IMG/VR virus record: IMGVR_UViG_3300032298_001311 | Span: 1-64,000 of that record | Source: a virus | Direction: 5' to 3' (one strand) | Length of the DNA: 64,000 nt | In this document: positions 1 through 64,000 of the stretch, in pieces | How positions within the stretch are numbered: the first letter of the stretch is position 1 | How the letters are laid out: every line of letters starts with the position of its first letter | Position numbers and translations under genes: made by a program | The notes under the pieces: generated by a model | The model's database searches: none | Told to the model about the DNA's origin: nothing | The model's input: only the letters and a program-made list of their open reading frames with translations

Positions 1-348
1 TACAGTAGTTGATGCTGTGGGTAATTCGTAAGTGTCTGGACTTGCATCAGTCCAAGTATTATTATAATAGATATACAGTTTTTCTTCTGCGGTATTATAC
101 CATAAATCACCCTCAATTGGGTTATCTGGAGGAGTACTACCGAAACTTGAACTTGGTGGTTTATCAGATAAGTCATTAAAACTTCCAGTGTAGGCTACAG
201 TGGCTAATCCTGATAATGTTGATGTATTTTCGTCAATTTGTGTATAAACTTCGTCAAAGTTCTCATTGATCTTAATAAAGGCTGTTCTTAAACCTTCGCC
301 ATCACCTGCTAAATCTGAACTACCTACATTTATAAGTTGCTTTGTCAT
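1..348 (-). CDS. Tail/baseplate protein with T4 gp9/gp10-like N-terminus (runs off window edge; not in ORF track)
   Basis: Manual translation MTKQLINVGSSDLAGDGEGLRTAFIKINENFDEV...GDLWYN; same N-terminal motif as 19341..20075 and 20111..27151. Confidence 0.7.
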   Translation of the reverse strand, partial: MTKQLINVGSSDLAGDGEGLRTAFIKINENFDEVYTQIDENTSTLSGLATVAYTGSFNDLSDKPPSSSFGSTPPDNPIEGDLWYNTAEEKLYIYYNNTWTDASPDTYELPTASTTV

Positions 349-359
349 TTCCTACCTTC

Positions 360-776
360 TTAAAAGTTTAATAAAATTCTGTTTACATTACCTGCTGTCC
401 AGTTAGTAACTTCGGCACGAATCCAAACAAAGTTTCCAGTGAAATTATATGTTTTATTAATTGTGGTTGCTGATGTATAGGTTACCTCTGTAATGGTACC
501 TATTTTACTTGCTAGACCAGTTGTATCAACACTATATGCTCCACCTTGCGGAGATATGCGGACATCTAACCAATCGTCATCGCCGGGAGTCGTTGCTAAG
601 GATCCCTGTATTTTAACAGTTCCTATAAAGTTTGTAAGTTGAATTTGTACGGTATGAAATCCGTCGCCCATTCCATAAAAGCCAGCACCTTTGGATCTCT
701 CGCCTACTAATGTGGAGGGATTGCTGGTATTATCATGAGAATTAGATGGTAATAGTATTACGCTGTTTGCGGCCAT
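360..776 (-). CDS. Hypothetical phage protein, probably virion-associated
   Basis: 138-aa beta-rich ORF preceded by ATAAATA late-promoter motif near 797. Confidence 0.6.
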   Translation of the reverse strand: MAANSVILLPSNSHDNTSNPSTLVGERSKGAGFYGMGDGFHTVQIQLTNFIGTVKIQGSLATTPGDDDWLDVRISPQGGAYSVDTTGLASKIGTITEVTYTSATTINKTYNFTGNFVWIRAEVTNWTAGNVNRILLNF

Positions 777-830
777 GAGAATCTTTCCTGCTCCAATATT
801 TATCTTTAGAGCAGGATAGCCGCGAAACGC

Positions 831-1118
831 TTATTTAGGCTTCTTCAATGAGACCTTAACTTTATATGCTTGTGCATAGCGGGGTAATTCCATACCCTCT
901 ACATCTTGTAAAGTCTCATAACCACTAGTTCTAATCTTTCTATCTTCGTAAAGAGCAGTAAATCCTTGTTCATTCACTGAAGTAATAATACCTCTTTTAG
1001 TAGTAGTCATAGGAGCACCACCAAAGCCGCGAACAGGAACTTTAGCACTTATTGTAACACCTTCGCGAAGCAATTTACGCTCTGCAAGTATTTTAGCAAG
1101 ATCAATGAAACTAGACAT
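831..1118 (-). CDS. Hypothetical protein
   Basis: Probable start MSSFIDLAK at 1118, coupled to the stop of the upstream gene. Confidence 0.55.
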   Translation of the reverse strand: MSSFIDLAKILAERKLLREGVTISAKVPVRGFGGAPMTTTKRGIITSVNEQGFTALYEDRKIRTSGYETLQDVEGMELPRYAQAYKVKVSLKKPK

Positions 1119-1809
1119 TAGTGATTTCCTCTTGTTGTATTTCGTCGTGTGTAACAATTTTAACAACCTCTTTAATAATTGGCTGCAAAATCATTTGAGC
1201 CATTAAGAGGAATTTACTATCTCTAACATAGAAATAGTTTCCCCAGAAGTGTCTGTATTCTCGCTTAAAACTATCCAGCAAATCCTCAGAGATATGAAAC
1301 TCGTCTAAGTTTCTCTTAACAAGATTGACAAAGTTCTTTTTACCATCTGGACTGAGTTTTGATACAGAGCCTTGTAGAGCAACCTTATAACGACAACCGT
1401 GTGTGAGATGTTTCTTAACTTCTACACGACGATTAGTCTTCATAAACATAAGTGCTTCTTCACTTACTGGTTCCCAAAATTCCGCAACAACGGAATTCTT
1501 TTTGGAAATTTTCGTTAGTTCATCAAGGATAGCACGATCCTTAAAGAACAGACTAAGTCCTCTACCTTCAGTTCTTCTACGCATCTGACTTTTATCATAC
1601 TTGCCGAGGAGTTGAATTAAACCAATTACTTCATTTGGATATTGTCGTGCTGCTCTGTTTGCTGCTCCCCAATCTGTAAGATCTCCCTTTTTAATTTTAG
1701 GAATATCTTTTACATTGAAGTAATTAGCAGCATAACCCCATTCATTCCATATAACTGCCTTATACGGAAAAGAGCGGTAAAAGAGCTTGTCCGTCGTTCT
1801 GATTCTCAT
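1111..1809 (-). CDS. Hypothetical protein
   Basis: 232-aa ORF in operon with clpA. Confidence 0.65.
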   Translation of the reverse strand: MRIRTTDKLFYRSFPYKAVIWNEWGYAANYFNVKDIPKIKKGDLTDWGAANRAARQYPNEVIGLIQLLGKYDKSQMRRRTEGRGLSLFFKDRAILDELTKISKKNSVVAEFWEPVSEEALMFMKTNRRVEVKKHLTHGCRYKVALQGSVSKLSPDGKKNFVNLVKRNLDEFHISEDLLDSFKREYRHFWGNYFYVRDSKFLLMAQMILQPIIKEVVKIVTHDEIQQEEITNV

Positions 1810-4027
1810 GTGTACCTCTATAGTTTAGTTTAACATCTTTTCCTTCACAGTCAACCTCGACTATGCCACCAGACTTAAGAGATCCAAATAACATCTCACG
1901 ACTCATTGGCTTCTTAATTTCTTGGTCAATGATTCGTGCTAACGGACGAGCGCCCATCTTTGGATTAAAGCCCTTCTTAATAAGTAGAGCCATTCCGCTT
2001 TCACTAACTTCAACCTTAACATTCTTTTCACTAACAAGAGTATTAAGATCCCTAATGAACTTCTTAACAATATATTCCATACTCTCTTTGCCTAATTTAT
2101 TGAACTTGATAACCCCGTCCAATCTATTACGAAACTCTGGAGCAAAGAAACTAGTCATCGCTTCTTCGCCGTCGTTGTATCGGTCTTCAGTTGAGAAGCC
2201 AATAGTCTGACGTTCGGCATCCTTAGCACCAAGATTAGAAGTCATAATTAAAATAACATTACGACAATCAGCAACCTTACCATTTGATCCAGTGACTTGC
2301 CCATTATCCATTAGTTGGAGTAGAATGTTGCTAACATCTGGATGAGCTTTTTCAATTTCGTCAAGAAGTAGAACACAATGTGGATGTTCTTGTACTTTTG
2401 TAATCAACATGCCTGCGTTTTCTTCGTATCCGACGTAACCTGGAGGTGATCCAATCAGTTTAGCAACAGAATGCTTTTCCTGGTATTCGCTCATATCAAA
2501 GCGAATTAAGTTTACAGCAAGATTATCTGCTAGTTGCTTTGCTGTCTCGGTCTTACCGCATCCAGTTGGGCCAACAAACAAGAAACTACCAATTGGTTTA
2601 GTAGGATCTTTAAGTCCTGCACGAGCAATAAAGATCTTGTCGAGGACATCATCAATAGCCTTGTCCTGTCCAAATACTTTATGCTTCATGTTAGTTTCAA
2701 GATTGCTAAGTCCTTCACTCTCTGTTTCTGCAACAGCTTCAACAGGAAGTTTAACCATCTTGCTTAGTTCAAATTCGATACTCTTCTTTGTAACAATTCG
2801 TTCTTTAGAAGCATCAAGTTTAAATCTGGAACAAGCAAGATCGATAAGATCGATAGCCTTATCTGGCAACTTCTTGTCTGTGAGATATTTAACGGAAAGT
2901 TTAACAGCGTCCTCGATAGCAGCATCTGTAATCTCTGCCTTGTGGAATTTTTCGTAATACTTTTTAATACCTTTAATAATATCTATAGAAACTTCTGCTG
3001 TTGGCTCATCAACAGTTACTCTTTGGAATCGACGCATTAGAGCACGATCCTTTTCAAAGTGCTTGCGATATTCTTCCCAAGTAGTTGAAGCAATTACCTT
3101 AATAGCACCTTTGCTGAGAGCAGGTTTCAGCATATTAGCCATATCATTTGGATTGTTATTACTTGAACCAGCACCACTCATCATGTGAGCTTCGTCAATA
3201 AATATAATTGCTTTACCTTTACGTTCGATAGCCTTAAGGACTGCTTTGAGTCTTTCTTCAAACTCACCACGATATTTTGAACCAGCAAGCATAGCACCGA
3301 TGTCTAAGTTATAAAGTGTGTGATCCTTAATAAACTCTGGAACCTCACCATTAACAATTTCAAAAGCAAGTCCTTCTGCGATAGCAGTCTTACCAACACC
3401 TGGATCACCAACAAGAATTACATTAGCCTTGTTACGACGTCCGAGGGCAAGGATGATACTTTCAATTTCTACTTCACGACCAATAACAGGATCAATCTTA
3501 TTTTTCTGAACCTGTTGATTCATATTAGCTGTAAATTGTGAGAGAAGTTTATCGATACCATCGGATCCTATGTTTTCGTCATCAACTTGAATAGTTTCTT
3601 CTTCAACATAATCTGCAAATTTTTCTTTTGTAAAGTTTGATTTATTAAGATAATAAATTGCATAACTTTTCTTTTCAGAAAGGATACTTAAAAAAAGATC
3701 ATTTAATTCTATTCTTTGTCTACCATTAAAAAGAACTTGAGTAAAAGCACGATTTAAACATCTTTCAACTGTTTGAGTTTTTTGTGGTTTAGTCTTTCTT
3801 CCAGCACAAACAATATCTTTTAAATTATTTTTAATAAAGTGTTCTAGATTTATTTTGGTATAATTTAAATCGCCAGGATAATCATTTAGAAAAGTCAAAA
3901 ATTTATCATTAGTTATCATAGCCAAAACAAGATGTTCAAGAGTAAGATATTCGTGTTGGTGATTTACTGCAATTGCAACAGCCTTATCATACACAATCTG
4001 TAATTCTTCGCTAGGCTCTAAAATCAT
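1760..4027 (-). CDS. clpA: ATP-dependent Clp protease ATP-binding subunit ClpA
   Basis: Clp N-domain, two AAA+ modules (GDPGVGKT, GPTGCGKT), pore loop GSKYRGEFE, no ClpB middle domain, 755 aa. Confidence 0.9.
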   Translation of the reverse strand: MILEPSEELQIVYDKAVAIAVNHQHEYLTLEHLVLAMITNDKFLTFLNDYPGDLNYTKINLEHFIKNNLKDIVCAGRKTKPQKTQTVERCLNRAFTQVLFNGRQRIELNDLFLSILSEKKSYAIYYLNKSNFTKEKFADYVEEETIQVDDENIGSDGIDKLLSQFTANMNQQVQKNKIDPVIGREVEIESIILALGRRNKANVILVGDPGVGKTAIAEGLAFEIVNGEVPEFIKDHTLYNLDIGAMLAGSKYRGEFEERLKAVLKAIERKGKAIIFIDEAHMMSGAGSSNNNPNDMANMLKPALSKGAIKVIASTTWEEYRKHFEKDRALMRRFQRVTVDEPTAEVSIDIIKGIKKYYEKFHKAEITDAAIEDAVKLSVKYLTDKKLPDKAIDLIDLACSRFKLDASKERIVTKKSIEFELSKMVKLPVEAVAETESEGLSNLETNMKHKVFGQDKAIDDVLDKIFIARAGLKDPTKPIGSFLFVGPTGCGKTETAKQLADNLAVNLIRFDMSEYQEKHSVAKLIGSPPGYVGYEENAGMLITKVQEHPHCVLLLDEIEKAHPDVSNILLQLMDNGQVTGSNGKVADCRNVILIMTSNLGAKDAERQTIGFSTEDRYNDGEEAMTSFFAPEFRNRLDGVIKFNKLGKESMEYIVKKFIRDLNTLVSEKNVKVEVSESGMALLIKKGFNPKMGARPLARIIDQEIKKPMSREMLFGSLKSGGIVEVDCEGKDVKLNYRGTHENQNDGQALLPLFSV

Positions 4028-4527
4028 CTTTTACCCTTTCGCATCTTTTTAATAGCTAGATCTAATTTTGTTTTACCTACCCTATTAGTATAACATATTC
4101 CGTGAAGATGATCAAATTCGTGTTGAAAGCATTTTGCCATATATCCTTCAACTTTAATTTCGTTCCATTTCTGGTCAATGTCCTGATAAGCAGCAATAAT
4201 CCATGAAGGGCGATCAACATTAAGCCATAATCCTGGAAAACTTAAACATCCTTCTTTATCTAAAGTTCTTTCTTCACTAACTTTCAGAATTGTTGGATTG
4301 ATGAATATTGTAGGTTTTATAAAGCCGTCTATAAAATCGTTCCCCATAACAAACATTTGATAAGGAACATTAACTTGATTTGCGGCAAGGCCGATGCCTT
4401 TATTTTTACGCATTGTATCTATCATCAGGGTCTCTAATAGTTTAGTATCCTGATCAAAATCGTATTTTGCTACAGGCATATGTAACAACGGAAATGGTTC
4501 GTATTGAAGTTCTAATGTGTCTACCAT
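4024..4527 (-). CDS. def: Peptide deformylase
   Basis: Signature motifs GIGLAANQV, EGCLS, QHEFDH. Confidence 0.93.
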   Translation of the reverse strand: MVDTLELQYEPFPLLHMPVAKYDFDQDTKLLETLMIDTMRKNKGIGLAANQVNVPYQMFVMGNDFIDGFIKPTIFINPTILKVSEERTLDKEGCLSFPGLWLNVDRPSWIIAAYQDIDQKWNEIKVEGYMAKCFQHEFDHLHGICYTNRVGKTKLDLAIKKMRKGKR

Positions 4528-4565
4528 GTCTCTAATATAATTTACTTCTTGGTATAAATCAACAT

Positions 4566-5438
4566 TTATTCTTTATTCTTTCTTATTTGAGATGCTAAAT
4601 CTTTTACCAGTTTTATCAAATGTGCATCTTTTACAGCAGGAGTTTCAACAATAACTTGTATTATAAGATCTCCCTTTACATTATTAAATTTAAGACTTGG
4701 AAAACCTAATCCTCTACAAGCAAATTTTTGTCCATTTTGTGTTCCGGGACTAATATGAAATTCAACTTCTTTATTGTCGATATTTTTTATAGGTTTTTTA
4801 CAACCGAGCATAGCATCAAATATATCAATATTAATTTTTGTAATTAAGTGTATGTCTTCTCTACTGAAGTTTCTATCTTTATCAACATCGATATATATTA
4901 TTAAATCACCTCTAGGTAATTCTGAAATGCTATCATCTCCCATTCCCCCCATTTTCATTTGTTGTCCAGCAGCTATTCCTGGCGGAATAGTTATTTCTAA
5001 TGTTTGATTTTTTCCACTTGGTAACGGATAATCGATAGTCATTGTTTTTCCTAGATAACTATCTTTTAGACTTATCTTAACTTTTATCTGCAAGTCACTG
5101 TTTTTAGGTTGAGGTCTATTTCCTCTAAATCCGAACCCAAACTGTGTAAAAATGTCTTCAAAAGGACTACCAAAAGGATCGCCACTTTGGAACGGATGTC
5201 CACTGTGAAATTCATGAAATCCGTTTGGAAACGGATTACCCCGTTGGCCACCGCCGTGATCGTAAAATTCTTTTTTATCAGGATTGATTAAGTTTTCGTA
5301 TGCTTCTGTGATAGTTTGAAACTTTTTCTGATCACCACCTCGATCGGGGTGATGCTTCATAGCAAGTTTGCGATATGCTGCTTTGATTTCTTCTGGTGTC
5401 GCAGATTTTCCTACGCCTAATGTATCATAATAATTCAT
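4566..5438 (-). CDS. dnaJ: DnaJ-class chaperone (CbpA-like, no zinc finger)
   Basis: J-domain with HPD, G/F-rich linker, DnaJ C-terminal domain. Confidence 0.88.
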   Translation of the reverse strand: MNYYDTLGVGKSATPEEIKAAYRKLAMKHHPDRGGDQKKFQTITEAYENLINPDKKEFYDHGGGQRGNPFPNGFHEFHSGHPFQSGDPFGSPFEDIFTQFGFGFRGNRPQPKNSDLQIKVKISLKDSYLGKTMTIDYPLPSGKNQTLEITIPPGIAAGQQMKMGGMGDDSISELPRGDLIIYIDVDKDRNFSREDIHLITKINIDIFDAMLGCKKPIKNIDNKEVEFHISPGTQNGQKFACRGLGFPSLKFNNVKGDLIIQVIVETPAVKDAHLIKLVKDLASQIRKNKE

Positions 5439-5472
5439 GATAATACTTATTCCCTAAAATATGTGGAGATAT

Positions 5473-6204
5473 TTATTTTAGGAGGTTGAAAACTATTACA
5501 GAGTTTTCGTTTTCAAAAACAAAATGATCTCCATACTTTGTAATATTGTAATTACCGAAGTACTTTGTCAACCACATTGTTTCACTCATTGAACTTTCAT
5601 CAACACGGATCTTACCTGCAAGATTATTTAAAATATCAGTTCTTGTACCGTATTCTAACATCTGCATTTTTACGGGATTAGCAAATGGACGTTTAAATGT
5701 AATTGTATTTCCTTCAGCAGTTAAGTAATCAAATCTACTTCTACGGAAGAAGTGACGCATTTCACTTTCAAAAATCTCACCCATCTGTGCTTGATAATCT
5801 TCTGATGAACTAGGAATATTACCTATCTCATGTAAAGGTTTGCTATGATAATCTTTATAATATCTAAATTTCCAATCTTCGCAACCTGTAAGTTCGCTAA
5901 TGCCATACATCATTTCACTGATCTGACGACCAATTTTACGATTACGTTCAATTTCAACAAATACTTTATATCGACCGTTTTCGTCTTCGCCTTGACTTAC
6001 ATCAGCATCGAGGACAAAGTCATATCCTTTTTCGATGAAATCTGCAAAATCCAGAGCTGCTTGATGACTGGTAACTTCAAATGCAAGAACAACTACACTT
6101 TCGTCTTCTCCCATCTTACTTTTATATGAGTCAACCTCAAATACCGACTTAACAAGATCTTTTAGATCTTCTGATTTAAGTCCTTCACATAGGTGCTGTT
6201 GCAT
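5473..6204 (-). CDS. Hypothetical phage protein
   Basis: 243-aa ORF overlapping the upstream gene end. Confidence 0.65.
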   Translation of the reverse strand: MQQHLCEGLKSEDLKDLVKSVFEVDSYKSKMGEDESVVVLAFEVTSHQAALDFADFIEKGYDFVLDADVSQGEDENGRYKVFVEIERNRKIGRQISEMMYGISELTGCEDWKFRYYKDYHSKPLHEIGNIPSSSEDYQAQMGEIFESEMRHFFRRSRFDYLTAEGNTITFKRPFANPVKMQMLEYGTRTDILNNLAGKIRVDESSMSETMWLTKYFGNYNITKYGDHFVFENENSVIVFNLLK

Positions 6205-6742
6205 TTATGTCTCCGGCTACAGGCTGTTCGTTTGCAGGGGTTTCTACAGATTCTTCGCCCATGTTTTGTTCTGTATCTATATTAGAATATAGACTTTCTA
6301 AATCAACTGAGTTCTCTTTTTGACCACGTATAGATCCCTTAAAAATCTCATACATTAATTCTTTAGGCATTTTAATAGTAACTATCCAAATAGGATGTTC
6401 GTCTATAATACCTTTTTTACTACCTGGTCGATAATCACTAGGTTCGTCTATTTTACGAGGCTTCCTAAAAATACTTTCTTCGTAAGAAACTTTACAGTTA
6501 TAATCTAATAATCTTTTGCCTCCCATAGGATCCGGCATATCTTCTTTAGGCCACATAAAAGAACATTCTACCCAATGACGACTTACTTTAGGCCCAGCTA
6601 CAAGTTCACCATTTTCCCAATTTTTAAAAACATAGAGATTTAATTCGTCTATAACACGTTCAAAATCCTTCAAAACTCTTAGGCTTGTATTGCTATCATA
6701 GATAGTAGAAATATTGCGTATAACGTCTTTTTCATCGGTCAT
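6185..6742 (-). CDS. Hypothetical phage protein
   Basis: 185-aa ORF preceded by ATAAATA near 6767. Confidence 0.65.
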   Translation of the reverse strand: MTDEKDVIRNISTIYDSNTSLRVLKDFERVIDELNLYVFKNWENGELVAGPKVSRHWVECSFMWPKEDMPDPMGGKRLLDYNCKVSYEESIFRKPRKIDEPSDYRPGSKKGIIDEHPIWIVTIKMPKELMYEIFKGSIRGQKENSVDLESLYSNIDTEQNMGEESVETPANEQPVAGDINATAPM

Positions 6743-6894
6743 TTTAAGGGTCCTGTTCGTATTAGTTATTTATCGCTTCAAAACTTAATATATCCTGTTA
6801 TGATTTTGTCGTAAGTCTTAAATACTTGTGTAGGACGCATGTCCTAGGGTTAGGATATGCTATCCTGCAATATTAATTGTAAGGAGTTTTGCGT

Positions 6895-7632
6895 TTGTCC
6901 AGACAAAGAGCACAAAGAAAAGCACAACAGAACCACAATCATAGAAATAATAATGTAATAGATTTACAAGAATATATTCCAGAAAAGAAAAAATCAGTAC
7001 GAATCGTACCCCGCAACAGAGCACAAGAACAATATTTCCTAAAATTACAAGATCCTAATAATAGCGTATTATTTGCTGTAGGACCAGCAGGAACAGGTAA
7101 AACCCTACTTGCTACTCAAACAGCAATTAAACTATTAAAGGAAAAAGAAATAGACAAGATCATTGTTACTCGCCCTGCTGTATCAGTTGATGAACAGCAT
7201 GGCTTTTTACCAGGTGATCTTAATAAAAAAATGGAGCCGTGGACGAGACCAATATTCGATGTGTTTGCGGAATATTATTATGCTAAAGAAATTCAAAACA
7301 TGCTCATAGAGGGTGTAGTTGAAGTTTCACCATTAGCATATATGAGAGGGAGAACGTTTAAGAATGCTTTTATAATTGCAGACGAAATGCAGAATGCTAC
7401 ACCTAACCAGATGAAAATGCTACTAACTCGAATAGGCGAGAATAGTAGAATGGTAGTCACTGGCGACCTTAAGCAGGCTGACCGCATTGAGGATAACGGT
7501 TTGATCGAATTTATCAGACTTCTCAAGAGCAAAGAGAACCTAAAGTATGTTGACATAGTCAATTTCGGACAAAAGGATATTGAGAGACATCCAGCGGTTA
7601 AGGAGATACTGGACATATACGGAGACTTTTGA
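6895..7632 (+). CDS. phoH: PhoH family ATPase
   Basis: GPAGTGKT, YMRGRTF, DEMQN motifs; SD AAGGAG at 6881-6886 favours TTG start at 6895. Confidence 0.93.
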   Translation: MSRQRAQRKAQQNHNHRNNNVIDLQEYIPEKKKSVRIVPRNRAQEQYFLKLQDPNNSVLFAVGPAGTGKTLLATQTAIKLLKEKEIDKIIVTRPAVSVDEQHGFLPGDLNKKMEPWTRPIFDVFAEYYYAKEIQNMLIEGVVEVSPLAYMRGRTFKNAFIIADEMQNATPNQMKMLLTRIGENSRMVVTGDLKQADRIEDNGLIEFIRLLKSKENLKYVDIVNFGQKDIERHPAVKEILDIYGDF

Positions 7633-7656
7633 GAGTAAGGGTGAAAGCCCTTACTT
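7633..7656. terminator. Hairpin between convergent phoH and clamp loader
   Basis: GAGTAAGGG-TGAAAG-CCCTTACTT. Confidence 0.6.
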
Positions 7657-8577
7657 CTCAACTAGGTTAGCAATACGTATCATAGTTGCTGCAAGATTTA
7701 TTTCAGAATCGGCAACTAATGTATGATCTACTAATCCTTGTTTAATTATAAGGATAGCCTTATCTTGGATACTTTCGTCACTACTAATTAAATCTAGATT
7801 GTCGTATAACCAGCGATAAATATCTTCCATTTCTGCTGGTTGAGCACTTTTACAAACAAGTTTTCTTGCTTCTTGAATCTTCCCTGATTTAAATAATTCA
7901 ACCATTTGAAGTTGCCAATCTGAAGTAGCTTTATCACTTTTATTTGGCGCTATAAGTTTTCCTGTAGTTGAATTTTGTTGAACAAGGTTAATACATTTTC
8001 TTAAATCGGGATAAGTTGCTTTAACAAAGGTATCAAGTGTATCTAGATCTAAATCAATATTTTCATTCACAAGAATAGTAGCGACTCGAGCAGTAAACTC
8101 ATCCTTGTCAACAGTTTCAATATGAAATCCTTGACAACGAGAATGTAATGCAGGAATAATTTTATGTGGATAATTGCAAGTTAAAATAAATCTTACAACG
8201 GAATGATATTCTTCCATTACTCCACGCAATGCTGCTTGGGCATTATGTGATAGATAATCAGCCTCGTCTAATAAGATAATTTTAAGATGGCCAAACGCCA
8301 TAATTTGAGAAAATTGAACAATTCTATCTCGTACATCATCTACGCTATTTGTTCTTGATGCATTTATCTCTAATACATCAAACTCATTAACATCTAAAGC
8401 ATTAATTAACATTTTAGCAAGTGTTGTCTTGCCTATTCCGGCGCCTCCCGAAAAGATTAAATGAGGAATACTTTTTTCTTTTATCCATGACTCAACCATT
8501 GTTCGTTGACTATTGTCTCGGAATACATAATCTTTGATTTCGATCGGACGATATTTTTCTACCCAAAGATCTTTCAA
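7651..8577 (-). CDS. Sliding-clamp loader subunit (T4 gp44/RFC small subunit family)
   Basis: WVEKYRP, GGAGIGKTT, LEINAS, LDEAD, SRC motifs. Confidence 0.92.
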   Translation of the reverse strand: MKDLWVEKYRPIEIKDYVFRDNSQRTMVESWIKEKSIPHLIFSGGAGIGKTTLAKMLINALDVNEFDVLEINASRTNSVDDVRDRIVQFSQIMAFGHLKIILLDEADYLSHNAQAALRGVMEEYHSVVRFILTCNYPHKIIPALHSRCQGFHIETVDKDEFTARVATILVNENIDLDLDTLDTFVKATYPDLRKCINLVQQNSTTGKLIAPNKSDKATSDWQLQMVELFKSGKIQEARKLVCKSAQPAEMEDIYRWLYDNLDLISSDESIQDKAILIIKQGLVDHTLVADSEINLAATMIRIANLVEK

Positions 8578-8593
8578 TTTACTATCTCCTCCA

Positions 8594-9391
8594 TCAACAC
8601 TGATTAAGTTTTTCTGTTATGTCATTATAAGATATTTGATAGAATTTTTCTGCAAAATTCTTTTGAGTATTAGGGCCATGATGTATATTATCTCTAGCAT
8701 AATCAACAACAGTGTGATCGAAAACATATTGTTTTATTCTTGGAAAATTTATATTCGTAAAATCATAATCATCATCATAAGAATAAAATAAAAAGGTACT
8801 ATTCCATCTTTCTAATAATAAATTTAATACAGAAAAATTTTTCTCTGTTTGATAAATTACATATCTTTTTTCGTAAAGAACATCTGACTTCGAATTTTTT
8901 TCAACGTATTGCTTCCAGGGTCCCCATTGATCAGTATCCCATCTTTCTCTTCTAATAACATGTGGTAATAATGATATTATTATATTAGGTCTCAATAAAT
9001 CTCCATAATGAATTAAGTATCTAACTAAATGATCTAATCCGGTTCCGCCTGCTGCTATATTCCAAAATGGAATTTTTTGATTTAGATCGTTACAAATTTT
9101 TTTATGAAATACATTAGCCCATGTATCCTCAATAGGTAATCCTATACCTTCAGTATGACTACACCCAGCAAATACTATTCTAGTAGAATGTCTCTTCCAT
9201 GATTCGAATTCATCAGACCTAAACCCTTGACTATTATATTTGTAAGATATATCAGTTGGTCCATAAGGAACTAACTTTTTTACTTTGTTATAATTTTCTT
9301 CAGTATCGGGAGAAAACCAATCAAAGACTTTATTAGAAAAATATTTTCTAGGAGTTGCTAAAAATTCATTTTCTGTAATATTGTTATTCAT
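8594..9391 (-). CDS. SGNH/GDSL-like hydrolase or acyltransferase
   Basis: FAGCSHTEGIG block I, NIAAGG block II, RDNIHHG block V. Confidence 0.6.
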   Translation of the reverse strand: MNNNITENEFLATPRKYFSNKVFDWFSPDTEENYNKVKKLVPYGPTDISYKYNSQGFRSDEFESWKRHSTRIVFAGCSHTEGIGLPIEDTWANVFHKKICNDLNQKIPFWNIAAGGTGLDHLVRYLIHYGDLLRPNIIISLLPHVIRRERWDTDQWGPWKQYVEKNSKSDVLYEKRYVIYQTEKNFSVLNLLLERWNSTFLFYSYDDDYDFTNINFPRIKQYVFDHTVVDYARDNIHHGPNTQKNFAEKFYQISYNDITEKLNQC

Positions 9392-9397
9392 AATAAG

Positions 9398-9676
9398 TTA
9401 GCGCATCATCTCCATAGATATAATTCTAGTTAGGCTTTCACTAAAATTTTGATCTGCCGAAATAATATACATCTTGGAACTATTACGATCCTTATATTCA
9501 TCATACTTGCGGAACTCAACAATATGTCTACCAGTAGCAGCCCATACGTTAACATTCATTCCGTCGGTTGCAAGTCTGTTAGAAGTACGTATTTCGTTAC
9601 AAGGTACTACTGTAGGTCTGTCGGACATTACCGCACTATCGAGTCTACGTTGTAACCACATAAAAAATTTGTTCAT
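9398..9676 (-). CDS. Hypothetical phage protein
   Basis: 92-aa ORF coupled to upstream small ORF. Confidence 0.6.
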   Translation of the reverse strand: MNKFFMWLQRRLDSAVMSDRPTVVPCNEIRTSNRLATDGMNVNVWAATGRHIVEFRKYDEYKDRNSSKMYIISADQNFSESLTRIISMEMMR

Positions 9677-9831
9677 TTACGATTCTCCTGACCAATCCCT
9701 GTTAATATTAATGTAACATAAAGAATAGGCCAACCCCAACCATTAAGATAACCTAATATGTGTAAAGTCATAAGAGTTATACCAGTAACTCCTACAGTAC
9801 TCAACCCCGAAGGAGCAGTAGGTAATTTCAT
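9673..9831 (-). CDS. Small two-TM membrane protein (52 aa; below ORF-track cutoff)
   Basis: MKLPTAPSGLSTVGVTGITLMTLHILGYLNGWGWPILYVTLILTGIGQENRK; ATGA overlap with next gene. Confidence 0.6.
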   Translation of the reverse strand: MKLPTAPSGLSTVGVTGITLMTLHILGYLNGWGWPILYVTLILTGIGQENRK

Positions 9832-10266
9832 TTAGAGATCGCCTTCCTTACGGTTCTCACTATAGAAAGCATCAAATTGTCCACCTGGATACCTTGCTTC
9901 AAGTTTGCGAACATTCTCTGCAATGACATCGTTTGGATCAAGACGTAGCGCATTACAAGCATTAATCCAATACCACATAATGTCACCGAGTTCTCGCTTC
10001 ATATGAAACAGTGTATCTTCATTAAGTGGTTTACCTTGAAAAAATATTTTCTTTGGAATTTCACAAAATTCGCCGCATTCTGCTGCCATTCCGATAGCCG
10101 CAGTTAACACTAACGGAACATTTATATCAGGACCGTGAACACCATCTCCGATATAATTTCCATCAACTTCATCTAGTCGATTCATAAAGGTAGTAAGGTC
10201 TTTACTTTCTTTACTAGTAACAGTTTCAACAAAATCTTTATATTTGTTAAGATCAATATTTTTCAT
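9832..10266 (-). CDS. mazG: MazG-like nucleotide pyrophosphohydrolase
   Basis: AECGEFCEIPKK and ELGDIMWY motifs; ENVRKLEARY tail. Confidence 0.85.
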   Translation of the reverse strand: MKNIDLNKYKDFVETVTSKESKDLTTFMNRLDEVDGNYIGDGVHGPDINVPLVLTAAIGMAAECGEFCEIPKKIFFQGKPLNEDTLFHMKRELGDIMWYWINACNALRLDPNDVIAENVRKLEARYPGGQFDAFYSENRKEGDL

Positions 10267-11716
10267 TATTCATATGCCTTATATGTTTTAGTAATCTTTC
10301 TCTATCTGGTTTAATACCAGTAACAAAATCATGTATATTTTCGATATAAATTATATCATTTAGCTCTATTTGGTTGTTGTAAAACATTCGGACATCGTCC
10401 TTGATTTTATTAGAAAAAGAAAGCATTTCTAATTTATCTGTTACAATATACAGTTTTTTATATATTTCGTCAACTAATACTATCTGATTAACAAACTCAA
10501 TATTTTCAAAATATTTACTAGCCATACCTCTAATCACAAATAAATTAATTTCGATATCATTTAGCCTATATGCTTTTTTCTTTCCCTCAAAAATAAAACC
10601 TTCTTCGGTATCTCTTAATGAATCTTCAGTATTGATTGTTACGCCATATGTTGGAATCGTTACGTTTAAAGTTTCATTTATAATCTTAATATCATGAAAT
10701 CCTTCTACAGGTTTTCCTAACAAATATGGATTAAAGTTTTCAGTATTTTTATCAATAAAAGGTAAAAATAGAGGTCCCGATGTTTCACTACACCCAAATA
10801 TACTTACAATTTTTTTTAATTTTCCTGTTCTAACAGCATTTAACCATTTAGGATTTATAAATGAAAGAACAAAGATTGTTAACTCTGGACATCCTAATTC
10901 TGAATTTTCAATAGCTGAAATCATATAATCTGTACAATGATCAAAAGGGCTTTGAACTTTAGTAATTTTATTTCTTTGACAAAAATTTATAAAATTTTTG
11001 TAATTTTCGTCTGTGAATGATGTAACTTCAAAATTTTTCACTCCAAAGTAGTGCCATTTACATTTATATAATGATGGTAAAAAGAATATACCCAATGATG
11101 AACCATGATTAAATGTTACTAGATGTAATATACGATCTTCTTCGGTAAATTCTAAAGGTTCCCAATTATATGAACATAATTCATAAAAGAATTCGTGAGA
11201 ATGGTTTATTAGTTTTGGAGTGCCTGTACTTCCGCTACTTGTACATAATAGGCAAGTATCTGTTGGTGTAGAGTAGATCTTCTTAACATTTTCTTCATAT
11301 TTTTCATCAAGAGAAAAATTATATCCTATTCTTTTAACTTCCACAGATTGTTTAGAATTTTTGGTATAATACTCTCTTAAGTCCGGGAAAAGTTTTTCAG
11401 AAAATCGATCAAGAAAAACAAAATCTAAAGGAAAATAAATTGTAAATTTTGGTTGTCTAGCATCTTCGCGATTATTAGGTTTTATTAATATTGTTAATTT
11501 TAATCCTAATTCAAAAGATGCAAATAGTATAGCAATATAAGAAATATCCATATGAGTTACTGCAAACCCTATTTTATCTCCTGGACTAGCATTTTTGTCT
11601 ATTAATATTTTTTTCCAATAATCTATAACATGAAAAAGGTATTCGCGAGATATTCCTCTCTCTTCTGTGCAAAAATGAGCATTTTTATTAATCCATTCCC
11701 TAGATATGATTTTCAT
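10253..11716 (-). CDS. Adenylate-forming enzyme (ANL/AMP-binding superfamily)
   Basis: A3 loop TSSGSTGTPK, A5 FGCSET, C-terminal GIKPDR resembling A10. Confidence 0.8.
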   Translation of the reverse strand: MKIISREWINKNAHFCTEERGISREYLFHVIDYWKKILIDKNASPGDKIGFAVTHMDISYIAILFASFELGLKLTILIKPNNREDARQPKFTIYFPLDFVFLDRFSEKLFPDLREYYTKNSKQSVEVKRIGYNFSLDEKYEENVKKIYSTPTDTCLLCTSSGSTGTPKLINHSHEFFYELCSYNWEPLEFTEEDRILHLVTFNHGSSLGIFFLPSLYKCKWHYFGVKNFEVTSFTDENYKNFINFCQRNKITKVQSPFDHCTDYMISAIENSELGCPELTIFVLSFINPKWLNAVRTGKLKKIVSIFGCSETSGPLFLPFIDKNTENFNPYLLGKPVEGFHDIKIINETLNVTIPTYGVTINTEDSLRDTEEGFIFEGKKKAYRLNDIEINLFVIRGMASKYFENIEFVNQIVLVDEIYKKLYIVTDKLEMLSFSNKIKDDVRMFYNNQIELNDIIYIENIHDFVTGIKPDRERLLKHIRHMNNEKY

Positions 11717-12042
11717 ATTTCGGCTGCGAAATAGGCATCCTCTGGTTTTACTTCACTTATTGCCATAACAGCTTTTGCCTCAACTCTACGAACTATAATT
11801 GAGGTGCCATCATTCTGATCTAACTTAATTCCTCTAGTCCAACGTCCGTGTTCGACAAGTACCCATTCACCTATTTTCACTTCTTCTTGTTTAGGACCAA
11901 CAGCATAGACTTTCCCCCATCTAGGTTTAATTCCATGCTGTTTCCCGTCATCATCTATAATAATGATTCCACTTCTAGTTTTTTGTTCACCGAATTCCAT
12001 ATCTTGTACAATTATATGATCAAGAATAGGTCTTATTTTCAT
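11713..12042 (-). CDS. groES: Co-chaperonin GroES
   Basis: MKIRPILDHIIV...KTRSGIII...GKVYAVGP...GEWVL; start placed at 12042. Confidence 0.85.
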   Translation of the reverse strand: MKIRPILDHIIVQDMEFGEQKTRSGIIIIDDDGKQHGIKPRWGKVYAVGPKQEEVKIGEWVLVEHGRWTRGIKLDQNDGTSIIVRRVEAKAVMAISEVKPEDAYFAAEI

Positions 12043-12052
12043 TTTAAACCTC

Positions 12053-12304
12053 TTAATTAGAATTAGAATTTTTTGATACAGTTGCGTTTGTAAATACTTC
12101 ATCTTTAACAGAATTAGGATCTGATGTATAATAATCTGCTACAATTTCTTCTCTTCTACGAACAATTTTTCCTCCAGGGCCTAATTCGTCTCCTCGAGCA
12201 TTAACTCGAACATTACCAATAGCCGGAGTTAGCTCATTAGCCTTGCCCAAAAGCTCCATATCTACAACTCTTCCCATCATACTTCTATAAACTCTTTTAG
12301 CCAT
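12053..12304 (-). CDS. Hypothetical phage protein
   Basis: 83-aa ORF in operon. Confidence 0.65.
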   Translation of the reverse strand: MAKRVYRSMMGRVVDMELLGKANELTPAIGNVRVNARGDELGPGGKIVRRREEIVADYYTSDPNSVKDEVFTNATVSKNSNSN

Positions 12305-12314
12305 ATTATTTCTC

Positions 12315-12854
12315 CTATTTTAGAAATTCATTAATATTCAACTCGTATTTAATCGAATCAACCTTATGAATACCGAGAAGATAGAGACAATAACTAGCCA
12401 CGCTGGACCCTCTACCTACACCCCATAATATATTATTTTCACGCATTTTATCAACCAAAAATTTTAAAAATTGTAATAAAAGAATCATATCATGCTTTCT
12501 AAAAAGATTTAATTCTTCTTCTACACGTTTTTTTTCTTGAACAGTTACACAAAGCGATTGAATATATTCTTGAATATCAAAATTTTTATATTCCTTTGGC
12601 ATATACCAATTACTCTGCATATACTCGTCGTGGTTTTCTATCGTTCTTCCTTCATCAAAATATGGTTCAGGTACAGGCCAATCGCTTAAATTATTTTCTG
12701 TAATAAATTCAACATATGATAGATAATCTATATCTGTATTACATTCAACTTTAGATTTTGAAATTAGACCTAGATTGCCTTTGTATATTTCTTTGAATAG
12801 ATCAGAAGAAGAAAATATTGGTTCTCCTACGTTATTCAGTATCACCTCTACCAC
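12315..12854 (-). CDS. Stand-alone fragment homologous to part of DNA polymerase III alpha (DnaE)
   Basis: WGVGRGSSVASYCLYLLGIHKVDSIKYEL matches the DnaE GRGSxAGSLV.Y.LGIT.VDP signature; only 179 aa. Confidence 0.7.
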   Translation of the reverse strand: MVEVILNNVGEPIFSSSDLFKEIYKGNLGLISKSKVECNTDIDYLSYVEFITENNLSDWPVPEPYFDEGRTIENHDEYMQSNWYMPKEYKNFDIQEYIQSLCVTVQEKKRVEEELNLFRKHDMILLLQFLKFLVDKMRENNILWGVGRGSSVASYCLYLLGIHKVDSIKYELNINEFLK

Positions 12855-13476
12855 CTTTAATAATTTTAAATCTGTGAGCTTTAGTATTCATGTTTTCTGC
12901 TTCTTTTAAATCTTCTTCAAAATGTTGATTCCAATCAAAGTCTCCAACAAATATATTGTCGCCTTCTAATATTTTATCATATGTAGCTGGGTCGGGTCTT
13001 AACCACCAAGGTCCGGAAGTAATTTCCTTATTATCCCACCAAGACTCCTTATCTGGTAGTAATGCATTTATTTCTGGAGAATTATTATCTATAGTATATC
13101 TAATATTCTTCCCCAATTCACTAGATAATTTTATATATTCGATGATTAAATCTTCTCCAACTAGTGCAGAAAGTTTTGCAAAAATAACACAACCTAAAGT
13201 TTGGTCATTTAATAAATCAGGCAATTCTAAATAATTATTTGTAAAATTAAAATCGTGTTGGTTAAAATCAGTTTTTGTTATAATAATTGAATTATTCATT
13301 AATATATCAAAAAACATTTGAACTTTTTCAAAAGCAATATCGTGAAGAATTGGATTTATACTAGAAGTATCAAATCCAACTTCTATATCATACTCGTTAA
13401 TTAAAAACAAGTCATCAACAAAGACAATACATTTAGCTTTAGTAGACCATGAATGAGGTACAATGTTATCTGTCAT
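12832..13476 (-). CDS. Hypothetical phage protein
   Basis: 214-aa ORF. Confidence 0.65.
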   Translation of the reverse strand: MTDNIVPHSWSTKAKCIVFVDDLFLINEYDIEVGFDTSSINPILHDIAFEKVQMFFDILMNNSIIITKTDFNQHDFNFTNNYLELPDLLNDQTLGCVIFAKLSALVGEDLIIEYIKLSSELGKNIRYTIDNNSPEINALLPDKESWWDNKEITSGPWWLRPDPATYDKILEGDNIFVGDFDWNQHFEEDLKEAENMNTKAHRFKIIKGGRGDTE

Positions 13477-13503
13477 AATAACAGTTTATTATAGAAATAG
13501 GAT

Positions 13504-13740
13504 TTAGTCAACTTTAATAAGTCCATCGAAAGAAGAATCTTGATTATCAATAGCTTTTTTTTGTTTTTCAATTATTCTTCTTTGTTGTTCCCATCTATAA
13601 CCCTCTATCATCATAGAAACTTGTTGAGCAGCACCTGGAACAAATCTTATAGCTTGGAAATATTTTTTAGTAAGCTCTGTTATTTTGTTCTCAAGTTCCT
13701 GATCAGTAAGTCCGGTTATATCGGATTGTAATGGATGCAT
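13504..13740 (-). CDS. Hypothetical coiled-coil protein
   Basis: 78-aa ORF coupled to upstream gene. Confidence 0.6.
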   Translation of the reverse strand: MHPLQSDITGLTDQELENKITELTKKYFQAIRFVPGAAQQVSMMIEGYRWEQQRRIIEKQKKAIDNQDSSFDGLIKVD

Positions 13741-14432
13741 TATGGAGAGACCGTAAATTGTCCTAAATAATTACAAAGAACTGTATACCCGCTATCGTAT
13801 GTCCAAAATTCAAATATTATTGGACTTACTGTGTGGTTAGTTTCTGTCTTTTGAATTGAGTTTGATGGAATATTATAGCCAGGTTGTCCGCTAGTTGTTC
13901 CTGAAGGATTTGTACTTAATATAATTGGGTCTGGAAAGTTTTTTCCTAACAGTACCGTTCCGGCACCGACTAAAGAAAAGTTAACAGTTACGTCCCCAGT
14001 AAAGGATAATCCTTTATATAATTGAACTGTAATTTTTGCCAATTTGCCTTGGTTTTGATCTGGAAATCCTGTGATTGTAAATTGTAATGTACCAGTAGCC
14101 GGATTTACAGTAAATACCTGATAAGGGCCATTTGAAAATTCAACCAATGTTGTTGAACTAACACCAGGATTATCTTCACCTTGTGCTAATCCTCCTAAAT
14201 ATGCTTCTTCAGTAAAATTTACTAAATTAAAATTAGATAGGTTGTTTTTTCCAAAATCGTTTGAATCGTCTAATCTAGCACTATTGAGCTGCAAATCGTC
14301 TATTTCGCTCTTTGCAGCTTCAAAGTTATTCCTGATAACAGAAAAATTATCACGAAATCCTTGGCTATCGTTGTCACGTCCTGCAATTGGAAAAGTTTCA
14401 TCTATACTGTTAAAATTAATGTTACTAGCCAT
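13740..14432 (-). CDS. Virion structural protein
   Basis: N-terminal FPIAGRDNDSQGFRDNF motif of a type seen in large-myovirus structural genes; late motif near 14463. Confidence 0.6.
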   Translation of the reverse strand: MASNINFNSIDETFPIAGRDNDSQGFRDNFSVIRNNFEAAKSEIDDLQLNSARLDDSNDFGKNNLSNFNLVNFTEEAYLGGLAQGEDNPGVSSTTLVEFSNGPYQVFTVNPATGTLQFTITGFPDQNQGKLAKITVQLYKGLSFTGDVTVNFSLVGAGTVLLGKNFPDPIILSTNPSGTTSGQPGYNIPSNSIQKTETNHTVSPIIFEFWTYDSGYTVLCNYLGQFTVSP

Positions 14433-17400
14433 TTATAATCTCTCTTGCTGCAAATGCGATGTATTTATCGCCGTCATCACCCTTAACCGAGTCAATTATG
14501 ACTCGATCAACAGTAAAATCTATACTTTTAAAATCAATACCTAAATTTTTGATATTATTAACAATGGTATCACCGTACCCTGGTTTAGCGTAGCAAAGTA
14601 GTATACCTTTAGTAAATCCTTGCTCTATACCACTAAATGATTGTGGAGTTCTCATCCATAAGGGGAGGAAATTTCTTTCTGTCTCTCCTATTTTTTCTAT
14701 ATTTTTTCTAATATTTGTTGTACTATTTCCGAAGAGAGATCGATAATTGATATCTCCAACAGTTTGACCATTATAGTCGGCAGTCATAACTTTATCTTGA
14801 ACTAGTATTCTTGATAAATCATCTTTATCGAATCTAATCTGCGTATTTGCAGGAATAGATGAAATTAATGGTTTGCTTATAACTATTGTATTAGAGTCCT
14901 TATCTATTGATAAAATTGCTGTTTCTTTTTGGAAATAGGAACCAATAGCTGACGTTATTAAATCATTTACTTCTATATTATAAATTGAATTTATAGTTAA
15001 TGTAGATGAGCCAATAGATGCACTTAATTTATTATAAAATATAGTATTTGAAGATACATCCCATAAATCTCGTTTTCCTTGATTAACTTTAATTTTTGTT
15101 TCTAAAGGATTAGTACCGTTATCTGGATCTTTACGAGTAGGATCTTTACCTATCTTTACTTTAAATGATGTAGGAATGCTTCCCTTGTCATTTTCCATAT
15201 TATCTATAACTTCTATATAGACTGCTTCATAGACAACATTATTTGTTCCTGGAGATTTAGCAATAGCCTTTTTAACTGAACCAAATCGATATCTCTTTCT
15301 CGAACTTCTTCCTAATGCAGCAACGTATTCGGAAGCTACTTTAGTTTCAATTCCGGCATACATTAACATTTTCAATTCTGTCTGTACGCCAAAAGATTGA
15401 TCACTAGGTCTATAAAGCATAGTATGAGTAAATATTTCAGGATTAGTAAAGAAGTCTGTAAGCTCTAATCTCTTATTAGTTTTTAAGAATGGCTTTACAT
15501 AGATATTGCTGTAAAGCAAATCATTAGGAGTTGTTATACTAATTGTAAAGTTTTTAGTTATAGCACTTAATTTAAATTGATCTTGTGCAAGAACAATAAA
15601 TTTATAATCTCTATCAATAGTTGTATTGGATTTATCGAGAGTAAAATCATTTTGATCAAATATAGTTAAACCTCCTGATTGATCAATATATACATCCCAT
15701 GTTTCGTAACTAAAAGTTTCAGAATTATTTGGAGAAGTTGCTATATAATAATTGTCTTCATATCTAACAATATCGTTTATAAAATATGAAATAAAAGGTC
15801 TCCAATAAGATTTAAAAATTCCATCAGGAAACTGATAATATTCAATCCATTGATTGAGATTAAAAGAACTTTCTTCACTTGGAACGGTAGCTATATAATA
15901 CTTGTCATTATATAATACAATATCGTCTATAGCATATACACGGTATGCTTTCCAAAAAGATCTATAAATTCCTTCACTAAATTGTTTAACTTTTCCTTGA
16001 ATAGTTCCGTCGCCGATTAGGTTTAATCCGGGAGGTAATCTTCCGCCTATTAATGTGTAATTGAGTACAGCATTAGTTACAGTACTTGTTGCTTCTACTT
16101 GTAAACTGCTTATGAAGTTTGCAGGTATCTCGCCAAGATCTCCTTCAGTAATAAATCTAATTGTACTGTCGATTTCACCTATGATGTCTAATGTAAATGT
16201 TTTAGCAGAACTTACAACATAACTAAATGTAAATCTTGTTCCACTTGGGATAGTATTTTGTATATTTGTACTTAATGTTACAGTTTTACTTCCTTCATCG
16301 ATTGATGTAATAACTGTTCCAGGTATTATATAGTTATTACCTTGTGAAGATGTTACTAAACTGTCTATTCTTAAATTTAGAACAGAATCTAATTTTAGTG
16401 CATTTTGACCCACACTATTCACACTCGAAGTAAATTTTTCATAGCCATATAATGGATTGTCGGGATCGTATCTAATTGCACGAACAGTAAATTTATATGT
16501 TTTTGTTACAGCTGGTTGATAAGGAACATCTCCGTACAATTCTCCTGATGTTTGATCTAAAATCATACCAGGAGGTAGTCTACTTATAGATCCGTCGTCA
16601 TTGACAGGATCTAAAACATATCCTAATGCTCCTCTTAATGTATTAACATCATATACATCTAAAAACATTGTAATATAATTGTTAGCTCTTCTTTTTCCTA
16701 GATAAGATGGAGTCAACCAAAATGGCTTACGTATTGGGGTAATATCTGCGGTATAAATTCTACTACCAACTTCCATAATAGTTGTATCGGAACGAAACAT
16801 ATCGTCTCCAATAACAAATATTCTAAATCTTCTATCTTCGTAATATTGTCCGTCAAATGCTCTAACAATAAAAGAATAATAACGATTTAATTTTCTAGGG
16901 TTTCGTACCAAGTCACTATAATCAAATATAGTATTGTCATATAAGAAACTATCAAAACCATTATACGGTCTTACACCGTAGTCATATGCATATCTGTCAT
17001 AAAGTTGCATATCATAATTACCATTATATTCGCCCGCGTCATTGAGTATAATGGGCTCGGCGAATCCAGATATAATACCATCTAATGATAATGATAATCC
17101 TGGCGGTAATTCGCCTCCTCTCGGTGGAATATAATAAGTTAGTTTTTGTCCAGTAGCTAAATCTTGATCAATAGCACTTAATTGATAGTTTACATAATCG
17201 CCGTCAACAACAAATAGATTTACATGACGATAAGTTGATGTAAATCTTAATCTAGTACCCCAAGGTATTTCACTAATAACAGGTTTGCTTAATGATACTG
17301 TTTTACTTATAGTATCTATAGAAGTAATTTGTGTATTACTTGCAAATGGATTAGATGGTAAATGACTAAAAGTAAATCGTATACCAGACGGTAAAGTCTT

Positions 17401-19302
17401 TAGTAGAGAATGACTCATAGTTATAATATTTGTAACAAAGTTTATATCGATTATAGTAGTTGCATTTGATGGTAAACAATTACTACCTTGGGGAGGAATA
17501 ATATAGCTACCAAGTTTTAAATCCGATACAGAGTCTACTTTTAAAGTGTTTGACCCGATATTATTAACTCCTGATGTAAATTTTACTATATTATTTTCTT
17601 TTACTGATATAATACTATTTTTTAAAACATTTTTAACAGATGTTAATTTTAAAATATAATTTCCTTCATTGGCTTGTTCAGCTAATGTCCTATCAACAAA
17701 ATTAGATCTATCTCCACTTGTTCCTATTTCTAGATCCCCCGAAGGAGTAACCCATATAGGTTTGTCTGCACCTTCTATAGTAATATCATATGTTCGATCG
17801 GATAATCCTGTTGCATTTGTTGCTCTTAACACAAATCTAAAATTTTTCTCTGTAGGAACTTCAAAAGGTGTTCCTACAATGTTAAGGTCTTCTATTCGTA
17901 ACCCTGGAGGTAGTTGACCTGAAATTAAATCTAAAGATATATCACCAGGGAAAATAAAAGATCCATTTGGTAATAACGGTTCATTATAATATGTTGGTCC
18001 TAAAATATAAGGATATCTTGGAAGATAAGTGTCATTTGGATCAACAGTTACAAAATAAGCATATGTTCCTCTTGGATATTCCGGAGTAACACAATTTCGA
18101 CCATTGCATTTATCTAAATCTCCAAACGCAATAATATATTCATAATCTTCAATATAAGTTCCATCTGGTATGGTACCACTATATCTCTGTGTTTCTTTAA
18201 GTCTATAACTAGAACGCATTACGTTATATAATTCTGTAGGCAATGTTTCTCTCCAATGAGAATCTATATTTGGAGAAGGAAAATTATAAGTATCTTCTGG
18301 ACGATCTTTATCGTATGTAAAACTATCTAATTCTTCAGTAAGAATAAAATAAGTATCATTGAATCTAACTATATCGTTTACTTTATAGCTATATCTAATG
18401 TTACTAGTTGTATATATTGCAGTCTCTATATTTCTAACATATTCTAGCGGGAAAAAACGAATTATGCTTGAATTTAGAGTTAAATCGTTATATAAAACAT
18501 TATATCCTTGATTGTCGGTATCTACAATTTCACCGAACACCCATCTATCATGAGATTCCAAATAAACTGATGCCGTTCTAGTATAAGTAGAAGACCAATC
18601 TCCAATAAAGGAATTAGAATACCCATAAGGTCCGTATATAGGATTACCGTCAAATGCATAACCTATAATAGGACTGTGTTTTGTAGGATCTTTTTCGTAA
18701 AGAAATCTTGGGTCAGTAATATAATGAAATCTACGATCCGATCTAATTATACCTGACCCGTCACTAAATGGCCCCCAAGGATCTGTGCTATCATCTTGAT
18801 ATGACTGTATTGGATAAAGAGCAGAATTTTCTGTATACTGCTCACCTCCGATATCTGCGATTATTCCCGAATTAGGACTTCTAAAAGGAACACCGTCTAT
18901 AGCAACTCCAAAAAAACCTTCGGTACTAGTGTTGCTTAATTTACGTGGAAAACCTGCTGTAGTTTTACCGTCTATAGTTCTTTCTTCTCTAGGAAGTTTA
19001 AAAACATATCTTTGTGGAAGAGGAGTATATGCATTAACGCTTTGTGGTTGTCCTAGCCACGCCGTTTGTGGCATTCCTGTACTTTTAATCCAAAAAAATT
19101 CTGCATTGCTATAAGTAGGTAACAACGTAGAATCTACAGAATTATCAAATATTCTAGTTTCAGGAGAACTTTGATCTTCCTTATCATAAACAATAATTGG
19201 TATTGTTACAGTTGTTCTTTCACTAAATGGCTCAATTGTATTAGTAAGAGGATTAGTTCCTAAATTATAATTTGATGCATAAGCCCAGCTAGGTATTCCC
19301 AT
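14425..19302 (-). CDS. Large baseplate/virion protein with N-terminal YHYH-like domain and Ig-like repeats
   Basis: GVAIDGVP, HSPIIGYAFDGNPIYGPYG, DLDKCNGR motifs; repeated LPPGL Ig-like units; 1625 aa. Confidence 0.7.
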   Translation of the reverse strand: MGIPSWAYASNYNLGTNPLTNTIEPFSERTTVTIPIIVYDKEDQSSPETRIFDNSVDSTLLPTYSNAEFFWIKSTGMPQTAWLGQPQSVNAYTPLPQRYVFKLPREERTIDGKTTAGFPRKLSNTSTEGFFGVAIDGVPFRSPNSGIIADIGGEQYTENSALYPIQSYQDDSTDPWGPFSDGSGIIRSDRRFHYITDPRFLYEKDPTKHSPIIGYAFDGNPIYGPYGYSNSFIGDWSSTYTRTASVYLESHDRWVFGEIVDTDNQGYNVLYNDLTLNSSIIRFFPLEYVRNIETAIYTTSNIRYSYKVNDIVRFNDTYFILTEELDSFTYDKDRPEDTYNFPSPNIDSHWRETLPTELYNVMRSSYRLKETQRYSGTIPDGTYIEDYEYIIAFGDLDKCNGRNCVTPEYPRGTYAYFVTVDPNDTYLPRYPYILGPTYYNEPLLPNGSFIFPGDISLDLISGQLPPGLRIEDLNIVGTPFEVPTEKNFRFVLRATNATGLSDRTYDITIEGADKPIWVTPSGDLEIGTSGDRSNFVDRTLAEQANEGNYILKLTSVKNVLKNSIISVKENNIVKFTSGVNNIGSNTLKVDSVSDLKLGSYIIPPQGSNCLPSNATTIIDINFVTNIITMSHSLLKTLPSGIRFTFSHLPSNPFASNTQITSIDTISKTVSLSKPVISEIPWGTRLRFTSTYRHVNLFVVDGDYVNYQLSAIDQDLATGQKLTYYIPPRGGELPPGLSLSLDGIISGFAEPIILNDAGEYNGNYDMQLYDRYAYDYGVRPYNGFDSFLYDNTIFDYSDLVRNPRKLNRYYSFIVRAFDGQYYEDRRFRIFVIGDDMFRSDTTIMEVGSRIYTADITPIRKPFWLTPSYLGKRRANNYITMFLDVYDVNTLRGALGYVLDPVNDDGSISRLPPGMILDQTSGELYGDVPYQPAVTKTYKFTVRAIRYDPDNPLYGYEKFTSSVNSVGQNALKLDSVLNLRIDSLVTSSQGNNYIIPGTVITSIDEGSKTVTLSTNIQNTIPSGTRFTFSYVVSSAKTFTLDIIGEIDSTIRFITEGDLGEIPANFISSLQVEATSTVTNAVLNYTLIGGRLPPGLNLIGDGTIQGKVKQFSEGIYRSFWKAYRVYAIDDIVLYNDKYYIATVPSEESSFNLNQWIEYYQFPDGIFKSYWRPFISYFINDIVRYEDNYYIATSPNNSETFSYETWDVYIDQSGGLTIFDQNDFTLDKSNTTIDRDYKFIVLAQDQFKLSAITKNFTISITTPNDLLYSNIYVKPFLKTNKRLELTDFFTNPEIFTHTMLYRPSDQSFGVQTELKMLMYAGIETKVASEYVAALGRSSRKRYRFGSVKKAIAKSPGTNNVVYEAVYIEVIDNMENDKGSIPTSFKVKIGKDPTRKDPDNGTNPLETKIKVNQGKRDLWDVSSNTIFYNKLSASIGSSTLTINSIYNIEVNDLITSAIGSYFQKETAILSIDKDSNTIVISKPLISSIPANTQIRFDKDDLSRILVQDKVMTADYNGQTVGDINYRSLFGNSTTNIRKNIEKIGETERNFLPLWMRTPQSFSGIEQGFTKGILLCYAKPGYGDTIVNNIKNLGIDFKSIDFTVDRVIIDSVKGDDGDKYIAFAAREIING

Positions 19303-19340
19303 TCTTAAAAGCTCCTATGCAATATTTATCGCAAAAAGAG

Positions 19341-20075
19341 TTAAACGAAAGGACCTCCGTCTATTCCTATAGATGAAGGACTTGCTATAGATCCCATATC
19401 TATACCAGTAACATGTAGTAACCAAGATATAGGAGAGGTGAATTCTGTATATATAGGTCCAAAATCAAAAGTTAAAAATTGATTCTGTATATCCCTAACA
19501 TCAATACCATAGATTAATCCTGTTACATTTCCAGTTAAATTACCGTTAACATTTCCAGTTAAATTACCGTCAAATAAATTTGCACTAATAGTAGAACCCG
19601 ATCCGCCAATAATATTAAATCCATTGAGATCTAAATCTCCACCTAATTTAGGAGAGGTATCTGTTTCTATGTTATAGTTAGACCCAGTAATAGTAAGTGT
19701 ATTACCAACAATTGCTGTTGATATTCCTGTGCCTCCGACGATATTAATAGCTTGATCCACAGTTGACGCTATTAAAGATCCGGTATTAGCATTTACTCTA
19801 ACTAAAACATTACGATTATTATCAATAAGTATTTCGTTTGGGTTGTTCGTAAGGGTTACACCAGAACCTGCAACTAAACTCTTTAACCTTAAATCTACGC
19901 CAATTTTTTCTTTATATATTCCTATACCGGTTCCGACATTGTGAATAGTATTAGCTTGACCACCTTGGAGTTCTAATTCGTCAAAATTAGCATTAATTTT
20001 AGAAAATGCTGTTCGAAGATCGTCACCAGTTCCGTCATTTGGGACAAGTCCAACATTAATAGTTTGTAAAGCCAT
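19341..20075 (-). CDS. Tail fibre-like protein, gp9/gp10-like N-terminus
   Basis: INVGLVPNDGTGDDLRTAFSKINANF; GNLTGNV repeats. Confidence 0.7.
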   Translation of the reverse strand: MALQTINVGLVPNDGTGDDLRTAFSKINANFDELELQGGQANTIHNVGTGIGIYKEKIGVDLRLKSLVAGSGVTLTNNPNEILIDNNRNVLVRVNANTGSLIASTVDQAINIVGGTGISTAIVGNTLTITGSNYNIETDTSPKLGGDLDLNGFNIIGGSGSTISANLFDGNLTGNVNGNLTGNVTGLIYGIDVRDIQNQFLTFDFGPIYTEFTSPISWLLHVTGIDMGSIASPSSIGIDGGPFV

Positions 20076-20110
20076 AGATTTATTCCTCTGTAGTATTTAT
20101 CGAGCTATGG

Positions 20111-23100
20111 TTAATGTTTACCAACCATAACTTCGATTATTCCTACATGATCTGAATCATAATTTTGTAATGCCTTACCAATTATGCTTCCTGGCTTTGG
20201 ATCCGTAGATGCCATAGCAACACCTGGAACAACACCAACCACCATTAAGTCGCCTTTAGATATCTTACCAATAACCTTACATGGTACTCGACCTTGTAAT
20301 GCTATTAGATTCTTCTCACCAGGACAACTACCATTCATTATGTAGGCTGCTTGAGTACTTACAACGCCCGCAACTTTAGTAGTTCCTGCTCCAGAAGCTT
20401 GTATTACATCAAACTCCCCTCCGATCATTAAAACAGTACCAGGCTCATAAATCTTATCACCTTGATAATACTCTGCAATATCTGCTGCGTATGTTGCTTC
20501 TAATGTTGCGCCAGTTCCTAATGTCCAAGAACCTTGTACTCTTGTTGTACCTGATCTAGAATCTAAGAATAAATTACCTTGTGGAGAGTAAAATTCTAAA
20601 TACTGATTTGGAGAAGTTCCACTACTTCCTATTGCTTTGTTGCCGCTAACATTAAATTGAGTAGTTGCATTTATTATAGATCCACTGAAACCACCATTTC
20701 CACTATCTCTTAATACTAAAGTTCCTTTATCAGCAGCAACACTTTCGTTATATGTGCTTTGATATGCAACGGTAGTGTAAGTATTAGAACCAGTTCTAAC
20801 AAGAGCTCCGTTAGTTGTAAATAGGCTATTATAAATACCTCCGCCTTCTTGTACAACTGTAGCAAATGTAACTGCCGCAGGTGTTGCAGTTGAAGCACTA
20901 CTATTACCTAAAACTGTATCAGTTCCTATTTGCGGTAGATTTGATAAAGAAATACCATTATTTTTAAGAGTAACAAAACCGTCAGTTATTGTAAATGCAC
21001 TACTATCAAAACTTGCAACACCACTTGATGCCTGTTTTGTTTCAGGTGTTCCTGTAGGAGCACTTGCTCTAGTAGTAGCTAAAGATAATTCTAATTTGCT
21101 TTGAGCAATAGCTGCGGTAAGACTTACATCGGAGTTAACAATTACACCCGGCTGTATTGCTGAAGTAAGAGTATTTGTTGCTAATGTAAATAGAACATCA
21201 CCTGCTTGAGCGCCCCAAGTAAAGTTTGTACCATTAAACACAAACAATGAATTATTTGTAACATTAGTAATTGGATTTGGAAGACTTACTCCTCCTAATT
21301 CTCTAAGTTCATTCTGTGAAGAAGTTAAATCATCTACATATTTCTTTGTAGCGGCATGCATATTACTTGTTGGATCGGAGTGAAGTGTAATAAATCCAAG
21401 CATTGTTCCGCCGGCAAGAGCTAATTTTGTATCTGCATAAGATTTTGTTGCAGCGTCACTTCCGGTTGTTGGATCTAACATGTTTACAATTTTATAGCTA
21501 CCCATATTCATGTTAGCTTTCATTTGTAATTGTCCGTCTAAACTCATAAATCCAGAATTAATACTAGGAATTAGTCTACCAGTTGCAGGATTAATTACTG
21601 CACCATTATGTGTTAAACCTAATCGACGATCAATATAAGAACGAACTGCTTGTTCTGTTGGAACACTATCTGTGGCATTATCAAACATACTATCATCGAC
21701 AGAAAATTCAGCAATAGCAACACCGCGTTTAAATCCAAGACCGTCTAGATTACTAATAGCAATAGAACTAGAGAATGTAACAGTACCAGTACCTTGGTCG
21801 ACCTTGAAGAACTCGCCAACTTTAAAGTTACCATCTTGGTCAGTTGATGCATAGAATACACGCCCCTTACCGATTTCTTGAACTTCTGCGGCAGTATCTG
21901 AATCTCTGTCTGGTCTTCCAAAAATAGTATTTGGGAAATTGGTTGAAGAATAACTTCCTGTACCTACTTCCAACATATCATGCCCAGTACAACGTACTGT
22001 TGAAATCATAACTGTAACATTACCAGGACTGTCTGCAGGCAGAACTGCTTTAAGATTTGGATTACTGTCAAATCCTCCTTCTAGTAATCCAATTGGATAA
22101 GCAAGTCCACCAGTGGCTGGATATTCTGGAGTTACTACACCTAGATTGTCTAATTCAAGAACAGCATATAATGTTCCATTATCTTCACTAGAAATGTATC
22201 TTGAAATTTTATGAACTCTACCATACCAACCAACTAGCATAATAAAACCTGTTTCAAAACTATTAAGAATTCTTTCTTCATCTAATGTTGAAATATCTCT
22301 AATAGCAACTTTATAACTTCCAGGAACACCCCATGTATAATAGCTAGATCCTACTATTTGAGTAGTACCATATATTATCGTAGTAGAATCACTTAAAGAT
22401 TTAACAGGGCCTTGGAAGGTATCGGAAATAGTAAACTTAGTGTCATCGTCTACAGTTTTAACCCAATATTCTACTCCTCCTGTAATACCTCCTGCAGATG
22501 CTGTAAAGATTATTTTTTGATCTGCAATTAAGTCTCCCACACCTAACGTAGAAATTTGGTCTGTAGAAGAGAATATTCTATTAACAGTTACAGTAAATGG
22601 TTGACACTGTTGATCGTTTGAATCGTAGTACGATGTCATAATAATAGAACGGAATGGTTCTTTTAATTGTGTTTCACATTCACCGTTAGCAGCACCCCAA
22701 GTAACGGATCCCGAAGAGAAAATGTCTGTATTAACTACAATAACAGTAAAGCTATCTGGATCAATAATTGTGTCAACAAAATAATATCCTCTGCTAGGAT
22801 TACCATTAGTTCCTGCTAAAAATACGAGATAAATCTCGTCACCAGCATTTAATAAATGTGCTTCAGAAGTAACAGTTACAGTTGTAAGATTCCATGTAAA
22901 TGTTCCAACCTTTGCTGAAAGATTACTAATAGCGATAACTCTATTGACATAATTAGGAGATTCATACATTACAAGAGCAGTAGACGGTCTTGTAGCAGTC
23001 TCTCTGTTAATATCATATATTAATAGTGAGATATGTTGACGAACAGTAATTTTTTCCCCATCAGGAATGGCTTCTAAAATTCCTGTTCCGGCGCCAGCGC

Positions 23101-26100
23101 CTAGTCCACCACTTGCTAAATTAACTCTATAAATTTTTCCATTTGCCGGTGTTGGAAGATCTCCTGTATCTATAATTTCTTGAGCATTATTAACAAGATA
23201 TCTAAAAACCTGTCTATTCGGAGCATTGCCAAAGAATACTTCTAGTTCACTACTATTAGCAAGGGTATATTCGGTTGTTAATTCATGAATATATAAAACA
23301 ATATCATCTGCTCTATTATAATACTGATTAATAGGAGCACCGTCTGGTATACTTCCTGTATATGTGAATGTAGTTATATTGCCGCTGCCGCCTATACCTG
23401 TAACTGTAATAGTTAAATCGTTTATAGTTATTAATCCGCCAAATACAGTTCCTAATATAACAATTTGATTTCCTGGAGCATATCCACTACCATTGGAAAA
23501 AATTGTTACAATATAAGATGTTTCGTTAACAGTAATGTTAAATTTTGCACCTGAACCAGACCCTGATAAATTCGTTCCGCTAATTTCAGTATACTGATCA
23601 AATGGTGAATATATTGTTGCACCAATAACCATATCTTCTAGTAGATAAACGTCATCTGGAATTTCTAATGGATATGCACCTTTAGCAACAAGAGCAAAAG
23701 AACCGTGTGCCGAAGATCCGCCAACTGATCTAATTTGTCCTCCTGTGTCAGAAAAATATGAAATTTGATTGTAGTATGTAAAGACACCTACAGCTTCTAA
23801 TAATCCACCATTAATAGCAGCAAGACCGTATCCCAAATCATTTAATTGAGTATAATCATTACAAAGCATAGAGTTATTACCACCGGAAAGGAACTCAATG
23901 CTTGTACTTGGCATGAATAATCTTGTTGAATCTTCAATTAAGGTGTATTCTGGATCATCCGGAGTTGCAGGATTAATATGTATTAATGCTGTTCCAGCTT
24001 CCTGATCCCACGCAGTAATCAGATCAACTTGGAATCTAACACCATTGATATAAAATGCACAGGGAAGATTTGGTAAACGGATATTTAATCCATCTACTTC
24101 TATAGTTGTATCATTTATTCTGCTAGTGACTTCTGCTGGAACATTTCCAGCAAAAGCATCAACAAGCATACCACCTGCAAATATTCTTTCATTAGTACTT
24201 TTACTAAATGAAGATGATGTTTGAATATATGGGGATTTATTGAGAATTTGACCAAGTGGGTCAAGAACACACATAAATCCACCGTGTTCTTGACATGAAA
24301 TTGAACGTAGTATTGTTGCTTCATTCATTAAGAATACATCAAGATTATTATTATCCTTTGGTGGATTTACAGAAGCATCTTGATTTATAATATCTAACAT
24401 AAATTGAACAAGATCGGCAACAGCATTAACTGACCCCGCTTCTGGAACTTCGGTCATATTTCTTACTTGAGATATTCTTACACTTGCTGGATAAGCATTT
24501 TGATAAAGAGTAAGCGGAGGTAATTTTTGTACTACTCTTTGACTTATAGTTGAAATATATTCTATCGCAGCCGCTGTTTCAGTTAATTGAACTGTAATTG
24601 CTTTGTATGCACTTGCACTAATAAAGTATTCATTAGCAGCTTCTAAAGACCTATAATATCCCCCATAAAATAAATCATAGGCTAGTGCATCAACAATTAA
24701 TCCTACGTCTCTCTTACAGAGTGTTTCGTCATATATAAAGAATGCACCGTTAATAAAATCGATGATGCTATTTTGTAATGATACACTCGATGTAGTCATT
24801 GTTGTATAATCGGTAACAAGTTGAGAATCAACTGATATTAAACTTGGGGTTATTGCTGCTGGAAGACTACCATTATTTTGTAAAGCATATCGTACTACGT
24901 CAACTAATGCTTCTATCTGATATCCAACTGATGCTGTACTTGTTATACCGCCTATTCTAGGGATTGCAGTTTGAAAACCACCGTACGTTTCTCCTACAGT
25001 AATTGTATACATTAGTGTTTTTAATTGAGCATAAGCAGCTAATGTAGGTGCTAATTCGTTTGTTCCTATAATCTCTGTTCCAACTAGATAATAAGCACTC
25101 GCAGCATCTCTTGTTTGTAAATTTCCTCCATAAGTAATATCATAACAAATAGCATCAACAATCAATCCTACGTCTCTAGCACAAGCTTCTCCGCTTATAG
25201 CAAGTTCATACCAAATACTAGTAGATGTTGCATTTGCTATTTGATAATCAATCCATGCAACAATTTCTGCCTGGATGTAATCTCTATTATTAATAAGCAA
25301 ATTCTTTGCGTCTATAAATTCTTCCGGTCTTCCAGAAGTTGCAGGCCATACATAATCTGGAATATTATTGAGACCGTTGTCGATGATATCGATCATTATA
25401 GCAATATTATCTGTAATCGATGTTTGAGAAACAGTACTCACTACTAATGCATTTAATAAATCTTTTAATTCTTCTAATGCTTCTAGGGTAGCAGTTTTAT
25501 CAGCACCTAAAACAGCCGCAGCTTGTGTTCCTCTGTAGTATGCACGAGCTGCTGCTATTGAATTAAAGTTACTTCCAAAAACCACATCATATGCTAACGC
25601 GGTAATAATAAGATCAGTATCTCTTTTACATTTTACTTCGTCATACTGAAGTCCTCTTAATTCTTGATTTACAAATCCTATTACTTCTTCTTGTATAAAT
25701 TCTCTATTCTGTAGAAGTATAGATGAAGCATTTATTAAATCTCCCGGATTATTAATTGATCCATTATATAAACTTCTGCTTGTATTTGTAAGATAATGAT
25801 AACCATAGATTCTATCAGTTGCCGGCAGGTCTGTATCAAAAAATTGATCTCTACGGAAGTAGGTATCGATAGCCCAACTTGCTGATCTTCCTTGTCTTGG
25901 ACGAATAAGTGTTCTTCTTAATTCATCTCCTATAATCGATGTATTTGGTGGGACGCGAATTGGATAATGTTCATAATAATTTCCAGTTTCGACAAATATA
26001 GATATTTGTATATCTTTTACCGGATTTCCAAATTCTAAATATTCTCCTCCTAATGTTGTTATGAGAGGAGTATCTGTTATATATTCTACTTTATATGATT

Positions 26101-27151
26101 CTGTGTTTCCTACAATTCCATCTATTACTTCTAATATTCTAACAATAGATTTACTAGTTTTACCTCGTATCAACTGTCCAGGTCTAATATCAGATGCATC
26201 TCTAGCATCAGTTGGAGAGCCGTTGTTAGATATTGTAAGAACTAGATAAGTTCCTGCGTCTACTACTGATATAACTTGAGATACAAGATCACCGTCATCA
26301 TATGTTAAATCTTTAATAGTGACTGATATAGTGAAAGGAGAATTTTCTATAATTGATTCAGCATATCTACAAGCATTACTTATAGTTTTAAAACCATAAG
26401 CCATTGATCTACCGCGAAGCTCTACAGGAATATCAAATTGATCATCGTCACCATTTGTATTTACATAAAGATTAACTTGACTAGTATAACTACCTAAATC
26501 AACATATTCTTTTGTTGCAGCAATTAATGGATTATCTGTGTTTTGTATTTTCCTTTCAAGAATTAAAGGACCTTGCATTTGAGTTGCAGTACCTCCTGCT
26601 CTTAAAAGAGTTTCTTGAGCTTGGGGTACTTCAGCACCTGAAGCACCGGCAGGAACATTAAGCATTCCGGTCATTGTATCACCGGATGTGTTTACATAGC
26701 GACTATCTGCATATCCTTTATTGATAGCAAAGCTATCTATAGTAGTATTATATGCAGCAGCAACTGATGTGTTTGGATTAGCAACTCGTAAAATATTAAA
26801 TCCAGTTATATCTAAATGATTAGATAACGACGGATTCGGGTCACCAGATAATGATGCCGAGGCTGAATTTATAATCAATTTCGATGGATCTGAATTAACA
26901 ATCTCAATTCCACCTGATCCTTCGATTGTTTTTGATACGTATTGGCTTCCATCTTCATTTGCTATCAAAATAGTATTAGGTAAAACTTCATCTGGCCCTT
27001 CTTCAAGAGAAGTTATAGATATACCGTCTCCTTTACCGAACGCAGAATAAAGTTCGTTGAAGTTTTCGTTTACTTTACTAAATGCTTCTCTAATAGGATC
27101 ACCAGAAGCATCATTACCTTCAACACCTATATTAATAACCTTTTTAACCAT
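20111..27151 (-). CDS. Giant virion structural/tail protein (2346 aa)
   Basis: gp9/gp10-like N-terminus, CxRD helical repeats, DAATKxYVD collar motifs, C-terminal ADIAEYY...GRVPCKV autoproteolytic chaperone-like domain. Confidence 0.75.
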   Translation of the reverse strand: MVKKVINIGVEGNDASGDPIREAFSKVNENFNELYSAFGKGDGISITSLEEGPDEVLPNTILIANEDGSQYVSKTIEGSGGIEIVNSDPSKLIINSASASLSGDPNPSLSNHLDITGFNILRVANPNTSVAAAYNTTIDSFAINKGYADSRYVNTSGDTMTGMLNVPAGASGAEVPQAQETLLRAGGTATQMQGPLILERKIQNTDNPLIAATKEYVDLGSYTSQVNLYVNTNGDDDQFDIPVELRGRSMAYGFKTISNACRYAESIIENSPFTISVTIKDLTYDDGDLVSQVISVVDAGTYLVLTISNNGSPTDARDASDIRPGQLIRGKTSKSIVRILEVIDGIVGNTESYKVEYITDTPLITTLGGEYLEFGNPVKDIQISIFVETGNYYEHYPIRVPPNTSIIGDELRRTLIRPRQGRSASWAIDTYFRRDQFFDTDLPATDRIYGYHYLTNTSRSLYNGSINNPGDLINASSILLQNREFIQEEVIGFVNQELRGLQYDEVKCKRDTDLIITALAYDVVFGSNFNSIAAARAYYRGTQAAAVLGADKTATLEALEELKDLLNALVVSTVSQTSITDNIAIMIDIIDNGLNNIPDYVWPATSGRPEEFIDAKNLLINNRDYIQAEIVAWIDYQIANATSTSIWYELAISGEACARDVGLIVDAICYDITYGGNLQTRDAASAYYLVGTEIIGTNELAPTLAAYAQLKTLMYTITVGETYGGFQTAIPRIGGITSTASVGYQIEALVDVVRYALQNNGSLPAAITPSLISVDSQLVTDYTTMTTSSVSLQNSIIDFINGAFFIYDETLCKRDVGLIVDALAYDLFYGGYYRSLEAANEYFISASAYKAITVQLTETAAAIEYISTISQRVVQKLPPLTLYQNAYPASVRISQVRNMTEVPEAGSVNAVADLVQFMLDIINQDASVNPPKDNNNLDVFLMNEATILRSISCQEHGGFMCVLDPLGQILNKSPYIQTSSSFSKSTNERIFAGGMLVDAFAGNVPAEVTSRINDTTIEVDGLNIRLPNLPCAFYINGVRFQVDLITAWDQEAGTALIHINPATPDDPEYTLIEDSTRLFMPSTSIEFLSGGNNSMLCNDYTQLNDLGYGLAAINGGLLEAVGVFTYYNQISYFSDTGGQIRSVGGSSAHGSFALVAKGAYPLEIPDDVYLLEDMVIGATIYSPFDQYTEISGTNLSGSGSGAKFNITVNETSYIVTIFSNGSGYAPGNQIVILGTVFGGLITINDLTITVTGIGGSGNITTFTYTGSIPDGAPINQYYNRADDIVLYIHELTTEYTLANSSELEVFFGNAPNRQVFRYLVNNAQEIIDTGDLPTPANGKIYRVNLASGGLGAGAGTGILEAIPDGEKITVRQHISLLIYDINRETATRPSTALVMYESPNYVNRVIAISNLSAKVGTFTWNLTTVTVTSEAHLLNAGDEIYLVFLAGTNGNPSRGYYFVDTIIDPDSFTVIVVNTDIFSSGSVTWGAANGECETQLKEPFRSIIMTSYYDSNDQQCQPFTVTVNRIFSSTDQISTLGVGDLIADQKIIFTASAGGITGGVEYWVKTVDDDTKFTISDTFQGPVKSLSDSTTIIYGTTQIVGSSYYTWGVPGSYKVAIRDISTLDEERILNSFETGFIMLVGWYGRVHKISRYISSEDNGTLYAVLELDNLGVVTPEYPATGGLAYPIGLLEGGFDSNPNLKAVLPADSPGNVTVMISTVRCTGHDMLEVGTGSYSSTNFPNTIFGRPDRDSDTAAEVQEIGKGRVFYASTDQDGNFKVGEFFKVDQGTGTVTFSSSIAISNLDGLGFKRGVAIAEFSVDDSMFDNATDSVPTEQAVRSYIDRRLGLTHNGAVINPATGRLIPSINSGFMSLDGQLQMKANMNMGSYKIVNMLDPTTGSDAATKSYADTKLALAGGTMLGFITLHSDPTSNMHAATKKYVDDLTSSQNELRELGGVSLPNPITNVTNNSLFVFNGTNFTWGAQAGDVLFTLATNTLTSAIQPGVIVNSDVSLTAAIAQSKLELSLATTRASAPTGTPETKQASSGVASFDSSAFTITDGFVTLKNNGISLSNLPQIGTDTVLGNSSASTATPAAVTFATVVQEGGGIYNSLFTTNGALVRTGSNTYTTVAYQSTYNESVAADKGTLVLRDSGNGGFSGSIINATTQFNVSGNKAIGSSGTSPNQYLEFYSPQGNLFLDSRSGTTRVQGSWTLGTGATLEATYAADIAEYYQGDKIYEPGTVLMIGGEFDVIQASGAGTTKVAGVVSTQAAYIMNGSCPGEKNLIALQGRVPCKVIGKISKGDLMVVGVVPGVAMASTDPKPGSIIGKALQNYDSDHVGIIEVMVGKH

Positions 27152-27165
27152 TGTGGCTCCAATCC

Positions 27166-27492
27166 TTATACTGCAAAACTAGTGCCGCATCCGCAGCTTG
27201 AAATAGCATTTGGGTTTTCGAAAACAAAATTACTTCCAAAAATTTCTTTTTTATAGTCTAATTTTGTACCTAAAACGTATATTAAACTCATACCGTCAAT
27301 AACAAATTTTCTTTCATTTATATGAAAAACTTCATCATTTTCCTCTAATTCAGTTTCATTATTAAGAAACGCCCAATCATAAGTAAATCCAGCGCAGCCG
27401 CCACCTTTAACAGATAGTTTAACGCCCCATTTATTATTATTTTCGCATAGCTCTCTTATTTGATTTTTAGCAGAATCTGTAATAGAAATCAT
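27166..27492 (-). CDS. iscA: A-type Fe-S cluster carrier (IscA/SufA/HesB family)
   Basis: VKGGGCAGF and SCGCGTSF motifs. Confidence 0.9.
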   Translation of the reverse strand: MISITDSAKNQIRELCENNNKWGVKLSVKGGGCAGFTYDWAFLNNETELEENDEVFHINERKFVIDGMSLIYVLGTKLDYKKEIFGSNFVFENPNAISSCGCGTSFAV

Positions 27493-27561
27493 GTTTTTCC
27501 TATAATTTAATGTATTTATTAGTATTTATATTAATAAATATTCCTACCAAAGGAGACAGAT

Positions 27562-27852
27562 ATGTTTGGATGGTTAAAGAGTTTATTTGGAAGTGAAACA
27601 GCACAAGAAATAGTTGTGCCCCCGCTACCAAAAGTAAAAAAAGTTGTTAAAAAGGTTACAAAACCAACTGTTAAAGAAGTTTCTAAAAAACTAGCTTTAA
27701 AAACAAAGGTTAATAAGACACCTAGAAAGCAGAAAGAAACAGTTACTCCGATAGAGCCCGTTTTTTCATCTGATAATACGGTTGTAGAGTCTGGAATAGT
27801 AGAAGTTAAGTTAAAGAAAAAAGGTGGTCGTCCAAAGAAGAGTAATATTTAA
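27562..27852 (+). CDS. Lysine-rich hypothetical protein
   Basis: SD AAGGAG; AATAAATA late motif at about 27533; basic low-complexity sequence. Confidence 0.6.
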   Translation: MFGWLKSLFGSETAQEIVVPPLPKVKKVVKKVTKPTVKEVSKKLALKTKVNKTPRKQKETVTPIEPVFSSDNTVVESGIVEVKLKKKGGRPKKSNI

Positions 27853-28799
27853 TTATTGTTTTCTTCAAAAAAATTTGATATATCTCTAGGGGATGATTTA
27901 GTCTTTTTATGATTAGGTATTTCTCCTCTTTCTTTTAGACTTTTATCTTTCCCTTCTAGAGCTAATTTGGCATCTAATGCAGCTGAAAAATCTTTCATGA
28001 TTTCGTTTTGTATTCTATCTTCAGCTATCTTACAATAGTCGGCACTTAAATCTATTCCTAGATATCTACGTCCAGTTCTTTCAGCAACGAATGTAGTTGT
28101 TCCTGCACCATTAAATGGATCTAATATAACATCGTTTTGAAACGAAAAAAGTTTTAATGCTCGGTAGGCTAATTCTACAGGAAACATTGCAGGGTGTCCG
28201 TATGTTTTCATATTTCTTTCAGGAGCAATATTCCATTTAGCGTCACACCAAGTTTTAAATTCATTACCGGTTATATCAGCTAATTTAGAATCTCCTTTAT
28301 GTAGAATCTCTCCTTTACAAAATACTTCCAGAAATTCCCAAGTATATTTTAGATAAGGCCCGCTCGGACTCTTCCAAGAGCCCCATGCGGTGTAAGCACA
28401 ATTACGATGATTCTTTTCCCACAATATTTCAGCCTTCCATATAAGCCCTCTATCTAAAAGACCCTTGCTGATTATATGATGACTAGGAATATACTCGCTG
28501 AATAATGGTTGTGTGTTTATTATTATTCTTCCACCATGTTTTGTAACTCTAATACATTCGTCGAAGATTTCCCAAAGCATTTCAAAGTATTTAGGCCAAT
28601 CGGTTTTATCATCATGTGTGTCATATCCCATACCAAAGTTATATGGCGGGCTTGTAAAAACTAAATCTACACAATTATCAGGAAGATTTTTTAATATTTT
28701 TAGACTATTATCGTTAATGATTTTATTCTCATAATTCTTTGGAAAAATATTATTTGTTTTAGAAAAATCTTTAGTGTATGCCTTATATCCCTCTGCCAT
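27849..28799 (-). CDS. DNA N4-cytosine/N6-adenine methyltransferase, beta class
   Basis: Motif IV TSPPY precedes motif I DPFNGAGTT; GHPAMFP. Confidence 0.9.
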   Translation of the reverse strand: MAEGYKAYTKDFSKTNNIFPKNYENKIINDNSLKILKNLPDNCVDLVFTSPPYNFGMGYDTHDDKTDWPKYFEMLWEIFDECIRVTKHGGRIIINTQPLFSEYIPSHHIISKGLLDRGLIWKAEILWEKNHRNCAYTAWGSWKSPSGPYLKYTWEFLEVFCKGEILHKGDSKLADITGNEFKTWCDAKWNIAPERNMKTYGHPAMFPVELAYRALKLFSFQNDVILDPFNGAGTTTFVAERTGRRYLGIDLSADYCKIAEDRIQNEIMKDFSAALDAKLALEGKDKSLKERGEIPNHKKTKSSPRDISNFFEENNN

Positions 28800-28818
28800 A
28801 ATTGTTCCTTAAAAATAT

Positions 28819-28847
28819 ACTATAATACAAATTTCATATAAAGTCAA
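28819..28847 (-). promoter_or_regulatory. Sigma70-like promoter for the methyltransferase
   Basis: TTGACT-17 nt-TATAGT. Confidence 0.6.
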
Positions 28848-29704
28848 AAGGTATCTGAAATATAAAAGCCGTTAGAATCTATAATACTTCTTAATTTTAG
28901 TCCTTTTGACTCTGCTTTTGTTATGTTTAAAAAGTCATCAGGAGTTTTATTTGAAAGATAATTAACACAGAGGTCCTCAACCATTTTAAATCTTTGATAG
29001 TTTAATGCTGGGTATTGAACTATTTTTTTATTATTTCCTCTCTGTATAACTATTGCCGATCCTTCTTCCCAAACAGCGTTAACATCAGCATCTGTAGATA
29101 CTGAAAAATTATTATCAGTAATAGCAAAACAACGAATATTAGGATTCATTTTTCTAAAATCGCTAAAAATACCTCTGACATTTTTTGTAGTTGTTTTACA
29201 GAAATGTCCTCCCTTAACTTCTCCAACAATAATAGGGAAGATATATCTTTGAAAGGAATTTTTAGAAATAATACCTAGTCCAATATCAACATCTTTATTT
29301 TCTGGATATCCTTTAGATGGAAAGTATTGCACAACTTCATCGTCTTGAAGATTTACTAATTCTATATCTGGGTATTCTGCCCAAACTTTCTCCATTTTAT
29401 TTTTAATTCTTTCAAAAACAGGAAACCATAATTGTTCCAACCAGCTAGGTCCCACTTTAATTTTAGCATAAGCATAGATGTTTTCTTTATCTCCTTTATG
29501 AGATTGTTCCCAATAAAATTGATCATAAGGTGTAATAGACGTTATGTAACTACTATAGTCACTATTAGAAACTAAATCAAGTTGTGCCAGTTCAACTGTT
29601 GGATAAATTTTAAGTGCTTGCTCAACAAGTAAAAAATCTTTTTCTTTTCTTTCATATCCAGTGTTGGTATTCTTAACTAGATTAATATGTCGATGTAGAT
29701 TCAT
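28844..29704 (-). CDS. Putative PD-(D/E)xK restriction endonuclease
   Basis: KDVDIG...GEVKGG spacing fits a PD-(D/E)xK core; directly upstream of the MTase. Confidence 0.5.
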   Translation of the reverse strand: MNLHRHINLVKNTNTGYERKEKDFLLVEQALKIYPTVELAQLDLVSNSDYSSYITSITPYDQFYWEQSHKGDKENIYAYAKIKVGPSWLEQLWFPVFERIKNKMEKVWAEYPDIELVNLQDDEVVQYFPSKGYPENKDVDIGLGIISKNSFQRYIFPIIVGEVKGGHFCKTTTKNVRGIFSDFRKMNPNIRCFAITDNNFSVSTDADVNAVWEEGSAIVIQRGNNKKIVQYPALNYQRFKMVEDLCVNYLSNKTPDDFLNITKAESKGLKLRSIIDSNGFYISDTF

Positions 29705-29751
29705 AATTTATTTCCTGTTAGAATTATATAATAACATTTTTATAAGATATG

Positions 29752-30777
29752 TCAACTAATAGATTTAGCTTTTTCGAATAAAGCAAAACTGGCTAGATTT
29801 TTAGCCTTGCTCTCACAACAAATATCAAAATTAGGCCAAAATCCTAAAGCCCATTCGTTAGCAGCATCGTTGTAATAGTAATCAGAATGTGCTCTTAATT
29901 TCTGTTTTTTGTATCCATTCTCTAATAGTTCATTGAGATCTAAAAGAGTAACATTGTTACGAACAATGTTCTCATGTAAGTGTTCTTCGCGACTCAATGA
30001 ATAATGCATAGTTGGACGCACACCGCGCCAGCTATCTATGACACGTTTAACGCGATCATCATTAGGATTGATATACTCACCAGTCTTAACCCAGTGGTGA
30101 TGTATGTCCATAACAATAGCACAATGTTTCTCTAATGATAGAACATCATCTAATCCGAAAGTAATTTCTTCGTTCTCTATGGTAATAAGGTTACGAGCTT
30201 CAGTGCTAAGATGGGGGAGAATATTAATAATGCCAGCAGCACCACGCCTACCAGCGATATGCACATTAATTTTAAAACCTTCATCGTGGAAGTATTTACC
30301 GTAACCCATCCAACGGGCCATATCTACATGGTACTCGAATTCTTCTATTGAGCGCCTGACAACATCATCATTGCTACTCGCCAAAACACAAAATTGACCT
30401 GGATGAAAACTAATACGAACGCCGAGCGCACGAGCCAGTTCGCCCACCTCGGCAAAATGTTTCTCCGCGTAAGAGCGAGTATCGTTCTGCTGCCAAAAAT
30501 AACTAAAACTAGGCTCAGTATAGACAGGGAGGATGTCGCTAGATAACCGTACCATACGCAACTGTTCATTTAGCGTCCCCACCTGTCGAACCAATAATCT
30601 AATTGATTCAATATTATGAACCATAAGGTCCCATAGTTTTTGTTCCGCGACTGCCTGGGTTTGCCTCTTTAACCATGCTACTGTAGTAGTGGAAGTATTA
30701 AGTTCTGGAATTGAAACGATGCCTTTTTTAGAATCGTGCCTAACGTATTTGCAGCAAAAGCCTATCTTGTTTGTCAT
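29752..30777 (-). CDS. uvsE: UV-damage endonuclease UvsE/UvdE
   Basis: KIGFCCKY, RLSSDILP, SFHPGQF, IENEE, DIHHH, RAHSD, ESKAKNLA; start at 30777. Confidence 0.9.
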   Translation of the reverse strand: MTNKIGFCCKYVRHDSKKGIVSIPELNTSTTTVAWLKRQTQAVAEQKLWDLMVHNIESIRLLVRQVGTLNEQLRMVRLSSDILPVYTEPSFSYFWQQNDTRSYAEKHFAEVGELARALGVRISFHPGQFCVLASSNDDVVRRSIEEFEYHVDMARWMGYGKYFHDEGFKINVHIAGRRGAAGIINILPHLSTEARNLITIENEEITFGLDDVLSLEKHCAIVMDIHHHWVKTGEYINPNDDRVKRVIDSWRGVRPTMHYSLSREEHLHENIVRNNVTLLDLNELLENGYKKQKLRAHSDYYYNDAANEWALGFWPNFDICCESKAKNLASFALFEKAKSIS

Positions 30778-30783
30778 ATTTAT

Positions 30784-30812
30784 AGTATAGTTGCTTTTTT
30801 GGTTAGTGTCAA
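30784..30812 (-). promoter_or_regulatory. Sigma70-like promoter for uvsE (probably leaderless mRNA)
   Basis: TTGACA-17 nt-TATACT ending 6 nt before the ATG. Confidence 0.6.
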
Positions 30813-31499
30813 TTATTTCCAATTTTCAATTACCCAAGGGTCTTTAACAATATGTGGATTAGGATCACCATGAAATACAGAAATACAGCTATTAGGATAA
30901 ACTGTTGGTTGTTTAATGCTAGTAAAATTCCTTTTACCATTAATAAGGGCTAGATCCTGTTTATCTCTCATTTCCCATTTATAACTTTTAATCCATTCGT
31001 CAGGCCAAAACTTTCCTTGATTAGATAATAAAGTATAAAGGTAATCTTGATCTCCGAAATTTTTGGTTATTATATTATTTCGATTAGATTGGAAATTATC
31101 CCATATCCAATGATTAATTGCTGGATTAAATTTAAAAACACTACTATTAAATTTTCTCCATCCAGGATTCATATGCCTTGTAAAATCTCTTATTATAACA
31201 AAGGATCCTTCTTGGTAATCCCATAGTTTATCGATATTATTATGAATAACAATATCTAAATCTAAAAATAAAACAGTGCCTTTTAGATTTAATTCGTTAC
31301 TGAACACATATGTTTTAAACCACCATCCTTGTATAGGTAAAGCCGGTAAAGGTTTTGTTGTTATGTGTTTATCTATTCCTGCATTATTTTCTGTTAAACA
31401 TATAAAATTAAAAGGCAAAGTACTATGTCTTTTACACATATTATATAAGACATTAACATACTGGGGTGAGTATTTGTTTCCCCATTTAAGGCAAACAAT
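30813..31499 (-). CDS. GT-A fold glycosyltransferase; true N-terminus lies upstream of the first ATG
   Basis: In-frame IVCLKWGNKYSPQYVNVLYN precedes the ATG at 31439; WWFK and FLDLD (DxD) motifs; GDQD; VFHGDPNP. Confidence 0.75.
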   Translation of the reverse strand: MVCLKWGNKYSPQYVNVLYNMCKRHSTLPFNFICLTENNAGIDKHITTKPLPALPIQGWWFKTYVFSNELNLKGTVLFLDLDIVIHNNIDKLWDYQEGSFVIIRDFTRHMNPGWRKFNSSVFKFNPAINHWIWDNFQSNRNNIITKNFGDQDYLYTLLSNQGKFWPDEWIKSYKWEMRDKQDLALINGKRNFTSIKQPTVYPNSCISVFHGDPNPHIVKDPWVIENWK

Positions 31500-31528
31500 A
31501 TTTCTTTCTTTACTTTGTATTTCTCGAT

Positions 31529-32371
31529 TTAATTGTTTTTTGCTAATGAGTCTAACTGCCTTAAGTTCTTTAATATCTCTTTTGCATCGTGAAGTTTAAT
31601 CATATTGGCACCGTCGCTAGGAGCACGATCTGGATCTTCATGTATCTCCATAAACACGCCAGCGACACCTATAGCACAAGCAGCTTTAGCAAGAGGCCAA
31701 ACCATTTCACGATCACCACCACTACTAACACCATTTGCTCCGGGATGTTGAACACTGTGAGTAGCATCAAAGATAACAGGATAACCTGTTCGCTTCATAA
31801 CCTCTAGTCCTCTAAAATCTACAACTAGATTATTGTATCCAAATGTTGTTCCTCTTTCACAAAGCATTACATTTGTATTACCTGTATAGGTTATTTTGTT
31901 TACAATATTAGTCATTGAATGTGGATCTAGGAATTGTCCTTTTTTAATATTAACGGGTAGTCCGGTGTGGCCAGCAGCAAGTAATAAATCAGTTTGACGA
32001 CAAAGAAAAGCAGGAATTTGAATTACATCAACTACTTGTTTAACATGTTCAATCTGCCAAACTTCGTGAACATCTGTAAGAACAGGTAAATCATACTCAT
32101 CTTTTATTTCTTTGAGTATTCTTAACCCTTCTTCTATTCCCACACCTCTTCCTGAATTCAAACTACTTCTATTTGCTTTATCAAAACTGCTTTTGTAAAT
32201 TAGTTTAATCTCTAATTCTTTGCAAATTTCCTTGATAGCAGCCGCAGTATAATGAGCATGATCCCTACCTTCAATTTGGCAGGGACCAGCTATTAAGACA
32301 AATGGTAATTTATTATCTATTAATGTTCCGTGAATATTAATCAAATTCGTTATCCTCTCTATGTCCAACAC
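31529..32371 (-). CDS. kdsA: KDO 8-phosphate synthase
   Basis: IAGPC, YKSSFDKANRS, QIPAFLCRQTD, KKGQF, CERG, FDATHSVQ motifs. Confidence 0.93.
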   Translation of the reverse strand: MLDIERITNLINIHGTLIDNKLPFVLIAGPCQIEGRDHAHYTAAAIKEICKELEIKLIYKSSFDKANRSSLNSGRGVGIEEGLRILKEIKDEYDLPVLTDVHEVWQIEHVKQVVDVIQIPAFLCRQTDLLLAAGHTGLPVNIKKGQFLDPHSMTNIVNKITYTGNTNVMLCERGTTFGYNNLVVDFRGLEVMKRTGYPVIFDATHSVQHPGANGVSSGGDREMVWPLAKAACAIGVAGVFMEIHEDPDRAPSDGANMIKLHDAKEILKNLRQLDSLAKNN

Positions 32372-32843
32372 GCATAGCCATGTTGGAATCAGTTTCTCTA
32401 ACTTCTACTTTACAACACCAAATACGCTTTGCTTCTTCAACACCGTAGTTCGGCAAAAAGATGGTATTTACATATTCGTATAAAAAGTCTGCTAAACCTT
32501 CACATCCAGTTTTAGAGACCTCTGTGATTTTCGCTAACCCTAGCGTACCGAGTCGCAATAGTTCATCACGTTGTGGGTCATCTTCAGCAACTAATAGCGT
32601 ATGGTCAAACCAATCCTCAAGCAATGCTTTTAGTGGTTTCAGACCGCCAAAGTCCATGCACCAGTTGCGAGCGTCTAGCGTATCGCACTCAAATTCAAAA
32701 TGAAAAGATAGTGCGTACCCATGTATTAAACGACAGTGGCTATCAGCCCTCCATTGACGATATGCTACTGGTCCTATTTGTCTATAAGTTTTTGTTGAAA
32801 TATATTTTGTCATCTCTTGCTCCACCGATAAGTTTGATGACAT
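32337..32843 (-). CDS. queD: 6-pyruvoyl-tetrahydropterin synthase / QueD family
   Basis: SHCRLIHGY, MDFGGLK, FDHTLL, GCEGLA, VRET; start may be MTKY at 32813. Confidence 0.85.
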   Translation of the reverse strand: MSSNLSVEQEMTKYISTKTYRQIGPVAYRQWRADSHCRLIHGYALSFHFEFECDTLDARNWCMDFGGLKPLKALLEDWFDHTLLVAEDDPQRDELLRLGTLGLAKITEVSKTGCEGLADFLYEYVNTIFLPNYGVEEAKRIWCCKVEVRETDSNMAMRVGHREDNEFD

Positions 32844-32933
32844 GCAGAATATTTAAAGAGGGTTGAATGCCTAAGTCCTCTAATAATATTTACATAATAA
32901 TGTATACATATTATAAAATCAAGTAAATATTTC

Positions 32934-33161
32934 ATGGGTAAAAAACAAAATATAGATTGGGATAATGAAGAATATCAAATAAGCTCTGAATATAAAGGAG
33001 TTAAAAAAAGTCTTCGTAGACAACGAATCGAAATTTGCGAATCTTGTGAAATGATGACTAAACTTAAAACCTGTAGTGAATGTGGCTGTTTTTTACCTGC
33101 AAAAGTATATTTTAAAATGTTTGATTGCCCTCTTGGAAAATGGCCATCTAAATACTCATAA
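32934..33161 (+). CDS. Small Cys-rich putative metal-binding protein
   Basis: CESC...CSECGC...CPLGKW. Confidence 0.65.
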   Translation: MGKKQNIDWDNEEYQISSEYKGVKKSLRRQRIEICESCEMMTKLKTCSECGCFLPAKVYFKMFDCPLGKWPSKYS

Positions 33162-33204
33162 GCTAATACGATAAATATGATTAGTTCGATCGAGGATCAT
33201 AAGT

Positions 33205-35700
33205 ATGGCTAATTTAAACCCAGTTTGGTACAATATATTTCGTAAGATAGTTTTAAAGCCGGATAATATTACATTAGAAGCAGAAACTTATAATGATACC
33301 ATAAACATACTTCGTGGACCAGGAGTTGCTTGGCAAGGATATTCTGATGAGGATACATCGTTGGCAACAGGTAATGATACTTTTATGATCGATGTTGATT
33401 ATGATATTTCAATTCCGTTAGCTAGTACAGATTTAACTCTTGAAGATGTTAATGGAAATACTAGTGCAGTTACTTTTACAGCCGGCCGTGGTGTCGAAAT
33501 TCTTCGCAATAGTGCTCAAGAATTAGAATGGAGATCATACTCTGTTACAGAAACAGATACTCTTCAAACAGTTACAGAACGTAACAATATTACAAATAAT
33601 AAAATCTTTGTCAATAATATTGAAGTAGGAACAATTAGTTCTAGTTTTACCGAGGACGGTTTTCCAAGTTATGATGCCGGTCACAATTTAGTAGGAGATG
33701 GAACACTAGATAGTCCTCTAAAATTTAGTCCAGACTATCAAGATTCTCTAATGGCGAATAGTAGCGATCAGTTTGAGTTTACAGCATTAGGTCCGGGTAT
33801 GTTAGCATATTCTGCTAGTTATGTTTTTGATACTGGGGCAACTACAGGTTCAGTAACATTAGAAAGAGAAGATCCTAGTAGTCCTGGCACCTGGGTTGTA
33901 TTAGATATAATTAGTGGAGTATCTGTAGGACACTCTTACGATATACAAGGAATTTATAGTGAATCCTATAGTGGTAATGTTAATTATAGATTAACGTATG
34001 TATGGACAGGAAATCTAGGAGTTATTACTTGGCATGTTCAAAATACATTTGAAGGCGGAGCATATACTCCAATTACAAGTCCACAACTTAAAACTGATAC
34101 AGATGCAAAAACAGTTGATATAAATGATTTACAATTTTTTCAAAACAATATAAGAACTACAGTTTCTAATACAGATATTGTTCTCGATCCTGCAGGTGCA
34201 GGTAAAGTGCTTTCGTTATCTAATATTACTGCTCCAACTTTTACTGGAGATGTTACAGGTAATCTTACAGGTAACGCAGATACAGTAACTAACGGTGTAT
34301 ATACAACAGGTTCATATGCTGATCCAAGTTGGATAACAAGTTTAGATGCAGCTAAAATTGTAGGATCAATTCAATTAAGTGATATTACTATTGATGGTGA
34401 TTTAAGATTGTTTGATAATGTTATTACTACATCACAGTCAAATTCAGATATAGTATTAGATCCAAATGGAACAGGAAAAGTTAGAATATTATCCAATATA
34501 GTTTCGGCAGGATTTGAAGGAAATTTAATAGGTAATGCAGATACCGTAACTAACGGAGTTTATACAGTTGGATTATACACAGACCCGGCATGGATAATTT
34601 CTTTAGACGGAACTAAAGTTACAAATGCTGTTCTTACTACAGGTTCATATGCTGATCCAAGTTGGATAACAAGTTTAGATGCTGCAAAGATTGTAGGTGA
34701 TATTCAATTAAAAAGTTTTATAATAGACAACAGTATTCGCATTGATGGGACTCTTATTGAAACAATTGTATCTAATGCTAATCTTGAACTACGAGCAAAT
34801 GGTTCTGGAGTTGTTTATATTTCTGATAGTTTAACAGTTACAGATGCAATAACATTTAATACTACTACAAATAATCAAAGTTATACAACTACCGGTGCAG
34901 GCACAATTACTATTACATCAGGAACTACTGGTAATATTAATAACATGAATATTGGTGCTAGTACAGCAGGAACTGGAAGATTTACATCAGGAACAATTAC
35001 AAGTACAGTTTCTTCAACATCTAATACTACTGATATCCCAACAACTGCTTGGGTTAGAGATCAAGGTGGATTTAGATCACAAGTTGTATTCACAACAGGA
35101 ACTTCTACTTGGACTATTCCTACAGGTATTACAAAGATAAAAGTTACAGTTGTTGGTGCCGGCGGCGGAGGCGGCGGTGTTTCTGCTGTTGCGAGTGCTG
35201 CTGGTGCAGGTGGCGGCGGGGGCGGCATGTCTGTTTCTTACTACACAGGACTAACACCAGGTAATACTTTAAGCTATTCAGTTGGTACAGGCGGAACAGC
35301 AGGAACTACTGCTGGTGGTGCTGGTGGTGCTGGTGGTAATACTACGGTATCTGCAAACACAGAAATTATAACAACATTACAAGCAAATGGTGGATCAGGT
35401 GGTAACGGAGCTACAACTAATACTATTACAGTTGGCGGCGCCGGAGCATCGGCAGGATCGGGACCTGCAAATGCTATCCTTATGGCAGGATATCTCGGTG
35501 GAACAGCAGATGGGGGTCGTCAAAAAGCTGGAAATGGTGCAAATGGACCACTAGGAGGAGGCGGCGGCCAAGGCAAGGTTTCTACTACAGGTGCAGGATC
35601 AGCCGCAACTAATTACGGCGCAGGAGGTGGAGGCGCATTAGGTGCTACTGCTAACACCGGTGGAGCAGGATCTGGTGGTATTATAATAATTGAATACTAA
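33205..35700 (+). CDS. Tail fibre/virion protein with internal repeats and Gly-rich C-terminus
   Basis: GNADTVTNGVYT and DPSWITSLD repeats; VVGAGGGGG and Gly-rich tail; CGATAAATA late motif at about 33169. Confidence 0.75.
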   Translation: MANLNPVWYNIFRKIVLKPDNITLEAETYNDTINILRGPGVAWQGYSDEDTSLATGNDTFMIDVDYDISIPLASTDLTLEDVNGNTSAVTFTAGRGVEILRNSAQELEWRSYSVTETDTLQTVTERNNITNNKIFVNNIEVGTISSSFTEDGFPSYDAGHNLVGDGTLDSPLKFSPDYQDSLMANSSDQFEFTALGPGMLAYSASYVFDTGATTGSVTLEREDPSSPGTWVVLDIISGVSVGHSYDIQGIYSESYSGNVNYRLTYVWTGNLGVITWHVQNTFEGGAYTPITSPQLKTDTDAKTVDINDLQFFQNNIRTTVSNTDIVLDPAGAGKVLSLSNITAPTFTGDVTGNLTGNADTVTNGVYTTGSYADPSWITSLDAAKIVGSIQLSDITIDGDLRLFDNVITTSQSNSDIVLDPNGTGKVRILSNIVSAGFEGNLIGNADTVTNGVYTVGLYTDPAWIISLDGTKVTNAVLTTGSYADPSWITSLDAAKIVGDIQLKSFIIDNSIRIDGTLIETIVSNANLELRANGSGVVYISDSLTVTDAITFNTTTNNQSYTTTGAGTITITSGTTGNINNMNIGASTAGTGRFTSGTITSTVSSTSNTTDIPTTAWVRDQGGFRSQVVFTTGTSTWTIPTGITKIKVTVVGAGGGGGGVSAVASAAGAGGGGGGMSVSYYTGLTPGNTLSYSVGTGGTAGTTAGGAGGAGGNTTVSANTEIITTLQANGGSGGNGATTNTITVGGAGASAGSGPANAILMAGYLGGTADGGRQKAGNGANGPLGGGGGQGKVSTTGAGSAATNYGAGGGGALGATANTGGAGSGGIIIIEY
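34306..34682 (+). repeat. Exact 44-nt direct repeat inside the tail fibre gene (34306-34349 and 34639-34682)
   Basis: acaggttcatatgctgatccaagttggataacaagtttagatgc occurs twice. Confidence 0.9.
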
Positions 35701-36250
35701 AATTATTATAATTCCAATTATCCGGTTTCTTCCATTCTTCCGGTTGATGTTGTATCCATTGTATATTTGAATAGTACTCAAAACATTTAGCAAGTTGATG
35801 TATCCAAAATCTAGGATCTATTGCACCACGATCGCTAGAATCATAATTTTTTGTATCTTTATAAACATTGTTTATTTTGTTGTCTACGCCCCAAAGATCA
35901 AATCCATATAAATGAACTTCATCTGGGGACATAGTTCCTGCTATATTACAAGCATGAGGACCAGTCCCCCAATGCCAAGGATCGTCTGCTTTGAGTTCTC
36001 CTTTATATGGAAGGTCGGGAAGAATTTTAATGTTAGGATATGGTAATATCCAATCGTGTCTAGTATAAATTAATTTTTTGAAATTATTATCTATAAGTTC
36101 TAAAATTACTCTTCGATCAACAGCAACGACACAATCTACTTTAAAGTCTCTGTAAGAAGCATTACACCCAATTTTATAGTCAGGCATAGAATTAAAATCT
36201 ATACCTAATCTACTCTCACCATTACCTATTAAGATTATCTTTTTTGTCAT
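35681..36250 (-). CDS. Hypothetical protein, MptE/DUF115-like or sialyltransferase-like Rossmann domain
   Basis: LIGNGESR, GCNA, VAVD, WGTG, LYGFD motifs. Confidence 0.5.
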   Translation of the reverse strand: MTKKIILIGNGESRLGIDFNSMPDYKIGCNASYRDFKVDCVVAVDRRVILELIDNNFKKLIYTRHDWILPYPNIKILPDLPYKGELKADDPWHWGTGPHACNIAGTMSPDEVHLYGFDLWGVDNKINNVYKDTKNYDSSDRGAIDPRFWIHQLAKCFEYYSNIQWIQHQPEEWKKPDNWNYNNFSIQLL

Positions 36251-36539
36251 TAATAGTTTTCTTAATTTCTTTAATTTCTTCTATTATATCTTTTAGACTT
36301 TTACCAGAATTATCTATAATTATTGCAATAGTAGCAATGGTATATATTACCCAAAACCACCATGTTACTGCAACACTTACAAAGAATACTGCTCCTACTC
36401 CATACAGAAAATTCCAATCTCTAAATCCTAAAAAATAAGATATTACAGATGCAGTTGCTATAATAAATGGTACGGTTCTAGCAAACCAATCCCACAGTTT
36501 GACTTGCCATAAAATATATTTCTTTTCTATATTACTCAA
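36222..36539 (-). CDS. Two-TM membrane protein with coiled-coil tail
   Basis: Two hydrophobic segments. Confidence 0.65.
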   Translation of the reverse strand: MSNIEKKYILWQVKLWDWFARTVPFIIATASVISYFLGFRDWNFLYGVGAVFFVSVAVTWWFWVIYTIATIAIIIDNSGKSLKDIIEEIKEIKKTINDKKDNLNR

Positions 36540-38067
36540 CTCCGATTTGACCGAAGCCCCTCCAAATTCCGGGGTTACCGTCTCGAATACATACCCATCC
36601 TATATATCCTGTTTCTTTCGGATCTTCGTTCCATACTATATCGCCTTTACGATATGTTCCTTGTGAAGGAGAGTTAGATCCTACCATAAAAAGTTTATCT
36701 GCAAATCTAATATTTCCTGCTATCTCAAGTTGGGCATTATCGCCTATTGACTGTACACCAATTGACATTTTACCATTAACAATAGCATGGGTTGAAGGAT
36801 TATTTTTATCTCCCAATATAACATGATTATTGTTAATAGAAATACTTTGATTGCTCGCTTGTAATGTTATTTTATCTCCAATAATTGATACCCCGTTAGA
36901 TGTATCAATTAATGCATTTCCAATTGTAAGTCTATTATCGGAAATTTTAATAACTTCGTTGAGATTAATATCTCCTACAACACGTAAAGATTTAAGAATT
37001 CCTAATTCAGTAAGATAACTTTTAGTTACAGTTTGTCCTAGTTCTTTACTAGATAGAACTGATGTTTTGTTTATATAATAGGATTTACCTTCTTCTAGAT
37101 TTATATGTTCACTACTATAGAATTGTTCTGGTTTATTTAAAAGAAGGAATTGTTTAGTTCTTCCTTCTCCAGTAAATATCATACCTTTACCGTAGTTACT
37201 TGTTCCTATAGCCTGAAATTCTAATGGGCTCTGTCTTTCTTCTCTACTGTCTACAATCAGTTCTTTAACAAAGAGCTTACCATTAATAGTAACATCGGCA
37301 TTAGCAGCCTTTGGTTCGCCAAATATAATTTTTCCACCTCTAGTAATTTTCATTCTAGTTGTGTTATCAGTTATAAGACCTAAATCATGGCTAGTAAATG
37401 TTCCTATATTTCCTTGTCCATCGTTAAGACTTCCGAGAACAAGTTCAATTCCATTGTCTACTAAACTGAAAGCAGCATTAGCATGATCGGTACCAATACC
37501 TAATCTAGTTGATTTAGCATCAAAGAATATATGTTCTCCGAGAACAACATCTCCGTCAACTACTAAATCTTTTAATCTTCCAACCTTACGAAGATTACTG
37601 TTAAGAATACTTGGACCTAGTGTATCAACTGAAAACATAGGAGTGCCATCTATAGTGATTTGAGCACCTCTATAAAGATCTAAATTTAAATTTGTAAAGA
37701 TTCTGTTGGGATCTTTTTTAAATATAAAGAAGTCTACGTTTTTCTTATCGTGCTTCCATATCATTCCCTTGCCTTCAACTCCGCCATTATTTGCAGAGAA
37801 TACTACAGGCTCTTTATGTTCTATCTGTGTTTTAGAAATAATTGTATCGGCATAAAGAACAGATGTTTTTATTTGACCTTTTACATCTAGATCTGTTCCA
37901 ACTAAAATACCGTGATGGAATATACCATCTTCAAAAACATCAAGTTTACCAGTTGCTGTTATGCTACCAGTTAAATTAATATTACCTTCAATAGCATTAG
38001 TGCGAATAGAGTCTATTGTGAGTTTATTATCTACAACTGAGTACGTTAATTTCTCTGACACGGGCAT
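36532..38067 (-). CDS. Virion structural protein (beta-rich)
   Basis: Duplicated GKGMIW/F domains; C-terminal GDIVWN.P...GWVC motif; late motif near 38087. Confidence 0.65.
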   Translation of the reverse strand: MPVSEKLTYSVVDNKLTIDSIRTNAIEGNINLTGSITATGKLDVFEDGIFHHGILVGTDLDVKGQIKTSVLYADTIISKTQIEHKEPVVFSANNGGVEGKGMIWKHDKKNVDFFIFKKDPNRIFTNLNLDLYRGAQITIDGTPMFSVDTLGPSILNSNLRKVGRLKDLVVDGDVVLGEHIFFDAKSTRLGIGTDHANAAFSLVDNGIELVLGSLNDGQGNIGTFTSHDLGLITDNTTRMKITRGGKIIFGEPKAANADVTINGKLFVKELIVDSREERQSPLEFQAIGTSNYGKGMIFTGEGRTKQFLLLNKPEQFYSSEHINLEEGKSYYINKTSVLSSKELGQTVTKSYLTELGILKSLRVVGDINLNEVIKISDNRLTIGNALIDTSNGVSIIGDKITLQASNQSISINNNHVILGDKNNPSTHAIVNGKMSIGVQSIGDNAQLEIAGNIRFADKLFMVGSNSPSQGTYRKGDIVWNEDPKETGYIGWVCIRDGNPGIWRGFGQIGVE

Positions 38068-38109
38068 GATTCCTATCGTTATAGATATTTATCATGCCCG
38101 CAGGGCTAG

Positions 38110-39348
38110 TTAGGTGTATGCTTTTAGCAAGATTACATCAGCATTTATACGCCCATTCATCTTGGTTTCTATACTATTCACATCATTAAACAGATTACGC
38201 ATCTTAGTCTTGGGCAGTTTATTAGCATCTTTCAACTGCTCCTCGGGCTTGCGTAGTGTTTTAGCGACACTCTTATTCTCGTTAAAATTAATAATCGTAG
38301 TGCCTTTAACACTCAGTGCCGCAGTATCGCTTGCTACATAAACGCCCAACTTACGAGTTTTTGTATTAAACACCCAAAGCTCAAGTGCAGCAGCAGCTTC
38401 TTCAGGCTTAATACTAACGAGCTTATAACGGTCATCATGCGTCTTAAATTTGAGCTTGCTAACAAGTTTCTCCTTGCTGGGAGACTTTTTAGCTCTAGGC
38501 TTGCGATTAACTTTAGCCTGCTGAAGGAACATATTAGTAGCAGACATGATAGATTCAAGTGCCTCTAACATGCTCTTTAACTGGGCTTTGGTATAAGCAC
38601 GATATCCTTCTACCAATTGAGCATATTCCTCGTCTTTAATTTTAGGAGGATTAACAAGCATAGTAAATTCGTTATAGATAGGCTCATAAAAGTCTCGAAC
38701 AATGCGAGCATGAGCTTGATTAATTTCACGACCCTTGAAGTAGTTGATTACATTCAATCCTTTTGAATCAAATTCAGCAGGGTTAACCAACCAAGTCTCA
38801 AGCCAATCCACAATACCTTCCATGTGAGTAAGACTAGCCTCACGAATACGGTCTTGAATTGATAAAACTGGTCCAGTTACTTTCTCCTCAACTTTCTGAT
38901 TCTTAAGAATCTCTTTGCCTTCAACAATGACAGGATCAATTTTATTCTTTAGCCAAGTTGCTGTATTGTTATCAGGATCTTCGGGATGACTTGCAGGCAT
39001 ACCGCGGAGTAGCATACTAGCAGTAGATCCCATTGTGACAGAGCAGCGATGATCTGGAGCAGCCTTAAATGCTTTAATGTCGTCTTTAGAATATTCATTC
39101 TCACCCATCCACTTTGTAATTTGTGGAATCATTTCTTTAGCGGTGCTAAAGTAGTTGTACCAAAAGTAACCCCAGTGCCGAGTCTTGCGGAATTTTTCAA
39201 AGGACCAAGATTCCCAAGTATCCCATTCCGGTTCTGGACCTGTATACTTCTCGTCCATGAAGAGAGGATTACGAGTGGACTTTTTCTTTTTGACTCGCGG
39301 AGCCAAATTGATCTTACCACCTGCATTTTTCTTTGCTGCTCTAGCCAT
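38110..39348 (-). CDS. Hypothetical myovirus protein
   Basis: 412-aa ORF with sigma70 promoter; KTLRKP motif. Confidence 0.7.
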   Translation of the reverse strand: MARAAKKNAGGKINLAPRVKKKKSTRNPLFMDEKYTGPEPEWDTWESWSFEKFRKTRHWGYFWYNYFSTAKEMIPQITKWMGENEYSKDDIKAFKAAPDHRCSVTMGSTASMLLRGMPASHPEDPDNNTATWLKNKIDPVIVEGKEILKNQKVEEKVTGPVLSIQDRIREASLTHMEGIVDWLETWLVNPAEFDSKGLNVINYFKGREINQAHARIVRDFYEPIYNEFTMLVNPPKIKDEEYAQLVEGYRAYTKAQLKSMLEALESIMSATNMFLQQAKVNRKPRAKKSPSKEKLVSKLKFKTHDDRYKLVSIKPEEAAAALELWVFNTKTRKLGVYVASDTAALSVKGTTIINFNENKSVAKTLRKPEEQLKDANKLPKTKMRNLFNDVNSIETKMNGRINADVILLKAYT

Positions 39349-39371
39349 GAGTCTCTCCTGTTACTTTATAT

Positions 39372-39399
39372 ATTATACACGACTTTAGGAAAGTGTCAA
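39372..39399 (-). promoter_or_regulatory. Sigma70-like early promoter
   Basis: TTGACA-16 nt-TATAAT. Confidence 0.65.
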
Positions 39400-39419
39400 G
39401 TCTGTTTTGGGAGGAAAAA

Positions 39420-39494
39420 TGGTGGGCGATAATGGAATCGAACCACTGACATCTGCCGTGTAAAAGCAGCGTTCTACCTCTGAACTAATCGCCC
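39420..39494 (-). tRNA. tRNA-Val(TAC)
   Basis: Cloverleaf, loop TTTACAC, encoded CCA. Confidence 0.93.
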
Positions 39495-39517
39495 GGTATT
39501 ACTATAAACATATTTAA

Positions 39518-39543
39518 ATGAGTAGCCCCGTAGGGCTACTCAT
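39518..39543 (-). terminator. Intrinsic terminator after the omp gene
   Basis: 11-bp inverted repeat ATGAGTAGCCC-CGTA-GGGCTACTCAT. Confidence 0.75.
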
Positions 39544-39550
39544 ATTTGAC

Positions 39551-40339
39551 TTAGAAGCGAGCGAGTGCAGGAACAACATCACTTGTATTAAAGTGATAGT
39601 TCACACCAGCGCGAACAGTGTTGAACTTTGTACTGTTATTAACATTGTTCAACGAAGCAGGGCTATTAAATAAAGCCTTCTGGTTACCACCGCTGATATC
39701 TGTATAAAGGTATTCTGCCTTAACAGACCAAGCCGGAGCAAAAGCCCACTCGGCACCACCACCAACAGTCCAACCTGTCTGTGTAGCACTCTGGCCGCCG
39801 TATGTACCATTACTGGAAACATTACCGTAAGCAAAACCACCTGTACCATAAACAAGTAAAGTAGGCATTAGCGGAACAACACCGATTCTACCACGAACGG
39901 TACCGAACCAGTTAACATTTGTACCACCAGTGTAACCAGCAACCCAACCTGGGTAAAGTGCATTAACGGCTGCTACATTGTAAGCACCGTTTGAACCACC
40001 GGAAATTGACGAACCCTGGAAGTCAGCTTCAGCACCAACAACAGCTAATGAACCGACTTGCCAGTTGTAACCAACCTGAGCACCACCAATGATGCCAGCG
40101 TTACCGTTGCCATTGCGCTGAGTAATAACATTCTGCCAAGTAACTGGATTATAACCATAAACCTGACCATTGCCGTTGGACTTCCATCCACCGCCAACAT
40201 TAGCACCGACATAAGCACCAGTCCATGTAAAAGCTGGCGGCGGCGGAGCAACTGGAGCCTTGCGTGACGGAAGGTCGGCAGCAACAGCCGAACCAGCAAG
40301 TGCAGTAGTAGCAAACAATGTTGCGATAATCTTCTTCAT
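39551..40339 (-). CDS. Outer-membrane beta-barrel protein, Omp25/Omp31/RopB family
   Basis: Signal peptide, ADLPSRKAP...FTWTGAYVG, WSVKAEYLY, VRAGVNYHF; start MKKIIA at 40339. Confidence 0.88.
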   Translation of the reverse strand: MKKIIATLFATTALAGSAVAADLPSRKAPVAPPPPAFTWTGAYVGANVGGGWKSNGNGQVYGYNPVTWQNVITQRNGNGNAGIIGGAQVGYNWQVGSLAVVGAEADFQGSSISGGSNGAYNVAAVNALYPGWVAGYTGGTNVNWFGTVRGRIGVVPLMPTLLVYGTGGFAYGNVSSNGTYGGQSATQTGWTVGGGAEWAFAPAWSVKAEYLYTDISGGNQKALFNSPASLNNVNNSTKFNTVRAGVNYHFNTSDVVPALARF

Positions 40340-40471
40340 ATAACTTCTCCTCTGTGTTACATTGTCTACTTTAGTGTCTATAAAGGTTATGGTCAAATAT
40401 ATTTTTTAAGATTGTTTAACGATTTTTTAAGGTGTTGCTAATTTAACACATTTTTAATTTGGGAGAACATT

Positions 40472-40546
40472 TGGAGCGGGCGATCGGGGTCGAACCGACG
40501 ACATTCTCGTTGGCAACGAGATGCTCTACCACTGAGCTACGCCCGC
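40472..40546 (-). tRNA. tRNA-Gly(GCC)
   Basis: Cloverleaf, loop TTGCCAA, CCA. Confidence 0.95.
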
Positions 40547-40559
40547 ATTATTTTATTTA

Positions 40560-40633
40560 TGGCTGGGGTGCAAGGATTCGAACCTCGATAGACGGAATCA
40601 AAATCCGCAGTCCTACCATTAGACGACACCCCA
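40560..40633 (-). tRNA. tRNA-Gln(TTG)
   Basis: Cloverleaf, loop TTTTGAT, CCA. Confidence 0.95.
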
Positions 40634-40636
40634 AAT

Positions 40637-40712
40637 TGGTGATCCCCCTGGGGTTCGAACCCAGGACAACTCGATTAAAAGTCGAGTGCTCTACCTAATG
40701 AGCTAGGGGATC
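40637..40712 (-). tRNA. tRNA-Lys(TTT)
   Basis: Cloverleaf, loop CTTTTAA, CCA. Confidence 0.95.
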
Positions 40713-40745
40713 ATAGCCCCTAGCTATTAACCAAGGGCAAAAACT

Positions 40746-40937
40746 TTAATCGTCAACTTTCATAGTAGCTGCTTCTTTAACAAGAGCAAGAAGCTGATCA
40801 ACATCTTGAACAAGAATTTTAGCAGTTTTATAATCTTCGTTATTGTCGCGTCCACTAACTTCAATCATAAATCCATTGTCATAACGATAAACGGTAAACT
40901 GTTCACTAACCTTTTCGATTTTATCACTAACCTTCAT
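40746..40937 (-). CDS. Small hypothetical phage protein
   Basis: 63-aa ORF with SD AGAGG. Confidence 0.65.
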   Translation of the reverse strand: MKVSDKIEKVSEQFTVYRYDNGFMIEVSGRDNNEDYKTAKILVQDVDQLLALVKEAATMKVDD

Positions 40938-40954
40938 GTTCGCCTCTATGTTTG

Positions 40955-41037
40955 TGGTGCGCCTGGAGAGACTCGAACTCCCACGATCACTCGCTGGTAC
41001 CTAAAACCAGTGCGTCTACCAATTCCGCCACAAGCGC
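40955..41037 (-). tRNA. tRNA-Leu(TAG)
   Basis: Long variable arm, loop TTTAGGT, CCA. Confidence 0.93.
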
Positions 41038-41207
41038 ATTGTCTTTAATTTAGCAGTCTTATTGATCCTTGTCAACTTTATTAAAATATTTTTCTTGGAT
41101 TTCTCTTATCACTATGTTCCAATTTGGAATAACAATACCTAAAAGTAACCAAGAAGTTAGAGCCGCTACAAAATCCAAAAGCCAAAACCCTAGCTCTTTA
41201 AGTTTCA

Positions 41208-41471
41208 TTATATTTTTTTGATTGCTTTAGTTAATGCTTCTTGTTCTTTAATTAATACGAGATTGTCGTCACCAGTTACAGATACTTCACGACCTGAATC
41301 CATATAGATAGTAAATTCATAAAGTGATCCTTTAAATCCAACTTTATTATCTACATTAGTAATAGATTCAATCTTCTCAACGATAATATTTTCGCCGGTT
41401 GATAACGGGAATACAGTCATTTTCTGTCCTTTAATTTTCGATAACTTTTGGAACACATTTAACTTTAACAT
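41208..41471 (-). CDS. Hypothetical protein
   Basis: ORF; start may be MTVFPL at about 41420. Confidence 0.55.
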   Translation of the reverse strand: MLKLNVFQKLSKIKGQKMTVFPLSTGENIIVEKIESITNVDNKVGFKGSLYEFTIYMDSGREVSVTGDDNLVLIKEQEALTKAIKKI

Positions 41472-41658
41472 AATATGGATCGCCTAATTTTGGTGCAAAG
41501 GCAAGTCCCGCTATTCTTGTCTGCCCTTCTATTAAACATGACATCGGGGAGTTTTGATGTTCCCCGATAACAGTCGTCACTTCTGCATTCTCTTGATTAC
41601 AATCTTTTTCCGGAACACTTGTGTGACATATTAGAATAATTGGAATATACTTTATCAA
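41431..41658 (-). CDS. Small Cys-containing secreted-type protein
   Basis: Four Cys, C-terminal YVKVKC. Confidence 0.55.
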   Translation of the reverse strand: MIKYIPIILICHTSVPEKDCNQENAEVTTVIGEHQNSPMSCLIEGQTRIAGLAFAPKLGDPYYVKVKCVPKVIEN

Positions 41659-41660
41659 TA

Positions 41661-41840
41661 CTATCCCTTACATACAGTAGCTATCTTAATCTTATGTAAC
41701 TCAGTTCCTTTAGGAAGAGTCTGTTCGATAATTCCGCTCTTGCAAGAAGTCTTATCTAATTGAACTTCCTTATACTGGCATAGATTGTTTCCACCAAGAT
41801 TTAGGCATGTGTATAGGGTAGCTGCGATTAAAGTCTTCAT
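41661..41840 (-). CDS. Small four-Cys secreted-type protein (paralog A)
   Basis: MKTLIAATLYTCLN...C...C...VCKG; SD GGAGAG. Confidence 0.6.
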   Translation of the reverse strand: MKTLIAATLYTCLNLGGNNLCQYKEVQLDKTSCKSGIIEQTLPKGTELHKIKIATVCKG

Positions 41841-41906
41841 CTGTCTCTCCTTGTGTGTGTAATAGTATAATATACTATCTCTGTTGACTAAAGCCAAAAG
41901 TATTTA

Positions 41907-42080
41907 TTAAGATTTATGGCACTTAACATGAATTTTAGCGTCTTCAAAAACACCATCATTTGGAACTTTTGCGTCTAATGTTCCAATACTGCAAGCTCTA
42001 CTTTCAATTTGAACTTGTTTTTGTTCGCATGGACCGCTATTCAAACACATTAAAAGTGTAGCCATAACAAAAGTCTTCAT
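41907..42080 (-). CDS. Small four-Cys secreted-type protein (paralog B; not in ORF track)
   Basis: MKTFVMATLLMCLNSGPCEQKQVQIESRACSIGTLDAKVPNDGVFEDAKIHVKCHKS. Confidence 0.6.
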   Translation of the reverse strand: MKTFVMATLLMCLNSGPCEQKQVQIESRACSIGTLDAKVPNDGVFEDAKIHVKCHKS

Positions 42081-42105
42081 ATAATACTCCTTACAAAGAT
42101 AGTAT

Positions 42106-42273
42106 TTATTCGCTCTTTTGATCAGAGTTTACTGGTAATTTTTCTTCTAATATTTTCTTCACATTGGAGAATTCTCTAAAAGGAAGAAATTTCCCCAATT
42201 TTGAAGACCAAACTTCTTCATCTAAAGCTCGTTCGTATTTCTTTAGAATTTCTTGAAGTTCTTCAATATTCAT
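42106..42273 (-). CDS. Small hypothetical protein (55 aa)
   Basis: MNIEELQEILKKYERAL...; fills the gap in the operon. Confidence 0.45.
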   Translation of the reverse strand: MNIEELQEILKKYERALDEEVWSSKLGKFLPFREFSNVKKILEEKLPVNSDQKSE

Positions 42274-42275
42274 AG

Positions 42276-42416
42276 TTACATTCCAAATTGTTTCTTAACA
42301 ATTGCAACGGCTACGTCAAATGCTTCTCCGAGCGTGACATCATTTAAACCTTTTGATAAAACTTCACGCATTGCTTCTACAGCAGCAGTTTTAGTTTCTT
42401 CGCTAATCTCAAACAT
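42276..42416 (-). CDS. Small hypothetical protein (46 aa)
   Basis: MFEISEETKTAAVEAMREVL...; SD GGAGA. Confidence 0.5.
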   Translation of the reverse strand: MFEISEETKTAAVEAMREVLSKGLNDVTLGEAFDVAVAIVKKQFGM

Positions 42417-42427
42417 TTATATCTCCA

Positions 42428-42628
42428 TTATTTGCAAGGACGAAAAGCAGTAGAATAAGGACCAGTCTTATATTCACAAACTTTTTGTCTCGGTCTTGTA
42501 CTCTTATAATAGACACCATTGGTGTCTGCGTCAACACCTAATTTGTCTGCGACCTCCACAATAGTTAAACCTGCATTTACAGCATTACATCCTGTTAAGA
42601 ATAAAGATAAAAGAATAACATATCTCAT
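42428..42628 (-). CDS. Small lipoprotein
   Basis: Lipobox LTGC. Confidence 0.65.
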   Translation of the reverse strand: MRYVILLSLFLTGCNAVNAGLTIVEVADKLGVDADTNGVYYKSTRPRQKVCEYKTGPYSTAFRPCK

Positions 42629-42957
42629 GATCGTGTTCCTCTATATTTTTCTAGGGTAGAATGTAATATATCAATAGAACTATCGTTCATTTTTGTTTTA
42701 TGAGTCTTTGACATTAAACAATACTTGCCTGATCCGTATTGGATGATTATTGTTTCCTGATCATTAAGAGGAGTAAACAGTACTTCTAAAGTTTGTCCAT
42801 CCTTCGTTAATGATTGAAACAAAGTTTGAAATTTATTATCCTCAATATATTTCATAACTTCGTCTTTGTTGTAACATTGAGGGCCAACGCTTGGTTTAGC
42901 GTTGACCATATCGTAGGTTAATAATCCTACTAATAATCCTAAAAGGATTAATCTCAT
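42625..42957 (-). CDS. Secreted hypothetical protein
   Basis: Signal peptide, two Cys. Confidence 0.6.
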   Translation of the reverse strand: MRLILLGLLVGLLTYDMVNAKPSVGPQCYNKDEVMKYIEDNKFQTLFQSLTKDGQTLEVLFTPLNDQETIIIQYGSGKYCLMSKTHKTKMNDSSIDILHSTLEKYRGTRS

Positions 42958-42958
42958 A

Positions 42959-43150
42959 TTACTTCTTTACTGGAGCAGGAACAACAGCAGTACCGGCCTT
43001 GTTCTGAATCTCTAGCGGAGGCTTCCATCCTTGGAAGGAAGTTGCCTTCTTTGGAGCAACTGGAGTAGTAACTGTGTGTCCTGGAACGTGAGCTGCTATT
43101 GCTGCGGTACTAAAAAAAACAGCAAATAGAATAGTTGTGATCTTACGCAT
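42959..43150 (-). CDS. Small secreted Pro/Ala-rich protein
   Basis: Signal peptide ending AIA-A. Confidence 0.6.
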   Translation of the reverse strand: MRKITTILFAVFFSTAAIAAHVPGHTVTTPVAPKKATSFQGWKPPLEIQNKAGTAVVPAPVKK

Positions 43151-43171
43151 TTTGTTTCTCCATTTAATAAA

Positions 43172-44377
43172 TTACTTATTTTCTTTAAAAAGATAATTGA
43201 ATAGTTCCGGAAGGTAATTTTCTATTGATCTATTTCTAAATTTATCTGATTTTTCAATAAAAGTTTTTGCTCTATTAAATTTATCAGATTTATTATCTTG
43301 TGGTTCTTCTAGCCATTCTATTAATGTATTAAATTGATCAAAATTTGGAAGGTATTCTTCGTCTTTCCAAGTCTCTTTCATATTTTTTAAATTATTAATT
43401 TCAATTTGACGATACTCTAAATCTAGTATGTGACAATTAACATAATCGGGATTTACTGCATTTTGAATATGTATACTTGTAGGTATCTTATATTCTTGTG
43501 TAAGTCTTTTCCAAAAAGAAAAAACCTCATGTATACCTAAAGAATTGAAGATGCTCAATGTGGTGCTTAATGATATACCATGTCTTTGAGGATTTTCTTT
43601 TACAAGTTGGAAATATCTTCTAACATTTTTTTCAACTTTTTCCCATGATACAGGGTATCTTATATAATCGTTTATTTTATTATATCCGTCAATAGATACA
43701 CCAACATGAACATATTTAAAACTCTCCCATAGACTAATCATTTTATCGGACATACCTGTTAGATTTGTTACATAATGTAAACTTATATTATGACTTTTTC
43801 CTTGTTCTATTAGTTTTTGAAGGAATTCCATGTGTTCTTCCATTATTGTAGGTTCGCCACCTATAAACTGTATTCTATTTAAATTAGGAAAAGCATTACA
43901 TAATTCGTCAATTTTTTCTTTTGTTATAGATGACCTTGGATTCTTCATTAGAGATCCAAAAATATATTCATGTTCTTCTTCCCATAGAGTACTAGAATGC
44001 CATGAACATGTCATACATTTACTGTTACATTTTGATCCCAACGACAAGTCTAAAAAATAAATGTCGTTTGGATTTAAAATTTTATTCATAGGAATTTCTG
44101 AATTTGGTAAATGATTATTCCATCCAGTCCTCATAGAAGTATTACTAGCATTTTCGGATATTTTACATCTAGTGCATACTTCTGGCCATTCGCCATTTAT
44201 AAGTTGTTCTCTAAATTCGATTAAACTTTTTTTATTAATACTTTCTAAAATAGAATTATAAGATTCCTCGTCTTTTTTCCAATTAAGAGTCGAACAACAA
44301 GGTTGGGTTTCTCCCATAACATTGATATTAATCGATCCAAAAGCTAATCCGCAATAAATGGGAGTTTTTTTATCCAT
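43172..44377 (-). CDS. Radical SAM protein with N-terminal SPASM/twitch-like domain
   Basis: CNSKCMTC (CxxxCxxC), GGEPT, VSIDG; N-terminal PCC...CTRC. Confidence 0.85.
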   Translation of the reverse strand: MDKKTPIYCGLAFGSININVMGETQPCCSTLNWKKDEESYNSILESINKKSLIEFREQLINGEWPEVCTRCKISENASNTSMRTGWNNHLPNSEIPMNKILNPNDIYFLDLSLGSKCNSKCMTCSWHSSTLWEEEHEYIFGSLMKNPRSSITKEKIDELCNAFPNLNRIQFIGGEPTIMEEHMEFLQKLIEQGKSHNISLHYVTNLTGMSDKMISLWESFKYVHVGVSIDGYNKINDYIRYPVSWEKVEKNVRRYFQLVKENPQRHGISLSTTLSIFNSLGIHEVFSFWKRLTQEYKIPTSIHIQNAVNPDYVNCHILDLEYRQIEINNLKNMKETWKDEEYLPNFDQFNTLIEWLEEPQDNKSDKFNRAKTFIEKSDKFRNRSIENYLPELFNYLFKENK

Positions 44378-44381
44378 GGAG

Positions 44382-44389
44382 TATTTATA
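44382..44389 (-). promoter_or_regulatory. T4-type late promoter abutting the tRNA-Ser CCA end
   Basis: TATAAATA. Confidence 0.65.
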
Positions 44390-44479
44390 TGGCGGAAGAG
44401 GTGAGATTCGAACTCACGGTAGGCTTGCACCTACGGCGGTTTTCAAGACCGCTGCCTTAAACCACTCGGCCACCCTTCC
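44390..44479 (-). tRNA. tRNA-Ser(TGA)
   Basis: Long variable arm, loop CTTGAAA, CCA. Confidence 0.95.
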
Positions 44480-44480
44480 G

Positions 44481-44909
44481 TTAAGTGTATTCATAGTTTA
44501 CACTATCTTCGTTTACTCTCAATATTTTAGCACCATTGTCGGTATGAAATCTACTAGCAGTAAATGTTTGAGGACTAAGAGTTATAAAACGATTAATTTC
44601 TGGTTTCTGTTCTTTTATATAGTCTTTTGCTTTAAAGAGCAGCCTTCTTCCTGATCCTGGCTTATAACTCCAAATGGTATAAAAAATTGCCATAGTCGGA
44701 TTATCAGAAGATATTAAATCTTCTATACTAGAAGGTATATGATCTTGATAGCTAACACAAACTACAGCAGCAGGATCGTTATTGTCTAGAAGGACTATTA
44801 TTTCTTTATTACCAATAATTCGTTCAAGAGCATATATGTCTTTACGTACAGGATCATCTTTTATTAAGTTTAATAATGGATCTCTTATATCATTAATTAT
44901 ATGTAGCAT
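44481..44909 (-). CDS. Hypothetical phage protein, GNAT-like
   Basis: FYTIWSYKPGSGRRL, TLSP, RFHTDNGA resemble acetyl-CoA-binding motifs. Confidence 0.55.
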   Translation of the reverse strand: MLHIINDIRDPLLNLIKDDPVRKDIYALERIIGNKEIIVLLDNNDPAAVVCVSYQDHIPSSIEDLISSDNPTMAIFYTIWSYKPGSGRRLLFKAKDYIKEQKPEINRFITLSPQTFTASRFHTDNGAKILRVNEDSVNYEYT

Positions 44910-45191
44910 TTACCAACCGTAATATCCGTACCCGTAAGCTGGCCCATAATATCCACCGTAAGGATAATAATAAACTGGAGGAGCATAATAATATTGTGGT
45001 GCATAATAATATTGTTGTGAAGCTATAGCACCTCCGATTATTGCGCCTGCAATTGCAGCACCAGCCATTGCACCACCGTATCCATATCCTCCGTAATACC
45101 CGCCGTACCCATAACGATACCAAGCATTAGCTGGTGCAATAGATGCTACAGTTATTCCGATTATAGTTATAAAAGCAAGAAGTTTTTTCAT
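44910..45191 (-). CDS. Secreted Gly/Tyr-rich protein of a type common in Rhizobiales
   Basis: Signal peptide, GAAIAGAIIGGAIA zipper, YYAP repeats. Confidence 0.65.
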   Translation of the reverse strand: MKKLLAFITIIGITVASIAPANAWYRYGYGGYYGGYGYGGAMAGAAIAGAIIGGAIASQQYYYAPQYYYAPPVYYYPYGGYYGPAYGYGYYGW

Positions 45192-45221
45192 TGTGTTCTC
45201 CTTCTTGCTTATTTAACAGTA

Positions 45222-45719
45222 TTATTCTTCCTTTGGAATTAAACTTTCTAACGGGGTTGGTGTAAAGTTTAACATCTCTACACAACAGTTTATATAACTC
45301 GACTCCGGTACTGAATTTTTATGGACATGTCCGTGTAAGTTATACTTTGTCTTATACAATGACGAAGTATGAACAGGAACATGCGTCAGTAGACAGTTAT
45401 ATTCCGGAAACATTCTCCACATCATAATTTTCTGGAAATTCTTATGTAAGTTTTCACACTTGCCATTATCATGATTTCCAAGGATCAAACGCTTGCGTCC
45501 TTTTAGGCGATTAAGTACTTCGTGACCTTTCCCAAAATAAACATCACCAAGATGATATACGATATCTCCATCGGAGACAACTCGATTCCAGTTTTCAACC
45601 ATTGTTTCATTCATATGCTCCACTGATTCAAACAGACGGAGGAATTCTCCGTCTGTGGTTTTGAATTTAAGGATATTCGTATGACCAAAGTGCGTATCCG
45701 AAATTACAAAGATGGTCAT
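45222..45719 (-). CDS. Calcineurin-like metallophosphoesterase
   Basis: SDTHFGH, LGD, GNHD, HGHVH. Confidence 0.88.
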   Translation of the reverse strand: MTIFVISDTHFGHTNILKFKTTDGEFLRLFESVEHMNETMVENWNRVVSDGDIVYHLGDVYFGKGHEVLNRLKGRKRLILGNHDNGKCENLHKNFQKIMMWRMFPEYNCLLTHVPVHTSSLYKTKYNLHGHVHKNSVPESSYINCCVEMLNFTPTPLESLIPKEE

Positions 45720-47536
45720 TACGACTCCCTAATTGGTTCCTTTCCATCTAGCAGATCGATTATTTCTTGTCCGCTCAATGTCTCATATAGTATAAGGCCT
45801 TGTGCAAGTTTGTCAAGTTGATCACGCTTCTCTATTAGGATTTGTTTTGCCGTTTCATATCCTTCTTGAATAAAACGACGGACTTCGTTATCGATTACCT
45901 TTTGGGTTTCTTGTGATATATGTTGTTCACGACCCATTGAATAACCGAGGAACTGTTCCTGCTGTGGCTCACTATAAGCAACTGTTCCAAGTTTATCACT
46001 AAAGCCTAATTGGGTAACCATAGCACGAGCAATTCGAGTAGCCTGTTGGATATCACCAGCAGCACCTGAACTTACCTTATCGTGTCCAAAAATTAATTCT
46101 TCAGCAACACGACCTCCCATTGCCATTGCCAACATTGCAATCAACTGTTCGTAGGTTTGACTAATCTCGTCACGTTCCGGAAGTGATTGCACCATACCTA
46201 AAGCACGACCTCTCGGTATGATTGTAGCTTTATGGATCGGTGTAGATCCTGGCATATTAAGACTTACAAGAGCATGTCCTCCTTCGTGATAAGCAGTCAT
46301 CTTTTTCTCATCATCGGTCATTAATAATGTGCGACGCTCTGCTCCCATAAGAATTTTATCACGGGCATCTTCAAATTCCTGTTTAGTAACAATTCTCTTA
46401 CTGCGACGAGCAGCAAGTAGAGCCGCCTCGTTAACAAGATTCATTAAGTCAGCACCACTAAATCCGGGTGTGCCACGAGCAACTACTTTAAGATCAACAT
46501 CTGGAGCAAGTGGAACTTTACGTGCGTGAACTTTAAGTATTTTTTCACGTCCTGTAATATCTGGATTACCTACAGTAATCTGACGATCAAATCTTCCTGG
46601 ACGAAGTAATGCAGGATCGAGAACATCAACTCTGTTAGTTGCTGCTATGATAATAATACCTTCGTTAGGTTCAAAGCCGTCCATTTCAACAAGTAAAGCA
46701 TTAAGTGTTTGTTCACGCTCATCGTTACCACCGCCTAATCCGGCACCACGATGTCTACCAACAGCATCAACTTCGTCAACAAACACAATACATGGAGCAT
46801 TTTTCTTTGCTTGTTCAAACATGTCACGAACACGACTTGCACCAACACCAACAAACATCTCAACAAAGTCTGAACCAGAAATGCTAAAAAACGGGACTCC
46901 TGCTTCACCTGCTACTGCTTTAGCAAGTAGAGTTTTACCAGTACCTGGTGGTCCAACTAATAGAACACCTCTTGGAATTTTACCACCAACAAGTTCAAAC
47001 TTGTTAGGATTCTTAAGAAAATCTACAACCTCTTGTAGGTCTTCCTTTGCTTCGTCAACACCTGCAACATCTTCAAATGTCACTGTGCCTTGCGATTCCA
47101 TAAGTTTGGCTTTTGATTTACCAAATCCCATAGCACCGCCCATGCCACCTCCTCCTCGCATACCCCTTGCTAACCAATACCATACAAGTATGAATACAAT
47201 TAAAGGTAGCAAATTTGCAGCTAATAGAGATGTCCAAGTTTCACCACCTACTGGTTTAACTGTAATTTGTACTTTTTTATCCTGTAGTTTTGTAATAAGT
47301 GTTGGGTCATTTGGGACATATGTTTGAAAAGTTCTGTTATCACTAAAATGACCCTGAACATCACTTCCACTAATCAAAACATCGTGGACACGACCTTCAC
47401 TGATTTGAACAAGAAAATCGCTAAAATTGATTTCTCTTGTACTAGGCTTACTCTCTTGATTTTGCCACATAGCAAACAGAATACCTGCCACTACAGAAAA
47501 AACAATCCAAGGTATATACTTCTTAAGGTTTTTCAT
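45719..47536 (-). CDS. ftsH: ATP-dependent zinc metalloprotease FtsH
   Basis: Two TM segments, [27 protein letters not shown]. Confidence 0.96.
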
Positions 47537-47586
47537 GATATATTCCTAATAGTTATATTTTTACTTATCTGCATATTTTATATAAT

Positions 47587-48309
47587 TTATCTTGTAATAA
47601 GACAGTGGGCGATTATTCTCTCGTCCGATCTTAAGACAGTTTCATATATATTATTTTTTTTAATAGTTAATCCATATATCTTATCTTCTGGAGTTATATT
47701 GCTAAAAAAGAATATTTTAATTTTTTTAATAGATGATTGTATTTTGTTGAAGGTTAAATGTTCACTTAGGTATACCAAGTTAATATAGTTGGCAAAATAT
47801 AATATTCTAACTCCATTAAAATATGCCTCTGGGCTAAACAACAAATCTTTATAGTCTTCTTTATTTTGTATATCTATATATTTTTTCTTTATTTCTTTAT
47901 GTTCTGAAGAAAATGTAATACTTGTATTTTCAAAAACAGTTGAATTCTGTAATGGAGTATCTCTAATTAAAATATTAGAGTTAAGGTCCTTTTTTACAAA
48001 TATTGTATCAACAATGGCATTTGCTGTGTTTCCTGTACAACAAATAGCATGTTTAGATCTATAAATTTGATTATTAAATTTATAAATTTTGCTTATAATT
48101 TCAGCATTATCGAATTCTTTAAAAGAGTCTTGTCCTTCACCGAAGTCTATTTCGAGAGCAAATACACTTGCATATAGTCTTTGATTTTGTTCATTTATAG
48201 TGGAAATCTTCTTTAAGAAAGCCCAATGATTCTCAGCTAATGTTTTAGATAACCATACAGGATCTAATCCATTATAATTTAAATGAGGCATTCCTATTTC
48301 AAAATTCAT
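47587..48309 (-). CDS. Pnap_2097/LnmK-like double hotdog-fold protein
   Basis: EIGMPHL...W...ENHW and NGVRILYFANY resemble my recollection of the family motifs (GMPQL, NGAGLLYFA). Confidence 0.65.
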   Translation of the reverse strand: MNFEIGMPHLNYNGLDPVWLSKTLAENHWAFLKKISTINEQNQRLYASVFALEIDFGEGQDSFKEFDNAEIISKIYKFNNQIYRSKHAICCTGNTANAIVDTIFVKKDLNSNILIRDTPLQNSTVFENTSITFSSEHKEIKKKYIDIQNKEDYKDLLFSPEAYFNGVRILYFANYINLVYLSEHLTFNKIQSSIKKIKIFFFSNITPEDKIYGLTIKKNNIYETVLRSDERIIAHCLITR

Positions 48310-48322
48310 ACTTAAATCCCTT

Positions 48323-48397
48323 TGGTGCTAATGGTAGGAATTGAACCTACTTTAAAGACCTTATGAGAGTCCCTCGATGCCATACCGACCCACTAGC
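48323..48397 (-). tRNA. tRNA with CAT anticodon (elongator Met or lysidine Ile2), atypical
   Basis: G1-C72 acceptor stem, loop CTCATAA, CCA; G at position 8. Confidence 0.7.
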
Positions 48398-48398
48398 A

Positions 48399-48542
48399 TT
48401 ACGTAACCTTTTCTATCTGATAGATATCAATAAATCCTTTTTGAGTATTTGCGTATTCAGTTGCTTTAATAAGATCATCAAACCAAACTTTGTATTCGTT
48501 ACCTTGATATTTTCCGTAAACTATATAACCTTCTCTCGGTTC
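48399..48542 (-). CDS. Small hypothetical protein
   Basis: MEPREGYIVYGKY...; longer track ORF overlaps tRNA-Asp, so start set at 48542. Confidence 0.5.
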   Translation of the reverse strand, partial: EPREGYIVYGKYQGNEYKVWFDDLIKATEYANTQKGFIDIYQIEKVT

Positions 48543-48563
48543 CATAACACACCTTATAATAAT

Positions 48564-48640
48564 TGGCGACCTGGATGGGGCTCGAACCCACAACTTCCGC
48601 CGTGACAGGGCGGTGCTCTAACCAATTGAACTACCAGGCC
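48564..48640 (-). tRNA. tRNA-Asp(GTC)
   Basis: Cloverleaf, loop CTGTCAC, CCA. Confidence 0.95.
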
Positions 48641-48645
48641 ATAAG

Positions 48646-48721
48646 TGGCTCTCCGACCAGGACTCGAACCTGGGACCCAGCGATTAACAGTCGCTTGCTC
48701 TACCGGCTGAGCTATCGGGAA
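48646..48721 (-). tRNA. tRNA-Asn(GTT)
   Basis: Loop CTGTTAA, CCA; one acceptor-stem mismatch. Confidence 0.9.
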
Positions 48722-48749
48722 ATAACTTACAAACTTATATTAACATCTA

Positions 48750-49178
48750 TTAGTGTGTAGTCAACCTATTGATTACCATACTTACCCATTTGTCAGTATC
48801 ATAATCTGTTACTCTAATATCGTAGTTTATAGGAGGTTCAAATAATGTATTAGTATCATTAAATCTTCCTTGTTTTATAGTGTCTATCCATATAGTGATA
48901 TCGGCATTAAAAATTTTACGATATTCTTCTAAAGGACACACATAATCACAAACAGCTATAATTTTATTTTCTTTACAAATATTTGCCTTTTCAGACATTC
49001 TTTCTGTTTGTCGTAGTCTTCCCTCCCGAGAAAAATCCCAATCATTATACATTTTACGAATATCGTCACCATTATACCAAGAAAATGACTTACCCTCATT
49101 ACTTAATCTATCTATTAATTTATGAGCAAATGTAGTTTTACCTGCACCAGGTAATCCCATTATTAGTATTTTATACAT
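48750..49178 (-). CDS. Adenylylsulfate kinase-like P-loop kinase
   Basis: GLPGAGKTT, NGDDIR, FSREGRLRQ, FEPP. Confidence 0.75.
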   Translation of the reverse strand: MYKILIMGLPGAGKTTFAHKLIDRLSNEGKSFSWYNGDDIRKMYNDWDFSREGRLRQTERMSEKANICKENKIIAVCDYVCPLEEYRKIFNADITIWIDTIKQGRFNDTNTLFEPPINYDIRVTDYDTDKWVSMVINRLTTH

Positions 49179-49190
49179 AGATTATTTATT

Positions 49191-49267
49191 TGGAGCACCT
49201 GGTAAGATTTGAACTCACAACCTACGGTTTCGAAGACCGCCGCTCCATCCAGTTGAGCTATAGATGC
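49191..49267 (-). tRNA. tRNA-Arg(TCG)
   Basis: Loop CTTCGAA, CCA; first 10 nt overlap the end of the upstream CDS. Confidence 0.92.
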
Positions 49268-49821
49268 GCTTTTAGTTTTTCAAAAACTATTTGATTACCG
49301 GTATCATTGTAATGATTTATTAATCCTTGATGTTTTTCAAATACTTGTTTAAAAGAGATCATGGCAGGAAATTTATATAAACCTTTCCAATTAAAACTTG
49401 TTATATGCAATACAGGATAATCTTTAGTTATTTCGTCAATTTGTTTACAAATAAGGTTATGTGTAAATTCTGCATAATCTAAATCAAAATATTTTTCATA
49501 ATAATCTACTATAGACAGTTCTTTATGATATTCAACATCTGAATATATAAAATCGCTATTCTTATGTAATATATCATTATAATGTAAAGGATGTTTTCTA
49601 ACATAAAGTCTATACGGACTTGTATGTGAAATAATAACAATATCAAAATTATTTAAGTTTATTGATTTTAATTGTTGATGAATTTTATATTCGCCGCACC
49701 CTGCTTGAGCAAGATTTGTTACTTTATATTCTTTTGATAACATATTAGGCCAACCGCAGCCTTGATATTTTATAGTCCAATCGGCAGCAAAACTATCGCC
49801 ACATATTAATATTTTTTTCAT
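49258..49821 (-). CDS. SGNH-like hydrolase/acyltransferase
   Basis: ICGDSFA, NLAQAG, INH motifs. Confidence 0.65.
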   Translation of the reverse strand: MKKILICGDSFAADWTIKYQGCGWPNMLSKEYKVTNLAQAGCGEYKIHQQLKSINLNNFDIVIISHTSPYRLYVRKHPLHYNDILHKNSDFIYSDVEYHKELSIVDYYEKYFDLDYAEFTHNLICKQIDEITKDYPVLHITSFNWKGLYKFPAMISFKQVFEKHQGLINHYNDTGNQIVFEKLKAHL

Positions 49822-49831
49822 GGTGTATTTA

Positions 49832-49860
49832 AAAGGGAGGAAACGGACGGTCCTCCCTTT
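49832..49860 (-). terminator. Intrinsic terminator after the peptidase gene
   Basis: AAAGGGAGGA / TCCTCCCTTT inverted repeat. Confidence 0.7.
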
Positions 49861-49866
49861 ATGATT

Positions 49867-50394
49867 TTATCGTCTTGCTTCAATGTGCATGTGATTATAA
49901 TGTCCTCTTACTTTCCAAAGGACTGCATAACCGGCTGCTCTAGCACGAGCAGCAACACCATCAAACCAATGTCTTGTTCTTGGGTTAGAAGCTTCAACAA
50001 CGCCGCGACCTACATTTATATCGATAGCACGACCTGCATAATGTCCATGACCATGATGGACATGATGAACACCGCCAAACGCAGGATGTTCCGAAACTCT
50101 AATACCTTGATGTTGTAACATACGGCCGTACGCTACTATACTCGGTGATGCTTTACCAGCATAATGTTGGCTGTATGTATTGTAATAACTGTGTCTTAAA
50201 GGAACACGATTACGAAGTTGTGGTGATACACCCCATCTGTCGTTGCTGGTTCCAAGAATGTGGTCAATCGGACTTTCCCACGATTCTTCATAGTTTGAAT
50301 ACTGAGTATTCTTATAGTAACGACGAGCTTCCGCTGTACTGCTACTCGCAGCCAATACGATAGCCATAGCTACCAATAATATAATCCTCTTCAT
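49867..50394 (-). CDS. Secreted LAS/M15-type zinc peptidase (peptidoglycan hydrolase-like)
   Basis: Signal peptide; H-x6-D (HYAGRAID) and HxH (HMH) ligands. Confidence 0.7.
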   Translation of the reverse strand: MKRIILLVAMAIVLAASSSTAEARRYYKNTQYSNYEESWESPIDHILGTSNDRWGVSPQLRNRVPLRHSYYNTYSQHYAGKASPSIVAYGRMLQHQGIRVSEHPAFGGVHHVHHGHGHYAGRAIDINVGRGVVEASNPRTRHWFDGVAARARAAGYAVLWKVRGHYNHMHIEARR

Positions 50395-50541
50395 TTATTT
50401 CCTTTCAATAAGCGCAACTTTGTATTATTCTTATTATTCTTAAGTTGCGTCTGCCAATCACGGGTCCGTGTATGATCAGCTATCCCCACCAAAAAGGGCA
50501 GGTTGTATATTTATCGGAAAAATATGAAGAAAAAACTACAG

Positions 50542-50668
50542 TTTACTTTGGTAGCATAAAATGCCCGTAAGCATCGAATAGCCACTGTGGTTGTGGTAAA
50601 AGACTCCAACCAACAATAAGGCCAGCACCAAAAGCTAAAATTGTAGTAACAAAAACTAACTTTTTCAT
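50542..50668 (-). CDS. Small membrane peptide (41 aa)
   Basis: MKKLVFVTTILAFGAGLIVGWSLLPQPQWLFDAYGHFYATK after ATAAATA. Confidence 0.45.
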
Positions 50669-50679
50669 ACAGTATTTAT

Positions 50680-50754
50680 TGGAGGAGAGGATGGGAATCG
50701 AACCCACTTAATACGGTTTTGCAGACCGCTCCATAACCATTCTGGTACCTCTCC
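50680..50754 (-). tRNA. tRNA-Cys(GCA)
   Basis: Loop CTGCAAA, CCA. Confidence 0.93.
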
Positions 50755-50755
50755 A

Positions 50756-51397
50756 TTATCTCTTAAAAAGATATTTTTTTTCTTCAAAAAACTTATAATT
50801 TTTTTTATTTAAATGGTATATGTGACTATTTACTTCATCCCAATTCTTTATATAAGATTCATAATTACCCGGAGTTTTAATTAAAGAACTAGATTTTTGG
50901 TATTCTTCTATATCTAATGGAGGTAAATCTAGTATAGAACATAAAGATAAAGGATCATTTTTAAATTCATCATAATTTATTATTGTAGAAATAGAAAACA
51001 AATCTTTAGGAATAGTATTATACCATTCTAACATTAGATGATATTGTCCTACAAAATCTTTAATATTTAAATGAAAAGGTGTTATTTCTAATTTTGGAGT
51101 TTCTGTGCTATAATGATAGATATTAGTATTTTTTGCTATAAAATGGCTTAAACAAATTTCTATAGGATTTCTTATACTGATGATATATTTCCCTTTTTTT
51201 AACGGGAAAAATTTTTTTTGGTGATCATGTATTATTACTTGATTTTTAGATATAATATCTTTTGATATTTCATTAGAAGTTATTAATTTTAAATCGACAT
51301 TCTGTTCTCTATAAACTCTACGTATAATGTTTACTATTAACATACTTCCCGTTCGACCGGGAGTTGTAATAAACCAATTATCGTATTCTAAAAACAT
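50756..51397 (-). CDS. Sulfotransferase-like protein
   Basis: 5'-PSB-like TPGRTGSMLI and 3'-PB-like IRNP...S. Confidence 0.65.
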   Translation of the reverse strand: MFLEYDNWFITTPGRTGSMLIVNIIRRVYREQNVDLKLITSNEISKDIISKNQVIIHDHQKKFFPLKKGKYIISIRNPIEICLSHFIAKNTNIYHYSTETPKLEITPFHLNIKDFVGQYHLMLEWYNTIPKDLFSISTIINYDEFKNDPLSLCSILDLPPLDIEEYQKSSSLIKTPGNYESYIKNWDEVNSHIYHLNKKNYKFFEEKKYLFKR

Positions 51398-51415
51398 ACA
51401 TTATTTAATAGAATT

Positions 51416-51501
51416 TGGCGGCCCGTTAGCCCCTAGGGTGTTGGAAACCCAGGATTGACCCCCGAGTGGGACTTCTTCCTATTTGAGCACCGCGACGGGC
51501 C
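51416..51501 (-). ncRNA. Unclassified 86-nt tRNA-like RNA with acceptor stem and CCA
   Basis: GGCCCGT/ACGGGCC 7-bp stem plus G-CCA; internal GGGT-TTCCAAC-ACCC hairpin; no cloverleaf. Confidence 0.55.
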
Positions 51502-51514
51502 AAGCGCGGCTTTC

Positions 51515-52204
51515 TTACTTACGATCTCCGAAGAGCATAAGCAGATTTATAAACATGTTGATAAAGTTCATATAAAGTTGTAATGCTCCGTAAATACCAA
51601 GCATTTCTCTTTCACCTTCATAAGAACGATCGTACATGTCCTTTAACATCTGAACATCATAAGCAGTAAGACCTGCGAAAAGTAATACTGCGATAAGACT
51701 TGTAGCAGTAGCAATAACTGTGCTCTGAACAAATAAATTAATAAGACCAGTTATAATCAGCCCCATCAATCCCATAAACAAGAATGATCCAAACTGTGTT
51801 AGATCACGCTTCGTTGTATATCCATACAGGCTAACTGCTCCAAACATAGCACTTGTTCCAAAGAAAAGTGTAAAGATACTACCCATCTTAAACAGAGCAA
51901 AGATAAATGCTAAACTTATACCTGTTGCTGCTGAATAAACATAGAACCAAGTTCTTGCCTGCGCTGGAGTCATTGATCTAATAGCCCAAGACAAGTACAT
52001 AACAATTCCTAATGGTGCTAACATCACTAACCATTTTTGTGGACCACCGAAGAACATTCCTAATAGTTCTGGACTTGTGCCAACAATAAATGATAGCACA
52101 CTACTAATGGCGAGACCTATCGCCATATTATTAAAGATACTGAGCATATACTGTCTCAGCCCTTCGTTATAAGAAATACCTACAGTATTATAACCGGATC
52201 TCAT
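51515..52204 (-). CDS. Bax inhibitor-1/YccA family membrane protein
   Basis: About seven TM helices, GYTTKRDLT, ALQLYMNFINMF. Confidence 0.9.
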   Translation of the reverse strand: MRSGYNTVGISYNEGLRQYMLSIFNNMAIGLAISSVLSFIVGTSPELLGMFFGGPQKWLVMLAPLGIVMYLSWAIRSMTPAQARTWFYVYSAATGISLAFIFALFKMGSIFTLFFGTSAMFGAVSLYGYTTKRDLTQFGSFLFMGLMGLIITGLINLFVQSTVIATATSLIAVLLFAGLTAYDVQMLKDMYDRSYEGEREMLGIYGALQLYMNFINMFINLLMLFGDRK

Positions 52205-52271
52205 TTTAATCTCCTCTACTATGTATTATATTGTATTTTTACAACAGATTACAACCGATATGCTACTCTAT

Positions 52272-52826
52272 TTAAGAATTATTCATAAAACAAAACCAAC
52301 CAGTTATAATATATTTTATTTCAGTGTTAGAAACAACACCTCTATGATAATGTGTCCACCCTGCAGGCCAAATTATTGTTAATCCTTTTTCAGGAGGAGT
52401 TGTTAAATTTTGATGAATAAACTCTGTTCCGCCACCATCTTTAATATCATTCAAATATGTCATATAAACTAAATGCCTGTTTATATAATTATCAAGTCCA
52501 TTGTTTTCGCAATGTTCTATTGAATAAAATTTTCCAGGATCATATCTTTGTATTCTAGGGCGGGTGAAACCCCATTTAACAATATCTTTCGAACAAAAGG
52601 GATATAAATTTTTATAATTTGTTGTTACTTGTATTAATTCTTTACAATATCTTTCACATAATTTAGAATCAAAATATTCTAAATCTATATCTCTATATTC
52701 TTTAATTCCGCTTTGGAATACTAAAGGATTACTCTCGCCTTTTGTTACTATTGAATCGCATAAGGTATGATCGATATACCAACCTGCTATGAAATTATTT
52801 AGATTGTTTATACTACTTGATTTCAT
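52272..52826 (-). CDS. 2OG-Fe(II) oxygenase (prolyl 4-hydroxylase-like)
   Basis: EHCE, YMTYLND..GGGTEF, WPAGWTHYHRG; start MKSSS at 52826. Confidence 0.82.
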   Translation of the reverse strand: MKSSSINNLNNFIAGWYIDHTLCDSIVTKGESNPLVFQSGIKEYRDIDLEYFDSKLCERYCKELIQVTTNYKNLYPFCSKDIVKWGFTRPRIQRYDPGKFYSIEHCENNGLDNYINRHLVYMTYLNDIKDGGGTEFIHQNLTTPPEKGLTIIWPAGWTHYHRGVVSNTEIKYIITGWFCFMNNS

Positions 52827-52846
52827 AAATTTAATTATCAGTTTGA

Positions 52847-52922
52847 TGGTAGACCGTGAGGGATTTGAACCCCCGACAAAGTGATTAAGAGTCACCTGCT
52901 CTACCAACTGAGCTAACGGTCC
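52847..52922 (-). tRNA. tRNA-Lys(CTT)
   Basis: Loop CTCTTAA, CCA. Confidence 0.95.
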
Positions 52923-52927
52923 ATAAC

Positions 52928-53005
52928 TGGTTGGCGTAGCTGGATTCGAACCAGCGACCTCAGACTTATCAGGTCTGCGCTCTGAACCAACTGAGCTATA
53001 CGCCA
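52928..53005 (-). tRNA. tRNA-Ile(GAT)
   Basis: Loop CTGATAA, CCA. Confidence 0.95.
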
Positions 53006-53006
53006 A

Positions 53007-53080
53007 TGGTACCGACATCAGGTATCGATCCTGATCTAACTGATCCACAATCAATCGTGCTACCTTTACACTATGTCGGC
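53007..53080 (-). tRNA. tRNA-His(GTG), no encoded G-1, A73
   Basis: Loop TTGTGGA; acceptor GCCGACA/TGTCGGT, A, CCA; T-loop ATCGATA. Confidence 0.88.
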
Positions 53081-53088
53081 TTAAAAAA

Positions 53089-53164
53089 TGGTGCTGCTTG
53101 AGAGATTTGAACTCCCGACCTACTGATTACTAATCAGTTGCTCTACCAACTGAGCTAAAGCAGC
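53089..53164 (-). tRNA. tRNA-Thr(AGT)
   Basis: Stem ACTGA/TCAGT, loop TTAGTAA; otherwise typical Thr body; CCA. Confidence 0.9.
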
Positions 53165-53165
53165 G

Positions 53166-53858
53166 TTATATCCAATTTAATTCTTTTAATTTCTCAAATA
53201 ATACATTTGATGTATATGTTTTAAAAGAATTTGGTGTAGGATGAATTTGATCCTCTAAAAAATCTAAATTGTTTTCTCTACACCATGACATTATACTTTT
53301 GTCTAAAAAATCAATTTGCTTTTCGGCAAGAAAAGCAGTCATGCTTTCCCAATGTTCAGATTTAATTGCCCAATCCATTCCTACAACTATTAATAATCTT
53401 GGACATATTTTTTTAATAATTACAAACATAAAAAGCAAATGTTGTAATGTATCAACCTCTGTATGTGATTCTATAGTATTTTCAAATCTTCTATACAAAG
53501 GACTAACAGATAGTAAATTAATTCTCGGTTGACCGTCAATCTTATTTTTATCTTTTATATGATAATGAGACATAGAGAATTTTTTTTGAATAAGTTTTTC
53601 TGTTCTTTCTAATTTGTCGAGATGTTCGTTCTCTAACGTAAGAACAGGGCCCGATGAAGCAGAAATCTGCCAAATAACAATATCATCATGTTTTAAATCA
53701 TTATCTAACATCCAATCTTGAAACAATTGGCTTTGAAAAAGATTTTGTGATGCAGGTTTAGCAAGATTGATTAATTCAAAATTAATCATATCTGACAAAA
53801 TACATGGCCACGGAGTTTTTCCGAGAGACATACTATCACCAAGTGTTATTAAACGCAT
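53166..53858 (-). CDS. SGNH-like hydrolase/acyltransferase
   Basis: LGDSMS, NLAKPASQN, DQIHP; TATAAATA at 53863-53870. Confidence 0.7.
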   Translation of the reverse strand: MRLITLGDSMSLGKTPWPCILSDMINFELINLAKPASQNLFQSQLFQDWMLDNDLKHDDIVIWQISASSGPVLTLENEHLDKLERTEKLIQKKFSMSHYHIKDKNKIDGQPRINLLSVSPLYRRFENTIESHTEVDTLQHLLFMFVIIKKICPRLLIVVGMDWAIKSEHWESMTAFLAEKQIDFLDKSIMSWCRENNLDFLEDQIHPTPNSFKTYTSNVLFEKLKELNWI

Positions 53859-53878
53859 GAGATATTTATAAACGAAAA

Positions 53879-53953
53879 TGGCGCTCCCTACGAGATTCGA
53901 ACTCGTGTTTCAGCCGTGAAAGGGCCGCGTCCTAACCACTAGACGAAGGGAGC
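53879..53953 (-). tRNA. tRNA-Glu(TTC)
   Basis: Loop CTTTCAC, CCA. Confidence 0.95.
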
Positions 53954-53961
53954 GTACATTT

Positions 53962-53990
53962 AATATACACTAACAGATTCACAATGTCAA
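53962..53990 (-). promoter_or_regulatory. Sigma70-like promoter upstream of tRNA-Glu
   Basis: TTGACA-17 nt-TATATT. Confidence 0.65.
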
Positions 53991-53995
53991 ACAAC

Positions 53996-54023
53996 AAAAA
54001 ACCCCGGACTATTAATCCGGGGT
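53996..54023 (-). terminator. Intrinsic terminator of the leader region
   Basis: ACCCCGGA-TTAATAG-TCCGGGGT followed by a T-tract. Confidence 0.85.
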
Positions 54024-54050
54024 CTTTAAAGCATATATGTGATTCTCAAA

Positions 54051-54125
54051 TCACCACGCCAGACCCCGACTGGTATCTTCATACCAGCACATAATCTTAT
54101 TAATGTTACAATGGCGTTGGGTCAT
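54051..54125 (-). CDS. Putative 24-aa leader peptide
   Basis: MTQRHCNINKIMCWYEDTSRGLAW between promoter and terminator. Confidence 0.4.
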   Translation of the reverse strand: MTQRHCNINKIMCWYEDTSRGLAW

Positions 54126-54157
54126 TATTGAACTCACTAATCCTTTATTGTCTTTTA

Positions 54158-54186
54158 TTTATACACGCAGATTAAAACTATGTCAA
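54158..54186 (-). promoter_or_regulatory. Sigma70-like promoter of the leader
   Basis: TTGACA-17 nt-TATAAA. Confidence 0.65.
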
Positions 54187-54204
54187 CCTTTAATTTGTTT
54201 ACAT

Positions 54205-54723
54205 TTATACTTTTTTGATAAGCCAGGATGGTATAATATGATGATTATCGGTATATAGTCTATTAGTTCCTAGAAAGTCATGAACAGCACATTTAACAGT
54301 ATCCCAATTATAATCGTGTCCGCCAATCTTTCCTCCGAGTTTCAGTTTAGGATACCATGCAAATATATCCTCTTTTACAGATTCGTAATCGTGCGATGCA
54401 TCTAAGAAGACAAAATCTAAACTATTATCTCTATAAAGTTTTGCTGCTTCAATACTACACAATTTAATAGGATTAATATAATTCTTAACAGGACCTATAT
54501 TATTAATAAATTCGTTATAAATTTCATCAGGAAATATATCTACACAATCAAATTTAATATTCTTTTTGCTATTAATAATTTCAACAGCCATAAATGCTGC
54601 ACTACGTCCTTTAAGTGTTCCAACTTCAACAATATGAGAATTGTTGTCTATTTCATTTATTATATTTTTATAGATATCCTGAAATGTAAAAAATCCTTCA
54701 ATTGATTCATAAAAATGTTCCAT
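54205..54723 (-). CDS. Class I SAM-dependent methyltransferase (Methyltransf_24-like)
   Basis: VEVGTLKGRS, VFLDASHDY, GGHDY. Confidence 0.85.
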   Translation of the reverse strand: MEHFYESIEGFFTFQDIYKNIINEIDNNSHIVEVGTLKGRSAAFMAVEIINSKKNIKFDCVDIFPDEIYNEFINNIGPVKNYINPIKLCSIEAAKLYRDNSLDFVFLDASHDYESVKEDIFAWYPKLKLGGKIGGHDYNWDTVKCAVHDFLGTNRLYTDNHHIIPSWLIKKV

Positions 54724-54778
54724 ATTATTATGTATTATATTTTCTTTATCTTAAATTAATTTTGATATTATTTCGTGG

Positions 54779-54808
54779 TTAGAGGCTAATCCAAAGACTA
54801 GCCTCTAA
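54779..54808. terminator. Intrinsic terminator after the rlpA-like gene
   Basis: TTAGAGGCTA / TAGCCTCTAA 10-bp inverted repeat. Confidence 0.75.
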
Positions 54809-54813
54809 TTTTT

Positions 54814-55320
54814 TTAGTTTACGCGAGCGACATGTACAGTTGATGTACTTCCCATACCGATTGCTCTAGCAGCACCGTATGAAAGATCTAACTGACGTCC
54901 GCGAACAAATGGACCACGGTCGTTAATTGTTACGTGAACACATCCACGATGACAAACTTGAAGAACAGTTCCAAACGGAAGTGTCTTATGAGCGGCTGTC
55001 ATAGCATGTGGATTAAAAACTGCTCCACTAGCAGTATGCTTTGCTAGTTTCTCACCGTGTCCGTAAAAGGAAGCAACCATGCGCTGTCCTCCGGAAACAA
55101 TGCTACTAAAGAATCCACCGTTATCTGCCTGTTCTGTAGCAGGCTGTGCTTCTGCGTGTCGTCCGTGACGACGAGCAACTTTAACAGTGGATTGAGTGTG
55201 CGGCTGCTGTAATACATCGTCAAATAATGAACTAATCGGATCTTCTCCGGCTATTGACGGTGTAGCACTAATAACAACTGCTGTAATAGCAGCCATCACA
55301 ACTTTATTAAATTTAATCAT
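54814..55320 (-). CDS. rlpA: RlpA-family lytic transglycosylase (DPBB fold), secreted
   Basis: ASFYG, TASG, MTAAHKTLPFGT, INDRGPF, LDLSYGAA. Confidence 0.9.
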   Translation of the reverse strand: MIKFNKVVMAAITAVVISATPSIAGEDPISSLFDDVLQQPHTQSTVKVARRHGRHAEAQPATEQADNGGFFSSIVSGGQRMVASFYGHGEKLAKHTASGAVFNPHAMTAAHKTLPFGTVLQVCHRGCVHVTINDRGPFVRGRQLDLSYGAARAIGMGSTSTVHVARVN

Positions 55321-55646
55321 ATTCTATCCTTCCTTTTCTGGTTCGTTCAGCACAATGCCAGACGAACATATTAAGAGTTGAACGAGATATGAGACCGTTC
55401 AACTGTACTTTCCCAAACTAATGGGAAACTCTAAATTTCTGGAAATATAAGTCTTTAGATTATGCTATGTAAAAAACTAACATAAAAGCAAGAGCAAGCA
55501 TAGAAGTTACAAAAAATATAGCATCCTGCTTTTCAGTTTGTGCTATAGCGATTGCTTTTGCTTTGGACTTACGCATAATATTATCCTTTCGATAAAAAGC
55601 TCGTTTTGTATTTAGCAATTTTTATCGCACATAAAACTGCATATAA

Positions 55647-55736
55647 TGGCGGAAGGAGTGGGATTCGAACCCACGGTAGCATCTCTGCTACGCCCATTTA
55701 GCAAACGGGTGCTTTCGGCCTCTCAGCCATCCTTCC
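55647..55736 (-). tRNA. tRNA-Ser(GCT)
   Basis: Long variable arm, loop TTGCTAA, CCA. Confidence 0.95.
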
Positions 55737-55745
55737 ATACTGTAA

Positions 55746-55774
55746 ATTATATATGCTTCACTGGACTATGTCAA
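55746..55774 (-). promoter_or_regulatory. Sigma70-like promoter upstream of tRNA-Ser(GCT)
   Basis: TTGACA-17 nt-TATAAT. Confidence 0.7.
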
Positions 55775-55805
55775 GAAGAAAGCCGCCCGTATTACACGAG
55801 CGGCT
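55773..55805 (-). terminator. Intrinsic terminator after pmoC
   Basis: AGCCGCTCGT/ACGGGCGGCT stem followed by TTCTTCTT. Confidence 0.75.
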
Positions 55806-55831
55806 CTTGGGAGGATTTAATCTCTACTGAA

Positions 55832-56599
55832 TTAATCAGCGAGGAGGGCGACGCCGTCCTTACCAACTAGAGCATGTACTCTTCCGAGGATCTGTAGAAC
55901 AACACCAAATACACCTAGTGCCATCCAACCAAAGAACACAAAGCCCCAATGTAGAGGTGCTACGAAGAGCTCTTCCATAAACCAGAATGTATGACCCCAC
56001 TCATTGAGACCAACATTTGGAATAATCATGAACGGACCAATAGCAACGATCAAGAATGCTAGTGAATAGCCCTGAGCGAAGTATGGGATACGTGTTCTTG
56101 CGTAGAAGAACGCACCAACAGCAATAACGCTGTAGATTGGGTAGCTCATGTAGAACTCAATGATGTGACTTGGAGTGAAGTCAGTATCACGAATAACTGT
56201 CATGTGCCAAGTTCCGTCCTGCTCTGTAAAGAACGAAGCACCCCAGTAAATAGCAACACCGTAAACTACGAGCCACTGTACAAGGGTTACAAGGCGACGC
56301 ATTTCTTCACGAGGAGTTACGTTAGCTAGATCGCGATCGCGAGTCTTCCAAAGATAACCAGCAAGTCCTAGTCCAGAAACTAGTTCTAGTGGAATCTCTG
56401 TCCAAAGGATTGACATCCAATATGTCTGGAACTCTGGAGCAAATGAATCTAGTCCAGCTCTCCATCCGAAGACCTGCTCATAGATACGTACAATTAGATA
56501 GAAAACATTTAAACATGCTAGTCCGATCCACATACCACGTAGATCAACAACCTGTGCGTCTGTGTCCGCAAGTGCGGTAGTCTTAGTAAGTGTTGCCAT
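55832..56599 (-). CDS. pmoC: Particulate methane monooxygenase subunit C
   Basis: DSFAPEFQTYW, EQDGTWH...DTDFTPSH, NEWGHTFWFMEELFVAPLHWGFV; N-terminal part (VDLRGMWIGL...PLELVSGLGLAGYLWKTRDR) of Methylocystis/Methylosinus type. Confidence 0.97.
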   Translation of the reverse strand: MATLTKTTALADTDAQVVDLRGMWIGLACLNVFYLIVRIYEQVFGWRAGLDSFAPEFQTYWMSILWTEIPLELVSGLGLAGYLWKTRDRDLANVTPREEMRRLVTLVQWLVVYGVAIYWGASFFTEQDGTWHMTVIRDTDFTPSHIIEFYMSYPIYSVIAVGAFFYARTRIPYFAQGYSLAFLIVAIGPFMIIPNVGLNEWGHTFWFMEELFVAPLHWGFVFFGWMALGVFGVVLQILGRVHALVGKDGVALLAD

Positions 56600-56754
56600 T
56601 TCTTATCTCCTATAAAGTTAGGCATTTTTATTGAGCATCACTGAAATCTTACGGTTCACCACCTCCCGATGTAGTGATGCTCCGTTTACACACGTTATAT
56701 GAGTTGTTTTACTTGCACACCTCCCCGGTTAAAGTATCACTTTACTCTGACAAG

Positions 56755-56762
56755 TATTTATA
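56755..56762 (-). promoter_or_regulatory. T4-type late promoter upstream of pmoC
   Basis: Exact TATAAATA about 155 nt before the ATG. Confidence 0.65.
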
Positions 56763-56959
56763 ATCTTGTCTTATAACTGTATATATTTTTAGTATAAATG
56801 AAAGTATTTGTCAAGGAAGAAATTGGTTTTTTAATTGTCCAAAGAGCCAGAAAGGCAAGCTCACAACCGTGGTAATAATAAAAATAACAGACATAACAGC
56901 TAGATAGCCGGCGAAAATAGCAAATCTTGGAATTTGTAAAAGAGATCCGGTTAATGTTC

Positions 56960-57529
56960 TCATGTGTTTATCTCTATGTCTACAGCAACAATAAATCTGT
57001 TCTGTTTGCTCTGTACGATTCCCGGTCGATGCCAATGCTGACTTGGATATATATGCCAAGTTTTTCTATGTGGCCTTACGAAAAACCGCTCAGGATTATT
57101 TACCCCATTAGGAGCAAACTCTGTACCGGCATGATCTAGATCAAGAACATCATCTGGAATATGAACATAATAAACGCCGCTTATTTTCCTTTTACTAGTA
57201 TCTGGAAGATGATTATGCCATAAATTATCGCGATCCTCTGCTCCGTCTAAATTTGTCATAAAAGACCATGCATTCATGTTAGATACGCGAACTTCACTGC
57301 CAAGATAAAGGAACACTGAAGTAAGAAAGCTCATCCTGTATTTGAGCCAAATAGGTTCAGGACGAGCAAAAATATTTTCTTTAGTTTGAAATTTTGGGCT
57401 GTTTATGAAATAGTTTCCGGACTCGATAATTCCTTTTACTATTTCACAAACATTTTGATCATCTTGATCAGAAATTAAACTGCTATAATCAAAAGTTTTA
57501 CAAATAGCATTTTGATCTATAACAGTCAT
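56960..57529 (-). CDS. 2OG-Fe(II) oxygenase-like protein
   Basis: WHNH...SGVYYV...GTEF...YPSQHWH. Confidence 0.7.
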   Translation of the reverse strand: MTVIDQNAICKTFDYSSLISDQDDQNVCEIVKGIIESGNYFINSPKFQTKENIFARPEPIWLKYRMSFLTSVFLYLGSEVRVSNMNAWSFMTNLDGAEDRDNLWHNHLPDTSKRKISGVYYVHIPDDVLDLDHAGTEFAPNGVNNPERFFVRPHRKTWHIYPSQHWHRPGIVQSKQNRFIVAVDIEINT

Positions 57530-57539
57530 TTAAATCCTT

Positions 57540-57614
57540 TGGAGCGGGTGACTGGATTCGAACCAGCGACGAACAGCTTGGAAGGCTGACACTCTACCCC
57601 TGAGTTACACCCGC
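57540..57614 (-). tRNA. tRNA-Gly(TCC)
   Basis: Loop CTTCCAA, CCA. Confidence 0.95.
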
Positions 57615-57635
57615 ATAATATAGAACTATTTATTA

Positions 57636-59747
57636 TTACCAATTTCCTTCATTACAATAATGATATTTGAAAGAAAAATCAATAGTTTTATTGAAGATCT
57701 TTTCTTCATTCATTAAGAATGCAAATTCTTGTTCTGTTCTACCATTTTCTAAATCATATTTTGGTTTTGCAAGTTTTCTTGCTCTTATAGCAGTATTACT
57801 TTTAATTCTTGTGTAATCTTGTGCATAGAATGGTCCTCTACGATGATCTCTTCTATTGTCAAAAGGATTTTCGATTTGATTTAATGTTACATCAAAATCT
57901 GCAAACCATTTACCATTATCGTCGATTATAAATTTATAAATTGCATTAAGCATACCTGGATCATATTGATTACCAAACTCTTTTAGATCAATATCTGGAT
58001 TATATTTGATTTCAATTTCAAAGGCCCCTCTCGTTTTCCAAAGGATTCTTAATAGCGGCCATACTTCATTCATTAATGAATCAGCAAATGAATTTATATT
58101 TGGTTTAATGATATTATAATCAAAATTTTCAAATTCTATTTCATTAATAATACTAGGATTGTTAAATTTTATTTTATAATGAGATCTTGCTAATTCTGTT
58201 CTAGGGGGGTATGAAATTGGTTTTTCTGTACAGTCTTTCATTATATCTAAAAATATATGTGCTGTTTTTAAACGGACCATAACATGAGTTCCGCCCATAG
58301 AAAAATCTTTTGTAATCCAATGTCCTTGATAAAAGTGATCGGAAATATTGAATCTATTTAAATTTTGTCCAACTATGGCTTCGGAACTCAACCCAAATCC
58401 ACCCCCTATTCCAATATTATTCATATTAAGATTTCTTAATCTCCACAGTAATGTTAAAGTATCCGCAAAGTCTTGATATTTTTCTGTAGGAAATCCTACA
58501 ATCCAATTAGTTGCATTAAATATACCAACTTCTTTACCGTCTTTGAAATTTTGTTCTATTTCTGAAATTTTAACTTTTTTATCCATATCGTCTAAAACTT
58601 TTTGACTGCCAGATTCAACACCATAATTTAACATAATGCATCCGCCAGCTTTAAGATCTTTAAAATAATCTAAATCCATTCGTCCGTCACAACGGGCATA
58701 TCCAGTCCAATTTATGTTCAATCCTTTAGTCTGAACAGCTTTACAAAAAGCTCTCAATTCATTAATATTACCATTCACTAAACTATCTATAAACCAGATA
58801 ACATCAGTTCCTTTGTTATAATATAACCATTCGATTTCAGTAATTAAATCTACAGAACTTCGTTGTCTATATTTCCAAAAGTGTGTCTCTTCACAAAATG
58901 TACATTTTGCAATACATCCTCTACTGATTTCTGTATTAACACCGTTAGGAATACTGTAATCACTAAAATTAATACTTTCATAATCGGGCATGGGAAACCC
59001 ATTAAGATTTAATCTTTGATCTTCTGGCTGTGTTATATATTGTGTGGTATCATGCACGATACCATTTTCAATTTCATCTAATATTTGTAATAAAGCATAT
59101 TCACCCTCGCCGTTCACAACATAGTCATAATACGGATGTCGTTCAAACCAAGATTTTTGTACATTACTACCACCAACTAATATTTTAATGTTTGGAAGTT
59201 TTTTCTTTAATTCTCGACACATCCATTTTGTAGGTTCTTCATTTACATCATAAACTGTGAACCCTACTGCTTGAGGATTGAATTCTATAATTTTATCAAT
59301 TGCTTCTTGTAAAATATTATCTAGATAAGGATGAACATCTTCTAAATATCTTCCTTCTCTCCATTTCCAATGTACACTCGGGTCCCATAAACTTGTATTA
59401 TGATTGTACAAATACCCTGACTCTTTTTGAAACTGATTATAGGCCTTAACATTTAAATCTAATATATGAGTTTCATATCCTGCTGTTTTTGCAACACCAC
59501 TTAGTCTTGCTAAATTAAAAGGGGGGAATTGTGCAGCCCATTGAGGACATAAAACTAATGCTAATTTTGTATTTCTTTTTTTATAATTTATATAAACCGG
59601 AGTAACATTTTTTTGGTCAACTTTTTTAGCATAGGGAGCAATAGCAGCTAACATACTCATGTGTCGGTCATTAGCTGTATTTTCCGAAGGTTTTTCTTTT
59701 AATTCTACATTTCTTTTAGCTAAACTACTTAAATTGAAATCTACCAA
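57636..59747 (-). CDS. Cobalamin-binding radical SAM enzyme
   Basis: B12-binding domain (VGFTVY...VGG...GEGE), SRGCIAKCTFC, GVESGSQKVL..M.K. Confidence 0.88.
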   Translation of the reverse strand: MVDFNLSSLAKRNVELKEKPSENTANDRHMSMLAAIAPYAKKVDQKNVTPVYINYKKRNTKLALVLCPQWAAQFPPFNLARLSGVAKTAGYETHILDLNVKAYNQFQKESGYLYNHNTSLWDPSVHWKWREGRYLEDVHPYLDNILQEAIDKIIEFNPQAVGFTVYDVNEEPTKWMCRELKKKLPNIKILVGGSNVQKSWFERHPYYDYVVNGEGEYALLQILDEIENGIVHDTTQYITQPEDQRLNLNGFPMPDYESINFSDYSIPNGVNTEISRGCIAKCTFCEETHFWKYRQRSSVDLITEIEWLYYNKGTDVIWFIDSLVNGNINELRAFCKAVQTKGLNINWTGYARCDGRMDLDYFKDLKAGGCIMLNYGVESGSQKVLDDMDKKVKISEIEQNFKDGKEVGIFNATNWIVGFPTEKYQDFADTLTLLWRLRNLNMNNIGIGGGFGLSSEAIVGQNLNRFNISDHFYQGHWITKDFSMGGTHVMVRLKTAHIFLDIMKDCTEKPISYPPRTELARSHYKIKFNNPSIINEIEFENFDYNIIKPNINSFADSLMNEVWPLLRILWKTRGAFEIEIKYNPDIDLKEFGNQYDPGMLNAIYKFIIDDNGKWFADFDVTLNQIENPFDNRRDHRRGPFYAQDYTRIKSNTAIRARKLAKPKYDLENGRTEQEFAFLMNEEKIFNKTIDFSFKYHYCNEGNW

Positions 59748-59759
59748 AATTTTTCTCCG

Positions 59760-60233
59760 TTAATCCCATAGATTCATATAATATTTTCCAAAAAGATCTA
59801 ACCCTTCTTGTATTCTCCCATAATACGCTGTATATGCCTTGCTGTCAAAATGTCTTGCACCATTCTTCTTGGAATGAAATTGATCATCACGTTCTCGATT
59901 CACAACTTGTTCAAATGACCAAACCATTTTATCCATTATTTCGCACCATTGCTTATGGCCTAAATCCCATGCTTTGTTGTCGTCATTCTTATACCAGTCA
60001 AAAGTATATTGTGTACTGCTATTAGAAGTCTCCATAAAAGGTTTTAAGTCTCCAGGAGACCCGTGTTTCTCATCACGAAGTTGTTTAAGCATTGGCAGAA
60101 TAATATCTGCTAATGTCTCGGCCATATTCCAAGTATCCCAAGGATCGATTCTTACACGAACCTTTTGTTCAGCATTGGGATTATTCTTATAAACCCAATT
60201 ACTTGGATAGCGTCCGATAAAGATTTTCATCAA
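59760..60233 (-). CDS. Hypothetical myovirus protein
   Basis: 157-aa ORF, DTW...TLA.IILPML...GL.LFGKYY.NLWD. Confidence 0.65.
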   Translation of the reverse strand: MMKIFIGRYPSNWVYKNNPNAEQKVRVRIDPWDTWNMAETLADIILPMLKQLRDEKHGSPGDLKPFMETSNSSTQYTFDWYKNDDNKAWDLGHKQWCEIMDKMVWSFEQVVNRERDDQFHSKKNGARHFDSKAYTAYYGRIQEGLDLFGKYYMNLWD

Positions 60234-60640
60234 TCTCTTTCGTATTCTTCAACACCGTCATCGTCTTCTGAAAGTTCTTCAACTTCTAATTGACCATTGA
60301 ACCAGACTTCACTTTCATCTTCGTGCCATCCTAATGCTTCGAGACCTTCGTACCAATCTTCTTCCCAAGCAGTTTCAATAGCATCTCGCTCGTCTTGATC
60401 AATTTCGTCGTCGTAATTAAAATCAATCCAGCAACCGTCGTCAAACGAATGATCTACAACATCGTAATCATAGATCATAAGTTCGTCTTTTGCTTTTAAT
60501 TCTTCAACATCTACAGGATCCTCTGTAATAAAATATCCCCAACGATAACCTTGTTCAATATAGAAAGACTTACCGTCTTTCTCGTAAAAGTTTTTCTCGA
60601 TGACTGATTTTTTATCAACAGTACTGATCTTGTATTTCAT
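60230..60640 (-). CDS. Acidic hypothetical protein
   Basis: 136-aa ORF. Confidence 0.65.
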   Translation of the reverse strand: MKYKISTVDKKSVIEKNFYEKDGKSFYIEQGYRWGYFITEDPVDVEELKAKDELMIYDYDVVDHSFDDGCWIDFNYDDEIDQDERDAIETAWEEDWYEGLEALGWHEDESEVWFNGQLEVEELSEDDDGVEEYERD

Positions 60641-60641
60641 G

Positions 60642-61457
60642 TTAGTCGTCCTTCTTTCCGATCTTCATAACCAAACATTTACATGCACCACCGGATTTCA
60701 TAAACTCACTCATATCAAACATCTGAACTTTATATCCGAGATTTGTAAGTTTATCAGCAACAGAATTGCATTCTGGCATAAACACATAATTCTTAATAAC
60801 AACAGCATTACAAGCAAATGTTAATGCTTCCTCTTCTGTTACTTCTATTGAATAACGCTTAGTAGAAAATTTTCGAATCTTTTCTTGTGACTCTTCGTCA
60901 AATGCTTCTGGATACCAAAGTACCCCGTTTTCCTTTAGGGGAGCAAAGCAAGTATCAAGATGATAAAAACGATCATCAACAAGATGTAACTTACGTAGAT
61001 TTACAATTTCATCGAAAGGGAATTTATCGTGAAGTTTCCTAGCACTTCTAAATCCATGTCCTATCCAATGTGATTCCATATCCCCTTTTAAGAGATCCCC
61101 TTCACCTTCAAAATGATCGTTTGGATAATAGACAGCATATCCATGATCCTTAAACCAATTCATAAAATGTATCTCTTCACCTTTACGTTGGTCGTTTCTA
61201 AAGTTAGACATATAAACCATATTATGTCGTCTCTTATAAAACCCAGCATTCGCAGTAAAAACCATATCTGGCAATCCTGGTTGCGGATCAATTAGATAGA
61301 CATCAGCAACTTCACGTACAGCACTATAAAGTCTCTTCCATTGTCTTTCTGCTAAGTCTTTATCAACTTTATGTAGGTTTTCAGTCATCCAAGGATTGAT
61401 GTCATAGTCAACATCATAATACATTGGAGGGCACATTAAAAGTTTACTGGTGTTCAA
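60642..61457 (-). CDS. Amidinotransferase / dimethylarginine dimethylaminohydrolase family
   Basis: [32 protein letters not shown]. Confidence 0.85.
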
Positions 61458-62055
61458 TTGCTTCTTCCCTTGATGTAATAACTCTATCTGCTAATCCATA
61501 AGCAACGGCTTCTACGGCACTCATGAAATAATCACGTTCCATATCAGCAGCAAGTTCTTCGTATAATTTACCTTGCGAATTATGCTTAACGTAGATTTCA
61601 GTGAGATACTTCTTCATCTTAAGAATCTCTTGTGCTTGGATCTGAATATCCGTAGCCTGACCTCTTGCTCCACCACTTGGTTGGTGAATCATATGTCTTG
61701 TATTAGGAAGAATAAGTCTTTTACCTGGAGCACCTGCTTGAGCAAGAAGTGACCCCATAGAACAAACTTGACCCATTGCGATTGTAACAACATCTGGATT
61801 AATGAATTGCATAGTATCATAAATTGCCATGCCTGCGGTAACAACACCACCGGGTGAGTTAATGTACATGTAAATGTCTTTACTTGCGTTTTGACTTTCA
61901 AGAAAGAGAAGCTGAGCACAAATAAGTCCGCTCATATGATCACCAACTTCTCCCTCGAGCATAATGATACGATCTTTAAGCAAGCGACTAAAGATATCAT
62001 AACTGCGTTCGCCGCCTGATTCCTTTTCAACAACAACTGGAACGAGATTAGCCAT
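61444..62055 (-). CDS. clpP: ATP-dependent Clp protease proteolytic subunit
   Basis: [33 protein letters not shown]. Confidence 0.96.
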
Positions 62056-62288
62056 TAGCGTCTTTTTACCTCCGTACGCTGAATTTCGTTAGGTCCTGAA
62101 CAAACAAATTCAAGACCACTTTGATTAGCAATATACAACTTATTACGGGGATTGTAAATCATTTCCATCCGAATTGAACGATTAAGACTTACAATAAGAT
62201 TAGATTTAGGAGAAAATCGAATCACTTCCGCTGTCTGTGACTTCCCGTTGTCTGAGCATGTTACTGTTACTGACTGTTCGTAACTCAT
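62055..62288 (-). CDS. Small hypothetical phage protein
   Basis: 77-aa ORF coupled to clpP. Confidence 0.6.
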
Positions 62289-63006
62289 TTTGTGTTTGTG
62301 TCCTTTCGTGAACTCTATTTAATTTAGTCATTGGAATTGTGCTTTGTTCCATAACGTGATCTTTTATCTTACCTTCAAGGTTGATTTTATCACCGGGTTT
62401 ACGATCTGCCCATGTATCATGTCTTGTAAAGAACAAGAATAGATTACCTTCGCAAATACCTTGTACAACCCAACCTGGATAATTGTTGCTTTTATTATTA
62501 CGAATGATTTCAAAATTGTCTAGATATACTTTTCCACCAACACTTCCAACATGTTGACTTTGAATATTAGCAATACTTTGTTTGTAATAATCTTTACCTT
62601 TATTAATTTGGTAATAAAACGGAGAACTAGCAATAAAACCAAAGTCTTTTGCCTGTATGTATTCCCTATTAACAATTTCGTAAATTTTTGTATTATATGA
62701 ATCTTGATTAGCAAGTAGATTGAAAATCTCTTTCTTGGAATACTCTCGGATCACTTTTGCTTTGTCGAAATGTTCCTCTCTAACTTTTACAAGAGGAGGC
62801 TTCTGAGTACTATTATTATAATAGTCTACCATAAATTGGCTACGTAGAATTTCTTTATTAGCATATCTTGTGGAATGGATATCTTCACCATCGTTAATAA
62901 ATTCGTTAGTTTTAAAATAGCCATTATTATATTCAAAGATAGCAATAGCAGCCGCAAGAACCTCGAGAGTTTCAAACTCTTTAATTTCAATACCAGTGAC
63001 GGACAT
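62206..63006 (-). CDS. Hypothetical phage protein with possible C-terminal OB-fold
   Basis: 266-aa ORF; INLEGKIKDH...TKLNRV. Confidence 0.6.
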   Translation of the reverse strand: MSVTGIEIKEFETLEVLAAAIAIFEYNNGYFKTNEFINDGEDIHSTRYANKEILRSQFMVDYYNNSTQKPPLVKVREEHFDKAKVIREYSKKEIFNLLANQDSYNTKIYEIVNREYIQAKDFGFIASSPFYYQINKGKDYYKQSIANIQSQHVGSVGGKVYLDNFEIIRNNKSNNYPGWVVQGICEGNLFLFFTRHDTWADRKPGDKINLEGKIKDHVMEQSTIPMTKLNRVHERTQTQNELRTVSNSNMLRQREVTDSGSDSIFS

Positions 63007-63030
63007 TCAGATTTTCCTATGGTTGGATTT

Positions 63031-63849
63031 CTATTCTACTATAATAGTATATGATAATCCAAACTCTTTGTCAAGTTGCTTTAGACTTTCGTTCACTCGT
63101 TTTGTTTCTTTTTCGATTTGTCCATTGCGTTCAGCAACACGGGCTTCGCGTTGCTGTTGTTTCATTTGTTGTTGAACAAATTGATACGTTTTCTTCATTA
63201 GATTTTTAAGAACTGGATGAGTTGTATCAAATCCAAAGTCTTTAAAATATCCAAAAAGATTAGGACTAAGCAGTCGACCTGCTTGGTCTTTTGTCATAGC
63301 AGTTTGACTAAAGTTTTTTAGCAGACGAAGTGTGTGATCGTAGTCATTATTAGTTTTACGTAATAGCTCACGACTAAGATTGTACGCATAGGCTTCTATC
63401 TCGTCCGGATTACCAAGGTACTCTTGGGACCGTTGTATTGCCGGATCGTTATGTCTGCTTCGATATTGCCTACCGGTACGGAATTCACGAGATCGATACT
63501 GAGCTTGATGTATCATTTCATGTTCAAGAAAGTCAATGACTTTAGTTGCGAATTCTCGCCACCCTTCTTTATCCATAGTGACATTTGGATTGTCCTTTGG
63601 AAATATTACCATTATTTCAAATGGCTTTTCTTCTTGTTCATCTTCATCAGGATCGTAATAAGCATTAAGATTTAAATCATTGGAATCAATATTAGAACTC
63701 TTCTGTGTTGTTATTACAACATTTGGTCCAACGATCTTACGAAGATGAGATACAACCTGTTTTGGAGTAACTTCTTTATTAAAGAACTTTGTGAAACTTT
63801 GGTAGATGCGATCACCCTCAGTTTCACCGTGATAAGGAATTGGAATCAT
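63031..63849 (-). CDS. Hypothetical protein with zincin HExxH motif
   Basis: LEHEMIHQAQ...Y...EIEAYA. Confidence 0.6.
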   Translation of the reverse strand: MIPIPYHGETEGDRIYQSFTKFFNKEVTPKQVVSHLRKIVGPNVVITTQKSSNIDSNDLNLNAYYDPDEDEQEEKPFEIMVIFPKDNPNVTMDKEGWREFATKVIDFLEHEMIHQAQYRSREFRTGRQYRSRHNDPAIQRSQEYLGNPDEIEAYAYNLSRELLRKTNNDYDHTLRLLKNFSQTAMTKDQAGRLLSPNLFGYFKDFGFDTTHPVLKNLMKKTYQFVQQQMKQQQREARVAERNGQIEKETKRVNESLKQLDKEFGLSYTIIVE

Positions 63850-63856
63850 ATACTAT

Positions 63857-64000
63857 TTAATGTCTATACTTGATACGACCTTTGTCAAGATCGTATGGAG
63901 TCATTTCAACAGTAACTATATCACCTTCGAGGATCTTAATCTTATTCTGTCTTATCTTACCACTGCCATATGCAAGTAGCACATGACCATTGTCATTTAT
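63857..64000 (-). CDS. infA: Translation initiation factor IF-1 (C-terminal part; start outside window)
   Basis: Manual translation [47 protein letters not shown]. Confidence 0.9.

Follow-up and report, generated by a model that had tools for sequence, protein, structure and literature searches.

The question raised by this locus is whether a short, GC-rich stretch lying among phage genes and ending like a tRNA is a functional RNA and, if so, of what kind. On the minus strand of the window (the whole 64,000-nucleotide stretch of phage DNA analysed here), the sequence GGCCCGU at 51501-51495 is perfectly complementary to ACGGGCC at 51426-51420, the latter is directly followed by G (51419) and CCA (51418-51416), and a hairpin with the seven-nucleotide loop UUCCAAC lies at 51453-51432. 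A first-pass annotation had described these features as an 86-nucleotide tRNA mimic at 51416-51501, and all of them are present on direct reading, as are the elevated G+C content (0.60 compared to approximately 0.35 in the surroundings) and the shared orientation with the real tRNAs, which holds for all 18 called in the window by ARAGORN. Indeed, all genes around the element lie on the minus strand. ARAGORN calls neither a tRNA nor a tmRNA here, and no relevant Rfam family matches the window element, even with the threshold relaxed to E≤10. The exclusion of a standard tmRNA (RF00023) likewise holds, as position 3:70 is C-G and not G-U and neither program returns a tmRNA match; the same phage record also holds a separate, permuted tmRNA at 77836-78239. 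The folding energy of the single sequence is not significant (z = -0.16), and the case for the element rests on comparative evidence, namely on homologues with covarying helices. With these taken into account, the element, at 51416-51510 on the minus strand, is best read as a single-copy phage gene whose product is a small RNA of approximately 95-100 nucleotides.

The family and its predicted fold

The family comprises at least 44 distinct members, found in uncultured phage and metagenome contigs and gathered by a scan of IMG/VR for the seven-base-pair helix GGCCCGU/ACGGGCC (S2) only, a metagenome scan and a scan for degenerate S2. Every search pattern held either S2 or the loop fixed, so the invariance of these two parts is partly a matter of ascertainment. 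A scan with a motif free of S2 (AAGUCC...GGGGUCA...UUCCAA) proved too strict, with true members accounting for 3 of its 37 matches. A covariance model (R1) built from 11 sequences of subfamily A recovers non-seed members of that subfamily at 54-77 bits, and members of subfamilies B and C at 28-45 bits. Members come from phage contigs of marine, freshwater and soil origin whose G+C content spans 0.33-0.65, and at eight family loci other than that of the window no Rfam match overlaps the element at E≤1. An exact-pattern search of 185,579 species genomes returned no true family member, blastn queries made from the locus, from the element and from three further members gave, against 50,697 GenBank phage records, no match or chance ones at E≥1, and neither concept-based literature searches nor ones with the invariant 3' motif found a description of the family. 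Within these searches, the family is phage-only, undescribed and known from uncultured phages. The proposal of a new tRNA mimic is upheld to this extent: the RNA is structured, conserved and specific to one strand, it ends in G-CCA as a tRNA would, and its spacing within tRNA arrays is tRNA-like; the comparison with Rfam and the search for covarying homologues, both suggested at the outset, yielded no known family and the relatives described above. The element is single-copy in three complete phage genomes (381,886, 169,069 and 156,381 bp) and in the record to which the window belongs, a pattern more in keeping with an RNA species acting in trans than with punctuation repeated along a genome. 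The features of the window element, each on the minus strand, are as follows.

51505-51510, minus strand: 5' strand of helix P1, GCCGCG, pairing with 51494-51489 and lying 5' of the start first annotated
51502-51504, minus strand: pseudoknot loop 1, CUU, with U at -1 and -2 relative to G+1
after 51502, minus strand: predicted RNase P cleavage, by analogy with published pseudoknot substrates (PMC12710915)
51495-51501, minus strand: 5' strand of S2, GGCCCGU, in the loop of hairpin P1 and paired with 51426-51420
51489-51494, minus strand: 3' strand of P1, CGCGGU, directly adjoining the 5' strand of S2
51471-51488, minus strand: junction J1/3 with conserved AAGU at its end; in alignments, the window clade carries a 10-nt insertion here compared to the usual (U)AUANAAGU
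51461-51470, minus strand: P3 hairpin, CCC-ACUC-GGG, recovered by independent thermodynamic folds in many members
51457-51460, minus strand: 5' strand of P4, GGUC, pairing with GGCU at 51431-51428
51432-51453, minus strand: P5 stem-loop, CCUGGGU / ACCC(U)AGG, with compensatory changes at 6 of 7 pairs
51440-51446, minus strand: P5 loop, UUCCAAC, with the anticodon-like CCA at 51444-51442
51428-51431, minus strand: 3' strand of P4, GGCU, followed by a single linker A at 51427
51420-51426, minus strand: 3' strand of S2, ACGGGCC, first annotated as the acceptor 3' strand
51416-51419, minus strand: G73-like discriminator and encoded CCA, with conservation ending within approximately 3 nt beyond it

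Throughout the family, the 5-9 nucleotides upstream of (C/G)UU-GGCCCGU are invariably paired to the bases immediately 3' of GGCCCGU, forming helix P1, and (C/G)UU constitutes loop 1 in almost all members. Since this pairing spans GGCCCGU, what looks like an acceptor stem is in fact the second stem of an H-type pseudoknot. The first description thus captured a genuine seven-base-pair helix with its G-CCA, but this helix is not the 5'/3' terminal stem of the primary transcript, and the original length of 86 nucleotides falls short by at least nine upstream nucleotides contributed by P1 and loop 1. As shown by covariation, the predicted 5' hairpin P1 presents GGCCCGU in its loop for pairing with ACGGGCC near the 3' end, and S2 and P1 together form a predicted H-type pseudoknot with a free G-CCA tail. 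In an alignment of 43 sequences, 95% of the cells are paired and compensatory changes are seen at all six P1 pairs; the covariation score of 0.383 compares with 0.098 in shuffled alignments, is reached by none of 500 shuffles, and drops to at most 0.067 when the pairing is slid. The number of contiguous P1 pairs is bimodal across all pattern matches, being 0-3 in 74, the range of chance matches, and mostly 5-8 in 53, as is typical of family members. S2 itself is fully paired in all 43 sequences, with one compensatory variant (U3-A70, in locus L172) and two wobble changes in a single sequence (L107), while a degenerate second copy in L172 has two S2 pairs altered on both sides. The G at the discriminator position is invariant. 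Geometrically, the 7 bp of S2 and the 5-6 bp of P1, if stacked, would form 12-13 bp and copy the 12-bp acceptor/T arm of a tRNA. An additional upstream helix, P0, is found in subfamily B, but it is not conserved in the window clade, where it was also sought. Overall, confidence in the fold and in the family is high.

The anticodon-like arm and likeness to tRNA-Trp

Between the two strands of S2, the element is predicted to carry a variable hairpin, P3, placed between P1 and P4, and an arm in which P4 (4 bp) continues into P5 (5-7 bp) capped by the near-invariant loop UUCCAA(N), each shown by covariation. Among 15 sequences of subfamily A, 88% of the P4/P5 cells are paired, and the covariation score of 0.393, compared to 0.139, is reached in none of 500 shuffles. 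The closing pair of P4 is C-G in eight cases, U-A in three, and A-U and G-C in one each. Two loci (L139 and L143) keep the loop and alter the P5 stem on both sides. Thermodynamic folding of the inner segments alone recovers P3 as well as P4+P5, and UCCA falls in the terminal loop in 41 of the 44 distinct members folded. P3 varies in length from absent to approximately 12 bp. The pairing of AGUCCC with GGGGCU suggested earlier is not upheld, as the covarying helices are instead CCC/GGG (P3) and GGUC/GGCU (P4). P4 also contains two conserved G-U pairs that would become A-C mismatches on the opposite strand, which fixes the strand of the RNA as minus.

From its geometry, this arm would copy the D-stem and anticodon stem of a tRNA and, again as in a tRNA, branch off the stack at 7 bp from the CCA end, with P3 occupying the place of the variable arm. 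The first-pass annotation had found neither a D arm nor an anticodon arm: the covariation-supported structure indeed has no D hairpin, whereas the absence of an anticodon arm is now doubtful, given a UUCCAAC hairpin on a 4+7-bp arm. The same loop had been likened to a T-loop, and it may still be read in this way (UUCNA), yet it reads at least as well as the anticodon stem-loop of tRNA-Trp. One subgroup departs from the classic seven-nucleotide anticodon loop in that a G-U pair closes it as a UUCCAA hexaloop.

The tRNA-Trp genes of these phages have the loop CUCCAAA and G73, and the loop of the element equals this anticodon loop except at position 32. G73 is the discriminator for bacterial tryptophanyl-tRNA synthetase (TrpRS), and the identity set of the bacterial enzyme, as described for E. 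coli and B. subtilis, consists of C34, C35 and A36 in a seven-nucleotide loop together with G73. The likeness has its limits, as pair 1:72 is G-C in the element but A1-U72 in the tRNA-Trp of these phages and of bacteria, and the S2 stem with G73 is also found on phage tRNA-Asp and tRNA-Asn. The genomic neighbourhood points in the same direction as the loop: tRNA-Trp(CCA) fills 6 of 21 nearest-tRNA slots (binomial P ~0.002), a statistic drawn from approximately 12 lineages that are possibly of shared ancestry, and this tRNA is present in all three complete genomes with the element and also in G006. The record of the window has 20 tRNAs in 128 kb and no canonical tRNA-Trp(CCA), and being only 36% complete it may hold the missing gene elsewhere; G008 has the element and 29 tRNAs, again with no canonical tRNA-Trp(CCA). 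A UCA-anticodon tRNA in G008 raised the idea of stop-codon recoding there, which was set aside because GC-rich DNA inflates ORF content, making the contrast of tables 4 and 11 not diagnostic. On the whole, it is somewhat probable that the element mimics tRNA-Trp specifically. The roles suggested at first (nuclease decoy, synthetase modulator, aminoacyl donor) can be narrowed to ones with tRNA-Trp-specific partners, given the Trp-like features of the element and its linkage to tRNA-Trp genes. It may be observed separately that recognition by TrpRS leaves the near-invariant sequence of S2 unexplained.

Proposed function and its alternatives

The structure of the element is well supported; its function we infer. 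The near-invariant acceptor-like helix and the tRNA-Trp-like loop point to a conserved bacterial partner, and our preferred reading, which we rate slightly short of an even chance, is of a rewired tRNA-Trp mimic that is matured like a tRNA and engages the proteins that read tRNA-Trp, most likely TrpRS. Bacterial RNase P RNA is known to cut H-type pseudoknots bearing a 3' GCCA tail within loop 1, best where U occupies position -1, and it cuts the tRNA-like structure of turnip yellow mosaic virus (TYMV) likewise (PMC12710915). The RNA would be transcribed together with its neighbours, in the window as the 3'-terminal part of the Bax1-I message, and its own 3' end would be trimmed to CCA in the manner of a tRNA. 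Its placement in tRNA arrays is in line with such handling: in seven lineages the next tRNA starts 4-7 nt after the CCA of the element, and upstream tRNAs end at least 11-12 nt before G+1, leaving just enough room for the 5' strand of P1 and loop 1. RNase P would probably cut loop 1 between U-1 and G+1 to release an 86-mer, possibly still held to its leader through P1. Once folded, the RNA would have its effect in trans and occupy a protein that recognises tRNA-Trp through its anticodon and G73-CCA; the most likely such partner, TrpRS, would charge it in the way that plant-virus tRNA-like ends are charged. That the element is bound or charged by TrpRS is a tentative proposal, and equally tentative is the broader one, that many lineages of DNA phages possess a tRNA-like pseudoknot that can be charged and has tryptophan identity, made from a single-copy gene, released by RNase P and deployed in trans during infection to bind or consume TrpRS or another reader of tRNA-Trp. 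Neither TrpRS (PF00579) nor a CCA-adding enzyme (PF01743) is found in the window's 128.8-kb record. If the partner is TrpRS or a nuclease directed at tRNA-Trp, the element would represent a new means by which phages interfere with translation or escape defences that target tRNAs.

A cis-acting role in processing or stability, with no function in trans, is an unlikely alternative. The pseudoknot and GCCA would here serve as a compact signal for RNase P and 3' trimming, such that a polycistronic transcript is cut at the element with the 3' end of the upstream message protected within P1 and the 5' end of the downstream message within S2, following the logic of mascRNA or the t-elements of plant mitochondria. 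The most conserved features are indeed those of a good RNase P substrate (U-1, G+1:C72, R73-CCA and a 12-13-bp stack). The element also begins only 4 nt past the stop codon TAA of Bax1-I (51517-51515) with no promoter-like site of its own found, upstream ORFs end 13-31 nt before it at several loci, and an ORF starts 18 nt 3' of its CCA in the window, as at 13-25 nt in many subfamily-B loci. A punctuation signal is nevertheless difficult to reconcile with a single copy per complete genome of 156-382 kb, each with dozens of transcription units. RNase P, moreover, does not depend on a set sequence, whereas both S2 and the UUCCAA loop hardly vary over a G+C range of 0.33-0.65, and the covarying P3/P4/P5 arm would be superfluous for cleavage. 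Finally, many members are flanked by tRNAs only, and hence have no message in need of protection.

Somewhat less likely still is that the RNA serves as a decoy for, or inhibitor of, a host factor directed against tRNA-Trp, be it a nuclease or another defence or toxin protein; the phage would supply a spare tRNA-Trp together with an adjoining look-alike to absorb the attacker. Several PIN-domain VapC toxins cleave the anticodon loop of tRNA-Trp, and phage tRNAs counter tRNA-cleaving defences. A conserved look-alike of the anticodon loop, its co-occurrence with a phage tRNA-Trp gene that it often adjoins, and the confinement of the family to phages (with no true member among the species genomes by exact pattern) are each consistent with such a role. 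Known anticodon nucleases, on the other hand, read mainly the anticodon stem-loop, leaving unexplained the strict acceptor mimicry and the conservation of G73 and CCA, and we know of no tRNA-Trp-targeting defence system in the likely hosts. Nor is a candidate partner gene linked to the element. Flanking genes differ between relatives, and the link to neighbouring enzymes once envisaged was not found; a search with the two flanking proteins found no relatives in viral contigs, and the members of subfamilies B and C, which come from small phages and whose fetched loci contain no tRNA genes, lie in varied gene contexts (a major-head module, a helicase/exonuclease module, a Cas4-like exonuclease) with no constant partner.

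It is improbable that the element is a genuine decoding tRNA-Trp of aberrant, T-armless form, missed by the usual finders, charged by TrpRS and used at UGG. In its favour, the window record and G008 have the element and no canonical tRNA-Trp(CCA), and the element has a CCA anticodon-like loop with equivalents of U33 and A37, a G73-CCA end and tRNA-like arm lengths. A normal tRNA-Trp(CCA) is, however, present in all three complete genomes and in most partial ones, often adjoining the element, and that of the window's phage may lie in the remainder of its incomplete genome. Furthermore, P1 requires a 5' leader, the T-loop/D-loop elbow used by EF-Tu and the ribosome is absent, hexaloop variants form one subgroup, and some members belong to the small phages whose fetched loci have no other tRNA.

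A very improbable alternative is an antisense regulator of the C4 type, an RNase P-processed RNA whose UUCCAA loop would pair with a phage or host mRNA at a site of the UUGGAA type. RNase P releases the C4 RNA in phages P1 and P7, the element presents its invariant loop on a long arm, and the CCAA of this loop is complementary to the UUGG formed by loop 1 and the start of S2. These parallels are offset by the want of a C4 match in Rfam (E≤10), by the small number of invariant loop bases, six being few for choosing a target, and by the leaders of subfamily B, in which no conserved complementary site was seen downstream and CCAA-like sense repeats occur instead; the link to tRNA-Trp genes would also go unexplained. 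That the locus is no RNA gene at all, but a chance GC-rich palindrome or a plus-strand terminator, is effectively refuted, for despite the unremarkable single-sequence energy and one weak plus-strand terminator-like match at 51497-51512 (1 found compared to 0.8 expected), the covariation across 43 sequences and the minus-strand-only G-U pairs of P4 oppose it, no T-run follows the stem, and the genes of this region all lie on the minus strand.

Comparison with known systems

Among small phage RNAs, the nearest in setting are the stable RNAs species 1 and 2 of phage T4 (rnaC and rnaD), which like the element lie co-oriented at the end of a tRNA cluster; rnaD ends in CCA and rnaC has a T-arm-like hairpin. 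The covariance model R1 gave no match at E≤1 to the T4 tRNA region (68000-76000), and the element is not homologous to either RNA. The window element also returned no match at E≤10 to C4 antisense RNA (RF01695), YrlA/Y RNA, known self-cleaving ribozymes or riboswitches.

Canonical tRNA-Trp(CCA) (RF00005) shares with the element the seven-base-pair acceptor helix, G73, the encoded CCA and the U-CCA-A loop, and the element sits in tRNA arrays at tRNA-like spacing, often beside a real tRNA-Trp gene. The element differs in having neither a D nor a T hairpin in its covariation-supported structure, in its 1:72 pair, and in that the 5' strand of the acceptor helix sits inside a hairpin loop. Both ARAGORN and the Rfam tRNA model (E≤10) pass over it, and the family exposes a gap in the annotation of jumbo-phage tRNA arrays. 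With the T-armless tRNAs of nematode mitochondria the comparison is mixed: the anticodon-like arm and its one-nucleotide link to the acceptor 3' strand would suit this type, but the element has no D hairpin and its positions 8-13 pair with the 5' leader as P1.

The closest architectural parallel is found in the tRNA-like structures of plant viruses (the TYMV TLS-Val, RF00233, and the TMV and BMV types), in which the acceptor arm is likewise an H-type pseudoknot, an arrangement that allows the chain to enter from upstream. They share with the element a free NCCA 3' tail, U-1, a separate arm with an anticodon-type loop and an overall mimicry of the L-shape, and pseudoknots of the TYMV type are both RNase P substrates and aminoacylated (PMC12710915). 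Recognition by the CCA-adding enzyme and the elongation factor is a further trait of the plant-virus class. There is no sequence or covariance-model similarity between the element and RF00233 or its relatives (no Rfam match, E≤10). The plant-virus structures form the 3' terminus of a plus-strand RNA genome, whereas the element is an internal gene of a dsDNA phage. Its stem 2 is a full 7 bp, compared to a TYMV pseudoknot stem of approximately 3 bp; P1 replaces the T-stem with no T-loop, and the identity features of the element appear to point to Trp. The family would have rebuilt the whole tRNA shape with another strand topology, making it useful for work on how RNase P and synthetases recognise their RNAs. 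Plant RNA viruses are the textbook source of pseudoknotted tRNA-like structures that can be aminoacylated, and to our knowledge such structures have not previously been described as genes of DNA phages. If the tentative proposal of a chargeable, tryptophan-type structure is true, the element would be the first bacterial-virus counterpart of the aminoacylatable ends of plant viruses.

The RNA gene in the window and its relatives

On direct reading, the minus strand from 51501 to 51416 bears the features that the first-pass annotation had ascribed to it, namely GGCCCGU ... ACGGGCC-G-CCA and a hairpin with the 7-nt loop UUCCAAC, and it is indeed co-oriented with the real tRNAs, all 18 of which in the window lie on this strand and encode their CCA. 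The G+C content of the element is 0.60, compared to ~0.35 in the surrounding region. ARAGORN reports neither a tRNA nor a tmRNA here, and Rfam 15 gives no relevant match to a known family, even when 51250-51700 was scanned permissively (E≤10). Folded alone, the 86-mer (-31.1 kcal/mol, z = -0.16) is uninformative, and the case for the element therefore rests on comparison with relatives.

Features of the window around the element
51510-51416, minus strand: RNA gene
51501-51416, minus strand: 86-nt RNA of the first-pass annotation
51510-51505, minus strand: 5' strand of the leader helix (P1a), beginning 4 nt past the Bax1-I stop codon
51518-52204, minus strand: Bax1-I / BI-1 family membrane protein gene (PF01027, 7e-49)
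52272-53054, minus strand: listed 260-aa ORF crossing three tRNA genes, its first half spurious
~52275-52652, within that ORF: probably the true gene, for a 2OG-Fe(II) oxygenase domain protein (PF13640, 1e-08)

The window makes up half, the first one, of a 128,772-bp IMG/VR virus record with an estimated completeness of 36%. In total, this record holds 20 tRNAs and its own permuted (two-piece) tmRNA, called by ARAGORN outside the window (G000:C1:77836-78239, minus strand). The tag, ANDNFVASEIALAA, is of a style we take to be alphaproteobacteria-like, a hint at the host.

A scan of IMG/VR with the pattern GGCCCGU-N55-85-ACGGGCCGCCA, in which only the GGCCCGU/ACGGGCC stem (S2) is fixed, returned 85 loci, most of them coding sequence or ordinary tRNA-Asp, -Asn and -Arg genes with the same acceptor stem, and about two dozen clearly related to the window element. 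A metagenome scan gave more members, including L139 and L143/L147, close relatives in which the element likewise follows a Bax1-I family gene (the downstream neighbours of this gene-RNA pairing differ in L139 and L143), and a scan tolerating transitions in the stem gave others. The homolog search thus yielded 44 distinct sequences with covarying helices, in three subfamilies. All were found with patterns fixing S2, the loop, or both, so that the invariance of these two parts is overstated; the family is surely wider than sampled.

Subfamilies of the element
A: 71-95 nt; includes the window; mostly within tRNA arrays of large phages
B: 69-75 nt; small phages, the fetched loci being without tRNA genes
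C: 73 nt

Among prokaryotes (185,579 species, one genome each) the same pattern gave only three matches, all chance, while blastn against 50,697 GenBank phage records returned no relatives, and no Rfam family was matched at E≤1 by eight other members. One subfamily-B locus, L136, has a full-length tmRNA gene (343-711, plus strand; RF00023, 111.7 bits) ~610 nt upstream of its element at 1323-1396; the arrangement could reflect prophage integration at ssrA, in which case subfamily-B phages would be temperate.

Pseudoknot and inner arm

In all true members, the bases right after GGCCCGU are complemented by the 5-9 nt directly 5' of (C/G)UU-GGCCCGU. This leader helix, P1, reads GCCGCG/CGCGGU in the window and UCCCG/CGGGA, GCUCG/CGAGC, CCACG/CGUGG, GCGAC/GUCGC or AAUGCC/GGCAUU in others. 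The number of contiguous P1-type pairs is bimodal across pattern matches, 74 having 0-3 and 53 at least 4, nearly all of the latter 5-8. With 43 distinct sequences aligned on the model, two-sided changes occur in all six P1 pairs and 95% of cells are paired, pair counts that are biased toward the model's structure since the alignments were fitted to it; covariation scores 0.383, compared to 0.098 for shuffles (none of 500 as high) and no more than 0.067 for slid partners. Pairing in S2 is complete (100% of cells) and its sequence almost invariant, in part since the search patterns demanded it, its variants being a compensatory U3-A70 in L172 and two wobble changes in L107. The strand order, P1a - loop 1 - S2a - P1b - long loop 3 - S2b - GCCA, is that of an H-type pseudoknot, of which the apparent acceptor stem is, on this comparative sequence evidence, stem 2. 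On direct reading, P1b is able to refold with downstream bases in L071 and L073, and CCAA of the terminal loop is the complement of UUGG (loop 1 and the beginning of S2a).

L172 also carries a degenerate second copy (2277-2384, minus strand; 19.9 bits) ~490 nt upstream of the intact one (1692-1794), which retains P1 and loop 1 as well as the junction and P3 and is devoid of the UUCCAA arm and CCA; in its S2, both sides of two pairs are altered (GUUCCGU/ACGGAAG).

The inner segment folds into P3, a hairpin of very variable length, and the consecutive helices P4 and P5 that end in the UUCCAA(N) loop. Across 15 subfamily-A sequences, 88% of the P4/P5 cells are paired, with a covariation score of 0.393 compared to 0.139 shuffled (0/500) and at most 0.137 when slid. 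Compensatory changes occupy 6 of 7 P5 pairs, the P4 closing pair is C-G (8), U-A (3), A-U (1) or G-C (1), and two G-U pairs retained in P4 (GGUC/GGCU) tie the transcript to the minus strand. In the closest relatives of the window the loop is unchanged and the P5 stem altered on both sides. P3 and P4+P5 are obtained in many members by thermodynamic folding of the isolated inner segment, which puts UCCA in the terminal loop of 41 of the 44. The AGUCCC/GGGGCU pairing first proposed is abandoned, as covariation supports other helices instead.

Probable maturation and proposed likeness to tRNA-Trp

In seven lineages the next tRNA starts 4-7 nt past the element CCA, an ordinary tRNA-tRNA spacing. 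Where a tRNA precedes the element, at least 11-12 nt separate its end from G+1, just enough for P1a and loop 1. Conservation extends from P1a to no more than about 3 nt past CCA, and a promoter-like site was seen ahead of the Bax1-I gene and none ahead of the window element. Bacterial RNase P RNA cleaves H-type pseudoknots in loop 1 given a 3' GCCA tail, with U at -1 being best, and cleaves the TYMV tRNA-like structure likewise (PMC12710915). The U-1, G+1:C72 and G73-CCA of the family match these determinants exactly. A cut between 51502 and 51501 would release the 86-mer, with the leader either still bound via P1 or lost.

One strand runs without interruption from S2 (7 bp) into P1b, and the two stems of a standard H-type pseudoknot stack; S2 on P1 would form a helix of 12-13 bp, as large as a tRNA acceptor/T arm, with a G-CCA overhang. 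Since a single A connects the P4-P5 arm to S2b, this arm would branch off at a distance of 7 bp from the CCA end, as the D/anticodon arm leaves the tRNA core. Its length (4 + 5-7 bp) matches that of a D stem plus anticodon stem, and P3 is positioned like a variable arm. The loop U-U-C-C-A-A-N differs from C-U-C-C-A-A-A in tRNA-Trp of the same phages only at position 32, plus the variable position 38 in subfamily A. UCCA was in the loop of all distinct members but one in the scan fixing S2 only, which argues that the triplet is not freely varying, and the G at its discriminator position is the bacterial Trp determinant. The element thus reads as what may be a rewired tRNA-Trp.

tRNA-Trp(CCA) occupies 6 of 21 nearest-tRNA slots in 12 non-independent subfamily-A lineages, compared to a share of 6.6% among all tRNAs in those loci (binomial P ~0.002). 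It lies 12 nt (L012) or 23 nt (L071) upstream of the element and in L044 follows it by 4 nt, while the L084 locus has no other tRNA; in the window's relatives it is directly upstream of the Bax1-I gene. All three complete element-bearing genomes (G001-G003) encode it, G003 among nine tRNAs only, as does a further record, G006; none was found in the available DNA of the window's record or of G008. The element thus usually accompanies a normal tRNA-Trp and is no replacement for one.

Element-bearing phages also encode unusual tRNAs, comprising one with a UCA anticodon and discriminator A, some of CUA amber-suppressor type, and others read by ARAGORN with the 4-nt anticodons gtag and tatg, at the following places; a crude ORF-length test of stop-codon recoding was not diagnostic.

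Unusual tRNAs
G008 (record of L172), 9389-9466
L146, 1254-1328
G001, 17688-17762 and 11837-11910
G003, 83984-84059

A tRNA-like gene uncalled by ARAGORN (L172:1810-1900, minus strand), with a long variable arm, a GUA (Tyr) anticodon loop and a CCA end, lies 11 nt upstream of the L172 element.

Function and known RNAs

Complete genomes of 381,886, 169,069 and 156,381 bp each hold one copy of the element, as does the window's own record; its neighbour genes differ between loci, and S2 and the loop hardly vary among phages that differ widely in base composition. A trans-acting RNA meeting a conserved bacterial partner therefore fits better than a general punctuation mark. In L084 and L073, a small ORF with a CxxxC...CxxC motif, DUF1289-like by eye, lies 17 and 3 nt past the element.

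A partner that recognizes the anticodon loop together with the G73-CCA end would most simply be TrpRS, and charging or binding by this enzyme is for that reason tentatively placed first. Against it stand the G-C pair at 1:72, a hexaloop variant in one subgroup, the occurrence of subfamilies B and C in phages without tRNA genes in the fetched loci, and the invariance of S2, a stem also found on phage tRNA-Asp and tRNA-Asn, which TrpRS leaves unexplained. That the RNA is purely an RNase P processing and stability element, as the exact match in cleavage determinants would allow, is doubtful, and a decoy presenting its tRNA-Trp-like loop to a nuclease directed at that tRNA is unlikely. A real but aberrant decoding tRNA-Trp is quite improbable. 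ARAGORN and Rfam scans rule out a canonical tRNA, tmRNA, C4 RNA, Y RNA and Rfam ribozyme or riboswitch, and a C4-like antisense RNA is hardly credible.

The element is not homologous to T4 rnaC or rnaD, and a literature search by concept and motif found no description of it. The closest parallel is provided by the tRNA-like ends of plant RNA viruses, which are pseudoknotted and which the element would work like; it is no member of those families, having no match to their models and being a gene in a DNA phage.

Follow-up and report, generated by a model that had tools for sequence, protein, structure and literature searches.

Here, we found that a short leader upstream of a phage tRNA cluster belongs to a family of RNA elements in uncultured phages, and we consider it probable that these are ribosome-operated leader-peptide attenuators, which would sense general decoding capacity and gate phage tRNA arrays. 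The leader lies in a stretch of 64,000 nucleotides (the window; positions 1 to 64,000 of IMG/VR record IMGVR_UViG_3300032298_001311), which is part of a 128.8-kb record with an estimated completeness of 36%. In total, we found at least 37 distinct leaders, homologous or analogous, which fall into three sequence-unrelated clades, A, B and C. The parts of the element, the mutual exclusivity of its two structures, the conservation of its ORF, the covariation of its antiterminator and its position before tRNA arrays emerge from the sequences and their comparison.

RESULTS

Two mutually exclusive structures in the leader of the window

The original prediction, made from this one sequence, had described a sigma70 promoter, a 24-codon ORF with a terminal Trp codon, a hairpin with CUGGUAU and AUACCAG arms around a GAAG loop, a G-rich segment with a 9-bp complement downstream, a GUGAUU/AAUCAC hairpin, a terminator that reuses this complement as its 5' arm and a second promoter just beyond the terminator. 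All of these elements are present (Table 1). The complement of the G-rich segment (54069-54061 with 54025-54017) consists of eight Watson-Crick pairs and one U.G pair, and the second promoter, P2, begins 6 nt past the U tract of the terminator. The 5' arm of the terminator is at the same time the 3' strand of the antiterminator; as both structures use 54025-54018, they exclude each other, just as had been proposed. Hairpin 1, which lies inside the ORF, is a candidate RNA polymerase pause hairpin.

The promoter P1 was skipped by a consensus scan because the final base of its -10 hexamer is A. Read as TATAAA, the -10 element may work with sigma-70, and TATAAATA presumably also fits the T4-type late promoter consensus. 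Throughout the record, TATAAATA occurs 12 times on the minus strand and once on the plus strand. The copies at 53870-53863 and 44389-44382 (minus strand) stand 4 nt 5' of the ATG of the ORFs after tRNA-Glu and tRNA-Ser, so that these mRNAs would be nearly leaderless if the motif is a promoter.

Both the overall fold and the shared pairing are far stronger than expected by chance. The leader folds with -54.1 kcal/mol, compared to -33.7 +/- 4.0 kcal/mol for shuffled sequences (z = -5.1; 0 of 200 shuffles as stable), and the best duplex of upstream RNA with the core of the terminator arm reaches -16.6 kcal/mol, compared to -7.8 +/- 2.0 kcal/mol for shuffles, a strength matched by 0.05% of 2000 shuffles. 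Among 19 terminator-like hairpins in the 128.8-kb record, the leader terminator has the strongest upstream complement. When folding of the nascent RNA was followed stepwise, the antiterminator remained the minimum-energy fold as long as the terminator 3' arm was missing. A covariance-model search of 54190-53996 against Rfam (E <= 1) gave no family match, including riboswitch and T-box families, and the L202 homolog gave sub-threshold, terminator-like matches only. When the region was compared with 50,697 phage records by BLAST, the match was confined to the tRNA-Glu part.

Table 1. Features of the leader, its surroundings in the window and the elements found in related loci (locus names precede positions outside the window)
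Feature	Position	Strand	Remarks
P1 -35 hexamer TTGACA	54181..54186	-	read from sequence; found at the same 17-nt spacing in nearly all leaders of clades A and B
P1 -10 element TATAAATA, TATAAA(TA)	54156..54163	-	17-nt spacer to -35
Leader transcript, ~155 nt	53996..54152	-	nominal 5' end
Shine-Dalgarno-like purine-rich tract	54133..54145	-	AAGGA, then GUGAG 7 nt before ATG; weak
Leader ORF, 24 codons + TGA	54051..54125	-	ATG 54125, TGA 54053-54051; final codon Trp
Possible segment 1	54112..54117	-	candidate anti-antiterminator strand; can pair with 54061-54056
Hairpin 1	54070..54087	-	inside ORF; 7-bp stem, 54087-54081 with 54076-54070, GAAG loop
Antiterminator stem-loop	54018..54068	-	minimum-energy fold without terminator 3' arm
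Antiterminator basal helix	54068-54061 with 54025-54018	-
Antiterminator middle helix	54060-54055 with 54035-54030	-
Hairpin 2	54054-54039	-	antiterminator apex, 54054-54049 with 54044-54039; contains stop codon
Intrinsic terminator	53997..54027	-	14-bp stem, AAU loop, U6; -19.6 kcal/mol
P2, second promoter	53962..53990	-	TTGACA 53990-53985, 17-nt spacer, TATATT 53967-53962; 11/12 matches
tRNA-Glu(UUC)	53879..53953	-	first gene downstream of leader
230-aa ORF, then tRNA-Thr, His, Ile, Lys	down to 52847	-	after tRNA-Glu
tRNA genes of window, n = 18	39420-57614		15 amino acids covered
Bax1-I/YccA-like membrane protein	51515-52204	-
Class I methyltransferase	54205-54723	-
DPBB/RlpA-like protein	54814-55320	-
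AmoC/PmoC homolog	55832-56599	-	full-length; Pfam PF04896, E = 5.5e-109
2OG-Fe(II) oxygenase-like protein	56960-57529	-
B12-binding radical SAM enzyme	57636-59747	-
RNA X copies	L202:7296-7388	+	about 50 further loci
	L168:2434-2527
	L195:2817-2911
51-52-aa Lys/Glu-rich ORF	L168:2272-2430	+	between terminator and RNA X, some phages
	L096:12120-12275	+
	L173:2501-2659	+

Related leaders in three clades

Is this layout a common motif in phages? The original prediction had named homologous leaders before tRNA arrays, with covarying antiterminators, as the evidence to look for, and such leaders, homologous or analogous, do exist: at least 37 of them, in three clades, with covariation in an alignment of ten. 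One homolog, found among loci collected by means of pmoC, is 82% identical to the leader of the window (L096), and a pattern scan of metagenomes gave another with 94% identity (L164/L165). More distant leaders were recovered by a scan for the conserved 5' end and in loci retrieved via the small ORF described below. A scan for a conserved RNA downstream of these distant leaders yielded 55 loci, in about half of which model R2 places leaders; in others of the 55 a third, longer leader type, clade C, was recognised by inspection. Clade A denotes the type of the window, clades A and B together comprise the 27 leaders tested, and eight clade C leaders were examined. Other routes gave no further leaders. 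No homolog was found at 80 loci retrieved via the upstream methyltransferase, the downstream 230-aa protein used as bait gave no loci, an exact 26-mer scan gave no match, and model R1 found the known copies only, and no paralog, in 80 pmoC-phage loci and the phage's own genome.

In the close relatives, homology spans the leader from the -35 element to the U tract, while the upstream gene differs. L164 and the window share 94% identity in the leader and 74-88% in the flanking genes, which indicates that the leader is still under selection in the window. In L096, the terminator and the tRNA-Glu promoter are separated by an inserted 51-aa ORF, which has a strong Shine-Dalgarno site.

The design is kept throughout. 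The TATAAATA -10 element is present in 27/27 clade A and B leaders, with TTGACA 17 nt upstream in nearly all, and the clade C leaders examined have TATAAATA or a one-base variant upstream. Every leader has an ATG ORF of 23-35 codons, preceded by a short purine tract; in most relatives a GAG, AAGG or GGA tract lies 4-9 nt 5' of the ATG, and the Shine-Dalgarno site is weak. All 27 leaders of clades A and B retain an ATG ORF that has 20 or more codons and stops 50-66 nt from the leader 3' end, compared to 5.4% of shuffled leaders; the actual stops lie 54-63 nt from this end. The frame is maintained despite a 3-nt indel in L096 and a shift of the start codon by 9 nt in L169, and in all members examined the stop codon falls within the 5' strand of the antiterminator. 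A terminator with GC-rich stem and U tract follows in 27/27 clade A and B leaders and in 8/8 of clade C. Hairpin 1 retains more sequence within clade A than pairing alone demands, and in clade B a hairpin of other sequence takes its place. What had been claimed from a single sequence, an attenuator layout, thus recurs as a joint conservation of ORF, antiterminator and terminator in at least 37 leaders of three clades.

Conservation and covariation of the antiterminator

When the terminator 3' arm is omitted, all 27 leaders form a stem-loop of 45-55 nt with about 20 bp, whose 5' strand starts right after hairpin 1 and whose 3' strand is the terminator 5' arm. Clade C follows the same antiterminator plan with a different core sequence. 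In a model-guided alignment of ten leaders, 21 of the 28 pairs of hairpin 1 and antiterminator vary on both sides. In the same alignment, 80% of cells are paired, compared to 32-49% when the partners are slid by 1-3 columns, and none of 500 shuffles reaches the observed value; for hairpin 1, likewise in a model-guided alignment, 7 of 8 pairs vary on both sides across relatives. Because the ten-leader alignment leans toward the model, we added an alignment-free test with chimeric hairpins, whose 5' and 3' halves were taken from different subclades: cognate halves pair with -22.0 kcal/mol, non-cognate halves with -12.8 +/- 5.7 kcal/mol. The core of four G:C pairs is invariant, and the adjoining bases covary visibly between subclades; in the terminator, they pair with the U tract either way. 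RNAalifold on plain MAFFT alignments of the 27 leaders, truncated or at full length, recovered almost no helices, since these are out of register there.

Thus, two exclusive structures are both maintained and an ORF ends in one of them, which is the defining layout of a ribosome-operated attenuator. A possible further pairing, between segment 1 (54117-54112) and segment 2 (54061-54056), shows one compensatory change from C:G to A:U between the window and L096; in most members it is not better than in shuffles (p 0.02-0.4). As such an anti-antiterminator has no statistical support, the untranslated default may be read-through, unlike in the trp leader.

tRNA arrays and a structured RNA behind the terminator

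In the relatives, the leader heads long tRNA arrays with up to 19 co-oriented genes; as a rule no tRNA lies upstream of it, and mostly no promoter-like site separates it from the array. The arrays cover most amino acids, and tRNA-Trp is frequently within the first three genes. Right after the terminator, or after a 52-aa ORF, lies an RNA of about 85 nt, RNA X, with the tRNAs next. A plain MAFFT alignment of 28 copies of RNA X has 95% of its cells paired and 124 compensatory cells, two covarying pairs support an H-type pseudoknot, and Rfam holds no match. The 51-52-aa ORF has a strong Shine-Dalgarno site and lacks its own promoter; it is represented by 15 protein clusters in a large database, lacks a Pfam domain, and its sole PHROG match is weak (E 0.0068) and to a family of unknown function. 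In L202, the segment between RNA X and the first canonical tRNA (L202:7555-7677, plus strand, 123 nt) matches the Rfam tRNA model with 56.9 bits, and ARAGORN calls no tRNA there; the segment may encode a tRNA enlarged by a long insertion, or else an RNA that resembles tRNA.

RNA X has been lost in the clade of the window, and the window and L164 have additionally lost the small ORF; neither was found in the 128.8-kb record. Here, the terminator abuts P2 and tRNA-Glu, and P2 is conserved in L164 and L096. Several clade C loci have a sigma-70-like site likewise placed after the terminator, so that a second promoter is a recurrent feature and not an accident of the window. As tRNA-Glu has a consensus-grade promoter of its own 6 nt past the terminator, read-through could only supplement its expression, and no more than modestly. 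The read-through into tRNAs foreseen in the original prediction is supported by the leaders that head tRNA arrays in the relatives, with the qualification that RNA X or the 52-aa ORF comes first there and that in the window P2 precedes tRNA-Glu.

The 18 tRNA genes of the window do not include tRNA-Trp, Tyr, Ala, Phe or Pro, and the leader ORF contains two Trp codons as well as Tyr and Ala, for which no cognate tRNA is among the 18. Between 50756 and 59747 (minus strand), the tRNA genes are interleaved with protein-coding genes of several types (Table 1). The full-length AmoC/PmoC homolog inside this tRNA region assigns the record to the large freshwater phages with a pmoC or amoC gene, a type described by Chen et al. 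2020 (PMC7674155); that study reports tRNAs of these phages and does not mention promoters or terminators.

Amino-acid diversity of the leader peptides

The leader ORFs contain no runs of one regulatory codon; instead, almost all amino-acid kinds occur once or twice. The peptide of the window has 17 kinds in 24 residues (P = 0.02 given the phage's own composition), and several relatives reach 19 or all 20 kinds. All 37 of 37 peptides lie above the random mean in the number of kinds (mean z +2.2), and rare residues are nearly universal, with Trp in 36/37, His in 35/37 and Cys in 33/37. Such diversity suggests a multivalent sampler of decoding capacity rather than a sensor of one amino acid, and since the many kinds include the rare Trp, Cys, His and Met, the signal is probably general decoding capacity. 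By eye, the window's 18 tRNAs, for 15 amino acids, cover its peptide about as well as a random peptide.

We also considered Trp-specific sensing, given the near-universal Trp codon and the often early tRNA-Trp. The distance from the Trp codon to the antiterminator is 8 nt in clade B and 18-20 nt in clades A and C, so that a single-codon sensing geometry is not common to the clades, and we set this candidate aside. The rare Cys, His and Met speak against it as well, since they are just as universal, in keeping with a pan-amino-acid design.

DISCUSSION

From this architecture we infer that the ORF is translated and that the ribosome controls the switch, as well as the direction of regulation and its signal. 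P1 would initiate a leader of ~155 nt, and a ribosome would load onto the 24-codon ORF. Upon fast decoding, the ribosome would arrive at the stop codon (54053-54051) inside the 5' strand of the antiterminator and mask roughly 54068-54039; 54025-54018 would then be free, the terminator would form and transcription would end at about 53997. If the ribosome lags or stalls within the first ~15 codons, or does not load, the antiterminator would form first and sequester the terminator 5' arm, leading to read-through into RNA X and the tRNA array in the relatives, and across P2 into tRNA-Glu and beyond in the window. The signal would be a shortage of almost any charged tRNA, and the outcome a negative feedback on tRNA supply.

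Could the terminated transcript of ~155 nt instead be the product, a stand-alone small RNA that acts in trans on phage or host mRNAs, with the ORF and the alternative fold secondary or serving a dual role? The element is a self-contained module from promoter to terminator, its homology ends at these borders, its terminator is strong, with an A/U-rich stretch ahead of the U tract, and trans activity of an attenuator RNA is documented for Sinorhizobium rnTrpL, which derives from a trp attenuator (PMC7968998). Furthermore, purifying selection acts on the leader in the window and L164 although the gated genes are no longer present and tRNA-Glu is preceded by a separate promoter. We first favoured a small RNA from the close relatives, and downgraded it because the distant homologs show the ORF, the switch and the position at the array head. 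A small RNA would leave the conservation of both mutually exclusive structures unaccounted for, as well as an ORF in 27/27 leaders with a fixed stop position and the consistent placement just upstream of X and tRNA arrays, mostly without a promoter between; nor is a single-stranded seed common to the clades discernible by eye. We thus regard it as unlikely.

A switch driven by a factor or ligand, in which a protein, tRNA or metabolite binds hairpin 1 or the antiterminator and the ORF is not the sensor, could account for the sequence of hairpin 1 being kept beyond its pairing needs in clade A. It would also be in line with the conserved structured RNA X after the leader and with an anti-antiterminator that is not established. 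The three clades, however, have no aptamer-like core in common, only the ORF and the switch geometry; Rfam gave no riboswitch or T-box match, and both the retention of the ORF and the amino-acid diversity would remain unexplained, which makes such a switch quite unlikely. We consider it very improbable that the element is a micro-protein gene, with the 24-aa peptide as functional product, followed by an ordinary terminator. The ATG, the frame and the stop are conserved, and a short motif around the Trp codon is common within clade A, but peptide sequences are unrelated between clades, so that the peptide itself is hardly the product. When the window is compared with L096, the changes fall evenly on the codon positions and nearly all are non-synonymous, whereas the 3' half of the leader is invariant in nucleotides even past the stop codon; a micro-protein would not explain the covariation of the antiterminator either.

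A ribosome-operated attenuator would have well-known counterparts in the enterobacterial leaders (trpL, hisL, leuL, pheL and the multivalent thrL and ilvL). Like these, the phage elements combine a short leader ORF with an intrinsic terminator and with an antiterminator, one strand of which also belongs to the terminator, and the position of the ribosome is the presumed selector. In clades A and C, the distance of the sensing codon from the antiterminator resembles that in the trp leader. In contrast to these systems, the phage element precedes tRNA genes and a structured RNA, not biosynthetic enzymes, and it has no run of a single codon, no established 1:2 hairpin and no similarity in sequence or Rfam family. 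Leader-peptide attenuation of a component of the decoding machinery, rather than of an amino-acid pathway, is known from pheST of E. coli with its pheM leader; there, one amino acid is sensed via Phe codons, the synthetase and not tRNAs is controlled, and the system is cellular, not viral. T-box riboswitches also report tRNA charging through a terminator/antiterminator decision, but do so by direct binding of uncharged tRNA and without an ORF, and the phage leader has no T-box match; the presumed hosts of these phages are Proteobacteria.

Discussion of phage tRNA genes usually centres on codon usage or on escape from tRNA-targeting defences. Our literature search found no attenuator before tRNA genes. 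The nearest published case that we found is the trn operon of Anabaena PCC 7120, a long tRNA array that is induced under translational stress (PMC8421152) and which is controlled by the ribbon-helix-helix transcriptional repressor TrcR (PMC10272220). It is likewise a supernumerary tRNA array with the same presumed logic of induction under impaired translation; it differs in using a repressor instead of a leader-peptide attenuator, and in being bacterial and plasmid-borne.

In summary, at least 37 related leaders head tRNA arrays, and the phages that carry them therefore probably match their tRNA output to the quality of ribosomal decoding. The leader family is compact, at about 155 nt, with clear mutational predictions. 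Besides, RNA X is a separate, well-supported structured RNA without known family, a constant partner of the leader in the relatives that has been lost in the clade of the window. If the leaders are indeed attenuators, phages would gauge translation elongation directly and set their tRNA supply accordingly, and a textbook bacterial mechanism would be extended to RNA-gene targets and to a many-codon signal. More tentatively, and somewhat short of calling it probable, we propose a pan-amino-acid 'decoding gauge' of large phages, in which a mini-ORF samples nearly all tRNA species and feeds back on the tRNA array and RNA X. If so, tRNA genes would for the first time be seen to be controlled by attenuation, and these phages would have a built-in sensor of host tRNA depletion, as caused, for instance, by codon mismatch, host shut-off or anticodon nucleases.

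Follow-up and report, generated by a model that had tools for sequence, protein, structure and literature searches.

A stand-alone phage pmoC gene preceded by host-type and T4 late-type promoter motifs on a genome fragment of a probable methanotroph jumbo phage

pMMO, the methane-oxidising enzyme that has PmoC among its subunits, is the main biological sink for methane. The systems closest to the locus described here are the pmoC-phages found in freshwater lakes, which have large, AT-rich, tRNA-rich genomes carrying an intact stand-alone pmoC, whose product is more than 90% identical in amino acids to methanotroph PmoC and keeps the Asp/His/His site (Chen et al. 2020, PMC7674155). Several of the published copies are interrupted or truncated, unlike the one studied here. 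One of these phages, Crystal_Bog_pmoC-phage_1 (here CB_1), has a genome of 352 kb with 35% GC, 23 tRNAs and an alpha-type pmoC, and its predicted host is Methylocystis (Chen et al. 2020). In Lake Rotsee, phage pmoC was reported to be expressed late, together with structural genes (Chen et al. 2020, PMC7674155), and it was already pointed out in 2020 that the methane fluxes of lakes could be shifted by phage genes that keep pMMO active in infected cells. Promoters, terminators and FtsH are not mentioned in that text. On the side of the hosts, Methylocystis has orphan pmoC genes, single copies without pmoA and pmoB, and their linkage to ftsH was noted for Methylocystis SC2 (Dam et al. 2013, PMC3794950).

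Two other phage systems lend themselves to comparison with this locus. T4 late promoters consist of the 8-mer TATAAATA, which gp55, gp33 and the gp45 clamp read, and some T4 genes have tandem early and late promoters. In cyanophages, psbA (encoding D1) is an auxiliary metabolic gene, and D1 repair in the host uses FtsH as its protease. As will be seen, the phage pmoC described here is an ordinary member of the published class, pmoC-phages being known since 2020, and its tandem promoters are a modest addition to it. Only the regulatory detail, namely a host-type and a T4 late-type promoter placed before pmoC, is new.

The DNA analysed, called the window below, comprises the initial 64 kb of an IMG/VR record of 128,772 bp (IMGVR_UViG_3300032298_001311). 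GC content is 35% throughout the record, and its ~160 ORFs are nearly all on the same strand. The proteins encoded include those of the virion, among them baseplate and tail-fibre proteins, and there are 20 tRNAs as well as a tmRNA of the permuted type, whose tag is ANDNFVASEIALAA; permuted tmRNA is typical of Alphaproteobacteria. With its virion proteins, its tRNAs and its uniform composition, the sequence that encodes pmoC is a phage genome. CheckV completeness was 36%, which gives an estimated genome size of 128,772/0.36, that is ~358 kb (roughly 350 kb). Size and GC content are thus like those of CB_1 (Chen et al. 2020), a likeness that does not establish identity. When the 8 kb around pmoC were used as query against GenBank phage nucleotide sequences, only tRNA matches were returned. 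The profile of pqqA (PF08042) gave no match either, which is weak evidence, as this 19-position model matched no control genome. The record is best explained as a fragment (~36%) of a tRNA-rich jumbo lake phage of ~350 kb infecting Methylocystaceae (type II) methanotrophs. In IMG/VR it bears the label 'provirus'.

Features of the pmoC region are collected in Table 1. The product of pmoC matched the Pfam AmoC family (PF04896) with 363.7 bits for a cut-off of 26.7, over profile positions 5-244 (240 of 245 covered). Over residues 4-254 it aligns at 93-95% identity with PmoC chains of known structure, 3rfr_C from Methylocystis sp. M and 4phz_K and 7s4m_G from Methylocystis sp. Rockwell, the sole gap being one residue in the N-terminal tail. 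Scores against structure chains were 480-519 bits for alphaproteobacterial (Methylocystis/Methylosinus) PmoC, 337-345 for gammaproteobacterial PmoC and 213-220 for AmoC. The motifs DGTWH (residue 128) and NEWGH (residue 199) are found together with His145 and His217, respectively. When the protein is aligned without gaps to chain 1yew_C of M. capsulatus (offset +28), D128, H132 and H145 correspond to Asp156, His160 and His173, the CuC ligands, and N199, H203 and H217 to Asn227, His231 and His245, which we take, from the 2022 cryo-EM work, to be the ligands of the CuD site. All six copper ligands are therefore kept, and the first-pass annotation was right in describing a full-length PmoC with both metal-ligand motifs.

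Table 1. Positions in the window of the elements of the pmoC cassette, of the promoter that follows it and of the phage ftsH gene
Feature	Position	Strand	Description
P1	56786..56814	(-)	sigma-70-type: TTGACA, 17 nt, TAAAAA(T)
P2	56755..56762	(-)	TATAAATA, T4-type late-promoter motif
Leader	56600..56754	(-)	155 nt, downstream of P2; structured
Shine-Dalgarno	56607..56611	(-)	AGGAG, 7 nt before ATG
pmoC CDS	55832..56599	(-)	255 aa, intact; Pfam and structure alignments
pmoC intrinsic terminator	55771..55807	(-)	13-bp G+C-rich stem and U-rich tail UUUCUUCUU
Next-unit promoter	55746..55774	(-)	perfect TTGACA-17-TATAAT, for the tRNA-Ser at 55647-55736
Phage ftsH	45719..47536	(-)	complete; FtsH_ext, AAA and peptidase M41

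The other two pMMO genes were then searched for. A PmoA profile (PF02461) found no match in the whole 128,772-bp record, and neither did the PmoB profile (PF04744), the latter result being weak evidence since this model matched no control genome. Around pmoC in the related phage loci, no pmoA was found in the flanking DNA, while 46 of 80 bacterial loci have pmoA downstream. The earlier statement that pmoA and pmoB do not lie nearby thus extends to 128.8 kb, with the reservation on PmoB, and by its length, its ligands and these missing partners the gene is confirmed as an intact stand-alone phage pmoC of the published kind. As the record is ~36% complete, we infer from complete relatives that pmoA and pmoB are missing from the whole phage.

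A maximum likelihood tree of 112 PmoC sequences placed the window PmoC inside an alpha-type phage clade (19 rows, SH-aLRT 89), sister to the clade of Methylocystis/Methylosinus PmoC (SH-aLRT 93), the gamma-type phage copies being the outgroup. The protein falls within the alphaproteobacterial PmoC clade (SH-aLRT 100) and not with nitrifier AmoC, so that the phylogeny called for beforehand groups it with the type II sequences. The phage also encodes FtsH. With FtsH paralogues in five genomes of Methylocystis, Methylosinus and Methylocapsa it shares 74-79% identity, and at most 66% with FtsH in the ~120 other alphaproteobacterial genomes sampled (121 if one unpublished genome, G054, at 62%, is counted; the figure of 66% stands without it). 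Its closest relative is the FtsH paralogue that adjoins orphan pmoC in Methylocystaceae. In this family ftsH lies directly upstream of an orphan pmoC in 13 of the 80 loci fetched, and within the 2.5-kb flanks in 16. Since the PmoC tree, FtsH and the tmRNA agree, a type II (Methylocystaceae) host is supported, as had been proposed from the sequence.

The resemblance to the orphan pmoC of Methylocystis (PMC3794950) is close, a single pmoC without pmoA and pmoB whose protein is 84-93% identical and which has a host FtsH paralogue, 75-83% identical to the phage FtsH, directly upstream. Unlike these host copies, which have a GC3 of 73-91% and upstream regions of their own without similarity to the phage leader, the window pmoC does not adjoin ftsH, which is found 8.3 kb downstream; in 12 related phage loci this distance is ~1.3-2.8 kb. 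A Bax1-I/YccA-like protein is also encoded by the window phage. FtsH is a possible functional partner of PmoC, and its co-carriage suggests, as far as gene content can tell, that turnover of PmoC may be the reason for carrying this subunit alone.

The elements of the cassette follow each other in the order P1, P2, leader, AGGAG, intact pmoC and terminator. For the comparison below, use was made of L016, an independent, diverged phage contig of 77.7 kb from another sample, whose PmoC is 94% identical in amino acids to that of the window. P1, which lies 46 nt further upstream than P2 with a spacer of 23 nt between them, scored 10 of 12 matches with a promoter scanner and is one of 24 such sites in the record; its hexamers are conserved in L016 and its spacer has diverged. 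P2 is the motif that had been pointed out at first reading, and it does lie on the coding strand 155 nt upstream of pmoC, without a -35 element: the hexamer found at 17-nt spacing matches TTGACA at 3 of 6 positions only, and there is no TG extension. It is flanked by an inverted repeat, GACAAG/CTTGTC (56749-56754 and 56765-56770), and a block of 41 nt around it is identical in L016.

Between P2 and the start codon, the leader contains a perfect 10-bp hairpin (56633-56642/56673-56682; fold z = -2.6) and two CGGG(G)AGGTG repeats, the hairpin part being an insertion relative to L016. A search of the leader against Rfam returned no family, and blastn against the 450 nt upstream of bacterial pmoC genes found no similarity. 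In view of this last result, the leader was not co-transferred with pmoC, and as it also has no Rfam match, the control region of pmoC is phage-built. At 155 nt, the leader is much longer than the 18-30 nt found for virion genes behind the same motif. On the other side of the gene, the terminator claimed earlier was recovered, although a simple scanner had missed it: a stem (55807-55779) followed by UUUCUUCUU, with a folding energy of -23 kcal/mol and z = -3.3. The -35 hexamer of the tRNA-Ser promoter overlaps the tail of this terminator, which marks the 3' boundary of the cassette. The pmoC cassette is therefore bounded on both sides. An 82-aa ORF (56811-57059) was rejected as spurious, as it has no family match and overlaps both P1 and the 3' end of the gene for a 2OG-Fe(II) oxygenase. 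Two promoters, a structured leader and a terminator make up the testable regulatory picture that the window adds to what is known of these phages.

We next examined how the P2 motif is distributed in this phage. In the window, TATAAATA was found 7 times for 14.7 expected in a shuffle test, hence not over-represented. The reading of this result as 'no more than chance' was discarded, being misleading once location and strand are considered. The record as a whole contains 13 copies; the coding strand has 12 of them, and 10 fall in intergenic DNA, which makes up 8.4% of the sequence. All 10 intergenic copies are in sense orientation, for 1.8 expected under a first-order Markov model of intergenic DNA, and none is antisense. 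The core TAAATA behaves likewise, with 44 sense and 7 antisense intergenic copies (15.9 +/- 3.5 expected), and only 36 copies on the sense strand of the 117.6 kb of coding DNA. The commonest form of the motif in this genome is GATAAATA, and (G/T)ATAAATA is typically placed 18-30 nt before the start codon. It heads the genes of a 1625-aa baseplate/virion protein and of a baseplate-tail-fibre connector, an operon with a 2346-aa tail fibre, the gene of a 511-aa fibre-like virion protein and three others with 'virion structural' matches. A second promoter class, TTGAC-N16-18-TAnnn(T/A), was counted 14 times in sense and once in antisense orientation (2.1 expected), and heads the tRNA units among others.

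The motif thus precedes virion genes of the same genome and is depleted elsewhere. These counts show that nATAAATA has the properties of a strand-specific intergenic promoter class before virion genes, as expected of T4-type late promoters, and on this ground we regard P2 as a putative late promoter. The likeness to T4 extends to the exact 8-mer, the lack of need for a -35 element, the strand-specific intergenic placement and the position before virion genes, and the early-plus-late arrangement at pmoC is like that of the T4 genes with tandem promoters. Unlike in T4, the commonest form of the motif is GATAAATA, and the late factor is not seen on the window fragment.

The same motif was looked for in other pmoC-phages. 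The 78 phage pmoC loci with at least 250 nt of upstream DNA were grouped into 36 clusters of distinct upstream sequence. An exact, sense-strand TATAAATA was present upstream of pmoC in 24 of the 36, at -65 to -163, for a background frequency elsewhere in these loci of 0.015 per 250 nt; the other 12 lineages do not have it. Within 400 nt upstream of bacterial pmoC, it was found in 0 of 78 loci. A sigma-70-like promoter of the TTGAC[AT] type accompanies the late motif in 17 of these 24 lineages, either fused to it or ahead of it. The fused form, with TTGAC[AT] exactly 17 nt before TATAAATA, occurs in 13 clusters, and in most T4-like relatives the 8-mer comes exactly 17 nt after TTGACT. The tandem form, to which the window also belongs, was found in four gamma-type clusters, where a complete TTGAC[AT]-TATAAT stands 4-5 to ~44 nt before TATAAATA. 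The presence of this 8-mer before pmoC in two thirds of the phage lineages gives the late expression observed in metatranscriptomes a basis in sequence.

A gene for a gp55-type sigma factor was searched for with phrog_234, the family identified through T4 gp55. Matches at E ~1e-55 were obtained in three complete T4-like pmoC-phages (G002-G004), and partial ones in two jumbo phages, the 372-kb G005 (E = 2.6e-26) and the 259-kb G006 (5.9e-19). The last two share a virion protein (52-54% identity) with the window phage, which the T4-like G002 does not. No such gene was found on the 36%-complete record itself, on the contig of L016, or on five further fragments that have a virion protein in common with the window phage, each less than 50% complete.

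Late-promoter control of pmoC, as inferred in the first-pass annotation, can therefore be kept in part. The motif is real, heads virion genes and recurs in 24 of 36 lineages; control by a late promoter only does not hold, since a conserved P1 lies upstream, and a late sigma gene for reading TATAAATA was not found on this fragment. The idea of late expression is itself not new, because co-expression with structural genes had been reported by Chen et al. (2020). Judging from its promoters, pmoC is probably not expressed late only, and expression that lasts throughout infection and includes the late phase is a better fit. We think it probable that the locus is a self-contained auxiliary metabolic cassette whose P1 and P2 would together provide PmoC throughout infection and so sustain methane oxidation. 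P1 would be read by host RNA polymerase with sigma-70 from an early stage, and P2, late in infection, by polymerase that a gp55-like phage sigma factor has redirected, so that PmoC would be made during the whole infection, including the late phase in which host transcription is shut down. Phage PmoC would then enter the host PmoA/PmoB/PmoC complex or replace damaged PmoC, and methane oxidation, with the energy supply that depends on it, would be kept running until lysis, by analogy with cyanophage psbA.

This proposal supposes that pmoC truly resides in the phage, and a trivial explanation would be that it is host DNA, either brought next to phage sequences through an error of assembly or binning or part of a prophage's host flank. 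Similar host copies often cause assemblies to break at pmoC (Chen et al. 2020, PMC7674155), the 'provirus' label might point the same way, and the GC content of pmoC (45.6%) exceeds that of its flanks (33.8%). Recent host DNA is nevertheless excluded by the GC3 of the gene, 39%, within the range of phage copies (26-47%) and far from that of the 80 bacterial pmoC genes fetched (73-91%, for an overall GC of 55-63%), and by its nucleotide identity to the bacterial pmoC genes compared, 75-76% only, synonymous sites being saturated. Both flanks are phage-like, and the promoters and leader are of phage type, without similarity to regions upstream of bacterial pmoC. Moreover, L016 has the same neighbours around pmoC, the 2OG-Fe(II) oxygenase gene (66%) and the unit of tRNA-Ser and lytic transglycosylase (84%). 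Because these neighbours flank both copies and their sequence has diverged, pmoC was in place in the common ancestor of the window phage and L016. Since then it has been maintained: dN/dS between the two copies is 0.065 at a dS of 0.68, and 0.02-0.08 between the window copy and the other, more distant phage copies compared. Inside phages, pmoC is thus under strong purifying selection and recoded to phage base composition. The contig is not an assembly chimera at pmoC, and an origin as host DNA is extremely improbable, being refuted by composition, identity and the synteny with L016.

A different objection accepts the gene as phage-borne and bears on P2. Transcription might come from the host sigma-70 holoenzyme only, early or constitutively, TATAAATA being a -10-like element or a by-product of AT-richness. 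P1, conserved in L016, would suffice for this; in the 13 relatives with TTGAC[AT] exactly 17 nt before the 8-mer, the latter may play a simple -10 role, and the missing late sigma gene on this fragment goes in the same direction. Yet the window P2 lacks both a usable -35 at 17 nt and a TG extension, and TATAAA lacks the critical final T of a -10 hexamer while the full 8-mer recurs across the 24 lineages. In L071-L074 and L079, it comes right after a terminator hairpin with no -35 whatever, and in others it is a second, separate signal behind a complete TTGAC[AT]-TATAAT promoter, 4-5 nt downstream of it in L060, L065 and L069, 29 nt in L075 and ~44 nt in L077. As motifs of this class also stand before virion genes of the window phage, we hold transcription by sigma-70 alone to be unlikely, and prefer the reading with both promoters. 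It may also be asked whether phage PmoC serves pMMO catalysis at all, or rather some other purpose: a quality-control or sensor module with FtsH, pMMO with altered properties or metal use, or interference with pMMO. A quality-control or sensor module has been proposed for the orphan pmoC of Methylocystis SC2, whose linkage to ftsH is documented (PMC3794950) and recurs in the 13 host loci mentioned above; the matching ftsH is present in the window phage, pmoC has an ftsH nearby in 12 related phage loci, and the Bax1-I/YccA-like protein is encoded as well. But the retention of six copper ligands and the low dN/dS (0.02-0.08) indicate that the architecture of the catalytic site is conserved, beyond the fold, and such a module would be compatible with a replacement subunit rather than opposed to it. 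Another purpose seems to us quite unlikely. On these sequence grounds the most likely function is the published one, in which phage PmoC would enter or refresh host pMMO and methane oxidation would power phage production.

The comparison with cyanophage psbA can be pursued on this basis. In both cases the phage has a copy of a single membrane subunit of an energy-harvesting enzyme of the host, and like psbA the window pmoC has taken on phage base composition and evolves under purifying selection; the comparison concerns function alone. A tentative extension, which we regard as improbable but worth stating, is that unrelated phage pmoC cassettes converged on the combination of host-type and TATAAATA late promoters and, with FtsH and the YccA-like protein, form a pMMO repair cycle run by the phage. 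Damaged PmoC would be extracted and fresh PmoC inserted, FtsH and a YccA-like modulator of FtsH being both supplied by the phage. If true, this would be the methanotroph counterpart of the psbA/FtsH cycle of photosystem II, with PmoC as the labile subunit of pMMO. The lineages concerned by such a convergence include T4-like phages of ~165 kb and jumbo phages of ~350 kb, with alpha- and gamma-type hosts.

The phage carries a complete ftsH gene (see table), whose product is 74-79% identical to the FtsH paralogues of Methylocystaceae that are encoded directly upstream of the host orphan pmoC. In 12 related phage loci, ftsH lies about 1.3-2.8 kb downstream of pmoC. FtsH is modulated by YccA in E. 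coli and, by analogy, the Bax1-I/YccA-family membrane protein encoded in the window may be a partner of the phage FtsH. A chaperone of the ClpA/ClpB type and an outer-membrane beta-barrel protein, the latter with raised GC, are encoded by additional candidates for host-derived genes.

Features of the window and of the whole 128,772-bp record (G000)
Feature	Coordinates	Strand	Remarks
ClpA/ClpB-type chaperone	window 1760-4027	-	double AAA
Outer-membrane beta-barrel protein	window 39551-40396	-	GC 46.7%
FtsH, complete	window 45719-47536	-	extracellular, AAA and M41 domains
Bax1-I/YccA-family membrane protein	window 51515-52204	-	PF01027, E = 7e-49
pmoC/tRNA-Ser terminator/promoter junction	window 55746-55807	-
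B12-binding radical-SAM protein	window 57540-59747	-	703 aa
Permuted (two-piece) tmRNA	G000 77836-78239 (L175:13837-14240)	-	ARAGORN; tag ANDNFVASEIALAA
Fused TTGACT-17-TATAAATA promoter	G000 78244-78214
nnTAAATA near ATG	window 44382-44389, 49183-49190, 49826-49833, 51402-51409, 53863-53870
nnTAAATA near ATG	G000 81832, 93170, 100720, 104661, 109249

The surroundings of pmoC were compared with L016, an independent diverged phage contig. Relative to L016, the window has an insertion, made up of the B12-binding radical-SAM gene and a tRNA-Gly, that separates the 2OG oxygenase from the genes upstream; L016, for its part, has about 900 additional bases just downstream of pmoC. In the window, pmoC and tRNA-Ser are separated by a compact junction of terminator and promoter: tRNA-Ser has a perfect TTGACA-17-TATAAT promoter, whose -35 shares bases with the U-tail of the terminator that follows pmoC.

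Upstream of pmoC, T4-like alpha-type pmoC-phages have in common a conserved leader that follows TATAAATA and consists of AAGAGTGGCGG, a variable loop and GACCACTTGAT (L004, L005, L007, L011, L017, L022, L039, L048 and other loci, about 80 nt upstream of pmoC). This leader forms a hairpin, the loop of which differs among lineages. L006, L008, L009, L012, L015, L019, L044, L052 and L054 represent a third class of region upstream of phage pmoC, which is without TATAAATA; its members share GATTGTCTA repeats, a (T/C)TGACT box and, about 22 nt further on, TGTCATAAT/TCATACT. Among the phages with this third class of region, G003 and G004, which are complete T4-like genomes, encode gp55, the T4-type late sigma.

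The related motif nnTAAATA is found 4-8 nt ahead of the predicted ATG in at least 11 genes, at exactly 4 nt in six of them, and several of these sites are immediately preceded by a tRNA 3′ end. If nnTAAATA is a late promoter, the mRNAs of these genes would be leaderless; otherwise, the predicted start codons are wrongly placed or nnTAAATA serves a second function. The fused promoter listed in the table borders on the tmRNA called by ARAGORN and overlaps its 5′ end.

IMG/VR classes the record as 'provirus'. Its uniform 35% GC, the layout of its genes on a single strand and its jumbo-phage gene content are unlike those of a prophage residing in a Methylocystis genome of 60%+ GC. Host-like genes may have given rise to a trimming artefact and, through it, to the label.
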